Below, in pieces: positions 1 to 64,000 of a stretch of 64,000 bases of DNA (position 1 is its first letter; the number at the start of each line of letters is the position of its first letter). The translations under genes were made by a program, and so were the position numbers. This DNA comes from Promethearchaeota archaeon (GTDB lineage Archaea; Asgardarchaeota; Lokiarchaeia; Sigyniarchaeales; SOKP01). The stretch spans positions 832,001 to 896,000 of the forward strand of contig JAHPZA010000006.1 in assembly GCA_019058445.1 (NCBI GenBank). The letters run 5' to 3'. The notes beneath the pieces are model-generated. The model had not been told where the DNA came from. It was given only the letters and a program-made list of their open reading frames with translations, and did no database searches.

Positions 1-67
1 AAATTTAAGATAAAGATTTATTACTTATAACTGTTAATTAAGAATTAAATTCAATTAATTAAAAGAT

Positions 68-652
68 GTGATATATTTGAATATAGAAGATGCCATCTAT
101 AAAAGACGCACAATCCGAAGATTCAAGCAGGATCCGATCCCCATAAAAACTCTAAAAAAACTCATTGATTATGCCCGTGTTGCTCCTGCTGGGAGTAATA
201 TACAAAGTATTGAATATATTATTATCAATACGCCTGAAATGACAGAAAATGTTTTTCCATTAGTTAAATGGGCCGCGTCACTTCCAAAAAAAGATCGAAA
301 TCCCGAGGTTTTTAGGCGTCCTACTGCATATATCATTGTTCTTGTGAATACAAATATTAAAAAGAACTATTTTGAATATGATATAGGTGCTGCAGTGGAA
401 AACATTCTCTTAGGAGCTATGAAATTCAATATCGGGTCGTGTTGGATGGGATCATTTAATGGAAGAAAAATTAGAAAGCTCCTTAAAATTCCAGATTATT
501 ATGAAATTACACATGTAATAAGTCTAGGGTATCCTGATGAGGAATCAGTCATGGAACTATATAAAGATTCTTTTAAATATTGGAAAGATGAAAACTGGAT
601 TATGCACGTCCCTAAAAGAGCCATAGATGATATAATTTTTAAGATATTATAA
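68..652 (+). CDS. Nitroreductase family protein
   Basis: RRTIRRF, APAGSNIQ and IGSCWMG flavin-binding motifs; 194 aa. Confidence 0.9.
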   Translation: MIYLNIEDAIYKRRTIRRFKQDPIPIKTLKKLIDYARVAPAGSNIQSIEYIIINTPEMTENVFPLVKWAASLPKKDRNPEVFRRPTAYIIVLVNTNIKKNYFEYDIGAAVENILLGAMKFNIGSCWMGSFNGRKIRKLLKIPDYYEITHVISLGYPDEESVMELYKDSFKYWKDENWIMHVPKRAIDDIIFKIL

Positions 653-705
653 AAAATCTTTTTTTAATTAATTTTTCAGCAATTTTTATATAGTAAAAAA
701 TTCAA

Positions 706-1548
706 ATGTATTTTATGAATTTTGAACAATTATTATATGAAGAGAAAGATAAAGTAGCGTGGATTACTTTAAATCGACCAGAAGTTTTAAATGCCTTAAG
801 TATGAATCTTTCTGACGAACTAGTTGAAGCTCTTCAGATTATCCAACAATCAAAAAGATTAAAATTTTTAGTTATCAAAGGTGCAGGAAATAATTTTAGT
901 GTAGGTGATGATATTAAGGAAATGATGAGATGGGGAGATGCAAATGGAATTATGCGAAGAGCAAGGTATTACCAGAATATGGCAAATCAGCTTGAAGAAT
1001 TAGATAAAATTACCATAGCGGCAGTAGATGGCTATGCAGTGGGTGGAGGTTTGGAAATAACTATGGCAGTTGATTTTGTAATTGCGACTGAGCGCGCAAA
1101 ATGGGGTATGCCTGAGGTTGATGTGGGGATTACTCCGGGTTGGGGGGGAACAACAAGGTTAGCCCGACTCATTGGTCGTCGCAGAGCAAAAGAAATCAAT
1201 TTAATTGGAGCATTACATCCTGCTAAACGAGCAGTTGAGTGGAATCTCTGGAATAGAGTTGTTCCAAATGATAAACTTGATGATGAAGTAGAAAAATTAT
1301 TAGAAGTCCTCCATTCTAAAAATCAGCAGGGAGTTCGTCAATTGAAATTCATCATAAACCGCGGTGTTGAATGTGATCTTTATACTGCACAAGGATTTGA
1401 AGCCATATCAGCTGGATTAACAGGTGCAGTTAGTGGGATGTGGAAGATAAAAGATGCCGACCAAGGTAAGGGAGTGGTGGGTTTTTCCAGAAAAGATAGT
1501 CTATGGAATAAGCGTAGAAGTCTTGCAAAAGATTTTTGGACAGATTAA
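706..1548 (+). CDS. Enoyl-CoA hydratase/isomerase family protein
   Basis: TLNRPEVLNAL, AAVDGYAVGGGLE, MPEVDVGITPGWGGT crotonase motifs. Confidence 0.92.
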   Translation: MYFMNFEQLLYEEKDKVAWITLNRPEVLNALSMNLSDELVEALQIIQQSKRLKFLVIKGAGNNFSVGDDIKEMMRWGDANGIMRRARYYQNMANQLEELDKITIAAVDGYAVGGGLEITMAVDFVIATERAKWGMPEVDVGITPGWGGTTRLARLIGRRRAKEINLIGALHPAKRAVEWNLWNRVVPNDKLDDEVEKLLEVLHSKNQQGVRQLKFIINRGVECDLYTAQGFEAISAGLTGAVSGMWKIKDADQGKGVVGFSRKDSLWNKRRSLAKDFWTD

Positions 1549-1720
1549 AAGTTAGGTATTATGGAAGAAAAATTCTTTCTATTAATTGTTTTAAAATAAA
1601 ACTATAAATAGGAGGAGAATTAATTTTTTACCTAAAAGTATATATTATTTTTAATCTATAATTAACAAGGGTTTGAGAATACTTATTAAAATAAATTTGT
1701 AGAGTTTTCATATTTTAGAT

Positions 1721-2527
1721 ATGTCAAATATAAAAAATGAAATTAGGGAAAAGTATAAGGATATATTTGAATACTCATTGGATTTTATATATCTTAACGA
1801 TTTAAAAGGGAATTTTATCGATGCCAATGATATTGCATTAGGAGCTCTAGGATACGAAAGAGACGAGTTATCGAAAATCTCATTTGATGATTTAATCGAT
1901 GAGGATCAAGTGAAAATAGCATTGAATGTTATAAAAGAGATGACTGAAACTGGCAAACAAGCCAAACCGGGTGAATATAAACTTAGGACTAAGGATGGTA
2001 ATTATATTTATATTGAAGCATATTCCATCCCATTGAAAAAAGAAGGAAAAGTACATGCATTTTTAGGATTTGCTAAAAATATTACTGAGCTTAAAATTGC
2101 GGAAAAACACTTAAACGAGGCTATGGAGAGGTATCGGGCTCTTTATGAAAATACACCTTTTGCTATTTTGCTAATTAACTCAAAAGGAGTAATTGAAGAT
2201 TGTAATCCAAGGACCGTCGAATTATTCGGTTATAAAAAAAATGAATTACTCGAAAAAGAATTTAGAACACTCGGAGCTATTCAGTCTAAGGATCTCCCTA
2301 TGCTTCTGGATCTCTTTAAGCGCATGGTAAGTGGAGAAATTTTACACAGAGTTGATTTACAATTGAGGAAAAAAGATGGAAACCTAATATGGACAAATCT
2401 TCAGGCTTCTCTCGTTAGGATAGGTAAAGAATTATTTGTCCAAGCAATATTTCATGACATAGATCAACATAAAAAGGAAGATCTCGCTATGCAAGAGGAG
2501 CTTGAAAGATTAAGAAAAAAATTATAA
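1721..2527 (+). CDS. Stand-alone tandem PAS-domain sensor protein
   Basis: Two PAS/PAC units (DLKGNFIDAN...LGYERDEL; NSKGVIEDCN...FGYKKNEL; KDG motifs), short C-terminal coil, no output domain. Confidence 0.85.
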   Translation: MSNIKNEIREKYKDIFEYSLDFIYLNDLKGNFIDANDIALGALGYERDELSKISFDDLIDEDQVKIALNVIKEMTETGKQAKPGEYKLRTKDGNYIYIEAYSIPLKKEGKVHAFLGFAKNITELKIAEKHLNEAMERYRALYENTPFAILLINSKGVIEDCNPRTVELFGYKKNELLEKEFRTLGAIQSKDLPMLLDLFKRMVSGEILHRVDLQLRKKDGNLIWTNLQASLVRIGKELFVQAIFHDIDQHKKEDLAMQEELERLRKKL

Positions 2528-2558
2528 AAAAAATAAGAAAGAATTCAGCTCTATTTAA

Positions 2559-3167
2559 TTACCATATCTCAAATTTTTCATCAAGTTTTGTCCCGTAAAC
2601 CAGTAAGTACGGAATTAACAAATCCCATACACTCTGAAGGGCATTAATTAATATAACCAATACAACCCAATATTCCAAACCTTGAGACCCAAAAAGAGCT
2701 AAATACACAATTATATTTAATATTACCATAACTACTATTCGAAATACTGTCCCTAATACTCCATAAACGATAAATTTCTTTCGATCTTTTAATATTTTAC
2801 TTTTTAATACACCTTCTTCTCGTTTATATAATTTTAACAAGACGATTGGAACAATTATTAAGGATATGGTCGCAGCAAATTTCATTAAAGGGCCAATTGG
2901 AGCAAAAGGATCAAAGGGCATGAGAAGAACCATACCAATGATACAACATAAAATCCCGGCTATAGGACCAAATATTAAAAAGCATGCAACCCATATGATT
3001 GATACTGGATCAAAAAAAGCCATCCCTTCTGGCGTCCTCGGTAAAATGGGAACAAGAAAAACCGAAACAACAAGAGAAAGAGCACTAAAAATAGCTGCTC
3101 CAGCTAATTGTATTGTTAGCTGAGTTCTTTTAGGCATAAAAGTTTCTTTTTCTTCTGAACTAGACAT
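2559..3167 (-). CDS. ECF transporter S-component-like membrane protein
   Basis: AAIFSALS...FFDPVSII...FGPIAG pattern typical of S components; about 6 TM segments. Confidence 0.7.
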   Translation of the reverse strand: MSSSEEKETFMPKRTQLTIQLAGAAIFSALSLVVSVFLVPILPRTPEGMAFFDPVSIIWVACFLIFGPIAGILCCIIGMVLLMPFDPFAPIGPLMKFAATISLIIVPIVLLKLYKREEGVLKSKILKDRKKFIVYGVLGTVFRIVVMVILNIIVYLALFGSQGLEYWVVLVILINALQSVWDLLIPYLLVYGTKLDEKFEIW

Positions 3168-3477
3168 TTTTTATCATATCTACTTAATTTTGAGTGATCT
3201 TTATATAATTATTTGAGAAAACTCAATATCTCACTATTTATAATAGTTTCGAAATAGAATTTATATTTATCTAAGTATTCCATTCATTTAAATTTTTAAA
3301 AATTAAGGAGATATTTAATAATAAATAAAGAAACACCAAGATTTTTATATATACAAATTAAGTTTTGATTGTATATAAAAAAAATCTAAAATCCTCTAAT
3401 TTCAATTTAATTTTAATCTACCCAATTTTGGAGTTATCTTTAATTTATTATAAAAAAATGATATAATATAAAAAGAA

Positions 3478-4269
3478 TTATGATTCCTCTACTGCCTCTA
3501 TTAGTTTTTCAACAGGTTTTTCTGCTTTAGGTGTAATTTTTACCATTACAGCAATTAATAACCACATAAGATAAAGTAAAATAATACCAAGTATCCATTC
3601 CGTACCACCTTCTCCGCTGCCCTCCGCATAAGCCAATTCGATTGCAAACACACCTGCGAGCGCAAAAATAAACAGCATAATAAATCTACCTATAAACATA
3701 TAAAAAATCGTCTTTTTAAGATCATACTTCACCATTCCTAAAGGTACCATAAGTAAAACGTCAGGTAGGGGAGTTAAGCCAAATATAATTATTACGCCGG
3801 GAATTGCTTTTGGTTTGCTTAAGATTATCTGGGCCCATCTATTTTGTACTTCAGGATCATCTTTACTCATGACATATTGTGCACCCTCTCCAATAAAATA
3901 ATCCATTAAGTCTCCCACAGTATTTGCAATGGTAGCAAGAAGTACTAGAAGTAATATTAACCCCCAAGCAGGTAATCCATATGCTTTTATCCACACCGCA
4001 GAAAATAAAGTAATTGGCAATGCATAGGGAATTGGAAATGGAACAAGAGCCCCTAAAAAACACACGAGCATGGTAAATCCCATAGCTATCCATATTGGCA
4101 CTTTTTCAAGTTCACTTGATTCGAAAAAATTCTTAAGAGAAAAATACTCACCAAAATTGGGATTTAATGCGGCTAAAATGGCAATGATAGTGATTGCTAC
4201 AAATAATGCGATAAGAAATACATCAATTTTTTTCAAGGATTTTATATCTTTCATGATCATCAAAACCAT
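3478..4269 (-). CDS. DedA/VTT-family membrane protein
   Basis: PFPIPY, G-D-x3-Y-x-IG, FGLTPLPD, GR motifs of VTT domain. Confidence 0.7.
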   Translation of the reverse strand: MVLMIMKDIKSLKKIDVFLIALFVAITIIAILAALNPNFGEYFSLKNFFESSELEKVPIWIAMGFTMLVCFLGALVPFPIPYALPITLFSAVWIKAYGLPAWGLILLLVLLATIANTVGDLMDYFIGEGAQYVMSKDDPEVQNRWAQIILSKPKAIPGVIIIFGLTPLPDVLLMVPLGMVKYDLKKTIFYMFIGRFIMLFIFALAGVFAIELAYAEGSGEGGTEWILGIILLYLMWLLIAVMVKITPKAEKPVEKLIEAVEES

Positions 4270-4459
4270 AATATAGTAATTTTAGTAATTTATTAACCAG
4301 ATTTTGATTTGTTGTTAAACTAATATCTTTTTTATATTTATTCTTTTTCTTTTCTCCCAAATTAAAGTTTGTACAAAAGATTAAATTTAAAACTAAATTC
4401 TTTTATGTTTTTTTCATAACTTTTATTTAAAAATCAAATGCAGGGGATTTGAGTAAAAG

Positions 4460-5311
4460 ATGACGAATTTATTAGTAAGCTGTCCTTCTTGTTCTGAAAA
4501 GGGATATATTGATGTTTCAGAGGAAAGTTTGAAAGATGTGAAAAGAGGTTTACTAGCAGTCAATATCCCACCAAATGTTATTTGTTCTCATTCTTTTATT
4601 ATATACATTGATAATAATCTGGTAATAAGAGACTATTTCATCGCAGATTACCAATTTCAAATCGAAATTCCGGTACTGGATACTCTTGGAGAGAAAAAGG
4701 ATGTTATCGTTCCAGAAAAATATTTAGTTAACTTAAATTTGATCAAGCTTAATGTTTCTGCGAATTTAATGACTTATATTCTCAAGTCAATTTTTTTAAA
4801 AAAGAAAGTACTAATAATTTCAGAGGAAACATTCTTGAACAACATTATCCTCAATTTCTTCAAGTATATAACACAAGATAATTTCTATTTAGACATCTCT
4901 ATGATTTCTAATGAAAATTATAAACAAGAGAAAAAAAAATATAAAGATTATATGGTTTTTGAGGGTAGTACTATTATCAATAATGTAAAAAAATTAATCA
5001 ATCCAAAGAAATTGGCTATAGAAAAAGATATTGTGCATCGATTTCTTTCCGACATGGACCTAAATTCAAGTTTATTAGTATTAAGAAACGATATTAATAA
5101 AATTTATTTATTTTCAAAATCGATTGTTGACGCAATTAATAGTCTTGATAAGAAAGAGAAAATCAATATATTAAAGATAAATAAAAGCTTGGAAGAGACT
5201 CATAATGTTAAGATAAATAACTTATATCTGGAATTTTTAGTAGATATTGTCAGAAATTATTTTGAGATTAATGTACCGAGTATTTTCGAAAGTTTCCATG
5301 ATTTATTATAA
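4460..5311 (+). CDS. Zn-ribbon + DENN-like hypothetical protein, paralogue 1
   Basis: N-terminal CPSC...RGLLAVN...CSHSF..Y.D.NL.IRDYF; family shared with three neighbours; DENN resemblance is inference. Confidence 0.75.
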   Translation: MTNLLVSCPSCSEKGYIDVSEESLKDVKRGLLAVNIPPNVICSHSFIIYIDNNLVIRDYFIADYQFQIEIPVLDTLGEKKDVIVPEKYLVNLNLIKLNVSANLMTYILKSIFLKKKVLIISEETFLNNIILNFFKYITQDNFYLDISMISNENYKQEKKKYKDYMVFEGSTIINNVKKLINPKKLAIEKDIVHRFLSDMDLNSSLLVLRNDINKIYLFSKSIVDAINSLDKKEKINILKINKSLEETHNVKINNLYLEFLVDIVRNYFEINVPSIFESFHDLL

Positions 5312-5460
5312 CCGATAATTTACCTTGTGTAGAATACATTTAAATTATCGTCTTTTTTTACTTAGATTATTAACATCTATATTAAAAAATAGAGATGAAA
5401 ATGCATTATAAATGGGGGATCCCTCTATAAATCCCTAATTAAGATAATAACCCTAGAAAA

Positions 5461-6300
5461 ATGACACTCCTTCAAGTTGTTTGTCCAAATTGTTCACAGA
5501 GAGGAAATATAGAAATATCTGATGGTGCTTTAAAGAGTGTTTCACGTGGACTCCTTGCTGTGAATGTTCCTGAAGGTACAATTTGTTCTCATTCATTTAT
5601 TACATATATTGACAAAAATTTGAAGATTAGAGATTATTTTATTGCTGATTTCCAATATGAGCTACCTCACATAGGAGAAACTGAGAAGATTAAAGATATC
5701 TCATTTTCAGAGGAAATTGATTTAAGTTTAATTAAGCTAAATTTGCCAGCCAATTTGATTACTTATATGATTAAATCAATTTTAATAAACCAAAAAATAC
5801 TTTATCTCTCATCAGATTCCTTCATGAATCCTCATATGTTAGAATTTTTTCAAATAATAACACAAGACAATTTTAAATCTAATATATCTTTTGAATCTGA
5901 AGAGGATTTCAAAAATAGAAAAAATGAATTAGAAGATTTTATGGTATTTCAGGGAAGTGAAATCATTAATAATGTTAATAATTTATTAAATCCAAAAAAA
6001 CTTAAAGTGGAAAAAAAAATAGTGCAAAATTTTCTTTCTGAAGCAGATGTTAATTCTAGTTTAATACTATTAAAAAATGAACTTCAAAAGGCCTTCATGC
6101 TTTCAAATTCAATAGTAGAAACCATCCAAAAAATGAATAATATTAATAAGCTTAATATTTCTAAACTTGGCAAAAATTTAGAGAAAAGTTATAAATTTAA
6201 AATAAATAATGAATACTTAGATTTTCTACTTGATATAGTTAGAGGTTATTTCGGTATTGATGTACCTAGTCCTGCTGAAAGTTTTTATAAACTATTATAA
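5461..6300 (+). CDS. Zn-ribbon + DENN-like hypothetical protein, paralogue 2
   Basis: CPNC...RGLLAVN...CSHSFITYIDKNLKIRDYF; collinear with paralogue 1. Confidence 0.75.
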   Translation: MTLLQVVCPNCSQRGNIEISDGALKSVSRGLLAVNVPEGTICSHSFITYIDKNLKIRDYFIADFQYELPHIGETEKIKDISFSEEIDLSLIKLNLPANLITYMIKSILINQKILYLSSDSFMNPHMLEFFQIITQDNFKSNISFESEEDFKNRKNELEDFMVFQGSEIINNVNNLLNPKKLKVEKKIVQNFLSEADVNSSLILLKNELQKAFMLSNSIVETIQKMNNINKLNISKLGKNLEKSYKFKINNEYLDFLLDIVRGYFGIDVPSPAESFYKLL

Positions 6301-6480
6301 GGATTAAAATTTCGAATAATAAGCTCCAGATACCTTAAATTCGCTCAATTTTTTCAATTTTCTAACCTAAAAAAAAAGAAATTAATATAAATGATTTATA
6401 TCTTTTTTACTTCTAAAATATATTATAAACCCAGATATACATGAACGGATTATATATTAAAAGCAAAACTAGATAAGCTC

Positions 6481-7326
6481 ATGGTGCAAATATTAATAAG
6501 ATGTCCCGCTTGTAAGGAGAATGGATTTATAGAAGTTGAAGAGAATGCGATGAAAAATGTCACTCGGGGACTTTTAGCGGTAAATATAGAAACTAATACA
6601 ATTTGTGAACATTCTTTTATAGTTTATTTAGATAAAAATCTAAAACTCAGAGATTATTTCATGGCTGACTTTAAGATAAGAATTCCTAAAGTAGCCTCAA
6701 TTGAAAAAAAAAAAGAAATAAAAATTCCTGGTTCTGAAATAATAGATTTAGATTTAATCAAGATTAATATGCCCGCAATACTAATAACTTATATTATAAA
6801 ATCAATCTTATTTAAGAAGAAAGTAATCATTCTTTCAGATGAGTCTTTTTTATATACTCATATTATTAATTTCTTCAATTATATTACTCAAGATTCCTTT
6901 GAAATCGATATCTCTTTAATTTCTAAAGAAGAATATAACCAAAACAAGAAATTATTTAAGAATGATATGGTCTTTGAGGGATCTAAAGTAGTTAATAATG
7001 TGGATAAAATTGTCGACCCAAAAAAATTAAAAGTAGAAAAGAAAATTGTTCAACATTTTATGGCAGAATCAGAACCGTCTACAAGTCTCATTCTTCTTAA
7101 AAACGAATTTCATAAAACATATATTTTATCCAAGACAATTGTGGATTTTATAAAAAGTCATAAGGGAGCAGAAAAATTAAATGCGGCAAAAATTTTAGAA
7201 TTTTTAGAAAAAACTCATGATATTAAAGTAGATACACCATACTTAAATTATTTATTTGAAATTGTAAATCTTTACTTTGAAATTGAGGTTCCTACATTAT
7301 ATGATAGCTTTCTTGGATTCATTTAA
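6481..7326 (+). CDS. Zn-ribbon + DENN-like hypothetical protein, paralogue 3
   Basis: CPAC...RGLLAVN...CEHSFIVYLDKNLKLRDYF. Confidence 0.75.
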   Translation: MVQILIRCPACKENGFIEVEENAMKNVTRGLLAVNIETNTICEHSFIVYLDKNLKLRDYFMADFKIRIPKVASIEKKKEIKIPGSEIIDLDLIKINMPAILITYIIKSILFKKKVIILSDESFLYTHIINFFNYITQDSFEIDISLISKEEYNQNKKLFKNDMVFEGSKVVNNVDKIVDPKKLKVEKKIVQHFMAESEPSTSLILLKNEFHKTYILSKTIVDFIKSHKGAEKLNAAKILEFLEKTHDIKVDTPYLNYLFEIVNLYFEIEVPTLYDSFLGFI

Positions 7327-7356
7327 GATTAATGTATAAGATTTAAAACCTTATAT

Positions 7357-7378
7357 AGTGTATTCATCTAAATACACT
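7357..7378. promoter_or_regulatory. Palindrome AGTGTATT-N6-AATACACT next to a TATA-like box, candidate operator or hairpin
   Basis: Perfect 8-bp inverted repeat directly after TTATATA (7351-7357), upstream of a 7TM gene. Confidence 0.35.
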
Positions 7379-7422
7379 GCTGTATTAAATGAACTATAAA
7401 GAAGTTTTAAATAAGTAATAAT

Positions 7423-8184
7423 ATGATATATTATTATAACTTAAAACCTCTCTATGCAGGTGTTTTAATGGTATTTTTTCAATTATCCATGGGTAGAATT
7501 ATAGCGATATATGTAGCTAATAGTATCATTTTTACATTCTTTATTTTTCTTGCATATAAAATTCTCAAACAAAGTAAAAAAAAGCAAAATGTATACTTTA
7601 GCATGATGTATATTTCAGTTGCGATTGGAATTTTTATAAATTTCATCTATGCTCCCATGACTGACCCAAACCTAATTATTTTCTTAAACTTTCTTACAAA
7701 TTATTTTATTACTCTTGGAACTATATTTCTAACTGTATTTGTATTAATCCTTTTAAAAACCGAGAAAGTTTTTACTACGATAAAACAATTTACTCTCATT
7801 CTTATCTATGCAATATTACTCTTTTTTATGATTGTAATCCCTGATGGCGTTGAAGTAGGGCCACATACCGGATGGTCTCCCCATTGGAGCTGGCCTCTTT
7901 TTATTTATGTAGCAATAGTCATAACATGTATGTCTGTAGGACCATCTCTCATTTATTCTATTAAATTATATAACAAATTCGAGGATGAATTAATAAAAAG
8001 GAAATGGAAATTTTTTATTATCGGGATGAGTGAACTCTTTGCTGTTCTTTATGGAACATTCTTTACCCATGCTCTTAATATTTCTCTAATCAGAAGCATA
8101 TGGGCAATCATTGCACTGATATTATCTCTCACAGGGGCCTATTTAATTTATTATGGTGTAGCTAAAAAATTCAAAACTGATTGA
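7423..8184 (+). CDS. Stand-alone 7TM membrane protein (HisKA_7TM-like)
   Basis: About 7 hydrophobic segments; TGWSPHWSWPLFIYVAI loop shared with 9367-10083; true start probably the internal MVFFQ. Confidence 0.75.
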   Translation: MIYYYNLKPLYAGVLMVFFQLSMGRIIAIYVANSIIFTFFIFLAYKILKQSKKKQNVYFSMMYISVAIGIFINFIYAPMTDPNLIIFLNFLTNYFITLGTIFLTVFVLILLKTEKVFTTIKQFTLILIYAILLFFMIVIPDGVEVGPHTGWSPHWSWPLFIYVAIVITCMSVGPSLIYSIKLYNKFEDELIKRKWKFFIIGMSELFAVLYGTFFTHALNISLIRSIWAIIALILSLTGAYLIYYGVAKKFKTD

Positions 8185-8398
8185 TTAATCTCTTACTGTG
8201 TAGTACTTTTTTTTTCTTTTATTTAATTGTACAACATCATGAGAGTCAATTTTATTTAGTAACAAGAAAAGAATAAAATAAATACAAAAGAATAATCATA
8301 TTAAATTAACAATATTTTGAATATAATTGACGGATTAAGGTCAAAAAAATTTCTAAGAATTGTTGTTGAATAAAATAAATATCAAATTAAGGTAATTA

Positions 8399-9241
8399 AT
8401 GCCACAAATTCAAATTAGATGTCCCTCCTGTAACACGAATGGAATTATAGAGGTAGAGGATAATGCTTTAAAAAATGTTACACGGGGGCTTTTAGCAGTT
8501 TATGTAAAAGTAAATACAATCTGTGAGCACTCATTTATCACATATGTGGATAAAAATTTGAAAATCCGAGATTATTTTATAACTGATTTTCAAATTGAAA
8601 TCCCTGAAAAAATCCCATTTGAAAAAATTGAAGAACAGATTCCTGAATCTAAAATCATTAATTTAGATTTAATTAAACTTAATTTGCCTGCAATATTAAT
8701 TACATATGTTATAAAATCCATTTTTCTTAAGAGGAAAATTGTATTAATTTTTGAAGAGGAATTTCTATATAGCCATATTATAAATTTTTTTAAATATATA
8801 ACCCAAGATTTGTTTGAAATTAATATCTCTATAATCTCTAATGAAGAGTATAACGCAAATTCTAAAACATATAAAGACTTTATGGTGTTCGATGGGAATG
8901 AGATTATAAGAAATGTTAAAAAATCCATAAATCCGAAAAAATTAGCAGTAGAAAAACAAATCGTTTATAATTTTTTTTCTGAAGTTGATGGGGATTCGGC
9001 CCTAATTTTATTACGTAATGATATACAAAGGGCTTTTATGCTTTCAAAAGCTATTGTTGACATTATTCAAAATCAGAAAAGGGATGAAAAAATCAACATC
9101 TTAAAAATTTCAAAAGAATTGGAAGATACATATCAGATAAAACTAGATAGTAAGTATTTAAATCTTTTAATTGAAATTGTAAGATATTATTTTAAAATTG
9201 ATGTTCCTAATATATCTCAAAGTTTTCTTAACTCTATTTAA
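8399..9241 (+). CDS. Zn-ribbon + DENN-like hypothetical protein, paralogue 4
   Basis: CPSC...RGLLAVY...CEHSFITYVDKNLKIRDYF. Confidence 0.75.
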   Translation: MPQIQIRCPSCNTNGIIEVEDNALKNVTRGLLAVYVKVNTICEHSFITYVDKNLKIRDYFITDFQIEIPEKIPFEKIEEQIPESKIINLDLIKLNLPAILITYVIKSIFLKRKIVLIFEEEFLYSHIINFFKYITQDLFEINISIISNEEYNANSKTYKDFMVFDGNEIIRNVKKSINPKKLAVEKQIVYNFFSEVDGDSALILLRNDIQRAFMLSKAIVDIIQNQKRDEKINILKISKELEDTYQIKLDSKYLNLLIEIVRYYFKIDVPNISQSFLNSI

Positions 9242-9366
9242 ACTCTAATTTTTAAAAAGCTACTTAATTTTTTCAAAATTTATCGCGGATAAGAAGAATT
9301 TTATATAAAAGTTCTACAATGCATATATTAATTTCATTTAAATTTATTTCATGGTGATAGATTTTA

Positions 9367-10083
9367 ATGGTATTATGTCAAGTTACTACTGCTCGAATTA
9401 TTCAAGTATATTTAGGTTATGGATCGATTACAGCTTTTTTTCTCTATCTAGCTTATAAAACATTTAAACAAGAAAAAAAAAAGTTAAACCTTGTTTTTAG
9501 TCTTATGTATATATCTACTGCAATCGGAATCATCATAACATTTATTTATGCGCCTATTACAAATCCAGAAATAGCCACAACCATGCATTATATTGCAATT
9601 TATTTTATTATTCTAGCGCCAATCTTCCTCTTACTTTTTACATTAATCTTTTTAAAAACTGAGGAAGTTTTTACAACTAATAAACAGTTTGCTTTAATTA
9701 CGATTTATGCTTTACTCACAGCTATTATATTTCTCATCCCGAATGGAGTCGAGATTAATGAGAGTACTGGTTGGAATCCTCATTGGAGCTGGCCACTTTT
9801 TATTTATGTAGCAATATTATTAACTATGGTTTCTGATGGACCCTCATTATATTATTCATGGATGTTATATAAGAAATTTGATGATGATCAGCTAAAAAGA
9901 AAATGGAAATATGTTATTATAGGGATGAGTGAACTATATACCGTGCAATATGGAACATTTTTAGTACATGCAATTAATAATCCTACTTTACGTACAATAT
10001 TTGCTCCAATTTCATTGATATTATCAATTACTGGTGCTTATCTCATGTATTATGGGTATGCGAAGAGATTTAAACCTAAATAA
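9367..10083 (+). CDS. Stand-alone 7TM membrane protein, paralogue of 7423-8184
   Basis: TGWNPHWSWPLFIYVAI, KRKWK..IIGMSEL, LILS.TGAYL.YYG shared. Confidence 0.75.
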   Translation: MVLCQVTTARIIQVYLGYGSITAFFLYLAYKTFKQEKKKLNLVFSLMYISTAIGIIITFIYAPITNPEIATTMHYIAIYFIILAPIFLLLFTLIFLKTEEVFTTNKQFALITIYALLTAIIFLIPNGVEINESTGWNPHWSWPLFIYVAILLTMVSDGPSLYYSWMLYKKFDDDQLKRKWKYVIIGMSELYTVQYGTFLVHAINNPTLRTIFAPISLILSITGAYLMYYGYAKRFKPK

Positions 10084-10235
10084 GATTAATCTTTTATTTA
10101 ATGATTTTTATAACTTTTTTTTTATGATTCATAATTATCTTCCTTTTTTCTTAAATAATCATAAAGAGTATGGAAAAAGTTTATATATCTCATATTTAAC
10201 TAAATATATAACATTAAAATTGAGGAGGATATTTA

Positions 10236-10976
10236 ATGGCTATTGAACTTACTTTAGAGGATTTTTTACAGGGAAGTTTAGCTTTCATTTTTATCTTAAT
10301 TTCTTTTATTGTAGCAATAAAATTATTGCTGAAATATTTTACACATAAGCAAAGTACGCTACTTTTCGCAGGATTGACATGGATTTTTATGGTATCCCCC
10401 TGGTTTAATACCGGTTTTAATTTCTTATATGTTTTTATAGCAGGAGTGTCAATGTCCGATCAATTATACTTCTTAATAGGTTATTTTTGGATTCCTTTTC
10501 CACTAGTGGCTTGGTTAGCTCTCTACACTGAATTTAAATACCAAAAATATCATAATAAGATAATCATCATTACCATTATTCAGGGTATAATTTATGAAAT
10601 TATCTTTTTTTACTATTTATTCACCGATATATCTGTAATAGCGACAAAGAAAGGTATCTTTAATGATGAGTTAACGACACCATTTCTTATCTATATATTA
10701 GTTATTTTAGTAATTGCAATAATCACAGGATTTTCATTCGGGTTTGAATCTTTTAAATCAACAAATCCAGAAATCAAATTGAAAGGAAAATTCATTTTAG
10801 CGGCTTGGCTCTCCTTCTTTATTGGAGCACTTTTAGATGCGGGACTATTTGCATTTACTACATTTCTTTTGATTCTTGCTAGATTAATTTTGATGTCAAG
10901 TGCTATTGAATTCTATTTTGGATTCTTCTTGCCAAGATGGGTTAAAAAATTATTGATTAAAGAAGAAAATGTCTAA
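10236..10976 (+). CDS. Stand-alone 7TM membrane protein
   Basis: Seven hydrophobic helices, C-terminal FYFGFFLP.WVK; GAGGAGG SD upstream. Confidence 0.75.
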   Translation: MAIELTLEDFLQGSLAFIFILISFIVAIKLLLKYFTHKQSTLLFAGLTWIFMVSPWFNTGFNFLYVFIAGVSMSDQLYFLIGYFWIPFPLVAWLALYTEFKYQKYHNKIIIITIIQGIIYEIIFFYYLFTDISVIATKKGIFNDELTTPFLIYILVILVIAIITGFSFGFESFKSTNPEIKLKGKFILAAWLSFFIGALLDAGLFAFTTFLLILARLILMSSAIEFYFGFFLPRWVKKLLIKEENV

Positions 10977-11010
10977 TTCAATAATTGCAATTTTATTTGC
11001 TTTTAAAATA

Positions 11011-12390
11011 TTATTTTAATAATTTTTTTTCTTTTGCATCTAATTCTAGCCAATCACTAATAGTTTTGAGTTGCTTCCGTGAAGAATTGCATAAAATCCT
11101 TAAAAAGGGTAGGAACTCTTGTACTGCCTCTATTGATGATATTTCATATTTCGCATTTAACTTATCAATCATGCTTCTCTCGGCGCTTGTCAATGAATAT
11201 GATCCTGACGTGATATATCTTGGAAAAACAACTCGACGAAATCCTTTTGTTGGCGGACTTCTCTTACGAGATAAGGCAACTCCTCCAGCAAAAAGATCGT
11301 AAAAATAAGGTAATAAGGCCCAGTACTGATTTTTTCTGATCCTTCCGAAAATCTCGTCTGCTAATGATAGATTTTCATAAGCATTTGCGAGATCTTCATT
11401 AACATTCAAAAATGTGGGAAGATTTTCATTGACCCACTTGTACAAGAAATTATAATCTACGTCAGATTTATCAGTTAAATTACGCGCTTCCTCCAAAGTA
11501 TTAACTTTTTGGAATAAATCTCGAATTAGTGCAAAAATTTCTTCAGTACTATCTCTATGCAGATTTAAAATTAACTCCTTAATATCCATACTCACTGATC
11601 CTTGACTTATAGCTTGAAGATCATTGATTACCCCTCTTAAATCACCCATATTCTTCTTAATGATTAATTGTAAATCTTCTGGAGTAAGACTAGAAATATG
11701 TTCTCGTTTGAGAATATTCTGAGCAATCTTAAAAACCTCTTCATCTGGTAAAGGATGCACTTCGAATCTTCGTATATTCTTGTAAAGATTTTGAAGGCTT
11801 TGTTTGTATTCATTAGAACACATAATTATAGGGAACTGAGTGCTTCCAATGAGATCCACTATTGTGGGGACAGCTCCTCGATCTTTTGTTCCATAAATAC
11901 CATCTACCTCATCAATTAAGATTAATTTTTGTTTTGATTCGGTTATAAAATCCATAATTCCTCGAGATTTGACAGTCTCTTTTAATTTTTTTTCAAGAGT
12001 ATCTCGAGTCCGTGTATCAGAAGCATTTGTTTCAATAACATCCATATTTAAGTCATGAGCCAAAGCATATACAATGGAAGTTTTTCCTATACCCGGAGGG
12101 CCTTCTAATAAGACCGCTGTTTTTTCAGGAGGAAGCTTTATTTCTTCTTTTTGTTCTTTTTCTACGGCTGTTCTATTATAAGCTCTTATTTTTTTATTTT
12201 TCTCATTTATGCTCTTGATTTCTTTGAAAAAAGTTCGTATAAAATTCGTTAATTCTTCTGCCAAATCAACTCGGTGACCTTCTACTTTCGCAGAGGGTAA
12301 TGCCATTTCGTTCATGCTTTTTGGGCGGTATTTTTCAACCCAAGGCATCTCAACTGCTACTTTTGTAGGTTTTTTCGCTATTTCTCCCAC
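11011..12390 (-). CDS. rfcL: Replication factor C large subunit
   Basis: PWVEKYRPK, GPPGIGKT, ETNASD, LIDEVDG, GDLR. Confidence 0.93.
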   Translation of the reverse strand: MGEIAKKPTKVAVEMPWVEKYRPKSMNEMALPSAKVEGHRVDLAEELTNFIRTFFKEIKSINEKNKKIRAYNRTAVEKEQKEEIKLPPEKTAVLLEGPPGIGKTSIVYALAHDLNMDVIETNASDTRTRDTLEKKLKETVKSRGIMDFITESKQKLILIDEVDGIYGTKDRGAVPTIVDLIGSTQFPIIMCSNEYKQSLQNLYKNIRRFEVHPLPDEEVFKIAQNILKREHISSLTPEDLQLIIKKNMGDLRGVINDLQAISQGSVSMDIKELILNLHRDSTEEIFALIRDLFQKVNTLEEARNLTDKSDVDYNFLYKWVNENLPTFLNVNEDLANAYENLSLADEIFGRIRKNQYWALLPYFYDLFAGGVALSRKRSPPTKGFRRVVFPRYITSGSYSLTSAERSMIDKLNAKYEISSIEAVQEFLPFLRILCNSSRKQLKTISDWLELDAKEKKLLK

Positions 12391-12399
12391 CTGTTTTTA

Positions 12400-13446
12400 T
12401 TATAAATTTTCTGAAAAGAGGCATAGTTTAGATAAGAGCGCAGATATTTGAATATCATTGTCTATCCCATCAAGAGCTCTAAAATCGGCATCTGCGACAA
12501 AATTAAGTAATTTAACTCGAGCATATTTACTCAATGGTAATTTATTCAATTCCTCAAGTAATAACTTAAATAGCTCATGAGCATTATATTTATAATTAGA
12601 TATAATTTTTCTTGCTAATTCTCTTGCTTTTGGAAAATTACCATTTAATGTGAGTAGTAAAAGGCTCCTTATTATATCAATTTGAAATTTCTGAGCATTT
12701 TCGTATAGTTTTTCCAAACTTATACTGTTCCCACTTACGCTGCATAATTGCAATAAATCAATTGCTCGAGATATTTTTCCCTCAGAGAGTTTATAAAGAA
12801 CCTCTATGACAGGAACATCAATTTGTAAAGATTCTTGCTGTGAAATGCTTATTATCAACTCTTTAAATGATTGAAAATCCACTTGAGAGATTAAAAAAAT
12901 TTGGCATCGACTTACGATAGGATCTATTATACCTGAAATTTTAGTTGTAATTAAGATCATGCGACAATTTGTCCCATATATTTCCATTAGTCGTCTAAAT
13001 CCTTGTTGATTAGAACCTAATGCCTCAAAATTTTTAACGATCAAGATTTTAAATGGGACATCTCCTAAAACCTTAAGTTGTACAAATGGTTTGACTTTAA
13101 CTTTAAGAAAAGCAGGAGTAGTGATCCTCTTACCAGCTATACTTCCAATTTTACTTGTTGAGACATATGATCCCAATTTAGCCAAATTTCTTTCTTCTTC
13201 TGTTAAGGGTACATCAGCGTAAATTAATTTATAATTCGCAGTAAAATATCTTCCCAAAAACTCTTTAGAAAATAAGCTAGCAATAGTAGCTTTTCCGACA
13301 CCTTCGGATCCGACCATTAATAAGTGAGGAAAGTTTCTTTTTTTAATTATATTTTTTAAATTTTTGATAACTTCCTGTCTTCCACATATCTCATCTAAGC
13401 TTTTGGGTAAATATTTTATACGCCATATGGGAATCATTTCACTCAA
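12400..13446 (-). CDS. Replication factor C small-subunit paralogue with degenerate ATPase motifs
   Basis: IWRIKYLPK (box II), GSEGVGKAT, Walker B replaced by IVKNFE, intact SRC arginine finger; lies between rfcS and rfcL. Confidence 0.85.
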   Translation of the reverse strand: MSEMIPIWRIKYLPKSLDEICGRQEVIKNLKNIIKKRNFPHLLMVGSEGVGKATIASLFSKEFLGRYFTANYKLIYADVPLTEEERNLAKLGSYVSTSKIGSIAGKRITTPAFLKVKVKPFVQLKVLGDVPFKILIVKNFEALGSNQQGFRRLMEIYGTNCRMILITTKISGIIDPIVSRCQIFLISQVDFQSFKELIISISQQESLQIDVPVIEVLYKLSEGKISRAIDLLQLCSVSGNSISLEKLYENAQKFQIDIIRSLLLLTLNGNFPKARELARKIISNYKYNAHELFKLLLEELNKLPLSKYARVKLLNFVADADFRALDGIDNDIQISALLSKLCLFSENL

Positions 13447-13482
13447 GCTTTTACTATCACTTGTTATATTTTATCGTTTTTT

Positions 13483-14463
13483 CTATTTACTCATTTTGTT
13501 AATTATTTCTGCCATTAAAGCCAATATTTGAATATGCTCATCTGCTCCTTGACTGATTCTATAATCTATCTTTCCTAAAAAATTATACAAATAAATGATT
13601 TCTTTTTGTTCAATTTTCAGCTTCGGTAAAAGACCTATAATTTGTCTAATGAAATTTCTACTATCAAAATTTTCAACTTCTATTAAGATTTCTTTTGTGC
13701 GAATAAAATCCATTGCCAAAATAGCTTCAAATAAATCATTTAATGTTGGTTTATCTACAAAACCAGAAATCTTTAGGATTTCATTAATATCTAAGTTTTC
13801 TAATAATTCCAGTGCCACTGCACTTTGGAGAGTATTTATCGCTTTTCTTAAATCTCCACCAGAGATAAAAAAGAGCGTTTCAAAAAAATCTTCAGAGCTC
13901 TTACCTGGAATCTTCAATTTTTCTTGTTTTGTAATATATTTTAACCTTTCTATTATCATTTCTTTGGAAAGACTTACAAACCTAAAAACAGCACACCTAG
14001 ATATTATTGGATCGATAATACGATTAATGTAATTACACATCAAGATAAATTTTACTTGATTTGATGTTTTCTCAATGATTCTTCTTAAAGCTTGTTGTAC
14101 TTGGTTTGGGATATTATCAGCTTCATCTAAAATCACGATTTTCAAGGATTTTTCTCCAATAATCATATTCTGATTCACGAAATCCTTAATAACTCCCCGA
14201 ACATAACCCATTCTTACCGTATCCGACGCATTTAATTCTAAAAGATCTCTATAATAATGATCTCCCTTTAATAATGATTTTGCAATTATTAATGCGGTGC
14301 TTGTCTTTCCGGTCCCCGCTGGACCGGTAAAGATCATATGTGGCATATTACCGCTCATTACGAAGTCTTTTAGATTATTAATTACGATATTTTGACTTAC
14401 AATATCATCAAAATCTTTAGGTCGATATTTTTCAACCCAAGGTACGTCTAAATTGAGAGTCAT
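13483..14463 (-). CDS. rfcS: Replication factor C small subunit
   Basis: PWVEKYRP, GPAGTGKT, ELNASD, ILDEAD, SRC, GDLRKAIN. Confidence 0.95.
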   Translation of the reverse strand: MTLNLDVPWVEKYRPKDFDDIVSQNIVINNLKDFVMSGNMPHMIFTGPAGTGKTSTALIIAKSLLKGDHYYRDLLELNASDTVRMGYVRGVIKDFVNQNMIIGEKSLKIVILDEADNIPNQVQQALRRIIEKTSNQVKFILMCNYINRIIDPIISRCAVFRFVSLSKEMIIERLKYITKQEKLKIPGKSSEDFFETLFFISGGDLRKAINTLQSAVALELLENLDINEILKISGFVDKPTLNDLFEAILAMDFIRTKEILIEVENFDSRNFIRQIIGLLPKLKIEQKEIIYLYNFLGKIDYRISQGADEHIQILALMAEIINKMSK

Positions 14464-14483
14464 ATTATTAATTCCTATTAAAT

Positions 14484-14954
14484 CTAATCATCATTAGGAT
14501 CATCTTTAGTAAGATCAAGTTCTAAAACTTCGTACACCTTCTTAAAGTGCATCTTTTCATATAATTTAGAGGCTTCTACAGCTTTATCTTTAATATTGAC
14601 TTTAATTTTTTCAACTTTAATTCTTTTTAGATGTTCAAGTGCTTTCTTTAAGAGAAGCTCTCCTACTCCTTGACCCCGATATTCGCTTTTTAAGTATAAT
14701 TGTTTAATATATCCTTCTGACATTCCAAAGGGATCAATTCTCAGTTCTGCAATAATCATACCGGCAACGTCATTATTATCTTCATTTACTGCTATTAAAA
14801 TCCCATGTCTTTGTAATGGATCATATAATCTTCTTTGAATTCCCCAATCGAAACGTTTTGGATCAAATTTTTGTCCTAGTCCCTCAACTAACTGTTTAGT
14901 AAATTCTCTTAAAGCATCAATCTCATCTGGAGAAGCAATTTCTACTTTAATCAA
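14484..14954 (-). CDS. GNAT family N-acetyltransferase
   Basis: EYRGQGVGELL acetyl-CoA motif, A..LYEKMHF. Confidence 0.88.
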   Translation of the reverse strand: MIKVEIASPDEIDALREFTKQLVEGLGQKFDPKRFDWGIQRRLYDPLQRHGILIAVNEDNNDVAGMIIAELRIDPFGMSEGYIKQLYLKSEYRGQGVGELLLKKALEHLKRIKVEKIKVNIKDKAVEASKLYEKMHFKKVYEVLELDLTKDDPNDD

Positions 14955-15147
14955 TTTTAAATCAGCTTCAAATTCTTAAATAGTTTCAAATTTTATAAGA
15001 TAAATAAGTGATTTATATATTTTATTTATTTTAATTAATTAAAATTTTTTATTTATTTCAAAATAAATCATGTCTAACTTAATATTTTGACAAATTCTTG
15101 TTTAGAAAATAATTTATTAATTCTAAGAACGTAACTTTATATCAAAC

Positions 15148-16653
15148 ATGGATAAAATTAAAGAATCTAAATATTTAGCTATTGATCTAGGTGCTTCTTC
15201 AGGCAGAGTGATAGTCGGAACAATAGAAGAAAATAAATTAAAATTAGAAGAAATTTATCGTTTTCCAAATAGTAGTATTCAAATTGGTGAATCTCTTTAT
15301 TGGGATCTTTTGTCATTATTTAAAGAAATGAAAAATGCATTATTGAAATATGTAAAAAAATATGGAACGTCATTGGAATCAATAGGGGTTGATACATGGG
15401 GGGTAGACTTTGTACTTTTAGATGAAAACAATGAACTTATTGGGCCTATGCATCATTATAGAGACAAAAGAACTGTTGGAATGATAGAAGAAATGTGCAA
15501 GGTTGTTCCTAAGCAGGAAATTTTTAATCAAACAGGTATCCAATTTATGGAACTTAATAGCTCTACTCAAATTTACTCAATGGTTAAGAATAAATCGCCC
15601 CGCCTGAAAATTACTAAGATTTTTATGATGCTCCCCGACTATTTTAACTATCTGTTATCAGGTGTTATAGTTTCAGAATTCTCAGATGCTACAACAACTC
15701 AACTCTATAATCCTGTCAAGAAAGAATGGGCATATGATATAATTAAAAAATTGGGACTAAAACCAGAATGGTTTCAGAAAATCGTGCCTGGAGGTACGAT
15801 ATTAGGCTCCATACAAGATTATATTGCAGAAGAAGTAGGTTTAAATAAAAGGACGAAAATAATTGCCCCCCTCACACATGATACAGGATCAGCATATGCA
15901 GCAGTGCCGGTTGATATGAATGAATATGAAGAAGGTGAATTTGGTATTTTAAGTTCAGGTACTTGGAGTTTAATAGGGGTTGAGTTAAAAAATCCTATAA
16001 TTTCAGATAAAGCTTTAAGATATAATTATACGAATGAAGGCGGGATTAATGGAACGATTCGATTCTTAAAAAACATTACAGGAATGTGGTTAATTCAAGA
16101 ATGTAAGAAATTATGGGAAAAAGATAATCTTAGATTAACCTGGGATGATATTGAGCGTGAGGCTCAAAAAGAGGAGAGCTTCCAATTCTTCATTAATCCT
16201 GACGATCATACTTTTATGAATCCAAGTAACATGATAAATGCTATCAAAAATTACTGTAAAACTACAAATCAAAAAATACCTGAAACTATCGGACAACTTT
16301 CAAGACCAATTTTTGAATGTCTTGCATTCAGATATAGGGAAGCAATAGAAAATCTTGAAGATACTACTGGATACAAAATAAGAGTTCTTCATATTATAGG
16401 GGGAGGGAGTCAAAATGCGCTGTTAAATCAATTTACCGCTAATGTATTAAATATTCCGGTAAAAGCTGGACCAATAGAGGCTACAGCTATAGGTAATCTC
16501 CTCGTTCAAGCACTTTCCTTAGGAAAAATAAAAACTATTATTGAGTTAAGACAAATTGTAAGAAATTCATTTCCGATTATAGAGTTCACTCCTAAAGATG
16601 TAAATAGATGGAATGATGGATATAAAAAATACTTAAAAACCATCAAATCATAG
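15148..16653 (+). CDS. rhaB: Rhamnulokinase-like FGGY sugar kinase
   Basis: AIDLGASSGR, GVDTWGVDF, HDTGSA, SSGTWSL, TNEGG, GGGSQN, EATAIGN. Confidence 0.88.
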   Translation: MDKIKESKYLAIDLGASSGRVIVGTIEENKLKLEEIYRFPNSSIQIGESLYWDLLSLFKEMKNALLKYVKKYGTSLESIGVDTWGVDFVLLDENNELIGPMHHYRDKRTVGMIEEMCKVVPKQEIFNQTGIQFMELNSSTQIYSMVKNKSPRLKITKIFMMLPDYFNYLLSGVIVSEFSDATTTQLYNPVKKEWAYDIIKKLGLKPEWFQKIVPGGTILGSIQDYIAEEVGLNKRTKIIAPLTHDTGSAYAAVPVDMNEYEEGEFGILSSGTWSLIGVELKNPIISDKALRYNYTNEGGINGTIRFLKNITGMWLIQECKKLWEKDNLRLTWDDIEREAQKEESFQFFINPDDHTFMNPSNMINAIKNYCKTTNQKIPETIGQLSRPIFECLAFRYREAIENLEDTTGYKIRVLHIIGGGSQNALLNQFTANVLNIPVKAGPIEATAIGNLLVQALSLGKIKTIIELRQIVRNSFPIIEFTPKDVNRWNDGYKKYLKTIKS

Positions 16654-16762
16654 ATTTTTTTTTTAGAAATGTTGTTTTCAAACTGTTCTTAAGTATTATG
16701 ACTAACAACGCAAAAATAAATAATGAGATAAATTTATTGAAAAAAAGGTTTTATATTATCAA

Positions 16763-17032
16763 TTAACGTGCAGAAACTCCGTCCCAAGCCTTTACTTCGG
16801 GATCAACATGACCACAAGCGGGACATTGCTGATTTACTTCCCAAGCTTCTAGTGCTGGATGAACGCGAGTATAAAGCCCGCCACACTTCTCACAAACTAA
16901 AAATTTAGCTCCACACCCATCACACATTTCTAGTGTGCCATTTTCAACAAATCTAAAGGTCCTTTTCATCCACTCATCATTAACGATTCTAAAACTTTTT
17001 CCACCGCATTGCGTACATTCCTTTTCGACCAA
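16763..17032 (-). CDS. Small zinc-finger protein (four CxxC)
   Basis: CTQC, CDGC, CEKC, CPAC in 89 aa. Confidence 0.75.
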   Translation of the reverse strand: MVEKECTQCGGKSFRIVNDEWMKRTFRFVENGTLEMCDGCGAKFLVCEKCGGLYTRVHPALEAWEVNQQCPACGHVDPEVKAWDGVSAR

Positions 17033-17190
17033 AATTATTTACCTTCTTTTTGCTGTTATAATTTATTTTTAATTAATTAGGGATTTGTATATGTAATAAA
17101 TTTTATTTTTAAAAATTTTTAGTTTTCAAATTATTTATGTATTGCTAACTAAAATTAACCTTTATAGAGGAATGATTAAAGTCAATCTTT

Positions 17191-17514
17191 TTACATTGTC
17201 AATTTTTTAGTTGAACCTGTTCCTTTTACTTCGGGATTTACTCGTTCGAGTTCTCCAATCAATTGATACACTTTATCGTCATTTAGAGCTTCGCCGAATT
17301 TTATCAACATTTCCTTACTTCCAACAAATAATCCCTTTCTTTTCATTGGTTTGCCGTCATCAGTTAAGGGATTTACTTCTAAATGTAATAATGCTGGTCT
17401 TGTTTTTGTCGCAGGAACTTTTACAACAAATACCCCTTCAACTGGAGTTTCCATTTTTTCCCAATCCTTCCCACTCTTTAGGTGTTCTTTTAATTGAGCT
17501 TGTATATCTGCCAC
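17191..17514 (-). CDS. Conserved hypothetical protein, possibly PC4-like ssDNA-binding fold
   Basis: Clean ORF with GGTGAG SD-like motif; GKPMKRKGL resembles PC4 P.KKGI (weak). Confidence 0.55.
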   Translation of the reverse strand: MADIQAQLKEHLKSGKDWEKMETPVEGVFVVKVPATKTRPALLHLEVNPLTDDGKPMKRKGLFVGSKEMLIKFGEALNDDKVYQLIGELERVNPEVKGTGSTKKLTM

Positions 17515-17706
17515 TTATTTCTCACCATAATTTTAATTATTATATTGTTTTATTTTTTACTGTAATTGTATTATATGTTACATATAAGATCTTATATATA
17601 TATTTTTTTAAAAATTATTTTTGTCGGAATTACTGGGGTCTTTTTCCACTGAAATCTTAAATATCACCTCCATATATATATTATTATCGAAATTTTTAAA
17701 GATCTG

Positions 17707-17940
17707 GTGAGTAAAGTTATGAAATTAATATCTGTTAATTTGCCTGAAGCCTATATTAAAGTTTTAGAATTATTGGTATCCGAAGGAAAGTTTCCAAATC
17801 GATCTGAAGCAATTCGCGTAGCGATAAGAGATTTAATTAAAACAGAATATTTAATTGAAGAATCAGTTAAAAGAAATATCAGTCCTGCTTCAATAGAACA
17901 ACAGATAGAGCATGAAATTCAAGATAAAATATTAGTCTAA
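17707..17940 (+). CDS. CopG/ribbon-helix-helix transcriptional regulator
   Basis: MKLISVNLPE...LV..GKFPNRSEAIRVAIRDLI. Confidence 0.9.
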   Translation: MSKVMKLISVNLPEAYIKVLELLVSEGKFPNRSEAIRVAIRDLIKTEYLIEESVKRNISPASIEQQIEHEIQDKILV

Positions 17941-18076
17941 ATTTATTTTTTTTTTCCTATTTTTTAAGTTTCTTAAAATTTCTGTTCCATGCAAAATTTT
18001 AAATAAAATAAATTAAAAATTAGTAATCCTAAATTTGGTGGCCTTTTAATAATTTTTTAATTAAATCATAAGTTTA

Positions 18077-21000
18077 TCACTTTTTTTCCATGAGTTCGCG
18101 AATTCTTCTCTTTCTTGCCTCCTTTCGAGCTGCAATCCTCTCTTTAAATTCCTCCTCTTCTTCTTTTAATGTTTTCTCCTTTTCTTCTAATTCTTCTTTT
18201 TTACGTTTAAATGATTCTTCTCGTGCGACTTGTTTATTTTCTAAGGTGCTAATATATCTAGTAATTGACATAATTTCACGAGACCATTCAGGACCAAGTT
18301 TCACAAAAATTTCTTTTGCCGTTGTGGCAAGATCTATTGCTTTCTTAAAATTATTGCGTCGCTCCTCTTTTTTACATTTATCCATGTATTCATATGCAAG
18401 TTCTGATGACAACTCTAAGGGTTTTCCTTCTTCTATTTCAATCCCCTCAATATCAGAGACATCTTTTAATTGTCTTTTCTTTTCAATTCCTTCTCTTAAT
18501 TCCTCAATTTTCGTCTCAATTTGTTCAATATATTGAATGCCAATTTTAGTTTCTTTCAGATTAAAAACTGATTCATTTAATTCTGATATTGCTTTCATAA
18601 TTCGATTCTTAAGTAATGAGACATGTGCTTTGTCTAATGCTATATAGGCAGATTTAAATTTCTCTATATTCTCATTTTCATCAGGTTCTTCTAATACGAT
18701 AAGTGGAACATGGCTTTTATTTTTTAACACATGAATTTGATTGTTAACATCAACAATTTCTTTATCCCAGCCAACTCTTTCCATCATTTTAATGATATCT
18801 TTCAATTTTAAAACTCCTTTATTGTATTTACCATTCTGTATTTCAATATTGGCTCTTTCTAAGTTTTCTTCTATTCTGTCTTTAAGTTTATCAGAGACTC
18901 GTAATTTTTTCAATTTCTCACGCTTTTCTTTTATTTTCGCAGTTTCTAGTTCTTTTCTTTGTTGCTCTGCTTCTAGCAGCATATTTTCAAGATCTTGTTT
19001 CTCCTGCATTTTTTTCTGCTTATATTCTTCAAGTCTTTTTTGTTTTGTCTCCTCCATTTGTAAAGTTAACAATAATTCGTTGTTAATTCGATTTACTTCG
19101 TGAATCCAATCTAATTCTTTAAAAATTTCTTGTGCTTCTATATAAGCATCATAAGCTTCCCTAAATTTCTTTTTCTCTAAAAGTTGGGTACCGTCCTCAA
19201 GGAGGGCATAAGCCCTTTCGGAAGCTTGACTTTCTTTTTCTTTTTGTTTTTGAATCTTTAGCATTTCTTCTCTTTGAAGTTCTTGCTGTAGTCTTTCCAA
19301 CTCCTTAGTTTTAGTTATTTCTTCTTCTAGCTCCATCTCTAAACGTCTCTTTTCTGCTTCCTCTTCTTCAATTGCCTTTTCTCTAAGTTCAAACTCCTTC
19401 TTTTTCCTCTTTATTACAGCTATCGATTCCTGAACCATTTTAAGTCCTTCTGCCCAATTAATCTCAGATATTATGTTCTGACTCTGTTCGTATAATTCAA
19501 TTGCAGAATCAAAATAATCTTGGTCTAATTGTCTTCTTGCTTGATCCATAAGACTAAATGCCTTAAATTTTTTGGACTCTAACTCTTTTTCTTGTTCTCT
19601 TTTTGCAAAAAGTGCCTCTTCTTTTAATTTTAATTGCTTCATCTCCTTTTCTCTTTGCTTCTTAAGGATACGTTGTTGTTCCTCCAACTCGCGTTTTTGT
19701 TTTTCGATTTTTTTGGTTTCTAAAGCTCTTAATTTCTTATCTGCTTCCATTTTTTCTTTATAATAATTTATCGTGTTTATAAGGTCTATTGCTTGATCCT
19801 CCCATCCAATTTCTTCAAAGATGGTTCGAGCATTGCGATACATTTTTATAATCTCTTCGAAAGGAGGTTCTGGGAATATGCCGTCTTTAAGATCTAACTC
19901 ATATCTTTTTGCCATACTTTCAGCATTATCGATTATTTGAAACGCTTCATTTGATAACTCTTCTTGTTGTCTTTTTTGTTCTTCTAATGCCAAAGCCTTC
20001 TTTTCCCTTTCTCTCTGAGCTCTCTCTGCTTTTGATTTTACAGCTAAAGGTCTAACTATTTCTCTTTCAGCTTTACTTTTTTCAAATGCTCGTAATTTTT
20101 CATCTTTTTCTTGCTTATCTTTGTAATAATTTATAGTGTTAATGAGTCCATTTGCTTCATTATCCCATTGATTGTCTTGAAATATTTGTCTTGCTTGTCT
20201 ATATAATTTTATCGCTTCCTCGTAAGGACTTTCAAATTGTAAGATGTTCTTTTCTACTTTTAGCCTTAATTCATATTCTTTCACTAATTTTTCTGCTCTA
20301 TCAATAAGAGAAAAACCATCATCAAAAAACTTCTCTTTCTCTCTTTTTTTAGCCTCTAATATCTTTATTTTACTTTCATCAATTGCTTTAGAATCTTGGG
20401 TTTTTAGATATTCCATGAGTTCTCTGCTTTTAGTTTCCTTTTGCGCCTCAAATTCTCGTAATTTATTATCTTTTTCTAACTTCTCCTCATATAATTGGAT
20501 TTGGCTATTAAATACGAAAGCCTGGTCTATCCATCCTTTTTCCTTAAGATTCTGATATACATCTTTATAGATATTAATAATTTCGGGATAGGGACATTTT
20601 TCTTCAAATTTCCCTTGTCGTATAGCAAATTCATATTTTCTTGCTGTCTCCTCTGCTCGGTCAACTTTCGAACTTATCTCTCTCTGAAAATTTTCTTCTT
20701 CTGCTAAAGTTTCGTATTTCTCTTCCACAGCTTTTATTCTTTTCGCTTCACCCTCTAATTCTTGCTCAGCTTTTATTAAAAATTGTTCCTCAAAATCTTT
20801 TTGTTTCTGTAGTTTTAACCTTTCAATTTCTCGCAATTTTTTATCTTGCTCGTATTTATCTTGATATAACTGAATTTGTCGCCGATAAATAGCAGCTTCA
20901 TCACTCCATCCCTTTTCTAAGAGTTTTTTCTTTACTTGTTCATAGAGTTCTATTATCACGGAATAAGGACAAGATTCCTCAAATTTCCCCCTTCGAAGTG

Positions 21001-24000
21001 AAAGCTCATACTTTCTTGCCATTGAATCTGCCTCATCAACCATTTTCGCGATTTCGTTCTCAAAATTTTCTTCTTCAATTTCTCTTTGATATTGCTCCTC
21101 TACTGCTTTTAATTTTTCTAAATCTTCTTCTAATTGCTTATCCTCTTTCTGAATCTTTCGAAGTTCTTCAAATTCTTTTTGTTTTTGGGCTTTTTGAGCT
21201 TCAATTTCACGAAGTCTCTTATCATTTTCTAGTTTACCTATATAATAATTCACCTGTTTAGTATAAATATTCGCTTGCTCAGACCAGCCTCTTTCAATTA
21301 ATTTATTCTTTGCTTCTGTGTAAAGATCAATTATCTCTTGATATGGACAGTTTTCTTCGAATTTTCCTAGTCGGATGGCAAATTCATACTTTCTTGCCAT
21401 TTCTTCCGCTTGATCGACCATTTTAGCAATTTCATTTTCAAAATTCGCATCTTCTAATTCTTTTTGATATATTTCTTCTGCTAATTTTAACTTTTCCAAA
21501 TCTGCTTTTATTTGTTTGTCATCTTCTTTTATCTTAATAGAATCCTCATATACTTTTTGTTTTTGAGCTTTTTGAGCTTCTATCTCTCTTAATTTTTTAT
21601 CTTTTTCTAACTTCCCTAAATAGAGATTTATTTGCTTCGCATAAATTAAAGCTTGTTCAGACCAACCTCTTTCAACTAATTTATTCTTCGCATCAGAATA
21701 AATCTCAATTACTTCCTGATAAGGGCATATCACTTCAAACTTTCCTTGTCTAATGGCAAATTCATATTTTCTTACCATTTCTTCAGCTTTATTGACCATA
21801 TTTGTTATCATAGTTTGGAACTTTTCATCTTCAAGTTCCTTTTGATATTGAATTTCTGCGGTTTTTAATTTTTCTTCGTCCTTCTTTAGCATTTTCAACT
21901 CTTGCTTGGATTTAAAAGTTTCTTCAAACTCTTTCTGTTTTTGAGCTTTTTGAGCTTCTATCTCCCTTAATTTTTTATCTTTCTCTAATTTTCCTAGGTA
22001 AAGATTAATTTGTTTAGTATAATTGTTGGCTTGCTCAGACCAGCCTCTTTCAATTAATTTATTTTTTACTTCGGTGTAAATGTCAATTATTTCTTGATAT
22101 GGACAGGTTTCCTCAAAATTCCCTTGTCGTATTGCAAATTCATATCTTCTTGCTATTTCTTCTGCTTTATTAACCAATTCAGTAATCTTCTTTTGAAATA
22201 CATCTTCTTCAAAATCTTTGCGATGTCTTTCCTCAACTTCTTTTAAGTGGTCTAAATTTGTCTTTAATTGTCCATTTTCCGTGCTTGCTTTGATGAGTTC
22301 TTCATATTCCAATTGTTTTTTTAATTTTTGACCCTCAATCTCTCGTAATATTATATCTTTTTCTAATTTTTCTTTTATTAATTTAATCTGGTTACCATAA
22401 ATCATTGCCTCCTCTTTCCAATCTCTCTCCAGTAATTGTTTTCTAATATCTTCATAAATTTCAATTACATTTTGATAGGGAGGCTCTGATTCGAAATTTC
22501 CCTTTTTAATTTCCGCTTCATAATCTCGAATCATTTTTTCTGCTTTAGTAACTTTTCCATCAATCTGGTTCTGAAAAGTTTCATCTTCAGCCTCTTTCTT
22601 AATCCTCTCTTGAGCAAAAAGTATTTTTTTATATTCAGATCTCTTACGTTCTCCTAATTTCATCGCTTCTAAATGTGCCTTTTCTTTCTCGGTCTTGTGA
22701 GCTTCAATTTCTCTTAAGAATTGGTCTTTTTCTAATTTATCGTTAAGTATTTTGATTTGATTCTGATATATTATTGCCTGATCGTTCCAATTACGCTCAA
22801 TTAGCTTTTGTCTGATATCTCTATAAACCTTTATCACATCCTTATAAGGAGGTTCTAGGTTGAAATTTCCTTTCTTTATTTCAAGCTCATAATTTCTAAT
22901 TAATTTCTCTGCTTCAGATATCTGACTTTCTATCTGGTTCTGAAAAATTTCGTCTTCTAACTCTTTTCTTAATTTCTCATCAGCAGCTTTCAATTTTTTA
23001 TGCTTAGACTTTTTACGTTCACTTAATTTCATTGATTCTAAATATTCGGCGTCCTTTTGTTTTTTCTGAGTTTCAATTTCGCGCAATCGCTCATCATGAG
23101 TTTGTTTTTCTCTTAATAGCTTAATTTGATTTGAGTAGATATTTGCTTGCTCATTCCAGTTACGCTCCAATAATTGTTTTTTAATATCTTCATAAACTTC
23201 TATTACTTTTAGATATGGAGGTTCTGATTCGAAATTTCCCTTTTTAATTTGAATCTCATATTCTCTAATCTGATTTTCTGCCCTTGTGACTCGTTCAGTA
23301 ATCTGATCTTGAAATTGTTCATCCTCCATATCTCTCATTAATTTATCTTCTACTGCTTTCATTTTGCCCTCATCGATTTTTCGTTTTTCTCTGAGCTTTA
23401 AAGAGTCTTGATATTCTTTCTCTTTTTCCCTTTTTTGAACCTCAATTTTCCGTAACTTTTCATCTTGTGTGATCTTCTCTTGAACTAGTTTAATCTGATT
23501 TAGATATATATTCGCTTGTTCATTCCAATTATGTTCTAATAATTCCTTTCTAATCTCTCTATAAATCCCCAACACGTTTAGATAAGGAGGTTGTGATTCG
23601 AAATTTCCTTTTTTAATTTGAATCTCATATTCTCTAATCAGATTTTCTGCCTTAGTAACTCGTTCAGTAATCTGATCTTGAAATTTTTCATCCTCCAAGT
23701 CTCTCATTAGTTTATCTTCAACAGCTTTCATTTTGCTCTCATCGATTTTCTTTTCTTTCCTGACTTTTATTGCTTCTTGGTATTCTTTATCTTTTTCTAT
23801 TTTTTGAGCTTCTAATTCTCTTAGCTTCTGGTCGGACACTTGTTTGTCTTTTACTAATTTGATCTGATTTAAATATATATTCGCTTGCTCAATCCAGTTA
23901 CGTTCTAAAAATTGTTTTCTAATATCTTCATATATTTCTAAAACATTTTGATAGGGGGGTTCATTATCAAAATTCCCTTTTTTAATTTGAATCTCATATT

Positions 24001-24880
24001 CTCTAATCAGATTTTCTGCCTCAGTAACTCGTTCAGTAATTTCATCTTGAAATTTTTCATCTTCCATATCTCTCAATAGTTTATCTTCAACTGCTTTCAT
24101 TTTGCCCTCGTCGATTTTCTTTTCCTTCCTGACTTTTATTGCTTCTTGGTATTCTTTATCTTTTTCTATTTTTTGAGCTTCTAATTCCCTTAGCTTCTGG
24201 TCGTTCGCTTGTTTCTCTTTTATTAATTTGATCTGATTTAAATATATATTCGCTTGCTCAATCCAGTTACGTTCTAATAATCTATTTCTAATATCTTCAT
24301 AGATCTCTATTACCTCTTGGAATGGGGGCTCTGATTCGAAATTTCCTTTTTTTATCTCCAATTCATAATTCCGTAAAAGATTTTCCGCGTCAGTTACTTT
24401 TTTATCAATATCTTCTTGTAATTTTTCGTCCTCAAACTCTTTTTTATATTTTTTTTCTACTGCTTTTAGCTTTTCAATATCAATTTCTTCTTGTTTTTTA
24501 ATTTTGAATGAATCTTGATATTCTCTCTCTTTTTCTCTTTTTTGAGCCTCAATATTACGTAACTTGTTATCTTGTGCTTGTTTCTGATTTAAAATTTTGA
24601 TTTGATTTGAATACACATTTGCTTGCTCATTCCATCCTTTTTCAAGCAACTGCTCTCTAATATTAGTATAAATCTCTATTACATTTTGATAAGGTGGGTT
24701 AATATCGAAATTTCCTTTTTTAATTTTCAACTCATATTCTCTGATTAATTTATCCGCTTCTGTAATTTGCTCATCAATTTGTTTCTGAAATTTCTCATCT
24801 TCAAATTGTTTTTTGTATTTATCCTCAACTTTCTTCAGTTTTTTTATTTCAGATTCTTCTTTCTGATTGTCTTCGTCCAT
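18077..24880 (-). CDS. Giant helical repeat protein (14 units of ~123 aa plus C-terminal TPR-like hairpins)
   Basis: Repeating FQ..I...V..AE...R.YE..I..G.F....PY..I.IY...L.E..W..QA.IY..QI motif; E/K-rich linkers. Confidence 0.9.
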   Translation of the reverse strand: MDEDNQKEESEIKKLKKVEDKYKKQFEDEKFQKQIDEQITEADKLIREYELKIKKGNFDINPPYQNVIEIYTNIREQLLEKGWNEQANVYSNQIKILNQKQAQDNKLRNIEAQKREKEREYQDSFKIKKQEEIDIEKLKAVEKKYKKEFEDEKLQEDIDKKVTDAENLLRNYELEIKKGNFESEPPFQEVIEIYEDIRNRLLERNWIEQANIYLNQIKLIKEKQANDQKLRELEAQKIEKDKEYQEAIKVRKEKKIDEGKMKAVEDKLLRDMEDEKFQDEITERVTEAENLIREYEIQIKKGNFDNEPPYQNVLEIYEDIRKQFLERNWIEQANIYLNQIKLVKDKQVSDQKLRELEAQKIEKDKEYQEAIKVRKEKKIDESKMKAVEDKLMRDLEDEKFQDQITERVTKAENLIREYEIQIKKGNFESQPPYLNVLGIYREIRKELLEHNWNEQANIYLNQIKLVQEKITQDEKLRKIEVQKREKEKEYQDSLKLREKRKIDEGKMKAVEDKLMRDMEDEQFQDQITERVTRAENQIREYEIQIKKGNFESEPPYLKVIEVYEDIKKQLLERNWNEQANIYSNQIKLLREKQTHDERLREIETQKKQKDAEYLESMKLSERKKSKHKKLKAADEKLRKELEDEIFQNQIESQISEAEKLIRNYELEIKKGNFNLEPPYKDVIKVYRDIRQKLIERNWNDQAIIYQNQIKILNDKLEKDQFLREIEAHKTEKEKAHLEAMKLGERKRSEYKKILFAQERIKKEAEDETFQNQIDGKVTKAEKMIRDYEAEIKKGNFESEPPYQNVIEIYEDIRKQLLERDWKEEAMIYGNQIKLIKEKLEKDIILREIEGQKLKKQLEYEELIKASTENGQLKTNLDHLKEVEERHRKDFEEDVFQKKITELVNKAEEIARRYEFAIRQGNFEETCPYQEIIDIYTEVKNKLIERGWSEQANNYTKQINLYLGKLEKDKKLREIEAQKAQKQKEFEETFKSKQELKMLKKDEEKLKTAEIQYQKELEDEKFQTMITNMVNKAEEMVRKYEFAIRQGKFEVICPYQEVIEIYSDAKNKLVERGWSEQALIYAKQINLYLGKLEKDKKLREIEAQKAQKQKVYEDSIKIKEDDKQIKADLEKLKLAEEIYQKELEDANFENEIAKMVDQAEEMARKYEFAIRLGKFEENCPYQEIIDLYTEAKNKLIERGWSEQANIYTKQVNYYIGKLENDKRLREIEAQKAQKQKEFEELRKIQKEDKQLEEDLEKLKAVEEQYQREIEEENFENEIAKMVDEADSMARKYELSLRRGKFEESCPYSVIIELYEQVKKKLLEKGWSDEAAIYRRQIQLYQDKYEQDKKLREIERLKLQKQKDFEEQFLIKAEQELEGEAKRIKAVEEKYETLAEEENFQREISSKVDRAEETARKYEFAIRQGKFEEKCPYPEIINIYKDVYQNLKEKGWIDQAFVFNSQIQLYEEKLEKDNKLREFEAQKETKSRELMEYLKTQDSKAIDESKIKILEAKKREKEKFFDDGFSLIDRAEKLVKEYELRLKVEKNILQFESPYEEAIKLYRQARQIFQDNQWDNEANGLINTINYYKDKQEKDEKLRAFEKSKAEREIVRPLAVKSKAERAQREREKKALALEEQKRQQEELSNEAFQIIDNAESMAKRYELDLKDGIFPEPPFEEIIKMYRNARTIFEEIGWEDQAIDLINTINYYKEKMEADKKLRALETKKIEKQKRELEEQQRILKKQREKEMKQLKLKEEALFAKREQEKELESKKFKAFSLMDQARRQLDQDYFDSAIELYEQSQNIISEINWAEGLKMVQESIAVIKRKKKEFELREKAIEEEEAEKRRLEMELEEEITKTKELERLQQELQREEMLKIQKQKEKESQASERAYALLEDGTQLLEKKKFREAYDAYIEAQEIFKELDWIHEVNRINNELLLTLQMEETKQKRLEEYKQKKMQEKQDLENMLLEAEQQRKELETAKIKEKREKLKKLRVSDKLKDRIEENLERANIEIQNGKYNKGVLKLKDIIKMMERVGWDKEIVDVNNQIHVLKNKSHVPLIVLEEPDENENIEKFKSAYIALDKAHVSLLKNRIMKAISELNESVFNLKETKIGIQYIEQIETKIEELREGIEKKRQLKDVSDIEGIEIEEGKPLELSSELAYEYMDKCKKEERRNNFKKAIDLATTAKEIFVKLGPEWSREIMSITRYISTLENKQVAREESFKRKKEELEEKEKTLKEEEEEFKERIAARKEARKRRIRELMEKK
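23220..24350 (-). repeat. Near-identical 369-bp intragenic tandem repeat units
   Basis: e.g. tgacttttattgcttcttggtattctttatc at 23761 and 24130 (offset 369 = 123 codons); boundaries approximate. Confidence 0.85.
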
Positions 24881-25123
24881 TTTTCTCCACTATTAATTGG
24901 CATTTTATAAGAATTATATATTAATATAATAGTTTAGGAATTCTTAAAAATTCCCTATGATTCATGAAATCTATTTTAAAGATATATAAGTTAAATTATC
25001 TTTTAGAAACTAGAGAAAATTTAAAGCATATATAATTTACTTTTATTCGATTTCTTGTTACTTCAATTGAATATCTTTAAATATAAAAATTAAGATCTAT
25101 ATTTCGTTTTTCCAAAAAGGATT

Positions 25124-26866
25124 TTATCTTTGCAATTTATGAGCCTCAATATCCCTTAAAATTTTATCGCGTTCATATTTTTCAGTGTAGACCTGAATTT
25201 GGCTCACATAAATCATTGCTTGGTCCTTCCAACCTTTTTGAAGTAGCATCTCGCGCAATTTTTCATAGATTTCTATAATTTTAAGATAGGGTGCTTCCAA
25301 TTCGAGAAGTTTTTTCTCTCTTATAGCTTTCTTTTTTTTAGCTTCATAATCTCTTTCCATTTTATCAGCTTCTTCAACTAAGGAAGTAATTAAATTTTGA
25401 AATTTTGCCTCTTCAATCTCACCCTTATATTTACTTAAGATTTTCTCATCGAGGTCTTTTAATTTTTCAGCATCATCAGCTTTTAATTTCAAGGAATCTA
25501 TATAGGCTTTTTCTTTTTCTTTTTTTTGAGCTTCAACTGCCCTTAATTTATTATCGTTCTCCAGTTTTGAATTATAAATCCTGATTTGGTTAGTGTAAAT
25601 ATCAACTTGATCCATCCATTCCCTTTCTATTAATTTTTGGCGAATTTCAGTATAAATATCTATTACTTTCTGGTATGGCGGATCCACTTTAAAGTTCCCT
25701 TTCTTTATCTCTAATTCATAATTTCTTACCATTTTTTCAGTGTTTCCTACAGTTTCAGTTATAAAATTTTGGAATTTCTCATCTTCAAACCCTTTTTTTA
25801 GCTTAGCTTCAATGCTCTTAAATCTCTCTTCTCTCTTACTATCTTCTTCTAATTCTCTCGTTACTTTCCCTGTTCTCATTATATCTTGGTATTCTCGATC
25901 TTTTTTAGCTTTCGTGGCTTCTAATTCCCTAATTTTTATATCTTTTGTCAATTTCTCTTTGTATATTTGGATTTGATTTGCATAAATTTTTGCTTGGTCA
26001 ACCCATCCTCTTTCAATAAGCAATTTGCGTGCTTCTTCATACATTATTATTACATCAGGATATACACATTGGTCTTCGAATTGACCATCTTTTAACGCTC
26101 TTAATTTTTGTGATTCATATTCACGAGCCATTTTATTCGCTCTGTTCACCAGATCTGTAATCCTTCTTTGCAGTTCTTCATCCTCAAATTCTTTTTTATA
26201 TCTCTCTTCAACAGATTTTAATCTCTCAATCTCTACCTCTAATGTATCTCCCTCCTGCGCTACCCTTTTTTCCGCAATTTGGTCACTTGGTTGTGTATAA
26301 GCTTTTGAATTTACTGTGAAGTCAACTTCCTCTTGTTCTTTCTTGGGTTCTCGTAGAAATTTAGCTTTAGAAACATAACATTGTTCAATTAATTTATAGA
26401 TATTTTCAGCTTCAGAACTCCGATTATTCTCATTAAGTATTGTTATTGCTTCATCATACTTACTAAGCGCCTCTTCAAATTTATGTGTCTCAACAAGTGC
26501 TTTTGCCACCTCAACTAGTTGTTCTGCTGTCGGAGCAGAGGTCGTCTCAGATATCTTTTGTTCCGGAGCCATTTTAATTATTTCTTTTTCTTGATCTGCT
26601 GAAATTGCTCCTGCTACTGAAACGATTTTATCTTTATCAGTTTCCTTCTTATCATCATCTTTCTTGTTTTCTTTTAAATTATATATTTCTGCAATCTTTT
26701 TTCTTAAAGCATTTACCTCTTCTTCTTTGTTAATTTGCTCATATAATCTTAGAGCTTTTCGCAAGATTTCAATAGAATCATCATATAATTTCAAATCTAA
26801 CAAGGAGATTGCATGTCGTGCTAATTCTAAAGCTTCTTGATTTATTTTTTCTTCCATATTCCTCAT
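25124..26866 (-). CDS. TPR-like protein with three copies of the same ~123-aa repeat
   Basis: Two TPR-like hairpins then REYESQ / RNYELEIKKGNF..PPY / RDYEAK units with W.DQA.IY..QI. Confidence 0.85.
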   Translation of the reverse strand: MRNMEEKINQEALELARHAISLLDLKLYDDSIEILRKALRLYEQINKEEEVNALRKKIAEIYNLKENKKDDDKKETDKDKIVSVAGAISADQEKEIIKMAPEQKISETTSAPTAEQLVEVAKALVETHKFEEALSKYDEAITILNENNRSSEAENIYKLIEQCYVSKAKFLREPKKEQEEVDFTVNSKAYTQPSDQIAEKRVAQEGDTLEVEIERLKSVEERYKKEFEDEELQRRITDLVNRANKMAREYESQKLRALKDGQFEDQCVYPDVIIMYEEARKLLIERGWVDQAKIYANQIQIYKEKLTKDIKIRELEATKAKKDREYQDIMRTGKVTRELEEDSKREERFKSIEAKLKKGFEDEKFQNFITETVGNTEKMVRNYELEIKKGNFKVDPPYQKVIDIYTEIRQKLIEREWMDQVDIYTNQIRIYNSKLENDNKLRAVEAQKKEKEKAYIDSLKLKADDAEKLKDLDEKILSKYKGEIEEAKFQNLITSLVEEADKMERDYEAKKKKAIREKKLLELEAPYLKIIEIYEKLREMLLQKGWKDQAMIYVSQIQVYTEKYERDKILRDIEAHKLQR

Positions 26867-27131
26867 ATTAGATATTATTTGTTCCGAATAGGCAAATAGA
26901 TGACACTAAATTTTTTTTTCCTCAACAATTTATTCCTGATTGATAACCTAATTCAAATAAAATAAGTTATTAATAAAGAGCTATTAAACCTAATTCTATT
27001 CTTCTATTATATTAAATAGTTTTTTAATATTTTAAACTTATTAGTTATGATATAAATTGAAAAGTATAAAAATTTTATAGAAAATCGAAATTATAGTATA
27101 GGAAAACAGGACTAAGATAATTTATATTGAG

Positions 27132-27530
27132 CTAAAGCTCAAAATCCTTGAAGTTTCTATTAAGAACTTCATCACAAATCTGTCCGCCCTCGCTAGTTAA
27201 AATCCATCCAGAGGACTCTTGCGTTATAAGCCCTAAATTCTCAACCTCATTTAAAATTTTTTTAATTTCCGCATCAGTTTTATGAATATTAAAATCAACA
27301 TTTAAACTTAGGATAATATCATCAATTTTAACAGGACCACCAAGTTCATCTTCCATTACTCCGATAGCTGCGATAATTTCTCTTTGTTCTAACATCGTTT
27401 TATCCATTTTTCCAGATACTTCATCAAGAAGCCACGGATGTTTAGCTAACATCTTTTTAATTTTTGATTCGTCTCCAGAACGAAAAATAGCCTCAAATTC
27501 TTCTCTTATTTTCTTTTTTTTCTTCCCCAT
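27132..27530 (-). CDS. Hypothetical protein with C-terminal winged helix
   Basis: IL..VE.LGLI......W.LT.EG wHTH wing signature. Confidence 0.6.
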   Translation of the reverse strand: MGKKKKKIREEFEAIFRSGDESKIKKMLAKHPWLLDEVSGKMDKTMLEQREIIAAIGVMEDELGGPVKIDDIILSLNVDFNIHKTDAEIKKILNEVENLGLITQESSGWILTSEGGQICDEVLNRNFKDFEL

Positions 27531-27695
27531 TGAGGTTACCTTGATTTTTTAGGATTCTCCTAGAATAACTCTTAGTTATTATAATATTTTTTCTTAACAC
27601 TAATAAATCTTAACTTATTAGATTAAATTCAAGTTATTAATTTAGGTGTAATTAATTTTAAAGATTATATAATTAAATGATTTGAAAAAAAGAGC

Positions 27696-28415
27696 TTATA
27701 TTAATTCAGATATGTATTTCCCAACTTCTTCTTTTGAACATAATTTAAACTTTTTATCCTCTGATTTAATATAAGCAATCCTAATATTTTCTTTACTTAA
27801 ATCTTCATCAATAGATTCTTTGAGAGCATTGAGAGCTAAATTTATAATATCACTAAAACTCATATCTTCTTTATAGTTGTTTTGAATATATTCCCTTGCT
27901 TGAGCTTCCCCACTTCCCAATGCATACGCTTTATAAGGTCGATATATTCCACTCGGAGATGTAGTATAAATCTGGGTACCAGTACTATCAACGGCAATAA
28001 AAAACAATGAACATCCAAAAGGCCTAATGCCTCCGTATTGAGTATATATTTGTTTTAAATCCGCAATAGATTTAACCAGCATATTTAACCTAACCGGTTC
28101 ATCATAAGTTAATCGGAAAGATTGTGCTTGGACTCGAGCATAATTTATTAATACTCTTGAATCCGCGTGTAATCCTGAAATTGCCACGCCAATATGCTCG
28201 TCAACCTGAAATATTTTATCTATGGAATCCGGATCCATTAATTTTGAAGGAATTTTAATTTGAGCGGCTAAGCATACGCCTTCCTTAGATCCAATCGCAA
28301 CGGCTAAGGTACCACGTCTTACTGCCTCTAATGCATATTCAACTTGATATAGGCGCCCCTCTGGACTAAAAACTGTAAGGGCCCGATCATATTTAATTTG
28401 TCCACCGCCGAACAT
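27696..28415 (-). CDS. psmA: Proteasome alpha subunit
   Basis: YDRALTVFSPEGRLYQVEYA signature; YTQYGGIRPFG. Confidence 0.96.
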   Translation of the reverse strand: MFGGGQIKYDRALTVFSPEGRLYQVEYALEAVRRGTLAVAIGSKEGVCLAAQIKIPSKLMDPDSIDKIFQVDEHIGVAISGLHADSRVLINYARVQAQSFRLTYDEPVRLNMLVKSIADLKQIYTQYGGIRPFGCSLFFIAVDSTGTQIYTTSPSGIYRPYKAYALGSGEAQAREYIQNNYKEDMSFSDIINLALNALKESIDEDLSKENIRIAYIKSEDKKFKLCSKEEVGKYISELI

Positions 28416-28513
28416 AATTATACATCTAAATGTTTTTTGTTTTAAATAAGTAATTTCTTACTAATTAGAAATTATTACAGAATTTTAATTTATTGATTAT
28501 AAAAAATTATGAT

Positions 28514-29059
28514 TTATATCTTGTTTGATGCTTTTAAAATTGCTAACACTGTGTCTTTGAAGACATCTTCAACTTTTAATCCATCTTTAGCACTTGTTTC
28601 ATAATATGAGAGTGCTTGTAATTCGTTTTTTAAAGATTCACCATCTTGTAACGCTACCTCTCTGTTGCCTGATTCAGCTAAATCTAATTTATTTCCCACT
28701 AAAATGCTGGGTCTTCCCGCTACAACTTTTTCCACTTCAGTTTTCCAATTAAGTAGATTAGAAAATGAACTCCTTCGAGTTAAATCAAACACATATATGA
28801 TCCCTGTAGCACCCCGATAAAAGGGTGGACGAACAAAAGAGAAATGTTTTTGACCCGCTAAATCCCAAATTTGTAACTTGATGTTATATTGAGGAAATTC
28901 AGCTAATTCTACAGATTTAGTAGAGAAATTACTTCCTATTGTCATTATATAATTCTCTTTAAATGAATTCTCAGTATATCTCAATACCATTGAAGTTTTT
29001 CCGACTCCACCATCGCCTACAACGCATATTTTATATATGAAACTTTTCGAGGCAGACAT
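28514..29059 (-). CDS. Rab-like small GTPase (eukaryotic signature protein)
   Basis: G1 GDGGVGKT, G2 YIMTIG, G3 WDLAGQ, FYRGA, G4 NKLD, G5 SAK; no C-terminal prenylation Cys. Confidence 0.93.
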   Translation of the reverse strand: MSASKSFIYKICVVGDGGVGKTSMVLRYTENSFKENYIMTIGSNFSTKSVELAEFPQYNIKLQIWDLAGQKHFSFVRPPFYRGATGIIYVFDLTRRSSFSNLLNWKTEVEKVVAGRPSILVGNKLDLAESGNREVALQDGESLKNELQALSYYETSAKDGLKVEDVFKDTVLAILKASNKI

Positions 29060-29142
29060 GATTATCAGTGAAATATTATGCTCATATTTAAATTATAATA
29101 TATTATTATATCCAATAAATAATAGTATTTTATTTTATATTT

Positions 29143-29937
29143 TTGCAATTATTGGTATTATTTATGAGTTCCCTCGAAGATAAAATTGAAAAATTAAGCC
29201 AACTCATTATTGATTCTAAAAATATTGTAATTTTAACGGGAGCGGGAATGAGTACTGAATCTGGTATTCCAGACTTTAGAAGCCCGGATACTGGCCTATG
29301 GAACAAAGTAGATCCTGAAAAATATGCTACGATACACTCTTACGTCGCAAATCCCGGAAGGAATTTGAAAATGATGCTTGATTTGGGAACGAAGATTTTT
29401 AGGGCAAAACCAAATAAAGGCCATAAAGCTATAACTAAACTCCAAAAAATGGGAAAATTAATAGGAGTTCTTACTCAAAATGTTGATGGTTTGCATCAAA
29501 AGGCTCGTACTCAGAATGTTGTTGAGTTACATGGAACAGTGAATGAAGCTAAATGTATGAGATGTAAGCGTGTTTTTCCTATAACAGAGATGATAAATCA
29601 AGTAATGAAAGGAGCTATGAATCCTTCCTGTGGGATATGTTTTGGATTATTAAAACCAAACGCTATATTTTTTGGAGAACCTTTAGAATCTGAGAAACTT
29701 ATGAAAGCAGATGAAATGATTGCGAAATGTGATCTTTTGATCGTACTAGGAAGTTCCTTATTAGTCTATCCAGTTGCGTTTTATCCTCGCAAAGCGTTAT
29801 CCTTAGGAGCTAAATTAGCTATCATAAATATCCAAGAGACTGATTTAGATGATGATGCAGAAGTCGTAATACACAAAAAAATTGGGGACACATTGCCAAA
29901 AATAATTGAGTTAGTCGAAAAGAGAATTAATGCATGA
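29143..29937 (+). CDS. cobB: NAD-dependent protein deacylase (sirtuin)
   Basis: GAGMSTESGIPDFRS, TQNVDGLH, ELHG, CMRC/CGIC, GSSLLVYP; likely start MSSLED at 29164. Confidence 0.93.
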   Translation: MQLLVLFMSSLEDKIEKLSQLIIDSKNIVILTGAGMSTESGIPDFRSPDTGLWNKVDPEKYATIHSYVANPGRNLKMMLDLGTKIFRAKPNKGHKAITKLQKMGKLIGVLTQNVDGLHQKARTQNVVELHGTVNEAKCMRCKRVFPITEMINQVMKGAMNPSCGICFGLLKPNAIFFGEPLESEKLMKADEMIAKCDLLIVLGSSLLVYPVAFYPRKALSLGAKLAIINIQETDLDDDAEVVIHKKIGDTLPKIIELVEKRINA

Positions 29938-30029
29938 TTTAATTCCTTAGAGGACCTTAATATTGAAAAAAAAAATTTAATTTTATTGAGAGTTAAAAAA
30001 TTTTTTTAATTTTGATTATTATTCTCCAG

Positions 30030-31769
30030 TTATTTTCGTAGTACTTTCTTATCAACCTTGCCTACAGCAGTAAGAGGAATCTCTTCCATGATATGAACTT
30101 TTTTGGGAACCTCGTAAGGAGAACACTTCTCTTTGGCGTAATTTACGATATCTTCTTGTAATTTTTCTTCGTTTCCATCATATTCGAATTCGGGATCAAG
30201 TTGAATGTATGCGTTTACAATTTCAGAACCCGGACGGTCGGGATTAGGTTCTCCAATAAGAGCAATCATCCCTATTGCTGGATGTTCGGCTAAAACGTCC
30301 TCGACTTTACTAGAGAATACTTTAAAACCACCAACAATGATCATATCTTTTGTACGATCCACGATTTTTAAGTATCCATCTTCGCCTATGAGTGCTACAT
30401 CTCCCGTGTGCATATATCCATCCGCATCAATAGCTTTTTTGGTTTCTTCAGGTTTGTTGTAATATCCTTGCATGACTAATGGCCCCTTTACACAGATTTC
30501 TCCTGGTTCTCCTATAGGTACCACCTCTCCTGTGTCTGGATCAATTATTTTTAATTCTACGTTCTGAATAGGCATTCCAATCGTACCTAATTTCTTTTCT
30601 CCTAAGGAAGGATTCATTGTTGAGACCGGAGATGTCTCCGTCATCCCATATAACTCTAATAGCTTGCCTTCCCCTATTATACTCTCTAATTCTACTTGAG
30701 ATTCTTTAGGAAACGGAGACGCGGCTGAGATACACGTTCCTAAGTCGGAATGATCCAAATCTTTAAACTTAGGGTTTTTGATTAGCATTTGATATAAGGA
30801 AGGAACGTTAACTAAATTGGTTGGATGGTATTTCTTCATCTCTTTTACGATATGGTTTGTATCTCTCGGGTTTGGAATTTATACTAGAGAGACGCATGTT
30901 CTCTCAATTAATATTTGCGTCCACCCGAAGTATACGGCACTTTCGGCGACCGTTAATCCGGCTATGTGAAACATAGGGAACCCAGAGCATAAAACACCTT
31001 TTCCAAATTCCCATTGAAGCCACTCTGAAATGCTTAAAATATTAGACGCGACATTTCTATGAGTTAACATAGCTCCTTTTGGCGGACCCGTCGTCCCTCC
31101 AGTATATTGAATCCAACCTATATCGTCTGGAGTTAATTTAACGTCTGGTGGATCAGAAGAGAATTCTCCTTTTAATACATCCTTGTGGAAATCTAGTACA
31201 GTTTTTCCCTCTAAAGGTGTGACTTTTCCCTTTGGTATTTTACCTAAAGCTTTACCAAGCACTTGAATTACTTTTGGCAAGAACGACCCGACACTTGTGG
31301 TAATAATAAGTTTGGTTGAACCTAATTTTGAAGCAATTTTTGTAATGTGCCCCGCAAAAATTGCATCTAATGTCACCAACGCTACTTGTTTTCCCCCTGA
31401 ACCTAGATCGTTTAACTGATATTCGATCTGTAGGGCAGACAGAAGGGGCGAGACACCTGAAATTATGCATCCCGCACGTAGAGCGCCAATTAATGAAACT
31501 ATATACTCAATAGTATTTGGTAAATTGATACCAACGACATCTCCCTTTTTAAAGCCATTTGCGACGAGCATATTTGCAAATTTATTGGCCATTTCGTCTA
31601 ATTCTTTGAATGTTATTTCAACGCCTAAATACGCTAACGCGATTTTATCTGGATAATTCTGAAACGCTTTCTTAATCATGTCAACGTAGGTCGTTTCGAA
31701 TTCTTTAGGATCTAAGTCCTTAACGTGCGGATCCCAATTTTTCTTCCAAAATTTATCACTATACGACAT
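30030..31769 (-). CDS. fadD: Long-chain fatty acid-CoA ligase 1; two exons (31769-30909 and 30878-30030), 569 aa after splicing
   Basis: Exon 1 has YTGGTTGPPKG and PMFHIAG; exon 2 has YGMTET, GEICVKGP, TGD, DRTKDMI, GKVDKK; removing 30879-30908 gives continuous GWTQILIPNPRD. Confidence 0.88.
30879..30908 (-). other. Putative 30-nt BHB-type mRNA intron
   Basis: mRNA: AA[AUAU](UA^A)UUGAGAGA-acaugcg-UCUCUCUA[GUAU](AA^A)UU; 4-bp central helix, two 3-nt bulges; excision restores frame; ends in in-frame UAA. Confidence 0.8.
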
Positions 31770-32104
31770 TTTCGCTAGTAACCTTTTTTTTGTTTTAAAA
31801 TTTTTACATTATTTTCTAATTTTTTAAATAAAGCAATTGTTACTAGTTAATATTGATAAAATCAGTTATAAAGTTTTAATTTTAGAGTCTTCAATTTAGA
31901 TTTGATCAATTTTTCTTTTTTTGTAAATATTGGTTGCTTAAAAAATCAAACAAATCAATTTCTAGCATTATATATGTTAGATTATCATTTGAGTTTGAGT
32001 AATTAAAAAATAGAGTTATAAATATCTTTTAGAGTGTATTAATTTATATAATCTAATTCTTAAGTTAATATTAAGATTAAAAATTTTCTTAGGTTAAACT
32101 AACC

Positions 32105-32671
32105 GTGGTTGAATATTATTGTCATTATTGCAATAAGAATGCAAATGCAAATAAAAAGAACTCGCCAATATGCAAAATTTGCGGGTTTTATATGTCATCG
32201 GGGGCTAAGTTAGATGAGGAAATTTTGAGAATCCAACAAGAGAGGATGGGATATTGTAAAAAGTGCGGGAAAGAGGTGTATAGTGTTCCAATAAAAGTAA
32301 TTAAGGATGTAGTACGACATCGGTTTAATCAAGAAATTCATATTGTCGAGGCTGATCGTAAAAATGTGAAAAGAATGAAGCTTACCGATAGCAAATTCTT
32401 ATACGTAACAATTGTAATGATTCCTGTGTTTATCGTGGTATCAATGATTTTGCTGTGGTTAGGGTTGTTGCTAATCGGAGCGTTTACAGTGGCGTTAATT
32501 TTGGATTATCACAACAAAAGCAAGTTAAAAACAGATTTAGTAGCTATACGAGATAATAAGATTAAGAATTTGACCGAAGAGAAGCAAAAAGCGTTAAATG
32601 AGCTTTCGAAAGCTGAGCAAGATTATAAAAATTTATGTAGTGTGTGCGATGGGGGGGTAAAACCTCGTTAG
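32105..32671 (+). CDS. Zn-ribbon membrane protein
   Basis: CHYC, CKIC, CKKC, CSVC plus a two-TM hairpin. Confidence 0.7.
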   Translation: MVEYYCHYCNKNANANKKNSPICKICGFYMSSGAKLDEEILRIQQERMGYCKKCGKEVYSVPIKVIKDVVRHRFNQEIHIVEADRKNVKRMKLTDSKFLYVTIVMIPVFIVVSMILLWLGLLLIGAFTVALILDYHNKSKLKTDLVAIRDNKIKNLTEEKQKALNELSKAEQDYKNLCSVCDGGVKPR

Positions 32672-32923
32672 GCATTCTTATTTTTCTTTCTAACTTTTTT
32701 TATATTAGGTATGATTTATGAATTTGCGATCTAGTGGTTCACTAAATTTAGCTAAAATAAGGATAAAAATAATTGAAAGATAGTAAAATAAGCAGACCTG
32801 AAAAAAGTTAAAGAAACAAGCAAAAAAATAGTAGGATAATTTCACAAAAAAAAGCGAATAATAAATTAAAATTATAAAATTTTTTTTTAAAAATTTACAG
32901 TCTATTTCTTTAATTAACCATAT

Positions 32924-34063
32924 TCAAGAATTATTAATTTTTACATTCCTTTCTCTTAAAATCTTTATTGAACTATTAAAAGCATTAAAATTTTCTAAAT
33001 TTATCCAAAGTCTTTTTAATGAATAAAAATAGGTAAGCGAATCAGGGAGTTTTCTGAAATTATTAAAACTTATATCTAATTCTTCAAGCGAATTAAGATC
33101 TGATATTGAAGCTGGTAAGTTTAGTAAATTGTTTGATCTTAGACCAAGCTTTTTAATTGACACAAGATTTCCCATAGATTCTGGCAATTCTGTCAAATTG
33201 TTAAAATTCAAGATCAAAGTATGAAGTGTTTTGATATTTCCTATGGAACTAGGAAGATATATGAGATTATTCCTATTTAAAAATAACTCTTTTAACTGAC
33301 CAAAATCACCTATAGTATCTGGAAGAGTCTCTAACTGATTCCATCCGAGATTTAAAGATTCTAGTGAATCTAATTCTATAACAATCTCGGGAAATACTTT
33401 AAATTGATTAGAAAATAAATCTAAAGATCTTAATGAACACAGATTTAAAAAAGTATCTGGTATGACACTTAATTGATTCCTTCCTAGTAAAAGCTCTTTA
33501 AGAGAAGTAAGCGAATCTAATCTATCAATTTTTGCCAAATTATCAATATATCTATTTCGCAAATCTAATCTATTATTTAATACAATTCCATAAATTTTCC
33601 CTTTGAATAATACATAATCTAATCCAATTTCGTCCAGTATTGGTTTTAGCTCTCTTGTAGTAAAATTATTATATATTGGATCTTGGAGTAAATAACTTAC
33701 ATCATCAAGAGAATTATTTCTAATTTTGACTATAATCTCATTTTTAAATGTCTTTCTTGCAATCGTATCTCCTTTATTGGAAAGCTCTTCTAATATAGGA
33801 AATGCTAACTCTGATTGTAATAAATTGATATTATACTTGTTATCGACCCATTTTTTAAGTCTCTGATAAAAATATCTAAAAATTTCAACATTTGTGAGAC
33901 TTTCGATTGAAAATATATCAGAATCTATTAATCTAACTAAATCTTCTATAAAAAGTAAACCTTTAATGAATAAATTTATATTATTGCCTACCAACTTAAG
34001 AGTAATTAAATCATTAACTTTTTTACTTATAATACCATTAGACATAATTGAGTCTGATTTCAA
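32924..34063 (-). CDS. Leucine-rich repeat protein with Lokiarchaeia-type N-terminal domain
   Basis: About eight 23-aa LxxLxLxxNxLxxLP repeats; N-domain shared with 38496-39785. Confidence 0.9.
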   Translation of the reverse strand: MKSDSIMSNGIISKKVNDLITLKLVGNNINLFIKGLLFIEDLVRLIDSDIFSIESLTNVEIFRYFYQRLKKWVDNKYNINLLQSELAFPILEELSNKGDTIARKTFKNEIIVKIRNNSLDDVSYLLQDPIYNNFTTRELKPILDEIGLDYVLFKGKIYGIVLNNRLDLRNRYIDNLAKIDRLDSLTSLKELLLGRNQLSVIPDTFLNLCSLRSLDLFSNQFKVFPEIVIELDSLESLNLGWNQLETLPDTIGDFGQLKELFLNRNNLIYLPSSIGNIKTLHTLILNFNNLTELPESMGNLVSIKKLGLRSNNLLNLPASISDLNSLEELDISFNNFRKLPDSLTYFYSLKRLWINLENFNAFNSSIKILRERNVKINNS

Positions 34064-34129
34064 TAATTACAAATTTATTTTAAGACAATAAAATCAATAT
34101 TAATATTTAACTATTTAGCCCATTTTAGG

Positions 34130-37100
34130 TTATAATAACTCATCATTATAAAAGAAATAATAATCATATTCATGATGCCCGAGATAATGATTTTCTAAGA
34201 AATCACGGATTTTTGTTATAGATCTAGTTCTGAACCTTGACCTTAGAACACCTCTTAAATACCCAATCGCCTTGTCTATGACTTTTGGACCATCCCTGTC
34301 CAAACCAAGTTCTTGCGCTTTATCATCAATGAATCCGAGTTCATCAGCTATTTGAACTAAGCTAAGTGGTTTACCGTTATTATCTCTATAACGTATAAGG
34401 TTTTCTAGAAAAGGCTCTAAATAAATATGTCGCATTTTTGTCAATGGTCGATAGACAATAGCTTTAAGCTTATAAGAAATCCTTGTTATAGGATCTATCT
34501 CATATTTAAATGTATCAAAATATCTATTAAAAAGATGAGAAATATCGTCAGCCTCATAAAAGTCGCCTTTGTTCTCCCCTTCTTGCTTTCTAATACCTAA
34601 GGCCTTTAACCTATCAGCAATCTGATCTCTAGTTAACCCCTCCTTTACAAACTCTAATAAATAAGATCTAATAAAAAGATGTGAAGGATTATAGTTAACA
34701 ATATCAAGGCAAGTAGCGACACATTGCGCAACTATAGTTCTTTTTCCAAGTAATGAATCACCTCTCCCTAGATCATCAAATCTAAAGAAATGATTAGAAA
34801 TTTCTCTATCTGTCTTTCCTTGAGCACGTAGGGATTCTAAAATGGGTTTTATGTATATTTTCATTTGATCTTCATAAGACTTTTCAAACCACTGATAAAC
34901 TCTATTTTGAAGAGTTGTATATGATACTCCTATAATGGCGGCAGCATGTGTTAATGGCACCCCTCGCTTCATTAAAGAAATAACAAGATCTAAATCAATA
35001 TTTTTAAAATTCTCTGAAGGACTATCGATTAAATCCCCCACAATTTTATTATATTCTAAGTTGATATTTAAGTCATAACCTTTTTGATTTATCTTTCTAT
35101 TATAATAAATTGTCCAAAACTCTTCTGATTGCGTACCTTTTAGCGAACCTTCTTGTACATCAAGCAGCTTCATTACAAATACATCATTTGGATTTTTCCC
35201 GGAAGCTATAACCTCCCTCACATCATCATAAAATTTACCATTTCTCCCATGACGAGCTTTAGACAGATATTTAGCCCATCTTTGAGGTGGCGCTTCCTTA
35301 GTCTGACCTATTCGAACAAGCCCAGTTTCTTTATTAATGATAATATAGATATAAACTGGAGTCTTGCCTTTCTTTAAAATTGCATCAAAGATAGCCTTTA
35401 TCTGAGCTTCAGAATTTTTATTCCAAACACTATTCTTTAGGTTAATATTTTTAAATCGATTAGCATACTCGGACTTAATATTTTTAATAAACCATTTATA
35501 GAACTTTTGCGGGGACAGTTTAGATAATTTATCACCTCTTTTTTTTATTATCTCATCCCAAGTTTTATAATCATTTGCATCGATTTTGGAGTTCATCTTT
35601 ATATTAGAGCCGGAATCACCCATCGGACCAACATCAAGTGAAAATTTTATACCCGTCCTTTTAATAGCCTCAATAAGACCATACCTCGCAACAAGATAGT
35701 CCCATATTGAATCCGCTATTTTTAAAGGCAATAAAGGTTTTACAGAATCAGGGATTGCATACGAGTCATCTTTATAATTAAACCAGCGCAGCCTACTCCA
35801 TTTACTTGATTGCTCATCGTGCGCTTCATCCAGCTCGGGATAAGCAGCTAACATATTGGCTGTCATTAAGGTCAGCGCAGAAGCCTCATCTCCCGAAAAT
35901 TCTTCAATAACTTGCTGCACTCGGAATCGACCGATAAGCGCACCAAACGCTTTTTTTACAGGGACTTTATTAGCCCAATACGCAGAAACGGCTCCGGTAG
36001 AGATGGTACCTAAAGACGTAAATGCTGCAATCCCCGCCCCTAACACAGGAACCGCTAACACAGTAATGATTGTGGCTGCCGCTTTGGCAATAGTTCCTTT
36101 TGATGATGATTTGGCATCCTCTCTGGTCTGCTCGTCCTGCTCGGCAGTCTCTTTCATGGTATTACTACCGGTAGCGTCAATCTGTTGTTGGGCGTGCCCA
36201 TCTTGCTTAACATTCTGGGACCCTCCAAAAATACCGAATTTCGTCTCCCGACCTGTGGATACCAGAGTGGTGGCAGCCACTACCATATATTCATCGCCTC
36301 CCCATTGGCGAACAAGCCCGGCGGTCGCATCTTCAATATAGGGGTCGATAAAGACTTCTTCAAACGGCTCTGAAGCCACACTCCATAAAGTTAAGCCTTT
36401 CAGCCCTGCCGCACCGCCGATACCCGCGGTCAAGAGGGTGCTTACCACTGTAATGACGGTGGTATATGCGATTTCATCCAGTTTAGCTTGCGTCTCGGTG
36501 GCAATTTGGAATTGATAATAATATTCTAAAATGGCAGCCTGTACTGCTTGCATAGTGGCAATTTGCTCCATTTCTTCGCTGGTGAAGTTTCCCTTATCAT
36601 TAATGGAACGATATTTTTCGATATGAATTTCAAAAATCATATATGCAGTGATCAAGTGACCATATCGCTCCCAATAATCTTCATCCCAGGATTGTTCAAT
36701 CGCTTCCAATCGTCGATCTACTTTTTCGCAAAACTCTTGATATCTATCCGGGCTTAAGGTGAGCTCTCCAGAAGATGGATCAAATGTATAATCATCACTG
36801 TCCAGCGTTGCCACGAAAACTTTCTTAAAATTATCATTCTCATCATCATCATTGAACGATGACACCAAATACACGTCAATATCCTTAATTCCTTCTTGCA
36901 AAGTATCTTTGGGAACGATCTTCAAATCTTCTCCATCGCTTTTCTCCCAGATTTTATAAATCTTATCGTAAGTATAACTGCCTCCTATGGCTGAAATCTC
37001 ACTATACTCATCGCTAGATACAATGATCGGATAATCTTCATAAAACTCAGGAAGTGGTGAAGTGGGCTCTTCATTGGCAAACAACATAACCGGATAATAA

Positions 37101-38482
37101 TCATGCATGTAAGGAATAACCTTGTTTAAATCCCTATCTTTCTTGGCATCGGTAGTCTCGGCAACTGCCTGTTCTAAAAAGGCAATCGAGTTGTGCGAGT
37201 ATAAAATGGGATCTTGATATTCATAAAAGATATCATCTTCTTGCATATATTGGATTACTCGGGGATCATCAAAATCAGAATAGGCAATATAGCTTCTTGA
37301 TTGCATGCTATAATCCAAGTTCATTTTCTTGTAATTGGTAATAAATGGATCCCACCAATTTTCAGTGTCCCAATCAATCGAATCTAATCCAAGCATATTG
37401 GTCTTCCCTTCGCCCAAGTCTCCGTTCGCAGGAGCTAATACTATTTGCCCCTCATAGGTGTATTTCTCAGTCTCAAATACTACCGGCGCATAAATTCCGT
37501 TGGTAGTGCAAGTAAATGCGGTGGTCATCGTCTCGCCAAACCACTCATCAGACCACCATTTTCTGGACAAGGTTTTCTTTCCCCGATAATGCTCCGAATC
37601 ATGATACGTATAGGCTTTAATGTAATTTTCTTGCTCAGCAACATCCATCCACCCTTTCATGGTAGTGAGCATGGCATATACAGCCGCACCTCCTATAGGA
37701 GAGACATAAGTAGATATAACAGCCGAAATTAAAAGCGATTCAGTTTGCCACATAATATCGGCTTGGATTTGCTCGCAGGACAGGGACTCTAAGAAAGTAT
37801 TAAACGTAATCTCTTCCGCTTCTCTAATAAGTTGAGAGGCTGTACCCTCCCATTGTATCTTCCAGAGGTCATAAAGCGCGTCCGAAAAGGTAGGCTCCAG
37901 ATAATACCCCCCGAAGTCATCTTCGTGGTGGAACCCAATCAGTTCATTGTAAATGAGGTTTTTTACATTGAACACCCCTGCCTCTGTAGAATATCTATTT
38001 CTGCGAACTTGCCTTTGCACGATATGCTTACCGTGAGGGTTAAAATAGGCATCGCTATAATAATCGAATCCAACACCAATCATATCTCCAGAATCATCGG
38101 CAATAAATATTGTCTCGAAAAAGCCGTCACTATCGCCATCGTAATAGTAATAAGCCCCATCCGTCTTAGAAGGGTATTTACCCATATTATTATCGTAGTA
38201 TACCCCATCTTTAGGTGCTACCTTAATTGTATTTAATACAATATTCTCCTCATTTAGTCCGGACCAACTGCTATAACTGCTTGTTAAATCAAAAGTCTTA
38301 TTGGCGGTTAAAATATTTAATGTGGAAAATTCTCCATCAGCAAATTCCATAACCGTTTCATATAAGGCAGGCACATTATCATTATCATGAACCAGCGAAA
38401 GAAGCGGCTCTTTATTGGATATCTCAACCTCTACATCATTATAGCTATCATAATCATCTAAGTCATTGATAATAGTCTGCAC
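34130..38482 (-). CDS. Giant (probably 5'-truncated) polymorphic-toxin-like protein with C-terminal GIY-YIG nuclease and HTH-like domains
   Basis: Acidic N-part with YDGDSDGFFET, Gly/Ala-rich hydrophobic helices, then VYIYIIINKETGLVRIGQT...R and HTH-like segments. Confidence 0.7.
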   Translation of the reverse strand: MQTIINDLDDYDSYNDVEVEISNKEPLLSLVHDNDNVPALYETVMEFADGEFSTLNILTANKTFDLTSSYSSWSGLNEENIVLNTIKVAPKDGVYYDNNMGKYPSKTDGAYYYYDGDSDGFFETIFIADDSGDMIGVGFDYYSDAYFNPHGKHIVQRQVRRNRYSTEAGVFNVKNLIYNELIGFHHEDDFGGYYLEPTFSDALYDLWKIQWEGTASQLIREAEEITFNTFLESLSCEQIQADIMWQTESLLISAVISTYVSPIGGAAVYAMLTTMKGWMDVAEQENYIKAYTYHDSEHYRGKKTLSRKWWSDEWFGETMTTAFTCTTNGIYAPVVFETEKYTYEGQIVLAPANGDLGEGKTNMLGLDSIDWDTENWWDPFITNYKKMNLDYSMQSRSYIAYSDFDDPRVIQYMQEDDIFYEYQDPILYSHNSIAFLEQAVAETTDAKKDRDLNKVIPYMHDYYPVMLFANEEPTSPLPEFYEDYPIIVSSDEYSEISAIGGSYTYDKIYKIWEKSDGEDLKIVPKDTLQEGIKDIDVYLVSSFNDDDENDNFKKVFVATLDSDDYTFDPSSGELTLSPDRYQEFCEKVDRRLEAIEQSWDEDYWERYGHLITAYMIFEIHIEKYRSINDKGNFTSEEMEQIATMQAVQAAILEYYYQFQIATETQAKLDEIAYTTVITVVSTLLTAGIGGAAGLKGLTLWSVASEPFEEVFIDPYIEDATAGLVRQWGGDEYMVVAATTLVSTGRETKFGIFGGSQNVKQDGHAQQQIDATGSNTMKETAEQDEQTREDAKSSSKGTIAKAAATIITVLAVPVLGAGIAAFTSLGTISTGAVSAYWANKVPVKKAFGALIGRFRVQQVIEEFSGDEASALTLMTANMLAAYPELDEAHDEQSSKWSRLRWFNYKDDSYAIPDSVKPLLPLKIADSIWDYLVARYGLIEAIKRTGIKFSLDVGPMGDSGSNIKMNSKIDANDYKTWDEIIKKRGDKLSKLSPQKFYKWFIKNIKSEYANRFKNINLKNSVWNKNSEAQIKAIFDAILKKGKTPVYIYIIINKETGLVRIGQTKEAPPQRWAKYLSKARHGRNGKFYDDVREVIASGKNPNDVFVMKLLDVQEGSLKGTQSEEFWTIYYNRKINQKGYDLNINLEYNKIVGDLIDSPSENFKNIDLDLVISLMKRGVPLTHAAAIIGVSYTTLQNRVYQWFEKSYEDQMKIYIKPILESLRAQGKTDREISNHFFRFDDLGRGDSLLGKRTIVAQCVATCLDIVNYNPSHLFIRSYLLEFVKEGLTRDQIADRLKALGIRKQEGENKGDFYEADDISHLFNRYFDTFKYEIDPITRISYKLKAIVYRPLTKMRHIYLEPFLENLIRYRDNNGKPLSLVQIADELGFIDDKAQELGLDRDGPKVIDKAIGYLRGVLRSRFRTRSITKIRDFLENHYLGHHEYDYYFFYNDELL

Positions 38483-38495
38483 GTAATATTCTGGA

Positions 38496-39785
38496 TTATA
38501 CAGATCTGCAATTTCGTTTGGGAATATCCCATACTCGTATTGTTTTATGTCCTACTGATGCTATTATATTCTGTCCATTTGGGCTAAAATAGATTCGAGT
38601 AAAATCTGTTTTAGTTGACAATGTTTTGTAGATGGTTTTGGATGCAATATCCATGAGTACTACATCTCCTGTTTTTGTGGCAAATACAACATTTTTTCCT
38701 TCAGGAGATACATCAAACGGCACTAAATCATGAAAGGAAGTAAGTTTATCGAATAATTTTCCTGATTTTAAATCCCAAATAAAAAGCGCGCTATACGCAA
38801 TATCACCATCCACTAAACTTGCCAATAAGTAAGTGTTATCCCCCGAGAATTTAAGGCATCTCGCAGATGCGTGAGGAGTTTCACATTGAAAGATCACTTT
38901 TTTTTGGTTTGTATCCCATACGGCTATCCCTCCATTGTAAAATCCTAATCCTAAAAGAGTCCCATCTTGCGAAATTCCGATCTCATCTACTTTATCTTTA
39001 AAAGTATGTAAGTAATGCGCATACCCTCCAGAAAGTGTGTAATAAAATAATTCGTTATTTTCTGTGCCATAATATATCTTCTTTCCATCAGAGCTCACTT
39101 CAAAACCCTCTTCTGAAGCATTTTCTAAGAAGAACTCATCAAATGGTATATATATTTTAGTTTCTAAAGCATCATGCTGCATTTTTTTCAGAATTGTTTT
39201 TGCATGAGTGCTCTTTAGAATATTTTTTATAGCATTTTTAATGAAATTGGGATAATCAATGTGGGAAAAATCCATCTCTTCCAATACACTTTCCATCTCT
39301 TCTGCCGAAAGATATTCTAAATAATCGCATGCTAATAAATAATTCATCACGTTTTCATACCCTACGGCAAACCGCTTGGCAATCTCCTCTTTAAACACTT
39401 TTTTCGCGATGGGATCTCCGACGCTCTGAAGCTTTTTTAGCAAGCTAAACGCTAAATTCCTATGTAATAAATTAGTATTGTAGTTGTGCTCCGCCCACGC
39501 TTGGAGATTCGAACAATGCCCCCAAAATTCCACTCCTGGCTGAATCCCATGGTCGCTCGTTTTTCCGGTCTCAAGTGTACCGTCCAAATTTTCTGAAGCC
39601 TGGTCTATAGAGCTATATTCGTTGACTTTTACAAGATCCTCTGTGGGAATATTCATGAGGAGATATTTGCAATGCCCATAATAGCGCCCTTTAATATATA
39701 TATTGGTCTTTTTATTCTCCAGTTTTAAGGTAATATACTCATTAACCACAAATGGAGAGATATTTTCGGATTCTTTCACACTCAC
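38496..39785 (-). CDS. WD40-repeat protein with Lokiarchaeia-type N-terminal domain (possibly 3'-truncated)
   Basis: EFWGHCSNLQAW...LLHRNLAF...GDPIAKKVFKEEI N-domain; repeats SQDG..L....IAVWD, FSGD...FIWD, SPEG, FSPNG...IRVWD. Confidence 0.8.
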   Translation of the reverse strand: MSVKESENISPFVVNEYITLKLENKKTNIYIKGRYYGHCKYLLMNIPTEDLVKVNEYSSIDQASENLDGTLETGKTSDHGIQPGVEFWGHCSNLQAWAEHNYNTNLLHRNLAFSLLKKLQSVGDPIAKKVFKEEIAKRFAVGYENVMNYLLACDYLEYLSAEEMESVLEEMDFSHIDYPNFIKNAIKNILKSTHAKTILKKMQHDALETKIYIPFDEFFLENASEEGFEVSSDGKKIYYGTENNELFYYTLSGGYAHYLHTFKDKVDEIGISQDGTLLGLGFYNGGIAVWDTNQKKVIFQCETPHASARCLKFSGDNTYLLASLVDGDIAYSALFIWDLKSGKLFDKLTSFHDLVPFDVSPEGKNVVFATKTGDVVLMDIASKTIYKTLSTKTDFTRIYFSPNGQNIIASVGHKTIRVWDIPKRNCRSV

Positions 39786-39981
39786 GGTACATTGCCTTTT
39801 GATACTGAGAAATTAGTCTTGAAAGTTAATATCTACAAAAATATTTAAAGGAAAATTTTTCTGAAAATACTTAATGGATAGGGCATAATGATACTTTTTC
39901 ATTTAAATCATAACAGTCCTCATAGTAAATATTAATAGTATTTTTCATTACTTTATACAGATTTGAGAAAAAAGACAAAAT

Positions 39982-42303
39982 ATGAAGATTTTAGCATGGA
40001 GTGATTGGAGAATCCAATCTTTAGAGACATTAATGGGCATTATACAAAAGGAAAATCCCGACCTACTACTCTATGCGGGAGATGATTTAGATCGATTAAT
40101 TGGTGCAAGCAGTAAGATTTATTTTAAAACGTATAATCATTTTATAGAGGTAGATATAAATAAATTAGATGATCTGTACCAAAATGACTCATTTGCGAAA
40201 AATCCTAAAATTAAGGAAATTATCCTAGAATTTCAAAATAATAATTTAAATCTCATTGAGCAGCTTGATATTCCTTTCATATACGTAAATGGAAATGATG
40301 ATTATATCTTAAAGATTAATGGAGAGAATTATCTTAAAATTTCTAAAAGCTTCAGAATAAATAAGGAATGGTATGATATATGCGAAAATATTGAGGGAAG
40401 AGTAGATTTTATCCCACACGACGAGTATAAGGAGTTAAGTGAAAATATCCCCTATATAAAAAAGGTTTTAAGAGACCAAAAGGAATATAAAATCTTATCA
40501 AGTTCTCCAGAAATTAAAAAATATCTTCACAATGAGGAGGTTTATGAGGTATATAGTATTTATGGGCAAGATGATATTTTTTATGCGATTGAAAAAGGGC
40601 AGAACCACATTGACCCTTTTTTGTGGTATACAAAAGATAATGGAATATATGTGAAAATATCCCCCACCTATGGAAAAACCGAGTTCAATACTCGAAATGA
40701 ATCAATATCCATATTTGGAAGCGGTTGCTCTATTGGAAGGGAAAGTCAAATTATTTTTCCTCCCAACGAATATGCTGATATTTACCTCTCTCATTTACCA
40801 CCATTAGGGAAATTAGATTTATCAAGTAGATTTGGAATCAACCATATTGGCTCAAAAGCACTTTTAGAGGCAATACATACCTATCACCCTAAATTTGTGA
40901 TATGCGGACACTCTCATATGTGGGGCGGAGAAGCAGAACACGTCAATGGCACGGTAGTTGTAAATGTAAGTTCTCATGACAGTCCACGATTTACCACCAC
41001 AGCAAATTACGTTACCATTACTACTAATGATTGGTCTTACCAAATTAAAAAAGAAAGTATGCTCCCAGAAAATACCCTATCTCTCCTGAAAATAAGGGGG
41101 TTTAATACTTTAAGAAAAAAATTGCGCGAAAAAGGAGATATTTACATTCAAAATGAAATATATCATAAATATCATAAAAACTTAGAAGGATTAGTGGGAG
41201 TTAATAGGGAGAGGGGCTTTTATATAGATGTAGGATCTTTAGAGAGAAAGGAGCCTGCAGAACAAATAAAAATACAGAAATTCTTAAAGGAAGAACTCAG
41301 CCTTGATATATCAATATATCGGCAAGAGTATGAGAAAGCTAGTTCATTATACGCCAAATTGTATTTTGCTCGCATTTTTGATGATGCGTTTGAAGTCTTA
41401 AATGAGGTGGAGAATTTTGGAATTTCTACTTTACGAATGAAAGAAAGGATATTAGCCTTGAGTAAAAGAACCCCAAAGGTACAAAAAAGTATCACATTTA
41501 ATCCTTATGATAATTATTTTGTTGATGTTGAAACCGGAAATTTTCAAGCAGATGAACCGGGTAGATTATGGTTGATAGGGATCGCAAGTGGACGCCAGAA
41601 ACAGATTAAACAGTTTGTTTATCCTCAAGAGTTTCCAAAGTTCCTTAAGTATCTGAAAGATAATGCTATTGACACCTTAGTCTCGTGGTCACGATATGAT
41701 CATCAAGTATTGAGACCAATCCTAAAGTCCCACAAAATAAAAATGAAATATTATGATGCCTTACAAAGGACTGCCAATTGTTTAAGTTGGCATACCTATT
41801 CATTACATGATCTTTATAACGCCCTTTTCCCAGATAAGAAGACTCCTCCAGAGCTCATTTCTGGAGAAAGAGCTGGATTGTATGCTGATCATTTATTGAT
41901 TGATAACTCTTCGTGTCCTCACTGCTCAAATAAGAAAGATCAAATCATCGAGGAGATCAAAAAACGAAACAAATTAGATGTATTACAAATGATAGAGATT
42001 TGTGAGCATTTATATAAAGAAGAGATTTATGAGTGTCCCAACTGTGGTTTTACCACCAAATATAAAAAAGGTTTGATACGACATATAAAAAATAAGGTGT
42101 GTAAAAAGGAGGAGCGTGAAGTAAAGAAGAAAAGTCCCCCTCTTCTTTCCATTAATAAAAAGGACATAGAAAATCTGGCACATTTTAATGAATACGGAGT
42201 GTTTGTGTGCAATTGTGGAAAAACATATTTATCGGGCTCGCATAGGTATATCTTAGATCATATCCAATATTGCCCCCAATTTATCTTTAAAGTAAAGAAG
42301 TAG
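39982..42303 (+). CDS. Calcineurin-like metallophosphoesterase fused to RNase H-like (YprB-type) domain and zinc fingers
   Basis: MKILAWSD, YAGDD, VNGNDD, SHLPP, CGHSH; later FVDVETG...LWLIG...YD...D; CPHC, CPNC..H, CNCG..H..C. Confidence 0.75.
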   Translation: MKILAWSDWRIQSLETLMGIIQKENPDLLLYAGDDLDRLIGASSKIYFKTYNHFIEVDINKLDDLYQNDSFAKNPKIKEIILEFQNNNLNLIEQLDIPFIYVNGNDDYILKINGENYLKISKSFRINKEWYDICENIEGRVDFIPHDEYKELSENIPYIKKVLRDQKEYKILSSSPEIKKYLHNEEVYEVYSIYGQDDIFYAIEKGQNHIDPFLWYTKDNGIYVKISPTYGKTEFNTRNESISIFGSGCSIGRESQIIFPPNEYADIYLSHLPPLGKLDLSSRFGINHIGSKALLEAIHTYHPKFVICGHSHMWGGEAEHVNGTVVVNVSSHDSPRFTTTANYVTITTNDWSYQIKKESMLPENTLSLLKIRGFNTLRKKLREKGDIYIQNEIYHKYHKNLEGLVGVNRERGFYIDVGSLERKEPAEQIKIQKFLKEELSLDISIYRQEYEKASSLYAKLYFARIFDDAFEVLNEVENFGISTLRMKERILALSKRTPKVQKSITFNPYDNYFVDVETGNFQADEPGRLWLIGIASGRQKQIKQFVYPQEFPKFLKYLKDNAIDTLVSWSRYDHQVLRPILKSHKIKMKYYDALQRTANCLSWHTYSLHDLYNALFPDKKTPPELISGERAGLYADHLLIDNSSCPHCSNKKDQIIEEIKKRNKLDVLQMIEICEHLYKEEIYECPNCGFTTKYKKGLIRHIKNKVCKKEEREVKKKSPPLLSINKKDIENLAHFNEYGVFVCNCGKTYLSGSHRYILDHIQYCPQFIFKVKK

Positions 42304-42410
42304 TTTTACAGATATCTATCTAAATTTTTATAGACTAGGATAATTTTCGATTTTTTCTTTATAAATAGGCATCAGTAATTTACTCCAAAGAAGAATTTAA
42401 GGTAATGTAA

Positions 42411-42782
42411 ATGGAAAGACAATTTACCCTCGTAACCTATACATTAGTACTTCTGCTCATGATAGGATTAGTAGTTAATTTAGCATTACTTATTGTAATA
42501 TTATTAGTCGATACCTTTTTAGTTTCTGATGCTATTACCGTGTCCGCTATAATCCTAATTACATTATCAATGGTTGGGATTTTCTCTAAGCAAAAATGGG
42601 GTGCCACACTTGCTATTTCTAAATCTATATTTGATATTATACTAAGACTGTGGTTTTTCTCCCTTGGCTATACCGACACATTAATTTTTATACTGCTTAC
42701 CCTCGTCCTTGCAATAAAAGAATATCAGCATATAGATACCTATTGGCAATCGGTTACATCTAAATCTATATCCTATCCCTAA
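42411..42782 (+). CDS. Small four-TM membrane protein
   Basis: Four hydrophobic segments in 123 aa. Confidence 0.65.
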   Translation: MERQFTLVTYTLVLLLMIGLVVNLALLIVILLVDTFLVSDAITVSAIILITLSMVGIFSKQKWGATLAISKSIFDIILRLWFFSLGYTDTLIFILLTLVLAIKEYQHIDTYWQSVTSKSISYP

Positions 42783-42857
42783 GTCCCTTTTTTTTCATAC
42801 TAATCTGAAAATTCATTAATCTACACATATTTAAATTCGAATGTTTCATAATGTATC

Positions 42858-43007
42858 ATGGCAACAAAAGCATCATAACTCCGGTATCACCCTGGATTTT
42901 TGTCTTTTGGTTAGTGTATGGAAATACACTCTGATTTTGCCCTCCTCCCCCTTGTATTGTTTTGACCTCTGTGTGAGGTCCCGATACCAGGAGTTTTTTG
43001 TTGCCAT
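42858..43007 (+). ncRNA. Candidate 150-nt structured non-coding RNA (or MITE-like element)
   Basis: Closing stems of 12+6+6 bp, two internal hairpins (one with a GGAA tetraloop), TTTAAA box ~25 nt upstream, T-tracts downstream. Confidence 0.6.
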
Positions 43008-43131
43008 TTTTTCAGTATTTTTTTTACTACTACTATCTTTTCTGTTAAACTATGATAAAAATCCAAATAACTTTTTATAATAGGAATACTATGGAAAAGT
43101 TTAAGGAATACTAGATGAGGAAAATAGAGCA

Positions 43132-43623
43132 ATGTCCGACCAAAAATCACCTCTTAAATCTATCATTCGCAGCTACATACTTGAGATCGGTGGGCTTTTA
43201 AAAGAAGAATTAAAGGAACCTCGATTTGAATTTGGATTTCGGTTCTTATATCCCAATGAAAGAGGCAGACTTCTGCTTATTGCCCAACCAAAAAATAAAT
43301 CTGTGATTGAAATTTCACAAGGTACCCCCCTCTCTACAGAGCACCGACAAGGATTTATGGCTTTACCTGACAGAGATAAAAAAAATTTCGTGAAGAATTT
43401 ACAAAAAATCTTATTTCGTTTGGAAGTAGATTATTCCTATGAGTTTTCTAAGCATTATACCATCGTGCTTATAGATAAACTATTTTTAGAGAATGATGCC
43501 ATTTCTATTAATGAGTTATTCCGTTCCGTGCGTAAAATATAGTGTAGCACCATGAACATTATATTTTTCATCCAGGAGTTCTTTTCTGAAGAATTCGATC
43601 CTACCACTTTTACTGTAGGATGA
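43132..43623 (+). pseudogene. DUF2299-like protein with in-frame amber codon at 43540-43542
   Basis: Frame continues after TAG as CSTMNIIFFIQEFFSEEFDPTTFTVG to TGA at 43621-43623; family call tentative. Confidence 0.5.
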
Positions 43624-43754
43624 AAAAAAGAATTAAGGAAAGAGAAAGAAATTCATAACCTAAGTTTTCATTATATTTCTATTTTATCATAAATCCAAAT
43701 TGCACACGAGACTCCATATTAATATGCTAAACATTAAAAGGAGATGATCCCCAT

Positions 43755-44021
43755 ATGAGCATAATCCTCAAGCTGAAAATTAAGAGAGCAAAACTCACCG
43801 AGAAATACTTTATATTCGGTTTTAACGATGGATCATTCATAGGATTTCATAATGAGAGTTTGAAGTTAATCGCATACAAACACAATGGAGAGAAATGGGA
43901 ACCAATCCGAAAGGCAGATACCACATTTGATGCTCATATTAACGCCATCATATCATTCCTCGTTGAGAGAGAAGCCCTCAAAAAATTAACCATATATCAA
44001 ACCCTCCTAAGCAGGTGTTAA
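43755..44021 (+). CDS. Small hypothetical protein
   Basis: 88-aa ORF preceded by AGGAGATG SD-like motif. Confidence 0.6.
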   Translation: MSIILKLKIKRAKLTEKYFIFGFNDGSFIGFHNESLKLIAYKHNGEKWEPIRKADTTFDAHINAIISFLVEREALKKLTIYQTLLSRC

Positions 44022-44025
44022 GACC

Positions 44026-44208
44026 ATGTGCGAACTCTTAGAAATGGCAATTCTAAAGGAAGTGGCATTAAACGTATTTGCTCCGTAACTTGAGGCACTC
44101 CAGCAAATGCCCGTGCTTGAAGTCAATGAAATCGAAGAGATTCTCAGGTACGCAGATTATACTGATTACAAGACATTTCAAGATCTCCGTACCTTATTTC
44201 ACTTCTAA
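44026..44208 (+). pseudogene. Small ORF interrupted by in-frame TAA (44086-44088)
   Basis: AGGTG SD; MCELLEMAILKEVALNVFAP*LEALQQMPVLEVNEIEEILRYADYTDYKTFQDLRTLFHF*. Confidence 0.5.
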
Positions 44209-44340
44209 ATTTTTATTTCTATTTTTTTTATTTTCTTTTATTCATTAATATCTTTAATTAAAAAAATAAAAATTAGAATATTAATTAAAAAAAAATGGAA
44301 ATTATATTGATATTTTACGTTATACTATGGAATACTGCTT

Positions 44341-46094
44341 TTATTTTCGTAAAAGTTTCTTGTCAACCTTTCCAACAGCAGTCAATGGGAGCTCTTCTAT
44401 GATTTTAATTTTCTTCGGGACTTCATATGGAGCACATTGCTCCTTTGCAAATACAATGATACTTTCTTTTAACGCCTCTTCATTTCCGTCATATTCATAG
44501 TTAGGGTCTAGCTGAATATAGGCATTTACAATTTCAGAGCCCGGGCGATCGGGATTCGGTTCACCTATTAGTGCCATACTTCCAATCGCAGGATGTTTGG
44601 TTAATGTGTCTTCTACCTTAGATGAGAAAACTTTGAAACCCCCTACAATTATCATATCCTTGGTACGGTCTACAATACGTATATATCCATCCTCATCCAT
44701 CATTCCCACATCACCGCTGTGCATATATCCATCCGCATCAATCGCTTTTTTGGTTTCTTCAGGTTTGTTGTAATAACCCTGCATGACTAATGGACCTTTT
44801 ACGCAAATCTCTCCAGCTTCTCCCAAGGGTACTGCTTTTCCAGTTTCTGGATCAACAATCTTTAAGTCAACATTCTGAATAGGCATTCCAACTGTACCTA
44901 ATTTTCTTTCTCCTTTCGAAGGATTCATTGTTGCAACGGGGGACAGTTCGGTCATTCCGTATAATTCCAATAATTTTCCCTTTCCTACTATACTTTCTAA
45001 TTGTATCTGAGATTCGATGGGGAAAGGAGATGCTGCAGAAATACAGACTTCTAAAGTTGAGTGATCCAACCTTTTGAATTTTTTGAAATTTATTAGAATC
45101 TGATATAGGGAAGGTACATTCACAAGTCCAGAAGGTTTGTACTGTTTAATTTGATTACATATGGACAAAGCGTTTCGTGGGTCCTGCATTAGACGAATCG
45201 TCTTAATTAATCAGGCACGAGACACTGGGTCCAACCCAGATAAATAAAACTCTCACAAACAGTTAAACCTGCAATATGGAAGAAAGGAAAACCTGATAAT
45301 GCTGTTCCCACTCCCCATTCCCAATTAAGCCATGACCGAATAGACATAATGTTAGAAATTGTATTTCTATGGCTTATCATTGCTCCTTTGGGAGGTCCTG
45401 TGGTGCCTCCAGTATATTGAATAAATGCAATATTGTCGGGAGAAATCTCTACATTCGGCGGATCAGTTGGATATTTTGCAAAAACGTCATCATGAATATC
45501 TAATACAGTTTTTCCCTCTAAAGGTGTGACTTCTCCCGAAGGAATTTCCTGAACAGCTTTAATTTTTTCCTGTTGTTCTTTTGGAAAGATCCCAATAACG
45601 CTGGTGGTTAAGACAAGTTTTAATTGAGGGCATTTCGAAGCGATTTTAACCAATCTTCCCGCAAAAATTGCATCTAAAGTTATCAATGCAACATTTTTTC
45701 CACCCTCTCCTAAGTCGTTTATTTGGTATTGCATTTGAATCTCCGACATGAGAGGAGAAACTCCTGAAAGGATACATCCTGCTCTCAATATACCTACGAG
45801 GGCAATAACATATTCTGGAATATTAGGTAAATTTACTGCTACAACATCCCCTTTTTTAAATCCATGGTCAATTAATGCATTTGCTAACGAATTTGCGTAT
45901 TTATCCAGCTGCCCATATGTAACTTCTAAACCTTGAAATGCTAAAGCAACTTTATCGGGAACTTCTTTAAATGTCCGTTCTATTCCTTTTACATATGTGG
46001 TGTCGAATTCCTTTGGATCGATATCGTGAACATCAGAATCCCAATTTTTTTTCCAAAAACGGCTAGCATAAATTTCTTCTGCCATATTTATCAC
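44341..46094 (-). CDS. fadD: Long-chain fatty acid-CoA ligase 2; two exons (46094-45210 and 45180-44341), ~574 aa after splicing
   Basis: Same motifs as ligase 1; removing 45181-45209 gives continuous GWTQCLVPDPRNA. Confidence 0.88.
45181..45209 (-). other. Putative 29-nt BHB-type mRNA intron
   Basis: mRNA: UCGUG[CCUG](AU^U)AAUUAAGACG-auu-CGUCUAAUG[CAGG](AC^C)CACGA; perfect 5-bp outer and 4-bp central helices; excision repairs both stop and frameshift. Confidence 0.85.
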
Positions 46095-46487
46095 TGATTT
46101 CTTTTTTTTTTGTAAATTTTATTATGTGTAACTATAATTGATCAATTCTTTTTATAAAAGTTTTATACATCCATTTTTTTCTATATTATTAATTATGCTT
46201 TATTTTAATATTGAAAATTAATAATAATTATTAAAAAAAATAAAAACAATTCTCAAAATAGAAAAAAAAGATTAATTAATTGTTGATTTAGGGCATTTTA
46301 GGTAACACAATTTCTCTTATTTATGCTATACACGATTAAATTTATCAAATCTTTTTAGATAAATTCTACCCAATTCTTTGGTAATTTTTTCAATAATAAT
46401 CCACTTCAAGTTTAAAAATTAACAGATATTACCACTACAAAAAGGAAAAAAAAATTTTTAATAAAAAAATAGAAATTTAGGTTTAGA

Positions 46488-46874
46488 TTAGAATAGAATA
46501 CTGGCAAGACCAAGTGTTACTCTAATTATGAAAAGTAGTACAATTACTATGATTATAGCGAATATGACTGCTACTATTGTAACTACTATGGCCCCTCCAT
46601 ACCCTGTCTTGTGGCGCGCATTCACGAGAAGCCAAAAGATTAGTAAAAAGATTAATAACGAAATTATTAACCATAAGATACCTGCCGGTGTGATTATTAA
46701 TATCACCCATAAGATAATTGCGCCGACTAATGCAGTAAGAAAGGCCGAACCAAATGAATCATTTTCAGATTCAACAAAACCTAATCCTAGTTTGAGAAAA
46801 ACTGTGATAAATAGCAACAAAAAGATTAAAAGCAACACATAAAGAATAAGACCAGCTACTCCTTGCATTAACAT
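46488..46874 (-). CDS. Small four-TM membrane protein
   Basis: Highly hydrophobic 128 aa, SFGSAFLTALV and H.TGYGGA.V motifs. Confidence 0.7.
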   Translation of the reverse strand: MLMQGVAGLILYVLLLIFLLLFITVFLKLGLGFVESENDSFGSAFLTALVGAIILWVILIITPAGILWLIISLLIFLLIFWLLVNARHKTGYGGAIVVTIVAVIFAIIIVIVLLFIIRVTLGLASILF

Positions 46875-47225
46875 TTTAAAATCTCACTTTTTTTTAGTTT
46901 TGTTTTTAATTAAATTTTTTTTAATAGATTTATAGGATATCTAATGTTTTTTTTTCTTTATTTAGTTTACTCTTCTAATATATCAAACTTTTTTCTTTAA
47001 AAAGAAGTATTCTATTTTTGTCGGCATCAAATACACTAATTTATAAAGCTCTTTTTACTTTTACTTTTAATCTCCTCCCTCTGTCTCCATGTAATCATCT
47101 TACTTTCAAAAGTACTCTTAATTCTTTTAAATGGAACTCTCTTTTTAAATCATTTGCAGATTGAGCAAAGTTCAGAAAATTGTCGACGTATTTTGTTTTT
47201 ATTTTGACGGATCACTTTTTCGTTT

Positions 47226-47990
47226 GTGAAAAAATTAGCTCCATTTGATTCCGGTTTTCGAGTATATCAAAAGAACAACAGACTCCCGATCATTTCAAGC
47301 GGAGATTCTACGCTGGACGAATTATTTGGGGGAGGCTTTCATAAAGATTTAGTGTATCTCTTATATGGAGATAAAAAAAAAACGACCAGTATCTTGCTAA
47401 CTACCGCAGTTACAGCACAGAAGGCACTTGTGAATGGAGGAATGGGGGATGGGATAAAAGTTGCGTTTATTGATGGAAATAATCGGTTTAATCCCTACAA
47501 TGTAAGTAAATATGCAGTCACCCAAAAACTATCCCCTACCAAAGTCTTAGAAAACATCATTATCGCCCGAGCATTCACCTGGGATCAAATGATTGAACTG
47601 TTGGAGAATCGACTTGCCAAGCTTGAACATGTCAAGGTGGTCATGGTCTCAGGAATCACTACTCTTTTTCAAAGCTATGAGAAACAGACATTTGAGGACC
47701 TGTTGAGAGCAATAGACGGAATCAAGAAGATATTGGCAAGAACAAAACCATTAATTATATTAACTGCCCCCTTAAATGAACACTCCCTCTTTAGGCCAAA
47801 GGGTGGCAAGATTCTTTCTCATTTCGGAAATGTTCTGGTATTGATAAATGAAGACGAGCGTTATGTGGAATATAACCTTGTCCAACATCCTTTTTTGTCA
47901 GAAAATCGATTATTAAAGTGGAAGCCTCGGGAGCCGAAAAGAAAAGTGTCAAATCCTACGAAAAATACCACTATAGATTGCTGGTTCTAA
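47226..47990 (+). CDS. Inactivated RadA/RecA-like protein of the PolB2-associated type
   Basis: ISSGDSTLDELFGGGF, degenerate Walker A YGDKKKTT, FIDGNNRFNPY, IARAFT; C-terminal NTTIDCWF. Confidence 0.8.
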   Translation: MKKLAPFDSGFRVYQKNNRLPIISSGDSTLDELFGGGFHKDLVYLLYGDKKKTTSILLTTAVTAQKALVNGGMGDGIKVAFIDGNNRFNPYNVSKYAVTQKLSPTKVLENIIIARAFTWDQMIELLENRLAKLEHVKVVMVSGITTLFQSYEKQTFEDLLRAIDGIKKILARTKPLIILTAPLNEHSLFRPKGGKILSHFGNVLVLINEDERYVEYNLVQHPFLSENRLLKWKPREPKRKVSNPTKNTTIDCWF

Positions 47991-48082
47991 AAGAATTGCT
48001 TAGACTATAGTCATCAAAAGAGTGATAAAACCTTAATTTATTCAATATTTATATCAATCTATCAGCTTAGGATGGCTATTTT

Positions 48083-49189
48083 ATGAATAAAAAGATAAAA
48101 GTTTTTGGTGCTGCGTTAGATCCTATAGACGATCCGATGAAAGTTCTTGCCAAATGTTCTTATATCAATCGGATAGCACAAAATATTGTTGATCCTGAAA
48201 GAGCTTTTTTGGATCCTTATGAAGGCTTACTTAAGTTTTCAAAGGTTTTGAATAAGGAGGAATATATCAAAATAGGGAAATTTCCAATTGAGTCATGGTT
48301 AACTCCTAAACCTAAAATTGAAGATTATCCCCTATTAGATCCCTTTAAATATCAAGAATATGTTAATAGTGGGGCCGTGAGAGCGCTTTCTAAAAATTTA
48401 GAGAATTTTGTTTTGGAAAAAATACTACCAGATATACCGTTAATGATAGGTGTGGATCATTCTTTAACTGGGGGAGTTTTGAGTGCTCTTTCGAAGAAAT
48501 ATGGACCGGAAAATATATTAATAGTAATATTTGACGCTCACTTCGATGCCATTCCTGCTCAAATCTCGTTAGATTTAGTAAAATATATGCAAGAACATCA
48601 AAAGGAAATACATGTACTTTCTCCTGGATTACTCGACTCTATGGATGTTAATTCTATTATCTTAAAAGATAGTTATACATGTGCTTCTTTCTTGGATTAT
48701 TTAATTCAAGATGGTACTATATTACCAGAAAATTTGATTGTTTTTGGTTGTCAAGATTATCCTAGTGAGGAATATCGCTTTATAGACGATTCAAGGGTAA
48801 GGCAATTTGTAGAATATTATCAATCTTTTGAGGAAAAGAGTGCAAAAATTATTCCTGGAACAATAAATAAAAATAATATGGTAAAGAAATTAAAGGAATC
48901 TTTAGAAGAGTGCAAAGTGCCTTATGTTTACATCTCATTTGATGTAGATGTAGGGATTTTTAAAGAAATTCTAGCAGCTCGATTTATGAATGTTATAGGA
49001 ATTGAGAAAGAATTGATCTTGAATGCTGCAAGAGTTATTAAAGCATTCATGGAACTAAAAAAATGTGAATTAATTGGCCTAGATTTTTTAGAAATTGATA
49101 CGTATATCCTTGGTAGAGAACTTAAAAAATCGGGAAGAATCGATCGAACAGCTCAAGTAATTGATGAATTTTTAGAGATAATAATTTAA
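48083..49189 (+). CDS. Arginase/ureohydrolase family protein
   Basis: GVDHSLT, FDAHFD, SFDVD metal-binding motifs. Confidence 0.8.
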   Translation: MNKKIKVFGAALDPIDDPMKVLAKCSYINRIAQNIVDPERAFLDPYEGLLKFSKVLNKEEYIKIGKFPIESWLTPKPKIEDYPLLDPFKYQEYVNSGAVRALSKNLENFVLEKILPDIPLMIGVDHSLTGGVLSALSKKYGPENILIVIFDAHFDAIPAQISLDLVKYMQEHQKEIHVLSPGLLDSMDVNSIILKDSYTCASFLDYLIQDGTILPENLIVFGCQDYPSEEYRFIDDSRVRQFVEYYQSFEEKSAKIIPGTINKNNMVKKLKESLEECKVPYVYISFDVDVGIFKEILAARFMNVIGIEKELILNAARVIKAFMELKKCELIGLDFLEIDTYILGRELKKSGRIDRTAQVIDEFLEIII

Positions 49190-49196
49190 TTTGCTT

Positions 49197-49613
49197 TTAT
49201 TTGTCGTTTTTCTTTTTGTACATCTTAGGATCTTTCTTCTCTAAAGTAAGAGGGTCTCCACCATATTGAACCTTTTTTCCTTGATAATAAAGTGTGGTTT
49301 TTTCTTCACATATTTTATCCCATTCTTCTAATCCAAGCTTTTGAATCATTATAGAATTATATACTTTTGAATTATGAGGGGCAAATATTTCAAAATTCAC
49401 GATTGGTTGGAGCATTTCACAGGGAAAATCTTCACATTCATAACAAAATTCATATCCTTTGCTTGTCACACATTCATATGTTTTGCATAAGGGAAGTTTA
49501 TAAATCTGCCCTTTTTGCTCCCGACATCCTTTGCAGTTATAAAATTTCACACCCGGACATCTCTTACAATAGATCCCGCAAGGTGCATGCCATTCTTTTA
49601 AATCTTCGCTCAT
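49197..49613 (-). CDS. DUF3795-like Cys-rich protein
   Basis: APCGIYCKRC, CKGCR, C..YEC...KG..FCYECEDFPC. Confidence 0.8.
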   Translation of the reverse strand: MSEDLKEWHAPCGIYCKRCPGVKFYNCKGCREQKGQIYKLPLCKTYECVTSKGYEFCYECEDFPCEMLQPIVNFEIFAPHNSKVYNSIMIQKLGLEEWDKICEEKTTLYYQGKKVQYGGDPLTLEKKDPKMYKKKNDK

Positions 49614-49727
49614 GAATAATGCACTTTTTATATTTTATTAATTATTAGCTTAGAGATTTTAAAACTATTTGTGTTTTGAAATTAAATGATTATATTCAAA
49701 TATGTTTTAATGGATTCTAAAAGCAAC

Positions 49728-50699
49728 TCATTCCATGCCAAGTAGTCTTGCTGCGTTATGATATAACCATTTTCTTTTTACATCTTCTTTTAACGGAAGA
49801 TTCATAACCCCGTCAGCCAATTGTTTAATTGACTGTCCCATAAATAGCCACGTTGATCCGAAAAGTATTTTATCTTGAAGAACTGAATTTCCGTAATGAA
49901 TTAATGGCTCCCATCCCGTTCCTTTCATTCCAATGTATTTAGGCTGATATGAAGCTATATCTATATAAATATTCGGATTACGCCAAGCAACAGCAACCAT
50001 TTCATTTATCCAAGGCCATCCACCATGTCCAGCAATCATTACTAGTTCAGGAAAGTCTTGAGCTACTAAATCTAAAAGGATTGGTCTCTCAACCTCCATT
50101 GAATATGTTGAATAATTAATAGATAAATGAAACCAAATTGGAATATCGAGTTCTACACAAGTAGAATAAATAGGATACATTTTAGCATGAGTTGGAGGTA
50201 TTTTAAACATAAATGGCCTAACAGCTATACCTCTTAGTCCTAAATCATAACTTCGTCTAATCTCTCTTATTGCATCCATTCCTTTTAAAGGATCTATACC
50301 TGCGAAACCAACAAACTTATTTGGAAATCGATTAACAATTTCAGCATAATAATCATTTGGAAGTCCTGCAATTCCGCTTGGTGTTTCTTCGTCAAGATTA
50401 AAAATTACCGCTTTTTCTACGCCCATCTTGTTAAGTTGTGAGATAAATTCTTCTACTGTCATGGTTAACTTTCTAATTTTCGGTAGAAATGGTTCAACAG
50501 CTTCTTTAAGTTCTTTTGGACTAAGAGATACTTTCATATTATAAAGCTCTTCAGCCGTGATACCTAATAATGGAGCGACTCTAGGACCAAATACGTCCTT
50601 TAAATATCTAGACATCTGAGGAGGCAATGATATCAGTAAATCAATAAACACCTCCTCAGTTGGCACATAGCAAAGACTATCGATTATTTTATAATTCAT
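49728..50699 (-). CDS. Amidohydrolase_2 family protein
   Basis: ND..AE....P.KFVGFA, C.ELDIPIWFH, AGHGGWPW, YIDIA, KILFGSTW, NAARLLG. Confidence 0.85.
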   Translation of the reverse strand: MNYKIIDSLCYVPTEEVFIDLLISLPPQMSRYLKDVFGPRVAPLLGITAEELYNMKVSLSPKELKEAVEPFLPKIRKLTMTVEEFISQLNKMGVEKAVIFNLDEETPSGIAGLPNDYYAEIVNRFPNKFVGFAGIDPLKGMDAIREIRRSYDLGLRGIAVRPFMFKIPPTHAKMYPIYSTCVELDIPIWFHLSINYSTYSMEVERPILLDLVAQDFPELVMIAGHGGWPWINEMVAVAWRNPNIYIDIASYQPKYIGMKGTGWEPLIHYGNSVLQDKILFGSTWLFMGQSIKQLADGVMNLPLKEDVKRKWLYHNAARLLGME

Positions 50700-50941
50700 T
50701 TTTATCTATCCTGATTATTTTTAAATTTTTAGTGTTTTACAAAGATATGTTAGATTATAAAACAAACATTTTTAATTAAAATTTTGATCTAACATCTCGC
50801 TCTAAAATCGCCTTAAAAATGAGTTATGAATAATTAAAAATCAGAAAACTCTTAATGTATTCTCTTTTAAATCCAATACCAAACTATTTCTTTTGATTAT
50901 TTATTATCCTACTATACCAAAACCACAAATTAAGGTGAAGA

Positions 50942-51217
50942 ATGGTCGGCAGAACTGTGCCAAGCTTTAGGCCTGCTTTAGAACATGAAATAGAAAGCTG
51001 GAAAGATTTTAAAAGGGCACTTCGTCTTCAAGAGCAAGAAATTTTTAATAAGTTAATGAATTTTGCGCGAATTCATGCTGACGCGGGGAGTTTAAGTGCG
51101 AGACCCATGCTTTCTGAAATTCTTTTCATGTCTTTTGCAATTGAGCAGGAGAAGAAAATTGAAATATTAGAGAGTAAGGTTAAAGAACTAGAAGTAAAAA
51201 TAAAGGGAAAAGAATAG
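50942..51217 (+). CDS. PolB2-associated small helical protein (arCOG07300-like)
   Basis: GRTVPSFR...E...W..FKRALR..E...F..L; directly upstream of polB2. Confidence 0.8.
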   Translation: MVGRTVPSFRPALEHEIESWKDFKRALRLQEQEIFNKLMNFARIHADAGSLSARPMLSEILFMSFAIEQEKKIEILESKVKELEVKIKGKE

Positions 51218-51219
51218 AA

Positions 51220-53622
51220 TTGGAACGTTTCGAGCAATTTGATGGTTGGCTTTTAGATGTCTCAACATGTAGTGATGGAGTAGTCCTTTGGGTAAAAAAA
51301 GGGAAAATCATCTTGGAGATATTTCAAGAATTCTATCCCGAATTTTTTGCTGTTCCAAAGAAGAATATTGGCAGTGATTTTAAAAGGTTAAAAGGTATTA
51401 TCGAGGCGCATCCTAACGTAAAAAACGTACGGGTGTGTGAGAAATATGTGAAGCTGGAGGATCATAAAAAAACGAAAATCTTTGGCGTGTCTGTATCCAA
51501 ACCATCGGAATTTAAAAGAACAATTAAAGAGATTGACGAAATCGGGCAGTTTACTCTGTATAATACTGATCTCCCAATCTCACAGATGTATTTTTATGTA
51601 AAGGATTTATTCCCTATGTCTTTTTGTAGCTTCAAGGTTAAAACTGAAAAAGATAAAGACCAAAAAAGCAGTATGTTACGTTTGATCTCCTTAGAGCTCA
51701 AGGATGATAACGAAGAGTTGTTTTATGAATTACCACCTCTCAAGGCAGTGTGGCTCGACATTAAAGTTCAGCAACATGGGCTAAGATCTTATTATAATGA
51801 ACCACTTGCCTATGCTGAAATCAGTGTTGTTGAAAAAGATAGGCAGAACAATATTCCTCGAGCCGATGGGTTAAGAAGAAGGAGAATCCTCGTTGATGAT
51901 GCTGACGAAGCAGAGACGTTAAAGGGAATCGCTCGATTAATTGAAAACCTCGATCCTGACATTATACTTACACAAGGTGGCGATGAGTTCGTTTTCCCTT
52001 ATCTGGCAGCTCGAGCGTCAGTAAATCATGTATCGAAGGAATTGTATTTTTCTCGAACCAAAACGCCACTAAAGAACTGTGTTTTTGAGCTTTCAGGAGG
52101 ATCTGATCATTATATGTCCTACGGTATAATTAGGCGTCGCTCAAAGACACAGGTATATTTTACCGGACGGTTTCATTTAGATACAACTACCTATGGAAGC
52201 TTGCATTTTAGCGAGGGAAACATTCCCGGAGTAATAGAGGTAGCTCGCATCTCCCGAGTCCCGCTACAGAGGTTATGTAGAATCACAATTGGTGGCGCAC
52301 TTCAATCAATACAATTCTATAACGCTTATAAACTTGACCATCTCATTCCGCCTTTTAAGAAAAGTCCTGAAGGATTTCGGAATGGTATGGATTTAATTAG
52401 AGGTGATCGCGGAGGGCATATATTTGAACCATTAATTGGAGTGTTCGATCAAGTAGTCGAATTAGATTTCTCTTCAATGTATCCCTCTTTAATGGCAAAC
52501 TACAATATTTCTTCAGAAACTCTCAACTGTAAATGTTGTGAAGATGACGGCACAGGAATAAAAGTACCTGGATTAAATTTTCACATATGCTCAAAAAGAG
52601 AAGGGATCATTTCAAAGTCGATTAGCTTGCCATTAACAAAACGATTGCATTGCAAGGAATATGTGAGAAAAACAGGGGATCTTAGATATAAATTCACAGA
52701 TATAGCATTAAAATGGGTGCTTGTGGTAAGTTTTGGGTATCTGGGATTTAAAAACGCTCGATTCGGAAAAATTGAGGCCCATCAAACTGTTTGTGCATTT
52801 GCTCGCGAATTTCTTATGCGCACAGCTGAGATAGCAGAATCCTTTGGATGTCGAATTATTCATGGAATTGTGGATTCGATTTATATTCAAGATACTTTAG
52901 GGAGATCTCCCGAAGAATTCGAAAGCATCACAAAAAAAATTGCCGATAGAATTACAGAGGAGACAAATATTCCTATGAGTTGGGATGGGAGATTTAATAT
53001 CATTGTCTTTCTTCCTTCTCAAGCGGAACCTGATGTTCCGGCTCTCAGCCATTACTGGGGCATTAAAGCTGATGGTGAAATAAAAGTAAGAGGAATTGAG
53101 GTACGACGAAGAGATATACCGAAAATAATCAAAGAAGCTCAATATGCATTTATAGATGTCTTTAAAGGTGCAACCTCTGTAAAAGAATTCATGAAAAAAG
53201 TACCCGAAGCTAGGAAAATCCTTTTCAAATATGCTGATAAAATTGAAAGTGGCGCAGTTTCGAAAGAAGAACTCACTATTCGTCAACGAATCTCTCGAAC
53301 TCCTTCGAAATACAAGGTAAACTCTTATCAAGCAGTGGCGGCAAAACAATTAGAACAGTCGGGAGTTATGGCAACTCCTGGAAAAAACGTGAGATATGTC
53401 ATTTTGAATGCGGAGGCAGATCCCGATTTCCCGGAAAAAAAGGTAATCCTTTCAGATTGGTATGACAAGAAAAAACATCAATATGACAAAAAAAAGTATA
53501 TTGAATTATTACAAAGAGCGTTTGAAAACATATTTCCGTTTGAATTTCCTAAACTTGAAGAGCTATTGAAGTCTCGTGCTAACCGAAGGTCAAGTCAAAA
53601 AAACCTCTCATGCTATACTTAA
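51220..53622 (+). CDS. polB2: Family B DNA polymerase, PolB2 group
   Basis: LDFSSMYPS, KWVLVVSFGYLG, HGIVDS in place of YGDTDS, KVRGIEVRRRD; degenerate exonuclease; C-terminal QKNLSCY PIP-like motif. Confidence 0.9.
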   Translation: MERFEQFDGWLLDVSTCSDGVVLWVKKGKIILEIFQEFYPEFFAVPKKNIGSDFKRLKGIIEAHPNVKNVRVCEKYVKLEDHKKTKIFGVSVSKPSEFKRTIKEIDEIGQFTLYNTDLPISQMYFYVKDLFPMSFCSFKVKTEKDKDQKSSMLRLISLELKDDNEELFYELPPLKAVWLDIKVQQHGLRSYYNEPLAYAEISVVEKDRQNNIPRADGLRRRRILVDDADEAETLKGIARLIENLDPDIILTQGGDEFVFPYLAARASVNHVSKELYFSRTKTPLKNCVFELSGGSDHYMSYGIIRRRSKTQVYFTGRFHLDTTTYGSLHFSEGNIPGVIEVARISRVPLQRLCRITIGGALQSIQFYNAYKLDHLIPPFKKSPEGFRNGMDLIRGDRGGHIFEPLIGVFDQVVELDFSSMYPSLMANYNISSETLNCKCCEDDGTGIKVPGLNFHICSKREGIISKSISLPLTKRLHCKEYVRKTGDLRYKFTDIALKWVLVVSFGYLGFKNARFGKIEAHQTVCAFAREFLMRTAEIAESFGCRIIHGIVDSIYIQDTLGRSPEEFESITKKIADRITEETNIPMSWDGRFNIIVFLPSQAEPDVPALSHYWGIKADGEIKVRGIEVRRRDIPKIIKEAQYAFIDVFKGATSVKEFMKKVPEARKILFKYADKIESGAVSKEELTIRQRISRTPSKYKVNSYQAVAAKQLEQSGVMATPGKNVRYVILNAEADPDFPEKKVILSDWYDKKKHQYDKKKYIELLQRAFENIFPFEFPKLEELLKSRANRRSSQKNLSCYT

Positions 53623-53743
53623 AATGTGTTCTGAATGGATTTTAGTCATAATTGAAAGCTTTTCTCGAGAAATTGTAAAAATAATGTTTTAGAAATCTTT
53701 TACTCTCTTTGGATTTATAGTTGAATACAATAATTTTAAGATC

Positions 53744-53926
53744 ATGTCAAAAACAGTTTCGTCTTATTTTGATTGGGAATTAAATTTTCGGAGAAAATCT
53801 CAATTAAGTCATATTTCTGAAATTGAAACAAAGAGAATAAGAGATAAAGAAGATGTTAATTCTCTTGGAATTTCTGATAATAATTATAAAGATTTTATGA
53901 AAAAGTGGAAAGAAAAAAACCTCTGA
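53744..53926 (+). CDS. Microprotein A1 (60 aa)
   Basis: SYFDW.L.FR...VNSLGISD.N.KDFM.KWK shared with 54134-54313. Confidence 0.7.
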   Translation: MSKTVSSYFDWELNFRRKSQLSHISEIETKRIRDKEDVNSLGISDNNYKDFMKKWKEKNL

Positions 53927-54133
53927 CCTCATAATTTCATTTTGGTCTATTTGTATCCAAAAAATTGTTTTTTAATTACTTAAAATGATGTTTTCAAATA
54001 GAAAGAAAATTTAACATTTCCGTAAAATATCCGTTCTAAAAGCACGTATATTGATGTTGAAAACATAGTCGTTTATATACGGAGTTTATTAGTTTATCAA
54101 ATTTGTAAAATATATTTATACGATTATAAATCA

Positions 54134-54313
54134 ATGTCAAAACCAGAATCTTATTTTGATTGGCAATTAGCTTTTAGAAAAAATTCAGATCGATCGAAAA
54201 AAGAGAATATGAATAAGATATATGGATCTTCTAAATTAAAAGTTAATTCCCTTGGTATTTCAGACAAAAATTTTAAAGATTTTATGAGAAAATGGAAATT
54301 AAAAAACCTATAA
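54134..54313 (+). CDS. Microprotein A2 (59 aa, not in ORF track)
   Basis: MSKPESYFDWQLAFRKNSDRSKKENMNKIYGSSKLKVNSLGISDKNFKDFMRKWKLKNL; paralogue of A1. Confidence 0.7.
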   Translation: MSKPESYFDWQLAFRKNSDRSKKENMNKIYGSSKLKVNSLGISDKNFKDFMRKWKLKNL

Positions 54314-54367
54314 TCCCTTTCTATAAGATATTTGATAGAGTAAATTACATATTGAGGTGTAAAAAAC

Positions 54368-54553
54368 TTGGATATAGCAATTCGCTTACATAAAAGTGAT
54401 CTCGATTATCAAATAATATCGCTCTCGAAGCAAAAAGAAGATTATGATAAATTACTTTATTATTGTGGAGAAAATAATAAGGAAATTATTGAATTAAAGC
54501 AAGATGTTGACGAGAAGTTATCAAGAGTGATAAACTTATACTCTTTGCTTTAA
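54368..54553 (+). CDS. Small helical hypothetical protein
   Basis: GAGGTG SD before TTG start; 61 aa. Confidence 0.55.
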   Translation: MDIAIRLHKSDLDYQIISLSKQKEDYDKLLYYCGENNKEIIELKQDVDEKLSRVINLYSLL

Positions 54554-54561
54554 TGGATTTA

Positions 54562-55749
54562 CTAAACATACTCGATGGTAGCAGGGGGTTTTGGAGTTAC
54601 ATCAAAATATATATTTTTCGTTTCAGCAAATCCTATGATTTTTTGTTTTAGATCAATTAACACTTCAATTGGCAGATTTGTAACTGTTGCCGTCCTTGCG
54701 TCTCTACTATTGATAGATCGAATAACAACATCATATTTTCCCCCGGAGTTACTTCCTAGTTCATAGAAAACTCTTGCATATCCTGTAATGTGTGAAGCTT
54801 TATTTACTAATAAATTATAATTCCAATCTCCTTTTTCGCATAGTGGGAGTTGATAAGTTCTCTTCCCTTCTAACAATCCAGTAACTTTTGTATTTAGGAT
54901 ATCTGTACCAATTGCAGCAAAAACTTGAAAAGGTTCTTGCTCTCCATTTTCATTAATAATCATAGCTTTCCCATATCTCTTTTTATAGAAATCTTCCACT
55001 GTGGACTCAACGAGGTCATGTACTTTTTTTTCGAATATAAGGTTTTCCTGTGAAACAGGTCCCACGATTCTAGCAGCCAGTGCAGGACCTGGAAATGCTT
55101 TTCTATAAATCAACTCTTGAGGTTGTTCAAGGTATTCAAGCACTTTCCTGACTTCATGCTTAGTCAAACTAGCCACTGGTTGGATAGTTGCCTCTACTTC
55201 GTATTCTATTTCGACATTGTGCTGACTTTTCACAAATCCTTCAATATTTTTTTGCATTAACTCGTTTTCTTCTTTAAGTGACATAGTTTCTTTAAGATCT
55301 ATTATCTTGACACCGAAACTCTCTTCAATATCTGGCAAAATAGTTCCATCTGCTAGGAGATCACAATTCTCTTCCTTGATTACCTTAGAAATTGTTTCTG
55401 AATATGCTGCCTTGAAAAGTTTTCTTTTGCCTTCAGCATCTCCCTCTTCATATATTTTAGGCAAAAATTTGTCACGAATGTCTAATATAATGACATCTGG
55501 AAAAAGTTTTTTAATGTATTCTCGCTCCTCAACTCCTCGAATTATTCTCATAAGACCGTGATCGATGAAAATTGGAATAGTGTTAATTTTTGCTTGTTTT
55601 AGTAATAAGTAAACTGTAGAACTATCAATACCCCCCGAGAGCGCACAAAAAACTTTTTTATATCTTGCGTGTTTATTTAAAAACTGAATAGCTGCTTCAA
55701 CAAACTTTCTAGGTTCTCGCGGAGGATTAATTAATCGATGATTCAACAT
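54562..55749 (-). CDS. guaAB: GMP synthase subunit B (ATP pyrophosphatase)
   Basis: ALSGGIDSS, FIDHGLMR, GTILPDIEES, KSQHNV, FPGPALAAR, DVTPKPPATIEY. Confidence 0.9.
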   Translation of the reverse strand: MLNHRLINPPREPRKFVEAAIQFLNKHARYKKVFCALSGGIDSSTVYLLLKQAKINTIPIFIDHGLMRIIRGVEEREYIKKLFPDVIILDIRDKFLPKIYEEGDAEGKRKLFKAAYSETISKVIKEENCDLLADGTILPDIEESFGVKIIDLKETMSLKEENELMQKNIEGFVKSQHNVEIEYEVEATIQPVASLTKHEVRKVLEYLEQPQELIYRKAFPGPALAARIVGPVSQENLIFEKKVHDLVESTVEDFYKKRYGKAMIINENGEQEPFQVFAAIGTDILNTKVTGLLEGKRTYQLPLCEKGDWNYNLLVNKASHITGYARVFYELGSNSGGKYDVVIRSINSRDARTATVTNLPIEVLIDLKQKIIGFAETKNIYFDVTPKPPATIEYV

Positions 55750-55919
55750 AAAATAAATTAAGATTTAAATTAAAAAAAGGCATTTTATTAATGCATTATG
55801 ATTCAACGAAATAAAAAACACTACAGCTTATTTTCATATTCAATAACAATTAGTTTTATATAAGCAATATTTAATTTTTATTATAGCAAATAATATATTT
55901 ATTCGAGTAAGAATTTTAA

Positions 55920-56717
55920 ATGATCGAGATCATATTAACTTTCTTCTTTAGATTACTTATAATTATTTTTTTAGGAACGATCTTAGTCGTAGGCACTTTT
56001 CTGATAATTCGGGCTTATCAAATTGAGGCCAGAAATATTTACATAGTAGGAGTAGCATGGATTATCTACTTTTGCGGCCAACTTTTAAATCAGTTATTAC
56101 ATCTTCATGTCGTGATTTACGTTTTATTTTTAAGGGTTAGTTATATTCTTTTAGTAATTTTTACTAATTTAACTTTTTATAGGGGTCGAAGATCTATTCT
56201 TCCAAAATTAATCTTAATATTTGCAATTATCTCTGGCATTGTTGGATGGTATTTTAGTTCTATTAGGGATATTTCTCAAACAACTTATATATTAAGTCGA
56301 GCAATTGATTTCATTCATGCTTCGATTTGTTTTAATTGGTTAGGTTTTTCATGCTTTTCTGCTTATAAAAACTTTAAAAATATTGACATTGCCCCATGGA
56401 TAAAAGTTAGATATAAATTAACTTATTTATCTTCGCCTATTATCCCTCTTACATACTTAATTTTAATGTTTCATCCATATGATCTTCCATTTGGAGATAT
56501 TAGTACAACGCAAAGTCTTATCGTTTATGGATTAATCTCTATATTAGTTTTGATATATGGTCTAGTTTTTTCTCTAGCTTGGATCATGCCAAATCGGCTC
56601 AAGAAATATTTAAACCGAAATTATCATCCCGTAGAGGAAAAAGAGTATTCAGAAGAAGAATTAATGCATCTAATTAAGGAACAAATTTCTAAGGAGAATC
56701 ATTTTGGAAGTAATTAA
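55920..56717 (+). CDS. Stand-alone 7TM membrane protein
   Basis: Seven hydrophobic segments, PWIKVRY, AWIMP..LK..LNRNY, acidic tail. Confidence 0.75.
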   Translation: MIEIILTFFFRLLIIIFLGTILVVGTFLIIRAYQIEARNIYIVGVAWIIYFCGQLLNQLLHLHVVIYVLFLRVSYILLVIFTNLTFYRGRRSILPKLILIFAIISGIVGWYFSSIRDISQTTYILSRAIDFIHASICFNWLGFSCFSAYKNFKNIDIAPWIKVRYKLTYLSSPIIPLTYLILMFHPYDLPFGDISTTQSLIVYGLISILVLIYGLVFSLAWIMPNRLKKYLNRNYHPVEEKEYSEEELMHLIKEQISKENHFGSN

Positions 56718-56979
56718 ATTCTTAGGAGATAAACTAGCAACTAAAATCAATATAAGTCCACCCGCAGCAAGGGGATTGTTTAAATTAGCAATCAAAGATG
56801 AATTAGGACCGTTTAAACTGATCAGTGAAATCAATTTCAACGATTTCATATCTGTTATAAAAAACTCTCTAAAATTAAGATTAATTAAGCTAAATATCCA
56901 TAATAATGAAATTTTAATTGAATATATAGTATATTATTTGACAAAAAATCAATCTTTAATATCTATGGCTAGAGTTTAG
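56704..56979 (+). CDS. Small protein translationally coupled to 7TM gene
   Basis: Overlaps upstream gene end, AAGGAG SD; PPAARGLFKLAIKDELG. Confidence 0.65.
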   Translation: MEVIKFLGDKLATKINISPPAARGLFKLAIKDELGPFKLISEINFNDFISVIKNSLKLRLIKLNIHNNEILIEYIVYYLTKNQSLISMARV

Positions 56980-57067
56980 CTAAATAGTCTTTTCCTTTAA
57001 ATAATTCTAATATTAAGTAAGTTAAGAAAAAGTTTATATAGAGAAAAATTTATAATAATTTATAATA

Positions 57068-57142
57068 ATGACCCGATTTACTACTACATCAAATACATTG
57101 TTACGCGTTTTAGGCGTTGTAGTATTAGTAGTAGTATTATAA
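57068..57142 (+). CDS. Putative 24-aa leader peptide (Thr/Val/Leu-rich)
   Basis: MTRFTTTSNTLLRVLGVVVLVVVL*; ATG ~28 nt after AAGAAAAAGTTTATATA BRE/TATA. Confidence 0.45.
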   Translation: MTRFTTTSNTLLRVLGVVVLVVVL

Positions 57143-57144
57143 AG

Positions 57145-57199
57145 CAAGCAAGCGAATCTGACCTTTTTCTTATAATCTTTCCACGGATTTGTTTGCTTG
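57145..57199 (+). promoter_or_regulatory. 16-bp RNA hairpin with pyrimidine-rich loop
   Basis: CAAGCAAGCGAATCTG pairs with CGGATTTGTTTGCTTG using three G-U wobbles, favouring + strand RNA. Confidence 0.55.
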
Positions 57200-57294
57200 G
57201 AATGTGAATTATATTTGAAAAAGGTTATATTCGGTTAATTTTCTGCTTAGAGGTCTAAAAATGATGAAAAAACTAAACAGAAAAGAGGTGTAAT

Positions 57295-57432
57295 ATGACC
57301 AGCATTCATGAAGAAGATATAAATATGCCGGAAATCATTGAAGAATCATTTGATTACAGCGAGATTTTTGATTCTACTAAATTCCCAATATCTGCTGAAT
57401 GTTATCTTAGTGATAAAGATTTAGCATGGTAA
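57295..57432 (+). CDS. Acidic microprotein B1 (45 aa, not in ORF track)
   Basis: GAGGTG SD; MTSIHEEDINMPEIIEESFDYSEIFDSTKFPISAECYLSDKDLAW. Confidence 0.6.
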   Translation: MTSIHEEDINMPEIIEESFDYSEIFDSTKFPISAECYLSDKDLAW

Positions 57433-57680
57433 AGAATTGGATCTTCTTACCATTATCGTTTAATTAATAAAGAAATATTATAAGTTGGCTTCTATATAGA
57501 TATATATAGAGATTTTCAATTCTTTTCCTAAATTTATTAAAAAATTAGATTAATCTTTATTTTCGATTAATTAAATCAAAAGATTTAAATATATAGTTTA
57601 ACATATAAAAGATAATAGCATTTTAAACGATTAATGAGATTATTATTAATTAAAAAGAATTTGTTATAGGTAAAGATTGT

Positions 57681-57851
57681 ATGGAACTCTCGGCAGACTT
57701 TTACGAAGAAGAAAAAAAACAACCTGAAGATAAACCATTTCACGAATTCTCTTACGCTAATATATTTGATATGTCGAATGTTAAACCAGGTGAAATTGAA
57801 ATTGAAGACGAGATTCGATTGGGCTATTTATGGGCGCGTTATGGAAGATAA
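57681..57851 (+). CDS. Acidic microprotein B2 (56 aa, not in ORF track)
   Basis: MELSADFYEEEKKQPEDKPFHEFSYANIFDMSNVKPGEIEIEDEIRLGYLWARYGR; shares F.Y..IFD with B1. Confidence 0.55.
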   Translation: MELSADFYEEEKKQPEDKPFHEFSYANIFDMSNVKPGEIEIEDEIRLGYLWARYGR

Positions 57852-57882
57852 GAATCTAAAGAATCTTAAAACCTTTATATTA

Positions 57883-59070
57883 TTATTTAATAACACTTTC
57901 TATTCTATTTAATGCTTCTTGTATTCTCTCAATTGATTGGGTTAATGCAAATCGTACAAAACCCTCACCATGCTCACCAAAACCTATTCCAGGTGTTAAG
58001 ACGACTCCTACATTTATTAATTTTTTAACAAATTCCATACTATTTTCTTCACCTTTCGGAATTTGGGTCCAAATATAAAATGTTGCCTGAGGTTTTTCAG
58101 TTCTCCATCCAATATCATTTAATCCTCTGACCAAAATATTTCTGCGTTCTTCATAAATTTTCATTGTTTTTGCAACAATATCAGGTTTTTTTTCTGAGGA
58201 ATATTCATTTAAACCCTTCGCCACGGCTTTTTGGATAAATACAGGACATCCTGAGTCTATTTGTGATTTTATTTTTCTTAATCCCTCAATGATTTCTGAG
58301 TTACCTACAGCCCATCCACATCTAAATCCAGTCATATTAAACATTTTTGATGAGCTATTAATTTCTATGTGATCTCTATTAACCTGGAGTAATGATGGGG
58401 CTATATAATCGTTGAATGTAAATTCTGAATATGGATTGTCATAAACTATGAAAAAATTATAATCATCCGCGTAATCAACTACTTTTTTTAAATATTCAAT
58501 AGGAGCTGTTGCCCCGGTAGGATTGTTAGGGTAATTTAAATACATCATTTTGGCTTTTTTCAAAATTTTGGTGCTAATTGCTTCTAAATCTGGAAGAAAA
58601 TTATTTTCTTTTTTTAATGGCATTATATGAGGATTGCCATCACACAATTTTGTTGCTCCATTTGCATATACAGGATAACCAGGATTTGGACAAAGAACAA
58701 TATCCCCTGGATTTATAAAAGCTCTAGCAATATTTGCAACCCCCTCTTTTCCTCCAAGAACATTCGTAACCTCATTCGCCAAATTCAAATCTAATCCAAA
58801 CCTTACTTTATACCATCTAGCTACAGCTTCCCTAAAGAATTCTTCTCCCATACTAGTTGGATAATTTTGATTTTCCGGAACTTTGACTTGTTCAACAAGC
58901 TCATTTAGGATTAAATCTGGAGTTTTTAAATCAGGGTCTCCAATCCCTAAGGTTATTAAATCCACACCTTGCTTTTTTTTTTCTACCTTTAATTGTTCTA
59001 TTTCAGCAAAAATGTACGGTGGCAACCTACCTACTCTTTCGGCAAATTTTATTTTAATACTTAACACCAT
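57883..59070 (-). CDS. dapL: LL-diaminopimelate aminotransferase-like class I PLP enzyme
   Basis: LPPYIFA, LGIGDPD, GGKEG, NYPNNPTGA, DNPYSE, SSSKMFNMTGFRCG, PGIGFG..GEGFVR. Confidence 0.85.
   Translation of the reverse strand: MVLSIKIKFAERVGRLPPYIFAEIEQLKVEKKKQGVDLITLGIGDPDLKTPDLILNELVEQVKVPENQNYPTSMGEEFFREAVARWYKVRFGLDLNLANEVTNVLGGKEGVANIARAFINPGDIVLCPNPGYPVYANGATKLCDGNPHIMPLKKENNFLPDLEAISTKILKKAKMMYLNYPNNPTGATAPIEYLKKVVDYADDYNFFIVYDNPYSEFTFNDYIAPSLLQVNRDHIEINSSSKMFNMTGFRCGWAVGNSEIIEGLRKIKSQIDSGCPVFIQKAVAKGLNEYSSEKKPDIVAKTMKIYEERRNILVRGLNDIGWRTEKPQATFYIWTQIPKGEENSMEFVKKLINVGVVLTPGIGFGEHGEGFVRFALTQSIERIQEALNRIESVIK

Positions 59071-64000: not shown

What the first reader, a model, noticed from the sequence alone, without database searches (positions are those of the whole stretch)
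30030..46094. Candidate BHB-spliced mRNA introns in two Asgard acyl-CoA ligase genes
Seen: both fadD paralogues are broken at nearly the same point by short inserts of unrelated sequence (30 and 29 nt). Each folds with its exon flanks into outer helix / 3-nt bulge / 4-bp helix / 3-nt bulge / inner hairpin. Established: the archaeal splicing endonuclease EndA cuts such BHB motifs after the second nucleotide of each bulge and RtcB ligates the exons; the well-known protein-coding precedent is crenarchaeal cbf5. Applying that rule unchanged gives the in-frame junction in both genes, and the restored peptides align with each other without gaps (GWTQILIPNPR vs GWTQCLVPDPR). Inference: this archaeon splices metabolic mRNAs with tRNA-type machinery, so many apparent split genes in Asgard genomes may be intron-containing. 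This would bear on the origins of eukaryotic mRNA splicing, including IRE1/RtcB-type unconventional splicing. I cannot check whether it is already reported.
Basis: partly seen in the sequence, partly recalled or inferred. Interest (0 to 1): 0.96.

Follow-up and report, generated by a model that had tools for sequence, protein, structure and literature searches.

The report
tRNA-type mini-introns in two Asgard ligase genes
Two neighbouring acyl-CoA ligase genes of a Loki-type Asgard archaeon are each interrupted by a 29-30-base hairpin shaped like the introns archaea cut out of tRNAs, and comparison with relatives shows these inserts are conserved, functional elements that must be removed from the mRNA, something published so far only for one gene (cbf5) in another archaeal phylum.

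Summary

- **The inserts are real DNA.** 30879-30908 (30 nt, in frame, TAA) and 45181-45209 (29 nt, frameshifting) appear in independent contigs from two samples.
- **The junctions fit.** Removing the inserts gives exactly the sequence of intact orthologues in sister species.
- **Gene 2 folds as a near-canonical bulge-helix-bulge (BHB).** It has a 5-bp exon-exon helix, bulge ACC, a 4-bp helix and bulge AUU.
- **Gene 1 is a relaxed BHB.** The motif is not the minimum-energy fold, and the outer helix is only two A-U pairs.
- **The gene 1 intron is under selection.** A relative carries the same intron with 3 changes in 30 nt, against 59% divergence at four-fold sites. Both stem changes keep pairing.
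- **The gene 2 site recurs.** Another lineage has an unrelated 30-nt intron at the same site with the same architecture and a double change in the central helix.
- **The genes are not decaying.** Downstream halves have dN/dS of about 0.03-0.04.
- **The machinery is present.** EndA and RtcB are both encoded.
- **It is not confined to these genes.** An EF-2 paralogue and an ACS-like gene in this genome carry similar inserts.

Earlier notes of this scan report the same kind of insert in at least 54 genomes. I found no paper describing it in Asgard archaea.

The parts
30030..31769 (-). Gene 1: FadD-like acyl-CoA ligase. Exon 1 is 30909-31769, the intron 30879-30908 and exon 2 30030-30878. The spliced product is 569 aa.
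   Evidence: ORFs and translation; Pfam N and C parts; intact orthologues of 573-598 aa with GWxQILIPNPRD.
30879..30908 (-). Gene 1 intron: 30 nt, in frame, with a TAA at its 3' end and an inner hairpin GAGAGA/UCUCUC.
   Evidence: The same intron in L042/L043 has 3 changes. It is conserved against a 59% four-fold-site divergence.
30876..30916 (-). Gene 1 relaxed BHB. The outer pairs AA (30916-30915) pair with UU (30877-30876). The central helix is AUAU (30914-30911) with GUAU (30884-30881). The bulges are UAA (30910-30908) and AAA (30880-30878). The inner helix is 30907-30885.
   Evidence: Pair-by-pair annotation; constrained fold -18.2 against MFE -20.4 kcal/mol.
30865..30929 (-). Gene 1 long-range exon-exon helix: UUCGGGU (30929-30923) pairs with ACCCGAG (30871-30865), and GGA with UCC. 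It clamps the two splice sites together.
   Evidence: MFE. These flanks are identical in L042. The corresponding codons in intron-less G002/G008 do not pair.
44341..46094 (-). Gene 2: FadD-like acyl-CoA ligase paralogue. Exon 1 is 45210-46094, the intron 45181-45209 and exon 2 44341-45180. The spliced product is about 574 aa.
   Evidence: intact orthologues with GWTQCLVPDPRNALS.
45181..45209 (-). Gene 2 intron: 29 nt, frameshifting, with a UAA directly after the 5' cut and an inner hairpin AGACG/CGUCU. An in-frame ATG lies 9 nt before exon 2.
45175..45220 (-). Gene 2 near-canonical BHB. The outer helix is UCGUG (45220-45216) with CACGA (45179-45175). The central helix is CCUG (45215-45212) with CAGG (45186-45183). 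The bulges are AUU (45211-45209) and ACC (45182-45180). The inner helix is 45207-45188, behind one A-G mismatch.
   Evidence: MFE and centroid; pair list; constrained fold within 0.6 kcal/mol of the MFE; same architecture in L044.

Best explanation
Both inserts are bulge-helix-bulge (BHB) mini-introns in the pre-mRNAs of two paralogous acyl-CoA ligase genes.

In the transcript, exon 1 pairs with exon 2 to form the outer helix. The last four exon-1 nucleotides before the 5' bulge pair with the 3' end of the intron to form the 4-bp central helix. This leaves two 3-nt bulges on opposite strands.

The archaeal splicing endonuclease EndA cuts after the second nucleotide of each bulge. The RNA ligase RtcB then joins the exons and probably circularises the intron. 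The result is an mRNA encoding an uninterrupted 569- or 574-aa ligase. Unspliced mRNA ends at a stop inside or directly after the 5' end of the intron, giving only the N-terminal half.

What is shown:
- The inserts are in the DNA.
- The junctions are exact.
- The folds have the BHB geometry.
- The intron and its exon flanks are under selection.
- The genome encodes EndA and RtcB.

What is inferred: that EndA and RtcB are the enzymes that act here, and that splicing takes place at all.
For: 1. The BHB cut rule, applied unchanged, gives junctions identical to intron-less orthologues: G002, G008, G003 and about 160 class-level genomes, 79 metagenome loci, and P0121 at 95-97.5% identity.

2. Geometry. 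Gene 2 has a 5-bp outer helix, a 3-nt bulge, a 4-bp helix and a 3-nt bulge. Gene 1 has the same register in relaxed form. The chance frequency per register is 0.0014.

3. Selection on the gene 1 intron. G000 and L042 differ at 65 of 110 four-fold sites but at only 3 of 30 intron positions (P = 3e-8, or 3.5e-4 using the third-position rate). One change is in the loop. The other two turn U-U into G.U and G-C into G.U. The 21 nt before and 18 nt after the intron are identical.

4. Gene 2 site in another lineage. L044/L046 carry an unrelated 30-nt intron at the same site with the same architecture. In the central helix, U-A becomes G.U by changes on both strands. The two intron-bearing alleles share the helix-forming codons TGT CTC GTG CCK GAT|CCA CGM. 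The more closely related intron-less G008 and G002 have TGC CTT GTA CCA GAC|CCW AGA, which cannot form the helix.

5. The C-terminal halves are intact, with dN/dS 0.03-0.04, no worse than the N halves.

6. EndA (C9:770595-770843) and RtcB (C1:114713-116020) are encoded. Asgard EndA is reported as the broad-specificity (alpha-beta)2 type with the L1 loop (PMC5829648).

7. Same genome. An EF-2 paralogue has a textbook 30-nt BHB insert with a TAG. An ACS-like gene has four inserts at conserved motifs, one with a good BHB. 20 of 23 tRNA genes called by aragorn carry introns.
Against: - There is no RNA evidence of any kind for this organism.
- Gene 1's BHB is not the minimum-energy fold, and its outer helix is two A-U pairs.
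- L044's BHB is 1.6 kcal/mol above its MFE.
- Only one EndA-family gene was detected, even at E <= 10, so the expected beta subunit was not seen. The genome is 92.6% complete.
- My genome-wide BHB-plus-ORF scan showed no overall excess over a mirror-geometry decoy. The only excess was for short introns with long helices, 29 against 14.
- The three gene 1 intron changes are also compatible with a translated peptide (one replacement, two silent), although a conserved TAA argues against translation.
Confidence: 0.8

Rival explanations
1. Translational bypassing (hopping). The mRNA keeps the insert. The ribosome takes off at the last exon-1 codon and lands on a matching codon at the end of the insert, as in phage T4 gene 60 or the 'byp' elements of Magnusiomyces mitochondria (from my own knowledge).
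For: Matching or synonymous codons sit at both ends: ATT..ATT in gene 1, GAT..GAC in gene 2 with a TAA directly after the take-off codon, and GAT..GAT in L044. All inserts contain a hairpin.
Against: In L042 the take-off codon is ATG and the landing codon ATT, so the match is not conserved. The boundary repeats follow from the near-palindromic central helix plus bulge. Bypassing gives no reason for exon 1 to exon 2 helices, for 3-nt bulges spaced by exactly 4 bp, or for compensatory change in that helix.
Confidence: 0.05
2. RNA-level removal by something other than EndA/RtcB, for example an unknown nuclease or ligase or a self-processing element. The BHB-like shape would then be incidental or only part of the signal.
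For: Gene 1's motif is relaxed. Two of the four ACS-like inserts gave no strict 4-bp central helix, and one is weak. Only one EndA-family gene was found.
Against: The canonical cut rule predicts the exact junction in gene 1, gene 2, L042, L044, EF-2 and ACS insert 1. No Rfam family matches the window. Broad-specificity EndA is known to cut relaxed motifs (PMC5829648).
Confidence: 0.07
3. Gene fission. Each gene now makes two separate polypeptides that assemble without being joined.
For: The gene 2 insert holds an in-frame ATG 9 nt before exon 2, so ORF 44341-45189 starts there.
Against: Gene 1 and L044 have no start codon at the junction. Their first ATG lies 13 or more codons into conserved sequence. 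The break lies inside the core of the adenylation domain. Fission does not explain the RNA structure or the conservation of the insert.
Confidence: 0.03
4. Dead genes. The inserts are inactivating insertions, or scars of a mobile element, in pseudogenes.
For: Close relatives lack the inserts, including P0121 at 95-97.5% identity. The inserts contain stops.
Against: The gene 1 intron predates the G000-L042 split, where four-fold sites are 59% different. Even so, both halves are intact, dN/dS is 0.03-0.05, and the insert itself is conserved. The inserts are not a repeat family. An EF-2 paralogue and an ACS-like gene carry the same kind of insert.
Confidence: 0.03

Closest known systems
BHB intron in the cbf5 pre-mRNA of Crenarchaeota (Desulfurococcales, Sulfolobales; Watanabe 2002, Yoshinari 2006, Yokobori 2009 = PMC2738675)
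   Same: A short intron inside a protein-coding sequence. It is bounded by a BHB-like fold built from exon and intron and is recognised by EndA. Its distribution among relatives is patchy, with gain and loss. The host has a hetero-oligomeric, broad-specificity EndA.
   Different: A different phylum (Asgard) and different genes (metabolic acyl-CoA ligases). Two paralogues are hit 9 nt apart, and further genes in the same genome are also hit, so this is not a single-gene curiosity. Splicing is not shown experimentally here.
Archaeal tRNA and rRNA BHB introns, including the heavily interrupted tRNA genes of Asgard archaea (Marck and Grosjean 2003; bioRxiv 10.64898/2026.10.13.758758)
   Same: The same motif geometry and cut rule, similar intron lengths, and repeated lineage-specific gains. 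This genome's tRNA genes are also intron-rich.
   Different: The host RNA is an mRNA. The exon half of the motif therefore has to be built from codons, which shows up as constrained synonymous sites.
Unconventional HAC1/XBP1 mRNA splicing (IRE1 cleavage, RtcB or Trl1 ligation) in eukaryotes
   Same: Removal of a short intron from an mRNA without a spliceosome, by an endonuclease acting on paired stem-loops followed by tRNA-ligase-type joining. The removal changes the reading frame.
   Different: IRE1 is unrelated to EndA, and its substrate is two 7-nt loops rather than a BHB. That system is stress-regulated. No regulation is shown here, and no evolutionary link is demonstrated.
Programmed translational bypassing (T4 gene 60; Magnusiomyces mitochondrial byps)
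   Same: Short hairpin-containing inserts in coding sequence that are absent from the protein.
   Different: Those are skipped by the ribosome and need matched take-off and landing codons. Here the match is not conserved, and the structure is that of an endonuclease substrate.

Membership tests
Archaeal BHB (EndA-type) intron | [quoted passage not shown] | tested here: met
   Gene 2 has CCUG/CAGG with bulges AUU and ACC. The helix and the ACC bulge are in the MFE and centroid, and AUU is unpaired in the centroid. Gene 1 has AUAU/GUAU (one G.U) with bulges UAA and AAA. This is only a near-optimal fold, 2.2 kcal/mol above the MFE.
Archaeal BHB (EndA-type) intron | Flanking helices h (exon-exon) and h' (intron) of at least 2 bp adjoining the bulges | tested here: inconclusive
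   Gene 2 has h = 5 bp. Its h' starts with an A-G mismatch followed by 4 A-U pairs. Gene 1 has h = 2 A-U pairs plus a distant 7-bp clamp. Its h' is U-A, a U-U mismatch, then 6 bp. Both fit relaxed motifs rather than the strict hBHBh'.
Archaeal BHB (EndA-type) intron | Cutting after the second nucleotide of each bulge yields the functional, uninterrupted product | tested here: met
   The junctions equal the intron-less orthologue sequences, without a gap.
Archaeal BHB (EndA-type) intron | The structure, rather than the sequence, is conserved among homologous introns | tested here: met
   The stem changes in L042 keep pairing. L044 has an unrelated interior, the same architecture and a double change in the central helix. 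The intron is conserved below the neutral rate. Only two alleles per intron were available.
Archaeal BHB (EndA-type) intron | The host encodes the splicing endonuclease and the RtcB ligase | tested here: met
   PF01974 at 68 bits and PF01139 at 574 bits. A second EndA subunit was not detected.
Archaeal BHB (EndA-type) intron | The intron is absent from mature RNA, and is cleaved by EndA in vitro | not testable with these tools
   No RNA run holds this DNA.
Translational bypass element | Matched take-off and landing codons, conserved among alleles | tested here: not met
   L042 has ATG against ATT.

The most novel reading that the evidence does not exclude
Loki-type Asgard archaea may carry a genome-wide, evolutionarily dynamic population of EndA/RtcB-spliced mini-introns in mRNAs. 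These would be gained and lost within genera and would recur at preferred sites. Here, two unrelated introns lie 9 nt apart in paralogues, and the same site is occupied by an unrelated intron in another lineage. They would force synonymous sites of the flanking codons to build the splice motif. Insertion might occur by reverse splicing at BHB-prone mRNA sites, and intron retention could gate expression.
Probability: 0.45. Interest if true: 0.9.

Novelty: new member of a known kind. Interest (0 to 1): 0.72.

Why it matters
Protein-coding genes of archaea are treated as uninterrupted, and annotation pipelines call such genes as two fragments or as pseudogenes.

If ordinary metabolic and translation genes in the closest archaeal relatives of eukaryotes need endonuclease/ligase splicing of their mRNA, three things follow:
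- Asgard gene catalogues and metabolic reconstructions are systematically wrong at these loci.
- mRNA splicing by the tRNA machinery is far more common in archaea than the single cbf5 case suggests.
- The question of how intron-bearing mRNAs were tolerated before the spliceosome becomes experimentally approachable. The 71-73-nt substrates and the enzymes are defined here.

The exon-side constraint on synonymous codons also gives a simple sequence-based handle for dating gains and losses.

Tried and rejected
- **RNA evidence.** No RNA holder was listed for the stretch. Only DNA contigs could be laid.
- **Repeat or mobile element.** The inserts have no other copy in the genome and no significant similarity to each other or to the L044, EF-2 or ACS inserts.
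- **Rfam.** Nothing in the window reaches the gathering score.
- **Genome-wide scan.** The scan looked for BHB geometry plus ORF joining. A loose version timed out. The full version gave as many hits with a mirror-geometry decoy as with the true geometry (4137 against 4114). A two-fold excess appeared only for introns of 40 nt or less with long helices. A paralogue-based filter was noisy: it recovered gene 1, gene 2 and EF-2 plus many false hits. So I cannot give a count of introns in this genome.
- **Earlier notes.** Quick region scans did not relocate the thioredoxin, S26e and thiolase inserts reported in earlier notes. These remain unverified by me.
- **G033.** Its orthologue breaks at the same codon, but the C half lies 630 kb away in a 63%-complete single-record genome. 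This looks like a join of contigs, not an intron.
- **G133 and G135.** Their '1 TAA' flags are stops upstream of the start codon.
- **L045, L047, L048.** These are GC-rich contigs with simple frameshifts or chimeric ends and are not introns.
- **Wider searches.** 79 JGI metagenome orthologues and about 160 class-level genomes yielded no further intron-bearing allele.
- **P0121 and P0125.** DNA for these intron-less near-relatives could not be fetched. Whether P0121 is a DNA or an RNA contig is unknown.


Full report
**What is there.** The window is C6:832001-896000 of a 4.6-Mb, 31% G+C, 10-contig genome. Its closest protein relatives are labelled Promethearchaeota or Lokiarchaeia.

Two AMP-binding (FadD-like) genes lie on the minus strand, and each is called as two ORFs. 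Pfam places profile positions about 3-240 in the upstream ORF and about 250-384 plus AMP-binding_C in the downstream ORF.
- In gene 1 the break is a 30-nt in-frame insert ending in TAA. The unspliced reading is GWTQILI-ERTCVSLV*-IPNPR.
- In gene 2 the break is a 29-nt insert that shifts the frame and begins with TAA.

The genome has about 30 AMP-binding genes. Only these two and one ACS-like gene are interrupted.

**The inserts are real DNA.** Logan contigs of the source sample cover both sites without a gap or difference. A 343-nt contig from a second sample of the same study covers the gene 1 insert. Related inserts also appear in independent assemblies from JGI, SRA and ENA.

**The junctions are exact.**
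- Same-genus orthologues (G002, G008, G003; 80-90% identity) have open frames of 550-598 aa. At the break they read GW(P/S/T)QILIPNPRDTNH and GWTQCLVPDPRNALS, which are exactly the products predicted by deleting the inserts.
- About 160 genomes of the class and 79 metagenome loci are all intact at this site.
- An intron-less protein, P0121, is 95% (N half) and 97.5% (C half) identical to spliced gene 1.

**Fold.** The canonical arrangement, from 5' to 3', is: outer helix, 4-nt strand of the central helix, 3-nt bulge, inner hairpin, second strand of the central helix, 3-nt bulge, outer helix. The cut falls after the second nucleotide of each bulge. I checked this rule on the tRNA 37/38 geometry from my own knowledge, and in this genome on the EF-2 insert (below).

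*Gene 2* fits closely:
- Outer helix UCGUG/CACGA, extended to 10 of 11 pairs.
- Central helix CCUG/CAGG, with bulges AUU and ACC.
- Inner helix behind one A-G mismatch.

The outer helix, the ACC bulge and the central helix appear in both the MFE and the centroid. The AUU bulge is unpaired in the centroid. The fully constrained BHB costs 0.6 kcal/mol, and the region has z = -5.0 against shuffles.

*Gene 1* is relaxed:
- The adjoining outer helix is two A-U pairs, backed by a distant 7+3-bp exon-exon clamp.
- The inner helix has a U-U mismatch.
- The motif lies 2.2 kcal/mol above the MFE.

In this genome a random 29-30-nt cut pair meets the minimal criteria with frequency 0.0014.

**Comparative evidence for function, gene 1.** L042/L043 carry the gene 1 intron at the same place, and their N half is 91% identical to G000's. 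The two lineages differ at 65 of 110 four-fold sites and at 40% of the third positions of conserved codons. They differ at only 3 of 30 intron positions (P = 3e-8 and 3.5e-4). The 21 nt before and 18 nt after the intron are identical.

The three intron changes are one in the loop, one that turns the U-U mismatch into G.U, and one that turns G-C into G.U. The intron is therefore old relative to synonymous turnover and is itself under constraint.

**Comparative evidence for function, gene 2.** L044/L046 have a 30-nt intron at the gene 2 site. Their gene is sister to G000 gene 2 plus G008 in the tree. The intron interior is unrelated. The architecture is the same, including the purine-purine mismatch at the start of the inner helix. 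The central helix is CCGG/CUGG instead of CCUG/CAGG, so one pair changed on both strands.

The intron-bearing alleles share the codons that build the helices (TGT CTC GTG CCK GAT | CCA CGM). The more closely related intron-less G008 and G002 use TGC CTT GTA CCA GAC | CCW AGA, which cannot pair.

**The genes are not decaying.** The downstream halves have dN/dS of 0.03-0.04 against orthologues, no worse than the upstream halves.

**Machinery and context.**
- One EndA catalytic-family gene and RtcB are present. A second EndA subunit was not detected.
- The literature assigns Asgard archaea the (alpha-beta)2 EndA with the L1 loop, which gives broad substrate range (PMC5829648).
- 20 of the 23 tRNA genes aragorn finds have introns. 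This agrees with a recent preprint on heavily interrupted Asgard tRNA genes, which does not mention mRNA.
- One EF-2 paralogue has a textbook BHB insert at C10:684116-684145: ACAG au|a, a 9-bp hairpin, then CUGU ag|u, carrying a TAG. Its spliced peptide aligns without a gap to the other paralogue.
- An ACS-like gene (C10:621054-623188) has four inserts of 32, 60, 30 and 30 nt at WYCTA|DIGW, VPTYP|..RFW, GEPIN|PEAW and DTYWQ|TETGG. The first has a good BHB, the fourth a weak one, and two gave none under strict criteria.

**Rivals.**
- *Translational bypass.* Repeated codons at the insert ends suggest it, but the match is broken in L042. It also explains none of the exon-exon pairing or the bulge spacing.
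- *Gene fission.* An ATG in the gene 2 insert suggests it, but there is no counterpart in gene 1 or L044.
- *Pseudogenes.* These are excluded by the age and conservation of the intron together with the intact, constrained halves.
- *Removal by an enzyme other than EndA.* This cannot be excluded without biochemistry.

**History.** Gains and losses are frequent.
- The gene 1 intron is in G000 and L042 but not in the closer P0121, nor in G002, G003 or G008.
- The gene 2 site is occupied in G000 and L044 but not in G008 or G002.
- The two G000 introns are 9 nt apart and unrelated.
- In relatives the two paralogues are adjacent. In G000 they are separated by 12.5 kb encoding LRR, WD40, metallophosphoesterase and GIY-YIG-containing proteins.

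**Novelty.** Seven full-text searches found no description of BHB introns in Asgard protein-coding genes. The documented case inside a coding sequence is crenarchaeal cbf5 (PMC2738675).

Earlier notes of this scan report the same kind of insert in at least 54 genomes. Two follow-ups on Jordarchaeum claim RNA-derived contigs that lack the intron. I did not test those.

The mechanism is a known kind. The host lineage, the genes, and the number of genes affected are new.

Noticed in passing
G000 C10:684116-684145 (minus strand; L035): One of two EF-2 paralogues carries a canonical 30-nt BHB insert with an in-frame TAG in the switch I region: ACAG au|a, a 9-bp hairpin, then CUGU ag|u.
   Followed up: yes
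G000 C10:621054-623188 (minus strand): An ACS-like gene has four short inserts (32, 60, 30 and 30 nt) at conserved motifs. The first (622214-622245) has a good BHB. Two gave no strict central helix. The 60-nt insert has no stop.
   Followed up: partly
G000 C6:165873-165902 (minus) and C9:775862-775891 (minus): Two further 30-nt hairpin inserts. One is in a gene with a QLYHGG motif resembling old-yellow-enzyme family proteins, with a good BHB. The other is in a gene I judged Sir2-like from its sequence (LHG..C..C), which was picked up only by the decoy geometry.
   Followed up: no
window 31770-44340: In relatives (G002, G008, L162-L164) the two ligase paralogues are adjacent. In G000 they are separated by 12.5 kb encoding an LRR protein, a 1450-aa protein with a weak GIY-YIG match, a WD40 protein, a metallophosphoesterase and DUF2299.
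   Followed up: partly
L021 (G033:C1:2193758-2197609): The orthologue ends at ...GWSQILIVDP, the same codon as the gene 2 site, and continues with unrelated GC-rich sequence. A C-terminal fragment lies 630 kb away. This is probably a join between contigs. An assembly break at a polymorphic intron site is conceivable.
   Followed up: partly
whole genome G000: aragorn finds only 23 tRNA genes, 20 of them with introns of 7-118 nt. Many tRNA genes are probably missed because of multiple or non-canonical introns.
   Followed up: no
window 45181-45189: The gene 2 intron contains ATG CAG GAC in the exon-2 frame, so gene callers start the downstream ORF inside the intron.
   Followed up: yes
P0121 and P0125 (JGI sample 3300042731): Two intron-less alleles, 92-95% (N half) and about 98% (C half) identical to gene 1. 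P0121 sits on a 1749-nt contig that spans just the gene. The sample type (DNA or RNA) is unknown and the DNA could not be fetched.
   Followed up: partly

What the first reader, a model, noticed from the sequence alone, without database searches (positions are those of the whole stretch)
30860..30930. Intron 1: 30-nt in-frame insert ending in UAA, framed by an exon-exon stem
The minus strand reads TTC GGG TGG ACG CAA ATA TTA | ATTGAGAGAACATGCGTCTCTCTAGTATAA | ATT CCA AAC CCG AGA. The central helix is AUAU/GUAU (one G-U) and the bulges are UAA and AAA. The inner stem is U-A, a U/U mismatch, then GAGAGA/UCUCUC. The outer pairing is AA/UU, extended by UGG/CCA and UCGGG/CCCGA. The proximal outer helix is only 2 bp, so this BHB is weaker than intron 2, but the predicted cuts remove exactly 30 nt including the stop.
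Basis: partly seen in the sequence, partly recalled or inferred. Interest (0 to 1): 0.85.

Follow-up and report, generated by a model that had tools for sequence, protein, structure and literature searches.

The report
tRNA-type mini-intron in Asgard ligase gene
A 30-base insert carrying a stop codon breaks an acyl-CoA synthetase gene of a Lokiarchaeon (Asgard archaea), and its fold, its conservation in a distant relative and the strong protein-level selection on the gene downstream all indicate that it is cut out of the mRNA by the tRNA-splicing machinery, which has been published for very few archaeal protein genes.

Summary
Window 30879-30908 (minus strand) is an exact 30-nt in-frame insert ending in UAA. 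It splits an AMP-forming acyl-CoA synthetase gene at QIL|IPNPRD, a stretch that is contiguous in about 100 homologues.

The BHB-intron reading is supported by comparison, not by RNA data.
- An independent metagenome contig (L092) carries the same insert at the same site, 28/30 identical, although the exons are only 77% identical and synonymous sites are saturated.
- One of its two differences turns the U/U mismatch into a G-U pair. In L092 the 4-bp helix, UAA bulge and 8-bp hairpin form the minimum-energy fold.
- Exon 2, which lies behind the stop, has dN/dS 0.04.
- The 13 codons between the stop and the next ATG differ by five synonymous changes and one conservative replacement.

In G000 the rival extended helix dominates the predicted ensemble, and the outer helix is weak, so this is a relaxed BHB.

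The genome holds a class of 26-32-nt inserts with the same geometry. One lies in single-copy aIF2-gamma and covaries across seven genomes. EndA and RtcB are present.

No transcript data for this organism could be obtained. The scan has reported similar introns before, in this genome and in a Jordarchaeia genome.

The parts
30879..30908 (-). The 30-nt intron: 1 bulge nt, a 23-nt inner hairpin, the 4-nt 3' strand of the central helix, and 2 bulge nt.
   Evidence: Absent from all orthologues in related genomes and from 78 of 80 metagenome homologues (the other two are L092, which carries the insert, and L163, whose locus ends just past the junction). Present at the same site in L092.
30879..30881 (-). 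In-frame UAA, the last three bases of the intron. It would truncate the protein at 296 aa if the intron is not removed.
   Evidence: ORF list and translation.
30911..30914 (-). 5' strand of the central 4-bp helix (AUAU), in exon 1 (Ile-Leu codons ATA TTA).
   Evidence: Pairs with GUAU at 30881-30884. The intron-bearing relative has the same codons; intron-less orthologues use ATT CTC, ATA CTC or ATC CTT.
30908..30910 (-). 5' bulge UAA. The predicted cut lies after its second nucleotide, between 30909 and 30908.
   Evidence: The canonical BHB cut rule restores QIL|IPNPRD. This bulge is unpaired in the MFE of the L092 homologue.
30885..30907 (-). Inner hairpin (h'): U-A, a U/U mismatch, a 6-bp GAGAGA/UCUCUC stem, and a 7-nt loop.
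   Evidence: Folds. In L092 the U/U position is a G-U pair, giving 8 continuous pairs.
30881..30884 (-). 3' strand of the central helix (GUAU), inside the intron.
30878..30880 (-). 3' bulge AAA. The predicted cut lies after its second nucleotide, between 30879 and 30878.
   Evidence: These bases are unpaired in all predicted folds.
30915..30916 (-). Proximal outer helix, 5' strand (AA). It pairs with UU at 30876-30877 only in the canonical BHB conformer.
   Evidence: Pair probability 0.001-0.002 in G000. This is the weakest element.
30920..30929 (-). Distal exon-exon helix, 5' strand (UUCGGGUGGA).
   Evidence: Paired with 30865-30876 in the MFE of both G000 and L092. Identical in the two intron-bearing alleles and different in the intron-less sisters.
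30865..30876 (-). Distal exon-exon helix, 3' strand (UCC..ACCCGAG), in exon 2.
30909..31769 (-). Exon 1 (287 codons): N-terminal part of the AMP-binding domain, including the P-loop.
   Evidence: Pfam PF00501, profile positions 3-240.
30030..30878 (-). Exon 2 (282 codons plus stop): the rest of the AMP-binding domain and AMP-binding_C.
   Evidence: Pfam PF00501 positions 242-384 and PF13193. dN/dS is 0.037 against L092.

Best explanation
Window 30879-30908 (minus strand) is an archaeal bulge-helix-bulge (tRNA-type) mini-intron inside the mRNA of an AMP-forming acyl-CoA synthetase of a Lokiarchaeon.

Proposed mechanism. In the pre-mRNA, four exon bases (AUAU) pair with four intron bases (GUAU). 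This helix is flanked by a 3-nt bulge (UAA) leading into a 23-nt intron hairpin, and on the other strand by an unpaired AAA next to a weak or displaced exon-exon helix. That is a relaxed BHB of the H-B-h' type. The splicing endonuclease EndA cuts after the second nucleotide of each bulge, and RtcB joins the exons. The result is an uninterrupted 569-codon reading frame and, presumably, a 30-nt circular intron.

Shown here: the insert, its exact boundaries, the fold geometry, its conservation, selection on the downstream exon, and the presence of EndA and RtcB. Inferred: the cleavage and ligation themselves.
For: 1. Boundaries. Removal restores QIL|IPNPRD, which is contiguous in all orthologues of related genomes and in 78 of 80 metagenome homologues; the other two are L092, which carries the insert, and L163, whose locus ends just past the junction. 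The Pfam profile is continuous across the break.

2. Geometry. The canonical register is the only one of five product-equivalent registers with a 4/4 central helix. The chance of such a fit is 0.35-0.65%. The site ranks second genome-wide by BHB-constrained energy.

3. Homologous intron in L092, from an independent JGI metagenome.
- The intron is 28/30 identical, while the exons are 76.7% identical and third codon positions about 49% identical.
- One difference converts U/U to G-U in the stem; the other lies in the loop.
- In L092 the helix, UAA bulge and 8-bp hairpin are both the MFE and the centroid.

4. The gene is alive.
- Exon 2 has dN 0.10, dS 2.7 and dN/dS 0.037.
- The 13 codons between the UAA and the next ATG differ by 5 synonymous changes and one V->I change.

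5. Class evidence.
- The top-ranked ORF-restoring BHB candidates split conserved motifs: aIF2-gamma GHVDHG|KTT, ChlI NPE|EGELRPQ and a Sir2-like ELHG|N. EF-2 came from the earlier looser scan.
- aIF2-gamma is single-copy. Its frameshifting insert occurs in 7 genomes of 6 genera.
- In that intron, 11 of 18 consensus pairs show compensatory changes, including the exon-intron change AUGG/CCAU -> ACGG/CCGU.

6. Machinery and context.
- EndA and an intact RtcB are encoded.
- ARAGORN finds only 5 uninterrupted tRNA genes. This fits the intron-rich Asgard lineages described in preprint 10.64898/2026.10.13.758758.
- The literature states that Asgard EndA is of a broad-specificity type (PMC5829648).
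Against: - There is no RNA evidence. The metatranscriptome runs contain only short pieces of relatives' genes.
- In G000 the canonical BHB is disfavoured in silico: -15.4 against -24.1 kcal/mol, and the extended 6-bp helix has probability above 0.9.
- The proximal outer helix is only two A-U pairs. The 3' cut site lies in a 5x4 internal loop rather than a clean bulge.
- No EndA beta subunit was found with PF01974 or PF02778. The single EndA found is closest to the strict-specificity M. jannaschii enzyme.
- Comparative support for this particular intron rests on one other sequence.
Confidence: 0.8

Rival explanations
1. Split gene. The insert divides the enzyme into two separately translated polypeptides, one of 296 aa ending at the UAA and one of 269 aa starting at ATG 30839, which assemble into an active enzyme.
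For: Both ORFs are intact, and an ATG lies 13 codons behind the insert. Purifying selection on exon 2 would also be expected under this reading.
Against: The 13 codons between the stop and that ATG evolve like coding sequence, with 5 synonymous changes and 1 conservative change against L092. They encode the family motif IPNPRD, which a product starting at the ATG would lack. The Met is equally conserved in intron-less orthologues. This reading does not explain the conserved hairpin and helix geometry, nor the same-geometry insert in the P-loop of aIF2-gamma.
Confidence: 0.05
2. Translational bypassing (hopping), as in T4 gene 60 or the mitochondrial byp elements. The ribosome takes off at a codon before the hairpin and lands on a matching codon 30 nt downstream.
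For: In G000 the insert begins with AUU and exon 2 begins with AUU, and a hairpin follows the take-off site. In intron 2, GAU is followed by UAA and a GAC lies before the resume codon.
Against: In L092 the insert begins with AUG, not AUU, so the codon match is not conserved. In aIF2-gamma no GGN landing codon precedes the resume codon. Bypassing does not require a 4-bp helix with 3-nt bulges at fixed distances, yet that geometry is what is conserved and covaries.
Confidence: 0.04
3. Recently inactivated pseudogene. A small palindromic insertion with a 4-bp AATT target-site-like duplication killed the gene.
For: There is an in-frame stop and an AATT direct repeat at both ends. The insert is absent from the closest sequenced relatives G002, G008 and G003.
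Against: The same insert is kept in a lineage whose exons have diverged by 23%, with saturated synonymous sites. No further lesion occurs in 569 codons, and exon 2 has dN/dS 0.037. The intron is far better conserved (93%) than synonymous sites (~49%). The repeat shrinks to AAT in L092 and follows from the palindromic AUAU helix plus A-rich bulges. No other copy of the insert exists in the genome.
Confidence: 0.03
4. The insert is removed from the RNA, but by an enzyme other than EndA: an unknown structure-specific nuclease paired with RtcB, analogous to IRE1 with XBP1/HAC1.
For: The class has a strikingly uniform size of mostly 29-30 nt with a 22-23-nt hairpin, and a weak outer helix. Neither feature is required by EndA. 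The G000 EndA looks like the strict alpha4 type.
Against: The conserved elements are exactly the EndA recognition elements: a 4-bp helix, 3-nt bulges, and cuts after the second bulge nucleotide. No candidate alternative enzyme was identified.
Confidence: 0.06
5. Stop-codon readthrough yields a protein with a 10-residue insertion.
For: The insert is in frame, at 30 nt.
Against: Both nucleotide differences from L092 change the insert-encoded peptide (I->M, V->I), and there is no synonymous change. Sister members of the class are 29 nt long and shift the frame. No homologue has residues at this position.
Confidence: 0.02

Closest known systems
cbf5 pre-mRNA BHB intron of Crenarchaeota (Watanabe et al. 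2002; Yokobori et al. 2009, PMC2738675)
   Same: Both are short introns in a protein-coding gene with bulge-helix-bulge geometry at the exon-intron junctions. Both are presumed to be removed by the tRNA-splicing endonuclease and ligase. Both are patchily distributed among related species, indicating gain and loss.
   Different: The host differs (Asgard/Lokiarchaeon rather than Crenarchaeota) and so does the gene (a metabolic acyl-CoA synthetase). This intron is a 30-nt in-frame intron ending in a stop codon. It is one of many same-geometry inserts in a single genome. Splicing has not been shown experimentally here, whereas it has for cbf5.
[quoted passage not shown]
   Same: The recognition structure and cut rule are the same. 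The lineages are the same intron-rich ones, and gains are lineage-specific. This genome has only 5 uninterrupted tRNA genes detectable.
   Different: The substrate is an mRNA coding region, so the reading frame must be restored exactly. The intron is not in a tRNA scaffold that could help the enzyme dock.
HVO_1309 mRNA cleavage by EndA in Haloferax volcanii (PMC7714728)
   Same: It is an mRNA substrate of the archaeal splicing endonuclease, demonstrated in vivo and in vitro.
   Different: HVO_1309 is the only additional mRNA substrate that paper reports. I did not read where its BHB lies in the transcript. Here the insert interrupts a conserved protein motif within the coding sequence.
XBP1/HAC1 unconventional splicing (IRE1 plus RtcB) in eukaryotes
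   Same: A 20-30-nt intron is removed from a coding region by a structure-specific endonuclease and an RtcB-type ligase, independently of the spliceosome. Removal changes which protein is made. This comparison rests on my own knowledge of that system.
   Different: The nuclease and recognition motif differ (twin stem-loops there). That system is regulated by stress, and no regulation is shown here.

Membership tests
Archaeal BHB intron (EndA/RtcB-spliced) | A central 4-bp helix flanked by two 3-nt bulges on opposite strands. | tested here: met
   AUAU/GUAU with bulges UAA and AAA is present in the only register with 4/4 pairs. In G000 it is not the MFE. In the homologous intron of L092 the helix and 5' bulge are the MFE and centroid.
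Archaeal BHB intron (EndA/RtcB-spliced) | Cuts after the second nucleotide of each bulge give a functional ligated product. | tested here: met
   The rule removes exactly 30879-30908 and restores QIL|IPNPRD, as found in all intron-less homologues.
Archaeal BHB intron (EndA/RtcB-spliced) | Flanking helices h (exon-exon) and h' (intron) lie adjacent to the bulges (strict hBHBh'). | tested here: inconclusive
   h' has 7 of 8 pairs in G000 and 8 of 8 in L092. h is only two A-U pairs, which compete with a displaced GGA/UCC helix, so the 3' site lies in an internal loop. This fits the relaxed H-B-h' type, not the strict form.
Archaeal BHB intron (EndA/RtcB-spliced) | The host encodes the splicing endonuclease and the RtcB ligase. 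| tested here: met
   EndA is at G000:C9:770313-770918 (PF01974 at 68 bits, PF02778 at 29 bits). RtcB is at C1:114713-116020 with an intact frame. No beta subunit was found with these models.
Archaeal BHB intron (EndA/RtcB-spliced) | The structure is conserved or covaries in homologous introns. | tested here: met
   For this intron there is one homologue, 28/30 identical, whose single stem change restores a pair. For the sister class member in aIF2-gamma, 11 of 18 pairs show compensatory changes across 7 genomes.
Archaeal BHB intron (EndA/RtcB-spliced) | Spliced RNA, a circular intron, or in vitro cleavage is observed. | not testable with these tools
   The four RNA runs listed by the run search (three were laid) hold only 21-50-nt pieces of relatives' genes, and no contig of this organism.
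Translational bypass element (T4 gene 60 / byp) | Matching take-off and landing codons, conserved among homologues, usually with a stop right after take-off. | tested here: not met
   AUU/AUU match in G000 but AUG/AUU in L092, and no stop follows the take-off codon. No match exists in the aIF2-gamma member.
Pseudogene | Relaxed selection and accumulating lesions downstream of the disabling mutation. | tested here: not met
   Exon 2 has dN/dS 0.037 with saturated dS, and there is no further stop or frameshift in either intron-bearing lineage.

The most novel reading that the evidence does not exclude
This Lokiarchaeon and its relatives routinely splice protein-coding mRNAs with the tRNA-splicing machinery. 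A class of mostly 29-32-nt BHB micro-introns of fixed architecture interrupts dozens of genes, including essential translation factors. These introns turn over quickly. Intron 1 is present in G000 and in the metagenome lineage L092, but absent from the sister of each. It is also far better conserved than synonymous sites. This pattern fits either repeated loss or lateral (homing-like) spread of a specific micro-intron between lineages. In the closest prokaryotic relatives of eukaryotes, this would be a working precedent for intron-interrupted protein genes and for intron gain and loss dynamics that do not depend on group II introns or the spliceosome.
Probability: 0.5. Interest if true: 0.9.

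Novelty: new variant of a known kind. Interest (0 to 1): 0.8.

Why it matters
Introns in archaeal protein-coding genes that are spliced by the tRNA endonuclease have been published essentially only for cbf5 in Crenarchaeota, plus one Haloferax mRNA substrate (PMC2738675, PMC7714728). I found no paper describing them in Asgard archaea.

Here a metabolic gene of a Lokiarchaeon carries such an intron. It is conserved across lineages whose synonymous sites are saturated. It belongs to a class that also interrupts single-copy aIF2-gamma, as well as EF-2.

If confirmed by RNA data, this would show that mRNA splicing is a normal part of gene expression in some Asgard archaea. It would also make intron gain, loss and possible mobility directly testable in close genome pairs that differ by single introns.

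Practically, gene callers split or truncate these genes, so Asgard proteomes and completeness estimates are affected.

Tried and rejected
1. Transcript evidence. Laying three of them showed only 21-50-nt matches from relatives' genes. One relative's RNA contig had 186 letters where this gene has 207, which is not interpretable. There was no contig of this organism. Which X2 DNA contig bridges the intron was not listed, so independent DNA confirmation came from L092 instead.

2. My first strict genome scan required at least 3 contiguous pairs in both flanking helices. It missed this intron and gave no length peak. A mirror-pairing null was unusable because it gave more hits than real pairing.

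3. Shifted-register controls for the ORF-restoring scan were flawed. Shifting the cut by a few bases still restores the frame, so those counts are not independent.

4. A motif-free indel census of 152 kb aligned between G000 and G002 found no convincing BHB intron among the 20-45-nt indels. The yield was too low to pursue.

5. I found no other copy of the intron core in G000 with up to 4 substitutions, no exact or flank-anchored match in genome contigs, and no Rfam family.

6. L021 (G033) looked like a third intron at the same site, but it is a truncated or rearranged gene.

7. The third paralogue flagged with '1 TAA' is intact; the stop lies upstream of its start.

8. My initial view that the intron is a recent gain unique to G000 was revised after L092 was found.
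Full report
**The observation**

ORF 30879..31769 (296 aa) ends at a UAA formed by the last three bases of a 30-nt stretch, 30879-30908. The same frame continues behind it to 30030.

The two halves are the N- and C-terminal parts of one AMP-forming acyl-CoA synthetase. Pfam AMP-binding matches profile positions 3-240 in the first half and 242-384 in the second, followed by AMP-binding_C. Removing the 30 nt gives ...YFGWTQIL|IPNPRDTNH...

This stretch is contiguous in every orthologue and paralogue recovered from 40 related genomes. It is also contiguous in 78 of 80 metagenome homologues. So the insert and its boundaries are real. The boundaries are defined by homology to within five equivalent registers, because AATT occurs at both junctions.

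**The fold**

The unconstrained fold of the 81-nt region is unusually stable: -24.1 kcal/mol, z = -4.75. However, it uses the extended helix AUAUUA/UAGUAU with the bulge shifted by two bases.

- The fully canonical BHB, with U-A closing the hairpin and AA/UU as the proximal outer helix, reaches only -15.4 kcal/mol. Its diagnostic pairs have probability below 0.005.
- If only the 4-bp helix is forced and the two bulges kept open, the cost is 2.2 kcal/mol.
- Other members of the class cost 0-3.1 kcal/mol under the same treatment.

Chance is nevertheless an unlikely explanation. The same insert dropped into random coding contexts of this genome gives a canonical central helix in a product-equivalent register in 4.2% of trials. 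It also gives at least 2 outer pairs in 0.65%, and also at least 7 of 8 inner pairs in 0.35%. Among all 28-31-nt deletions in the genome that would fuse two open frames and that have a 4-bp helix with 3-nt bulges, this site ranks second by BHB-constrained energy.

**A homologous intron elsewhere**

A scan of JGI metagenome contigs with exon 1 found one contig, locus L092 (Ga0209976_10020776). Its orthologue carries a 30-nt insert at the same codon boundary.

- The two inserts are 28/30 identical. The exons are 76.7% identical, and third codon positions about 49% identical away from the intron.
- One difference turns the U/U mismatch of G000 into a G-U pair. The other lies in the hairpin loop.
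- The exon bases that take part in the pairings (UUCGGGUGGA, AUAU, CCCGAGAG) are identical in the two intron-bearing alleles. They differ at synonymous sites in the intron-less sisters. In the 14 flanking codons, 11 of 14 third positions are identical, against 49% gene-wide. This is suggestive only.

An independent assembly with the same insert also rules out an assembly artefact.

**The gene is under selection behind the stop**

Between G000 and L092, exon 2 has dN 0.10, dS 2.7 (saturated) and dN/dS 0.037. Exon 1 has dN 0.127 with dS beyond saturation. Neither lineage has any other stop or frameshift.

The 13 codons between the in-frame UAA and the next ATG (IPNPRDTNHIVKE) differ by five synonymous changes and one V->I replacement. 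They are therefore translated. This argues against a pseudogene, and against a split gene re-initiating at that ATG.

**Phylogeny**

In a maximum-likelihood tree of the orthologues, G000 is sister to intron-less G002 (support 96/90). L092 is sister to intron-less G003 (100/100), and intron-less G008 branches outside both pairs.

The intron is therefore not a private recent gain, as I first thought. Either it is older than these splits and was lost at least twice, or it moved between lineages. The 93% identity of the intron against saturated synonymous sites fits strong structural constraint or recent transfer. Flank identity beyond about 21 nt is not elevated. I cannot decide between the two.

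**A class of such inserts in this genome**

The energy-ranked scan puts conserved-motif-splitting inserts of 29-30 nt at the top.

| Gene | Location in G000 | Length | Motif split |
|---|---|---|---|
| Paralogous ligase (intron 2) | window 45181-45209 | 29 nt | LVPD\|PR |
| aIF2-gamma | C4:384841-384869 | 29 nt | GHVDHG\|KTT |
| ChlI-like chelatase | C9:269043-269072 | 30 nt | NPE\|EGELRPQ |
| Flavoenzyme-like gene | C6:165873-165902 | 30 nt | not named |
| Sir2-like gene | C9:775863-775892 | 30 nt | ELHG\|N |

EF-2 (C10:684116-684145, 30 nt) came from the earlier, looser scan.

All share one plan: a 4-nt exon strand, a cut after two bulge bases, one bulge base, a 22-23-nt hairpin, a 4-nt intron strand, and two bulge bases. 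For intron 2, the 3' bulge, central helix and 5-bp outer helix are in the MFE.

aIF2-gamma is single-copy in this genome, and its insert shifts the frame inside the P-loop. Anchoring on the peptides GHVDHG and KT(T/S)L, with no structural criterion, I found an insert at that site in 7 of 29 related loci, from 6 genera, and none in 20.

- The hairpins differ widely but stay paired.
- RNAalifold finds 11 of 18 consensus pairs with compensatory double changes.
- The canonical cut rule restores VDHGKT with a 4/4 central helix in 6 of 7 genomes.
- One of these shows an exon-intron compensatory change, AUGG/CCAU -> ACGG/CCGU.

This is strong evidence that the structure is what selection sees, and that the inserts are removed.

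**Machinery and context**

The genome encodes an EndA with N- and C-terminal domains (203 aa) and an intact RtcB. The EndA is most similar to the M. jannaschii homotetramer and the M. kandleri enzyme. No beta subunit was found with the two Pfam models.

The literature assigns Asgard archaea an (alpha-beta)2 enzyme with the loop that confers broad specificity (PMC5829648). I could not verify that for this genome.

ARAGORN finds only 5 uninterrupted tRNA genes in this 4.6-Mb, 92.6%-complete genome. [quoted passage not shown]

**Rivals**

- *Translational bypassing.* It is suggested by AUU at both junctions. But the match is lost in L092 (AUG) and is absent in aIF2-gamma, and bypassing does not predict the conserved helix-bulge geometry.
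- *Readthrough.* It cannot serve the 29-nt class members, and the insert-encoded peptide is not conserved.
- *Pseudogene and split gene.* Both are contradicted by the selection pattern.
- *Removal by a nuclease other than EndA.* This cannot be excluded.

**What is missing**

There is no RNA evidence. The only RNA runs offered contain relatives, not this organism. Cleavage and ligation are inferred.

**Comparison with what is known**

Mechanistically this works like the cbf5 pre-mRNA intron of Crenarchaeota and like relaxed-BHB tRNA introns. It differs in four ways: host (Asgard), gene, the uniform micro-size with a terminal stop codon, and membership of a multi-gene class.

I found no publication describing BHB introns in Asgard protein-coding genes.

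Earlier agents of this scan reached similar conclusions for other inserts of this genome, in an Fe-S enzyme gene and in gyrB, and for a Jordarchaeia genome. I did not re-test those.

**Verdict**

It is a new variant of a known kind, and of high interest pending RNA confirmation.

Noticed in passing
window 45181-45209 (minus strand): The paralogous acyl-CoA synthetase (62% identical) carries a 29-nt frameshifting insert three codons downstream of the homologous position (LVPD|PR). It has a much stronger BHB: CCUG/CAGG central helix, UCGUG/CACGA outer helix, and bulges AUU and ACC. Its orthologues in G002 and G008 are uninterrupted.
   Followed up: partly
G000:C4:384841-384869 (L055/L062), with loci L064, L066, L068, L072, L076, L082: Single-copy aIF2-gamma is interrupted in its P-loop (GHVDHG|KTT) by a 29-nt frameshifting insert. 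Inserts at the same site occur in 7 genomes of 6 genera and are absent from 20. Their hairpins covary, and there is one exon-intron compensatory change.
   Followed up: yes
G000:C10:684116-684145; C9:269043-269072; C9:775863-775892; C6:165873-165902; C6:396802-396833; C6:999034-999059: Further inserts of 26-32 nt with the same geometry occur in EF-2, a ChlI-like chelatase, a Sir2-like gene, a flavoenzyme-like gene and two other genes. They were seen only through my own BHB-biased scan and judged by junction peptides. The last two were not checked by homology.
   Followed up: partly
whole genome G000: ARAGORN without intron mode finds only 5 tRNA genes in a 4.6-Mb genome. With introns allowed it finds 23, of which 19 have introns. 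Nearly all tRNA genes therefore appear to be interrupted, some probably several times.
   Followed up: no
window 29143-29937 (plus strand): A Sir2-family (sirtuin-like) ORF lies immediately downstream of the ligase gene and is convergently oriented with it. In bacteria, sirtuins deacetylate the catalytic lysine of AMP-forming acyl-CoA synthetases, so this may be a regulatory pair.
   Followed up: no
G000:C10:652107-652775: A partial duplicate of the EF-2 gene: the C-terminal 223 aa, 97.8% identical to the full copy at C10:682049-684328.
   Followed up: no
L021 (G033:C1, around 2195261-2196109): A homologous ligase gene in a closed related genome loses similarity right after ...ILIVDP, at the position of intron 2, and runs into unrelated AT-rich sequence. 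It is a truncation or a larger insertion, not a mini-intron.
   Followed up: partly
window 28514-29059 (minus strand) and 32924-34063 (minus strand): A Ras/Rab-like small GTPase and a leucine-rich-repeat protein flank the locus. These are typical eukaryotic-signature genes of Asgard archaea.
   Followed up: no

What the first reader, a model, noticed from the sequence alone, without database searches (positions are those of the whole stretch)
30879..45209. Two unrelated introns 9 nt apart at homologous positions: insertion hotspot or splicing-controlled switch
Seen: intron 1 lies after Leu (IL|IPNPR) and intron 2 three codons later (LVPD|PR). The two share no sequence, and both put a stop codon in frame. 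Unspliced mRNA would give only the N-terminal half, which has the P-loop but lacks YGMTE, the GD motif and the catalytic Lys. Inference: either independent gains at a region whose codons naturally form a stem, or intron sliding. Retention in both paralogues suggests that splicing efficiency could gate fatty-acid activation.
Basis: inference. Interest (0 to 1): 0.7.

Follow-up and report, generated by a model that had tools for sequence, protein, structure and literature searches.

The report
Two tRNA-type introns in paralogous ligase genes
Two neighbouring acyl-CoA ligase genes of an Asgard archaeon are each broken by an unrelated 29-30-base insert that folds like the introns archaea cut out of tRNAs. 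The two sit only three codons apart, were gained separately and are lost cleanly in sister species, but nothing shows that they act as a switch.

Summary
Gene A carries a 30-nt insert (30879-30908, minus strand, in-frame TAA). Gene B carries a 29-nt insert (45181-45209, TAA plus a frame shift). Removing them restores QIL|IPNPRD and LVPD|PRN, exactly as intron-less orthologues read. The sites lie 9 nt apart and the inserts share no sequence.

Both fit a bulge-helix-bulge (BHB) motif whose canonical cut sites restore the frame; B fits strictly and A is relaxed. Relatives keep the same introns with pair-preserving changes. One is a change on both sides of the central exon-intron helix (U-A, C-G, G.U). 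The downstream halves are under strong purifying selection (dN/dS 0.03-0.04). EndA and RtcB genes are present. Metatranscriptome contigs of a 91-92% relative lack exactly these 29 and 30 nt.

Trees show separate histories. Intron A was lost precisely in one sister species. Intron B is absent from a sister clade, and the same site is occupied in a distant homologue. About 260 other homologues are uninterrupted.

"Independent gains at a favoured site" is therefore supported. "Codons naturally form a stem" is not supported at site B. Sliding is unlikely, and the splicing switch has no support.

This scan has already noted BHB-type mRNA introns in this genome and in other Asgard genomes.

The parts
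30909..31769 (-). Gene A (FadD-like acyl-CoA ligase), exon 1, 287 codons, ends ...GWTQIL
   Evidence: ORF. Pfam AMP-binding profile 3-234. dN/dS 0.053 against the G002 orthologue.
30879..30908 (-). Intron A, 30 nt, in frame, ends in TAA. It has an inner hairpin GAGAGA/UCUCUC. Its boundaries are ambiguous over 5 positions because of an AATT repeat.
   Evidence: Sequence. Absent from orthologues in G002, G008 and G003. Present with 27 of 30 nt identical in L043/L044/L140. Metatranscriptome contigs lack 30 nt here.
30030..30878 (-). Gene A, exon 2 (IPNPRD... to the stop), holding YGMTE, TGD and GKVDKK
   Evidence: Pfam AMP-binding 242-384 plus AMP-binding_C. dN/dS 0.029.
30876..30916 (-). BHB elements of A. 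Outer pairs AA (30915-30916) with UU (30876-30877). Central helix AUAU (30911-30914) with GUAU (30881-30884). Bulges UAA (30908-30910) and AAA (30878-30880).
   Evidence: Worked out by hand. It is the only one of the 5 frame-equivalent registers with 4 paired positions. This conformer is -12.0 against an MFE of -20.7 kcal/mol, so it is a relaxed motif.
45210..46085 (-). Gene B (paralogue, 79% amino-acid identity between the C-terminal halves; about 61% between the N-terminal halves), exon 1, ends ...GWTQCLVPD
   Evidence: ORF. Pfam AMP-binding 2-238. The 292-aa product is on record as a called protein.
45181..45209 (-). Intron B, 29 nt. It starts with TAA, shifts the frame, and has an inner hairpin AGACG/CGUCU.
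   Evidence: Sequence. Absent from G008, G002 and L139. Present in L138 with 26 of 29 nt identical. Three metatranscriptome runs have contigs that lack exactly 29 nt at 45181.
44341..45180 (-). Gene B, exon 2 (PRNALS... to the stop)
   Evidence: Pfam AMP-binding 248-384 plus AMP-binding_C. dN/dS 0.038-0.040.
45170..45225 (-). BHB elements of B. Exon-exon helix 45216-45225 with 45170-45179 (9 pairs around one mismatched position). Central helix CCUG (45212-45215) with CAGG (45183-45186). Bulges AUU (45209-45211) and ACC (45180-45182).
   Evidence: Fold. The BHB conformer is -16.3 against an MFE of -16.9 kcal/mol. Pair counts over three homologous introns.
31770..44340 (.). A 12.6-kb stretch separating the two paralogues. 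It is not part of the introns. In G008 the two genes stand in tandem 265 nt apart; in G002 and G022 they are also adjacent.
   Evidence: Coordinates. GC rises to 0.44 against about 0.31.

Best explanation
Both inserts are archaeal bulge-helix-bulge (tRNA-type) introns in pre-mRNA.

Mechanism. The transcript folds so that the last bases of exon 1 pair with the 3' end of the intron in a 4-bp helix. A 3-nt bulge flanks this helix on each strand. The splicing endonuclease EndA cuts after the second base of each bulge, and RtcB joins the exons. The result is an intact mRNA for a 569-aa or 571-aa FadD-like acyl-CoA ligase. The fold, the cut sites that restore the frame, the conservation and the presence of the enzymes are shown. 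Cutting by EndA and joining by RtcB are inferred.

History. The two introns arose separately, long after the gene duplication. They are labile. Intron A is older than the split between G000 and the G002/L043 pair, and G002 has lost it precisely. Intron B is shared with L138 and is missing from the clade of L139, G008 and G002.

Position. That both lie within 9 nt, and that the B position is also occupied in a distant homologue, points to a favoured site. What makes the site favourable is unknown.

Regulation. I see them as constitutively spliced passengers, not a regulatory device.
For: (1) Geometry. With the rule helix(4)-b1b2|b3, one frame-restoring register in each gene gives 4 of 4 central pairs, two or more outer pairs and an inner helix. 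Random (position, length) pairs in this genome pass the same filter at 7e-4. That gives about 3e-3 per gene.

(2) Covariation. Across win_B, L138 and L045 the central helix is paired in every sequence. One position reads U-A, C-G and G.U. Overall 92.9% of cells pair, against 14-50% when the partners are slid. The three differences between intron A and its L043 copy are U.U to G.U, G-C to G.U, and one loop base.

(3) The exact ends are defined by intron-less orthologues.

(4) The exons downstream of the stop or frame shift have dN/dS 0.03-0.04 at dS above 1, the same as intron-less pairs.

(5) RNA. In three metatranscriptome runs of one study, contigs of 536-1231 nt that are 90-94% identical to the window bridge both sites and lack 29 nt (B) and 30 nt in total (A). 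This organism is closer to G000 than L043/L140 (82-83%) and L138 (87%), which carry the introns in assemblies that I take to be DNA: L140 is a 4-kb contig with genes on both strands, and L138 is an ENA contig whose library type I did not check. Its ancestors therefore most likely had both introns.

(6) The genome encodes an EndA catalytic subunit (202 aa) and RtcB. Asgard EndA is reported as the broad-specificity (alpha-beta)2 type (PMC5829648).

(7) BHB-fitting 30-nt inserts split a ChlD-like gene and an Oxidored_FMN gene of the same genome inside single Pfam domains.

(8) Separate origins. In the protein tree of 111 homologues, A and B lie in different starred clades full of intron-less genes. 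An order-wide screen found no other interruption.
Against: - No read from this very organism shows the joined form. The RNA contigs come from a relative that differs by 8-9% and whose DNA I could not see. Precise DNA-level loss does occur in this group (G002_A).
- Contigs cannot show rare unspliced forms.
- Gene A's BHB conformer is 8.7 kcal/mol above the MFE and has only two A-U outer pairs.
- Covariation rests on three (B) and two (A) distinct sequences. 27 of 500 shuffles reach the observed score.
- My strict genome-wide BHB scan gave no peak at 29-31 nt above false positives from adjacent genes.
- The EndA beta subunit was not identified.
- Whether the B-site introns of G000/L138 and L045 are one old intron with many losses or two gains is open (similarity p about 0.02).
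Confidence: 0.82

Rival explanations
1. Splicing-controlled switch. The introns are kept because regulated or inefficient splicing gates production of active ligase. Unspliced mRNA would yield an inactive N-terminal half.
For: - Both paralogues of one genome carry an intron with an in-frame stop in the same region.
- Intron A is better conserved (27/30) than synonymous sites of its host gene (82% nt identity).
Against: - Close relatives lost either intron precisely and keep intact genes under the same selection.
- About 260 homologues have no intron here.
- Every RNA contig that bridges a site is intron-less.
- The same kind of insert occurs in unrelated housekeeping and metabolic genes.
- Conservation of the intron is explained by the pairing needed for excision.
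Confidence: 0.08
2. One ancestral intron that slid. An intron present before the A/B duplication moved by 9 nt in one copy and was lost from nearly all descendants.
For: - The positions are only 9 nt apart.
- Precise losses are demonstrably frequent in this group.
- A BHB can in principle re-register, because part of it is exonic.
Against: - A and B share no sequence (385 of 2000 shuffles), although intron A changes slowly.
- Each intron is confined to a small terminal clade. Between them lie starred branches and over 100 intron-less genes from many genera. That would require dozens of losses.
Confidence: 0.04
3. Translational bypassing, as in phage T4 gene 60. The mRNA keeps the insert and ribosomes hop from a take-off codon to a matching landing codon.
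For: - In B the take-off GAU is followed at once by UAA and a hairpin, and a landing GAC lies 29 nt on.
- In A, AUU recurs 30 nt downstream.
Against: - Contigs from RNA libraries lack exactly the inserts.
- In A no stop follows the take-off codon.
- Bypassing does not explain the 4-bp helix with two 3-nt bulges, its compensatory changes, or the same architecture in other genes.
- The matched codons follow from helix and bulge sequence.
Confidence: 0.03
4. Split enzyme or decaying gene. The two halves are translated separately and assemble, or the genes are pseudogenes or assembly errors.
For: - Gene callers report two proteins per gene.
- In B an ATG inside the insert is in frame with exon 2 (MQD|PRN...).
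Against: - The break lies inside the large N-terminal domain (Pfam profile about 236-245 of 384), not at the domain hinge.
- The ATG is not conserved in L045. In A the first ATG would drop the conserved IPNPRD segment.
- dN/dS is 0.03-0.04 and there is no further lesion over dS above 1.
- Independent assemblies show the same inserts.
Confidence: 0.03

Closest known systems
BHB intron in the cbf5 pre-mRNA of Crenarchaeota (Watanabe 2002; Yoshinari 2006; Yokobori 2009, PMC2738675)
   Same: A short intron in the coding region of an archaeal protein gene that folds into a bulge-helix-bulge motif and is removed by the tRNA-splicing endonuclease. Lineage-specific loss of the intron is documented there, as it is here.
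   Different: Here the host genes, the phylum (Asgard) and the history all differ. Two paralogues carry unrelated introns 9 nt apart. Gain and loss are visible among species 82-92% identical. The same site is occupied in a distant homologue. Splicing here rests on contigs of a relative, not on RT-PCR of the organism.
Archaeal tRNA introns and their EndA/RtcB pathway (canonical hBHBh' at 37/38; relaxed HBh' or hBH motifs cut by (alpha-beta)2 and epsilon2 enzymes, PMC5829648)
   Same: The motif has a 4-bp helix between two 3-nt bulges with cuts at symmetric positions. After splicing, the B exons form a 5-bp stem with a 7-nt loop cut between loop bases 6 and 7, which is the geometry of an anticodon arm. 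Asgard tRNA genes are heavily interrupted (bioRxiv 10.64898/2026.10.13.758758). ARAGORN finds only 23 tRNA genes in this 4.6-Mb genome.
   Different: The substrate is an mRNA. The exonic strands are constrained by codons. The loop sequence is not tRNA-like (no U33, no purine 37). No copy of either intron occurs elsewhere in the genome, so there is no sign of transposition from a tRNA intron.
HAC1/XBP1 mRNA splicing by Ire1 and RtcB/Trl1 in eukaryotes (own knowledge)
   Same: Non-spliceosomal excision of a short intron from a coding mRNA by an endonuclease that recognises paired stem-loops, followed by tRNA-ligase joining. There the splicing is a true regulatory switch.
   Different: The nuclease and the recognition motif differ. 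Regulation is demonstrated there, and here nothing points to it.
Programmed translational bypassing (T4 gene 60; mitochondrial byps of Magnusiomyces; own knowledge)
   Same: A short insert with a stop and a hairpin between matched codons in an otherwise intact gene.
   Different: In bypassing the insert stays in the mRNA. Here RNA-library contigs lack it and the fold is a BHB.

Membership tests
Archaeal BHB (EndA-spliced) intron | A central 4-bp helix flanked by two 3-nt bulges on opposite strands, with helices on both outer sides | tested here: met
   Gene B: CCUG/CAGG, bulges AUU and ACC, a 9-pair exon-exon helix and an intron hairpin. The conformer lies within 0.6 kcal/mol of the MFE.

Gene A: AUAU/GUAU, bulges UAA and AAA, an inner helix of 7 pairs, but only 2 outer A-U pairs. 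The conformer lies 8.7 kcal/mol above the MFE, so A is a relaxed motif.
Archaeal BHB (EndA-spliced) intron | Cuts at the symmetric positions of the two bulges give a functional ligated RNA | tested here: met
   Cutting after the second bulge base removes exactly 29 and 30 nt. The result is the reading seen in intron-less orthologues. The chance that a random site passes the filter is 7e-4.
Archaeal BHB (EndA-spliced) intron | The structure is maintained in evolution by pair-preserving changes | tested here: met
   One position of the central helix reads U-A, C-G and G.U in three homologous introns, and an inner pair reads A-U or U-A. 92.9% of cells pair. The changes in intron A keep or add pairs. 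The sample is small: 3 and 2 sequences.
Archaeal BHB (EndA-spliced) intron | The splicing endonuclease and RNA ligase are encoded by the organism | tested here: met
   PF01974 match at 68 bits in a 202-aa ORF. RtcB at 574 bits. The beta subunit expected for Asgard (PMC5829648) was not sought.
Archaeal BHB (EndA-spliced) intron | The intron is absent from mature RNA but present in the DNA of the same organism | tested here: inconclusive
   RNA-library contigs of a 91-92% relative lack both inserts. Phylogenetic bracketing by the intron-bearing L043/L140 and L138 makes splicing the more economical reading.
Archaeal BHB (EndA-spliced) intron | Cleavage leaves 2',3'-cyclic phosphate and 5'-OH ends; the excised intron is often circularised | not testable with these tools
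   Needs biochemistry or circRNA sequencing.
ANL superfamily, FadD-like long-chain acyl-CoA synthetase (host genes) | An AMP-binding domain followed by AMP-binding_C, with the P-loop-like motif, YGxTE, TGD and the C-terminal lysine | tested here: met
   Pfam hits for the halves are contiguous in the profile, and the motifs are read. Substrate specificity was not tested.
T4 gene 60-type translational bypass | The gap is retained in the mRNA, with matched take-off and landing codons and a stop right after take-off | tested here: not met
   Matched codons exist (GAU/GAC; AUU/AUU). A stop follows take-off only in B. RNA-library contigs lack the gap.

The most novel reading that the evidence does not exclude
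Asgard protein-coding genes undergo a fast cycle of BHB-intron gain and precise loss, and certain mRNA sites are colonised repeatedly. This ligase site would have been hit independently in paralogue A, in paralogue B and in a distant homologue. The exons then adapt by synonymous changes to build the exon-exon and exon-intron helices. If so, this locus is a natural time series of intron birth, fixation and loss in the closest prokaryotic relatives of eukaryotes. The implied mechanism is reversal of EndA/RtcB splicing plus reverse transcription, or targeted insertion, and it could be tested.
Probability: 0.3. Interest if true: 0.85.

Novelty: new variant of a known kind. Interest (0 to 1): 0.72.

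Why it matters
In the literature I could search, coding-region BHB introns in archaea are documented only for cbf5 of Crenarchaeota (PMC2738675). I found no paper on such introns in Asgard mRNAs.

This locus adds three things to a bare new example:
- Support from RNA libraries for both introns.
- A compensatory change that spans an exon codon and the intron.
- A resolved micro-history among near relatives: one gain with a precise loss for A, patchy presence for B, and the same nucleotide position occupied in a distant homologue.

That makes intron turnover in ordinary metabolic genes of an Asgard archaeon measurable. It bears on how introns can spread in protein genes without a spliceosome.

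It also matters for annotation. Gene callers and NCBI report these genes as two proteins or as 'partial'.

Tried and rejected
1. G033 has a homologue broken right after ILIVDP, one codon from site B. The genome is a fragmentary single-record assembly (63% complete). Its best C-terminal piece lies 630 kb away and is partial. Uninformative.

2. L131/P0001 is a low-coverage (2.3x) ENA contig with a 144-nt deletion that spans the intron and shifts the frame. It is an artefact or a dead copy and was not used.

3. Other apparent interruptions in homologues are not introns. L054 is a chimeric contig end and L083 has a 1-nt homopolymer frame shift. In G088 and G145 the TAA lies upstream of the start codon. 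G041 ends at a contig end.

4. Origin by local duplication: neither intron resembles its flanking 100 nt, direct or inverted (p 0.2-0.9). Origin by transposition: there are no other copies in the genome.

5. A pre-existing exon hairpin as the cause of the hotspot is not seen at site B in 104 intron-less contexts.

6. My genome-wide strict BHB plus ORF-joining scan returned 2442 raw hits with no length peak, dominated by adjacent gene pairs. It recovers A, B, the ChlD-like and the flavin-oxidoreductase introns. It misses introns with weak outer helices (acs, eIF2-gamma), so it gives no count.

7. Read laying:
- There was no RNA cover over 32.1-44.0 kb, and no conclusion can be drawn from that.
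- A joint 30879 to 31087 has only 21 letters on one side, and a joint 45430 to 31524 links the paralogues. I take both as assembly chimeras.

8. P0028 (JGI, 91%, intron-less): its DNA could not be fetched.

9. RNA-contig variants do not match G008 or G002, so those intron-less genomes are not the source of the RNA contigs.

Full report
**What is there.** The window is G000:C6:832001-896000 of a 4.6-Mb, 10-contig Asgard genome. The closest named relatives in public records are labelled Promethearchaeota and Ca. Hermodarchaeota.

Two FadD-like AMP-ligase paralogues lie on the minus strand, and each appears as two ORFs.
- Gene A reads ...GWTQIL, then 30 nt ending in an in-frame TAA, then IPNPRDTNHIVKEMKKY....
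- Gene B reads ...GWTQCLVPD, then TAA and 26 more bases that shift the frame, then PRNALSICNQIKQY....

The halves match consecutive parts of one Pfam AMP-binding domain: profile 3-234 and 242-384 for A, and 2-238 and 248-384 for B. AMP-binding_C follows. The sites are 3 codons apart, both inserts carry a stop, and the inserts are unrelated in sequence.

**The inserts are real and precisely bounded.** In two genomes of the same genus (G008, G002) the two genes stand in tandem, 265 nt apart in G008. Both are uninterrupted and read exactly QILIPNPRD and CLVPDPRN.

Independent assemblies of relatives carry the same inserts:
- Intron A stands in L043 and L140 (two JGI samples) and in L044 (Logan), with 27 of 30 nt identical.
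- Intron B stands in L138 (ENA), with 26 of 29 nt identical.
- A 30-nt insert sits at the identical B position in L045/L046, from two ENA samples. Its host gene is 69% identical in protein to B.

**They fold as bulge-helix-bulge introns.** I used the canonical layout: outer helix, 4-bp helix, then a 3-nt bulge cut after its second base, on each strand.

Gene B gives:
- an exon-exon helix of 9 pairs around one mismatched position;
- the central helix CCUG/CAGG;
- bulges AUU and ACC;
- an intron hairpin.

The cuts remove exactly the 29 nt. This conformer lies 0.6 kcal/mol from the MFE.

Gene A fits in one of its five frame-equivalent registers, with AUAU/GUAU, bulges UAA and AAA, and an inner helix of 7 pairs. 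Its outer helix has only two A-U pairs, and the conformer is 8.7 kcal/mol above the MFE. A is therefore a relaxed motif. Asgard EndA is described as the (alpha-beta)2 type with the L1 loop, which cuts relaxed motifs (PMC5829648).

Random sites in this genome pass my structural filter at 7e-4 per position and length. Three independent fits at frame-restoring registers are therefore far beyond chance.

**The structure is conserved through change.** Across win_B, L138 and L045 the central helix is paired in all three. Its third pair reads U-A, C-G and G.U. The C-G case couples a synonymous Pro codon change in the exon (CCU to CCC) with an A-to-G change in the intron. Overall 92.9% of cells pair, against 14-50% for slid partners. 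In intron A the three differences from L043 turn U.U into G.U, turn G-C into G.U, and touch one loop base. The sample is small, and I give it that weight.

**The genes are in use.** The parts downstream of the stop or frame shift have dN/dS 0.029-0.043 at dS above 1. This is as low as in intron-less pairs (0.041-0.055). Since intron A predates the split from L043 (below), gene A has carried the insert through more than 17% nucleotide divergence without any further lesion.

**RNA.** I laid four metatranscriptome runs of one study, held as Logan contigs, on 30000-46100.
- In three runs, contigs of 536-1223 nt bridge the B site and lack exactly 29 nt at 45181.
- In the same three runs, contigs of 927-1231 nt bridge the A site and lack 30 nt in total.
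- No bridging contig keeps an insert.

These contigs are 90-94% identical to the window, so they come from a relative. They do not come from the intron-less G008 or G002, which are 77-84% identical and do not share the contigs' variants.

The relative's DNA is unknown, and that is the main gap. It is, however, closer to G000 than L043/L140 (82-83%) and L138 (87%), which carry the introns in assemblies that I take to be DNA: L140 is a 4-kb contig with genes on both strands, and L138 is an ENA contig whose library type I did not check. Its ancestors therefore most likely had both introns. Explaining the contigs without splicing needs two further precise losses.

**Machinery and context.** The genome encodes an EndA catalytic subunit (202 aa) and RtcB. 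ARAGORN recognises only 23 tRNA genes. This fits the heavy interruption of Asgard tRNA genes reported in bioRxiv 10.64898/2026.10.13.758758.

My own scan recovered 30-nt BHB-fitting inserts inside single Pfam domains of a ChlD-like gene and an Oxidored_FMN gene. I also saw a 29-nt insert in the P-loop of eIF2-gamma and four inserts in acs. Earlier notes of this scan list more, both in this genome and in other Asgard genomes.

**History.** In a tree of 111 homologues, A and B lie in different starred clades. Intron-less genes from many genera fill both clades, so the duplication is far older than either intron.
- For A, a DNA tree gives (win_A, (G002_A, L043)). G002_A and L043 are 91.7% identical, one without and one with the intron. 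That means one gain and one precise loss.
- For B, win_B and L138 carry the intron. A starred clade of L139, G008_B and G002_B lacks it. That means one gain and at most one loss.
- The L045/L046 intron sits at the same nucleotide position in another subclade, and its sister L052 is intron-less. Its similarity to intron B is marginal (37 of 2000 shuffles). One old intron with six or more losses, or two gains, both remain possible.

No other interruption was found in 79 metagenome loci or in about 160 orthologues from 151 genomes of the order. The 20 other AMP-ligase paralogues of G000 are also uninterrupted.

**Reading.** At least two, and perhaps three, independent introns fall within 10 nt of a 1.7-kb gene that is otherwise never interrupted. 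That is not what uniform insertion would give, so a favoured site is the better reading.

The helix appears together with the intron, built from synonymous codons. I found no trace of local duplication or of transposition. Why this site is favoured is unexplained.

Sliding is very unlikely. The switch idea has nothing in its favour beyond co-occurrence. Clean losses in sister species, only intron-less RNA contigs, and the same inserts in unrelated genes all count against it.

**Comparison with what is known.** The closest known case is the cbf5 pre-mRNA intron of Crenarchaeota, including its lineage-specific loss (PMC2738675). The present introns work like it and like tRNA introns.

Membership in the class of EndA-spliced BHB introns is met on motif, cut-site logic, covariation and enzymes. 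It is inconclusive on the direct demonstration in the same organism.

New here are the phylum, the host genes, the near-coincident positions in paralogues, and the resolved gain/loss pattern.

Noticed in passing
window 31770-44340: The two paralogues are separated by 12.6 kb, with local GC up to 0.44. The stretch holds an LRR protein, a 1450-aa protein, a WD40 protein and a 773-aa protein. In G008 the genes are 265 nt apart in tandem, so this stretch looks like an inserted island.
   Followed up: partly
G000:C10:621539-622475 (minus strand): The acetyl-CoA synthetase gene carries four short inserts of about 32, 60, 30 and 30 nt: after CTA(D), after VPTYP, after GEPI and after YWQ. Counting back from the conserved (T/N)xP motif, the 60-nt insert lies 2 codons from site B and 5 from site A. 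None passed my strict BHB filter. The 60-nt insert has a 3-of-4 central helix.
   Followed up: partly
G000:C9:269043-269072 and G000:C6:165873-165902 (minus strand): 30-nt BHB-fitting inserts split a ChlI/ChlD-type AAA gene (MNPE|EGELRPQ) and an Oxidored_FMN/Pyr_redox_2 gene. Pfam profile coordinates run on across both breaks.
   Followed up: yes
G000:C4, about 384840-384870 (minus strand): eIF2-gamma is broken inside its P-loop (GHVDHG | KTTLVQ) by a 29-nt frame-shifting insert. It has a perfect 4-bp helix AUGG/CCAU at the canonical register, but I found no outer helix.
   Followed up: partly
whole genome G000: ARAGORN finds only 23 tRNA genes in 4.6 Mb, 19 of them with a predicted intron. 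Most tRNA genes are probably too interrupted to be recognised.
   Followed up: no
L029 (G033:C1:2193752-2197615): A homologue ends right after ILIVDP, one codon from site B, and runs into unrelated GC-rich sequence. The assembly is fragmentary. A break at an intron-polymorphic site is conceivable but unshown.
   Followed up: partly
P0062 (JGI protein, relative of L045): This intron-less relative of the L045 gene lacks two internal segments, including the GGTTGPPKG loop. It may be a misassembly or a further processed form.
   Followed up: no
window 29143-29937 and L140:1964-2737: A Sir2-family gene follows gene A on the opposite strand, both here and in the JGI relative. Synteny downstream of A is therefore conserved, while the upstream side was disrupted by the island.
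   Followed up: no

What the first reader, a model, noticed from the sequence alone, without database searches (positions are those of the whole stretch)
45165..45225. Intron 2: 29-nt frameshifting insert with near-canonical BHB
The minus strand reads CTC GTG CCT GAT | TAATTAAGACGATTCGTCTAATGCAGGAC | CCA CGA AAC. The outer helix UCGUG/CACGA (5 bp) and the central helix CCUG/CAGG (4 bp) are perfect, and the bulges are AUU and ACC. The inner hairpin is AUU/AAU plus AGACG/CGUCU after one A-G mismatch. Because 29 is not a multiple of 3, readthrough cannot rescue the gene; BHB-rule excision does. The intron starts with an in-frame UAA.
Basis: partly seen in the sequence, partly recalled or inferred. 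Interest (0 to 1): 0.88.

Follow-up and report, generated by a model that had tools for sequence, protein, structure and literature searches.

The report
tRNA-type intron in Asgard ligase gene
A 29-base insert that breaks an acyl-CoA ligase gene of an Asgard archaeon has the shape, cut sites and evolutionary conservation of an intron removed by the tRNA-splicing enzyme. The papers I could search document such splicing inside a coding sequence for only one archaeal gene, cbf5.

Summary
Window 45181-45209 (minus strand) is a 29-nt insert that starts with an in-frame UAA and shifts the frame of an AMP-binding acyl-CoA ligase gene. With its exon flanks it forms a canonical helix-bulge-helix-bulge-helix motif: 5-bp outer helix, 4-bp central helix, two 3-nt bulges and an inner hairpin. 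Cutting after the second base of each bulge gives an intact 574-aa protein (LVPD|PRN).

The same site carries a related 29-nt intron in a contig that is 84% identical, and a diverged 30-nt one in a 69%-identical sister gene, with compensatory pair changes. The intron differs at 2 of 29 sites where synonymous sites differ at 41-60%. The half downstream of the frameshift has dN/dS of about 0.045. Same-genus orthologues lack the insert exactly.

EndA and RtcB are encoded. Seven more such introns were verified in five other genes of this genome.

Direct RNA proof is missing. One metatranscriptome contig lacks exactly these 29 nt, but it comes from a 90%-identical relative.

Earlier notes of this scan report the same kind of intron in other Asgard genomes.

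Verdict: a very probable EndA/RtcB-spliced mRNA intron, a new member of the kind known from cbf5.

The parts
45210..46094 (-). Exon 1 of the acyl-CoA ligase gene (295 codons, ends ...CLVPD)
   Evidence: ORF list and translation. Pfam AMP-binding profile positions 2-238 of 384, E 1.5e-47.
45181..45209 (-). 29-nt BHB intron, phase 0, starting with an in-frame UAA. It contains an ATG that is in frame with exon 2.
   Evidence: An identical copy is in a DNA contig from a second sample (X2). A homologous copy with 27/29 identity is in L052.
44341..45180 (-). Exon 2 (279 codons plus stop; starts PRNALSICNQ...)
   Evidence: Pfam AMP-binding positions 248-384 and AMP-binding_C. dN 0.055 and dS 1.23 against the intron-bearing relative L052.
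45216..45220 (-). Outer helix h, 5' strand (UCGUG, in exon 1)
   Evidence: Pairs with 45175-45179 in five Watson-Crick pairs. It is built from the rare codons CTC (6.7% of Leu) and GTG (14.7% of Val).
45212..45215 (-). Central 4-bp helix H, 5' strand (CCUG, in exon 1)
   Evidence: Pairs with 45183-45186. The helix is 100% paired in all three lineages, with one change on both sides (U:A to G:U).
45209..45211 (-). 5' bulge AU|U. The predicted cut lies between 45210 and 45209.
   Evidence: The cut after the second bulge base gives the exact frame-restoring junction.
45187..45208 (-). Inner hairpin h' (22 nt, loop AUU)
   Evidence: L032 has a different sequence that still forms a hairpin (A:U to U:A and U:A to A:U swaps).
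45183..45186 (-). Central helix H, 3' strand (CAGG, in the intron)
45180..45182 (-). 3' bulge AC|C. The predicted cut lies between 45181 and 45180.
45175..45179 (-). Outer helix h, 3' strand (CACGA, in exon 2)
   Evidence: It uses CGA (16% of Arg), whereas intron-less orthologues have AGA.
30879..30908 (-). Companion: an unrelated 30-nt BHB-type intron in the paralogous ligase gene (30030-31769), 9 nt upstream of the homologous position
   Evidence: A variant copy occurs in two other samples (L034, L035). Same-genus paralogues lack it.

Best explanation
Window 45181-45209 (minus strand) is an archaeal bulge-helix-bulge intron inside the coding sequence of an AMP-binding (FadD-like) acyl-CoA ligase mRNA.

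Proposed mechanism:
1. In the transcript, exon 1 bases pair with exon 2 bases (outer helix) and with the 3' end of the intron (central 4-bp helix). This presents two 3-nt bulges on opposite strands.
2. The splicing endonuclease EndA cuts after the second base of each bulge (GAU|U and AC|C).
3. The RtcB ligase joins GAU to CCA.
4. The ribosome can then read LVPD-PRN and make the 574-aa enzyme.

Unspliced mRNA stops at the UAA that opens the intron, so splicing is obligatory and could also gate expression.

Shown here: the motif, the exact frame restoration, conservation and covariation, selection on both halves and on the intron itself, and the presence of both enzymes and of sister introns in the genome. 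Inferred: the cleavage and ligation themselves.
For: 1. Geometry. The motif is a canonical h-H-B-h' layout with nine Watson-Crick pairs flanking two 3-nt bulges. It is the top-ranked BHB at exactly the frame-restoring boundaries. It is one of 22 motifs this strong in the genome and the only one that fuses ORFs.

2. Product. The spliced product is an uninterrupted 574-aa AMP-binding enzyme. It is collinear with 30 intron-less homologues.

3. Real DNA. An identical insert is present in a contig from a second sample (X2).

4. Conservation.
- L052 (84% nt identity) has a 29-nt intron at the same site with 27/29 identical bases.
- L032/L033 (69% aa identity) has a 30-nt intron at the same site with a different inner sequence but the same architecture. 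This gene is sister to the G000 clade with 99/98 support.
- The central helix is paired in all three lineages. There are two changes on both sides in the counted pairs, and 91% of cells are paired against 12-46% when the partner is slid. A further U:A to A:U swap is visible in the sequences.

5. Selection.
- The intron differs at 2 of 29 sites, while synonymous sites differ at 41-60% (binomial P about 5e-5).
- The half downstream of the frameshift has dN 0.055 and dS 1.23 between the two intron-bearing lineages.

6. Exon flanks. The flanks use rare codons (CTC, GTG, CGA; in L032 also CCG and CGC) that build the helices. Intron-less orthologues have CTT GTA CCA GAC CCT AGA, which cannot pair.

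7. Machinery. EndA (202-aa ORF, 68 bits) and RtcB (574 bits) are encoded.

8. Same build elsewhere in this genome, each restoring a conserved stretch under the same cut rule.
- acs has three introns (TADIGWITGHSY, GEPINPEAW, DTYWQTETGG).
- The spliced EF-2 paralogue aligns without a gap to EF-2.
- A CODH/prismane gene has profile positions 457|458 contiguous across the break.
- A ChlD-type chelatase gene also carries one.
- The paralogous ligase also carries one.
- tRNA genes of the genome carry introns of the same size and shape, including one at the canonical 37/38 site.

9. RNA. A 1223-nt metatranscriptome contig (X10, depth 14) lacks exactly these 29 nt.
Against: - There is no RNA from this organism. 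The X10 RNA contig is only about 90% identical, and intron-less orthologues exist (G002, G008, L054), so it may simply be an intron-less gene.
- Covariation rests on three lineages, and 49 of 500 shuffles reach the observed score.
- In L052 the outer helix shrinks to 2 bp.
- In G000 the MFE pairs the 5' bulge, and the BHB form is 0.6 kcal/mol less stable.
- BHB-like shapes are common by chance in this 31% GC genome. Relaxed structural scans were not enriched over frame-shifted controls, so structure alone would not carry the claim.
Confidence: 0.85

Rival explanations
1. Translational bypassing (ribosome hopping, as in phage T4 gene 60 or the yeast mitochondrial byp elements). Peptidyl-tRNA-Asp takes off at GAU, skips the gap and lands on the matching GAC just before CCA. 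This gives the same LVPD-PRN protein without any RNA processing.
For: From the sequence: the take-off codon GAU is followed at once by UAA and a hairpin. A synonymous Asp codon (GAC in G000 and L052, GAU in L032) ends the insert. These are the hallmarks of gene-60-type bypass as I know them (own knowledge). The protein product would be identical to the spliced one.
Against: - Bypass does not need the exon 1-exon 2 outer helix, the 4-bp central helix or the 3-nt bulges, all of which are conserved or compensated.
- The matched GA(U/C) follows from the near-palindromic central helix plus bulge.
- The EF-2 paralogue intron of the same build has no matching landing codon (it ends UAG). It aligns without a gap to EF-2 only under the BHB rule.
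- I found no report of bypassing in archaea in the papers searched.
Confidence: 0.04
2. A genuinely split gene. The N-terminal 295-aa and C-terminal 282-aa halves are translated separately, the second from the intronic ATG (MQDPRN...), and they assemble into an active enzyme.
For: An in-frame ATG lies inside the insert in G000 and L052, and gene callers predict a 282-aa ORF from it. Both halves are under purifying selection.
Against: - The L032 intron has no ATG, GTG or TTG in frame between its stop and exon 2. Even so, the next 19 codons are conserved at protein level, with mostly synonymous differences.
- The break lies inside the large N-terminal domain (profile 238/248 of 384), not at the hinge between the N and C domains.
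- This reading does not explain the conservation of the BHB geometry or of the insert itself.
Confidence: 0.04
3. A disabled gene or an artefact: a recent 29-nt insertion or assembly error that inactivated one of many AMP-binding paralogues.
For: - The genome has about 25 AMP-binding paralogues, so loss of one would be tolerable.
- Same-genus orthologues lack the insert.
- A low-coverage contig (L036) carries a 144-nt deletion spanning the site.
Against: - The insert is present in an independent sample and, as homologues, in two other studies' assemblies.
- dN/dS is about 0.045 downstream of the frameshift across dS above 1.
- There are no other lesions in any copy.
- The insert evolves far more slowly than synonymous sites.
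- The insert is not a repeat in the genome.
Confidence: 0.03

Closest known systems
BHB intron in the cbf5 pre-mRNA of Crenarchaeota (Watanabe 2002; Yoshinari 2006; Yokobori 2009, PMC2738675)
   Same: Both are short introns inside a coding sequence, recognised through a bulge-helix-bulge motif and removed by the tRNA splicing endonuclease and ligase. Both must be spliced to make a functional protein. Both show a patchy distribution explained by one ancestral gain and precise secondary losses, for which reverse transcription of spliced mRNA was proposed.
   Different: This one is in a different phylum (Asgard, not Crenarchaeota) and a different gene class (a metabolic acyl-CoA ligase with many paralogues, not an RNA-modification enzyme). 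It is one of at least eight such introns in six genes of one genome. Presence or absence varies between species of one genus. Splicing is not yet shown by RNA here.
Archaeal tRNA and rRNA BHB introns (Marck and Grosjean 2003; own knowledge)
   Same: The hBHBh' geometry and cut rule are identical. tRNA genes of this genome carry introns of the same size (20-36 nt) and build, including a canonical 37/38 intron that the same scoring rule finds.
   Different: The host RNA is an mRNA. The helices are made from codons, so synonymous sites are recruited to keep the structure.
BHB element in the 5' UTR of Haloferax volcanii HVO_1309 mRNA (Schwarz 2020, PMC7714728)
   Same: It is an mRNA substrate of the archaeal splicing endonuclease, confirmed in vivo and in vitro. 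That paper states cbf5 was the only other known mRNA case.
   Different: That element lies in an untranslated leader, whereas this one interrupts and frameshifts the reading frame.
HAC1/XBP1 unconventional mRNA splicing in eukaryotes (IRE1 cut, RtcB or Trl1 ligation; own knowledge; XBP1-RtcB link mentioned in PMC8718801)
   Same: Both involve spliceosome-independent removal of a short frameshifting intron from an mRNA by an endonuclease that cuts stem-loops, followed by tRNA-ligase joining. In both, splicing changes the protein made.
   Different: The nuclease is different (IRE1, not EndA/TSEN) and so is the motif (twin 7-nt loops, not BHB). That system is regulated by stress, and no regulation is shown here.
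Translational bypass elements (T4 gene 60, Magnusiomyces byps; own knowledge)
   Same: Both are short non-coding gaps with a stop after the take-off codon, a hairpin and a matching landing codon.
   Different: Bypass has no requirement for exon-exon pairing or 3-nt bulges, and it is not known in archaea. Sister introns of this genome lack matched codons.

Membership tests
Archaeal BHB intron (EndA-cut, RtcB-joined) | hBHBh' geometry: a 4-bp central helix flanked by two 3-nt bulges on opposite strands, with outer and inner helices | tested here: met
   Five outer and four central Watson-Crick pairs, bulges AUU and ACC, plus an inner hairpin. The same geometry holds in L052 and L032.
Archaeal BHB intron (EndA-cut, RtcB-joined) | Cuts after the second base of each bulge yield a functional mature RNA | tested here: met
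   The GAU|CCA junction gives a 574-aa ORF collinear with intron-less homologues. The same rule restores conserved motifs in seven other introns of the genome.
Archaeal BHB intron (EndA-cut, RtcB-joined) | The host encodes the splicing endonuclease and the 3'-phosphate RNA ligase | tested here: met
   PF01974 match of 68 bits in a 202-aa ORF. RtcB PF01139 match of 574 bits. The subunit type, (alpha-beta)2 as reported for Asgard in PMC5829648, was not determined here.
Archaeal BHB intron (EndA-cut, RtcB-joined) | The structure is conserved through sequence change (covariation) | tested here: met
   Three lineages. The central helix is 100% paired, with two pairs changed on both sides, and 91% of cells are paired against 12-46% for slid partners. 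The sample is small: 49 of 500 shuffles reach the score.
Archaeal BHB intron (EndA-cut, RtcB-joined) | A spliced junction is present in RNA while the DNA of the same organism holds the intron | tested here: inconclusive
   The X10 metatranscriptome contig lacks exactly 45181-45209 but is about 90% identical, and no DNA of that sample was laid. L054 shows the GAT|CCA junction, but whether its sample is DNA or RNA is unknown.
Archaeal BHB intron (EndA-cut, RtcB-joined) | Cleavage products carry 2',3'-cyclic phosphate and 5'-OH ends; a circular intron is formed | not testable with these tools
   This needs biochemistry or circRNA-seq.
AMP-binding (ANL) acyl-CoA synthetase | A contiguous PF00501 domain plus the PF13193 C-terminal domain | tested here: met
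   Exon 1 covers profile positions 2-238 and exon 2 covers 248-384, plus AMP-binding_C. The TGGTTGPPKG, YGMTE and C-terminal GKVDKK motifs are visible in the spliced product.
Translational bypass element (gene 60 type) | Matched take-off and landing codons at the ends of the gap | tested here: inconclusive
   Met for this intron (GAU/GAC; GAU/GAU in L032). Not met for the EF-2 paralogue intron of the same build.

The most novel reading that the evidence does not exclude
This genome, and by earlier notes of this scan many Asgard genomes, runs a routine mRNA-splicing layer based on the tRNA endonuclease. Dozens of roughly 30-nt BHB micro-introns sit in ordinary metabolic and translation genes.

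They are gained and precisely lost between species of one genus. The intron-less L054 shows the exact GAU|CCA junction expected of loss through a spliced-RNA copy. They are held in place by selection on synonymous sites.

Two paralogous ligase genes carry unrelated introns 9 nt apart at the same structural spot. This hints at either a preferred insertion context or a splicing-controlled switch on fatty-acid activation. If so, the closest archaeal relatives of eukaryotes already had interrupted protein genes and obligatory mRNA splicing of a non-spliceosomal kind.
Probability: 0.6. Interest if true: 0.88.

Novelty: new member of a known kind. Interest (0 to 1): 0.75.

Why it matters
The papers I could search document endonuclease-dependent splicing of an archaeal coding sequence for one gene family only, cbf5 in Crenarchaeota, plus one 5' UTR element in Haloferax.

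Here a canonical example sits in a metabolic gene of an Asgard archaeon. It has homologues in other lineages, clear purifying selection and several sister introns in the same genome.

This has three consequences:
- Gene callers split or truncate such genes, so Asgard proteomes and metabolic reconstructions are systematically wrong at these loci.
- Intron gain, loss and structural constraint on codons become tractable to study within one genus.
- It bears on how interrupted genes and mRNA splicing looked in the lineage that gave rise to eukaryotes.

Tried and rejected
1. Structure-only census of the genome. Relaxed BHB scans combined with an ORF-fusion filter gave as many hits as frame-shifted controls: 733 against 660-734, 1553 against 1463-1558, and 212 against 232-252. 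Adjacent genes and AT-rich pairing swamp the signal. Only the strict scan and motif-by-motif checks were usable, so I give no genome-wide count.

2. Exact-pattern scans of the JGI metagenome contigs and the GTDB species genomes returned nothing. I tried both the exon-flank-plus-gap pattern and the conserved intron core.

3. Read laying: runs X4 and X5 (marsh and mangrove DNA) had no contig across the intron. The part without cover says nothing.

4. P0030 is a 458-aa, 91-93% identical protein that reads through the junction. Its contig DNA could not be fetched.

5. Comparing L032 with L033 to measure selection across the intron failed. The two contigs are identical over the central 658 nt and differ only in the flanks.

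6. In-frame stops reported inside two other AMP-binding paralogues (C6:220650 and C10:295477) are just the natural gene ends.

7. ARAGORN intron calls for the tRNAs are unreliable here because the genes carry several introns at non-canonical positions.

8. Rfam and ARAGORN find nothing in the window itself.

Full report
**The observation**

The window is G000:C6:832001-896000 of a 4.6-Mb, 10-contig, 31% GC archaeal genome. On the minus strand two ORFs, 45207-46094 and 44341-45189, are the two halves of one AMP-binding acyl-CoA ligase. Their Pfam PF00501 positions are 2-238 and 248-384, followed by AMP-binding_C.

Between them lie 29 nt (45181-45209) that start with an in-frame TAA and shift the frame. 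Removing exactly these 29 nt gives a 1725-nt frame of 574 codons with no internal stop. It reads ...GWTQCLVPD|PRNALSICNQ....

- outer helix UCGUG/CACGA
- central helix CCUG/CAGG
- bulges AUU and ACC
- a 22-nt inner hairpin

**Is it more than chance?**

A scan of both strands of the whole genome, with intron lengths 12-150, found 22 motifs with central and outer helices this strong. This one is the only one whose removal fuses two long ORFs. A local scan ranks the frame-restoring boundaries first, with score 32 against 24 for the next. The 71-nt region folds with z = -3.2. The exact BHB conformation is 0.6 kcal/mol above the MFE.

Looser structural scans were not enriched over frame-shifted controls. 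Shape alone would therefore be weak evidence in this AT-rich genome. The weight comes from the comparisons below.

**The insert is real DNA and is not a repeat**

A contig from a second sample of the same study covers 45118-45377 with no difference (X2). The 29 nt occur once in the genome.

**Comparative evidence**

In 40 related genomes every homologue that spans the site is contiguous there. This includes the same-genus orthologues of G002 and G008, at 83% nt and about 90% aa identity.

Searching the protein collection with each half alone recovered other split forms.
- L052 (ENA ERZ26661968, 84% nt identity) has a 29-nt intron at the same phase-0 site with 27/29 identical bases.
- L032 and L033 (ENA ERZ23498405 and ERZ23498458, 69% aa identity) have a 30-nt insert at the same site. 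It has an in-frame TAG, a different inner sequence and the same architecture: CCGG/CUGG central helix, bulges AUU and AUC, CGUG/CACG outer helix and a 5-bp inner stem.

In a maximum-likelihood tree the L032 split gene is sister (99/98 support) to the clade of G000 plus the two intron-less same-genus orthologues. One gain with later precise loss explains the pattern as economically as independent gains at the same nucleotide. This is the history inferred for the cbf5 intron (PMC2738675).

**Structure is conserved, not sequence**

Across the three lineages:
- The central helix is always paired, with one pair changed on both sides (U:A to G:U).
- An inner pair swaps A:U to U:A.
- 91% of cells pair, against 12-46% when the 3' partners are slid by 1-3 columns.
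- A further U:A to A:U swap is visible in the sequences, but a 1-nt indel kept it out of the count.

With three sequences the shuffle control is weak: 49 of 500 shuffles reach the observed score. In L052 the outer helix is reduced to 2 bp next to the bulge, with more distal pairing, and there the BHB form is itself the MFE.

**Selection**

Between G000 and L052, both of which bear the intron, the half downstream of the frameshift has dN 0.055 and dS 1.23. The upstream half has dN 0.064 and dS 0.60. The downstream frame has therefore been translated throughout a divergence that saturates synonymous sites.

Over the same divergence the intron changed at 2 of 29 positions, where synonymous sites differ at 41-60%. 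The binomial P is about 5e-5. The insert itself is under constraint.

The exon bases that form the helices use rare codons: CTC is 6.7% of Leu, GTG 14.7% of Val and CGA 16% of Arg. In L032 the flanks also use CCG (9.4%) and CGC (5.3%). The intron-less orthologues read CTT GTA CCA GAC CCT AGA, which cannot form the outer helix.

**Machinery and sister introns**

The genome encodes a splicing endonuclease subunit (PF01974, 68 bits, 202-aa ORF) and RtcB (574 bits).

Following leads from earlier notes of this scan, I checked other genes of the same genome with the same cut rule.
- The paralogous ligase gene in this window has a 30-nt intron at 30879-30908. A variant copy occurs in two other samples.
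- acs has three introns of 32, 30 and 30 nt. Their removal restores TADIGWITGHSY, GEPINPEAW and DTYWQTETGG.
- An EF-2 paralogue has a 30-nt intron. After removal it aligns without a gap to the genome's other EF-2.
- A CODH/prismane-family gene has a 32-nt intron, and its two parts match profile positions 3-457 and 458-512.
- A ChlD-type chelatase gene has a 30-nt intron inside MNPEEGELRPQ.

tRNA genes of the genome carry BHB introns of the same size and build. One is at the canonical 37/38 position and serves as a positive control for the rule used.

**RNA evidence**

A metatranscriptome run (X10) contains a 1223-nt contig at depth 14 that lies on 44862-45700 and lacks exactly the 29 nt. From their lengths, this contig and a neighbouring one would end within about 35 nt of the start and stop codons, as an mRNA would (inference).

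That contig differs from G000 at about 9.5% of positions. It therefore comes from a relative whose DNA I could not examine, and intron-less genes exist in the group. I count it as compatible with splicing, not as proof.

L054 (JGI 3300037245) is 95% identical to the intron-bearing L052 over the shared part. It lacks the intron and has precisely the BHB-predicted junction GAT|CCA, whereas the same-genus orthologues have GAC there. It is either a spliced transcript or a precise loss of the kind expected from recombination with a spliced-RNA copy. I could not learn the sample type.

**Rivals**

*Translational bypass.* It deserves mention because GAU is followed by UAA and a hairpin, and a synonymous Asp codon ends the insert. 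It does not explain the conserved exon-exon and exon-intron helices. It also fails for the EF-2 intron, which has no matching landing codon.

*Separate translation of two halves from the intronic ATG.* The L032 intron has no in-frame start, although the next 19 codons are conserved with mostly synonymous differences. The break also lies in mid-domain.

*Pseudogene or artefact.* This is excluded by the independent samples and by the selection figures.

**Comparison with what is known**

Full-text searches found BHB splicing of an archaeal coding sequence only for cbf5 of Crenarchaeota, and one 5' UTR element in Haloferax. The 2020 Haloferax paper says so explicitly. A 2026 preprint on Asgard tRNA introns does not treat mRNAs.

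Mechanistically this is the same kind of element as the cbf5 intron. What is new is the lineage (Asgard), the gene class, the multiplicity within one genome, and the presence/absence variation within a genus. Earlier notes of this scan report the same kind of intron in other Asgard genomes, some with RNA support. I did not test those.

**Verdict**

I estimate a probability of about 0.85 that this is an EndA/RtcB-spliced mRNA intron. It is a new member of a known kind. The missing piece is a junction read from an organism whose DNA is shown to hold the intron.

Noticed in passing
window 30879-30908 (minus strand), gene 30030-31769: The paralogous ligase gene (67% aa identity) carries an unrelated 30-nt BHB-type intron 9 nt upstream of the homologous position (QIL|IPNPRD). 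Its central helix is AUAU/GUAU and its outer helix is weak. A variant with three substitutions occurs in JGI 3300056903 and Logan SRR35816623 (L034, L035). The same-genus paralogues of G002 and G008 lack it. Why two paralogues have independent introns at nearly the same spot is unexplained.
   Followed up: partly
G000:C10:621084-623089 (minus strand; L055, L056): The acetyl-CoA synthetase gene is interrupted by at least three BHB-type introns: 622214-622245 (32 nt), 621871-621900 (30 nt) and 621764-621793 (30 nt). Two of them have only 3 of 4 central pairs.
   Followed up: partly
G000:C10:684116-684145 (minus strand; L038): An EF-2 paralogue has a 30-nt BHB intron with an in-frame TAG inside the switch I region (MTD|SDDEEQERGITI). 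It has a perfect 9-bp inner stem. The second EF-2 copy, at C9:663619-665790, is uninterrupted.
   Followed up: yes
G000:C6:396802-396833 (L059 303-334) and G000:C9:269043-269072 (L058 1744-1773): There is a 32-nt BHB intron in a CODH/prismane-family gene; Pfam positions 457|458 are contiguous across it and the outer helix has 5 bp. There is also a 30-nt intron in a ChlD-type chelatase gene inside MNPEEGELRPQ.
   Followed up: yes
window 31770-44340: In relatives (G002 C119, G008 C41, L032) the two ligase paralogues are adjacent in tandem. In this genome about 12.5 kb lies between them, including the giant ORF and the nuclease-like genes flagged by other notes. This looks like an inserted island.
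   Followed up: no
L036 (ENA ERZ25073472, coverage 2.3x), aligned to window 45134-45277: An 89%-identical contig lacks 144 nt spanning the intron plus 115 nt of exon, which leaves a frameshift. It is either a defective allele or a low-coverage misassembly at a CCTTC repeat.
   Followed up: partly
L032 compared with L033: Two contigs from sister samples are identical over the central 658 nt, including the intron. All 59 mismatches fall in the flanks (95% identity over the 1174-nt alignment). This suggests recombination between strains or a chimeric assembly.
   Followed up: no
whole genome (G000): ARAGORN finds only 23 tRNA genes, 19 of them with an 'intron'. BHB scoring shows strong 20-36-nt introns at several non-canonical positions. 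The tRNA genes are therefore heavily interrupted and mostly invisible to standard finders.
   Followed up: partly
G000:C3:61327-63249 (minus strand): Another AMP-binding paralogue matches in two pieces in the same frame, with roughly 440 extra nt between query residues 248 and 270. This may be a larger insertion or an extra domain.
   Followed up: no
P0064, P0058, P0059, P0024, P0079 (metagenomic homologues): Several related ligase ORFs from other samples end in a few out-of-frame residues at other conserved spots, for example after LLEVY and after FHIAG. These could be further intron positions or sequencing errors.
   Followed up: no
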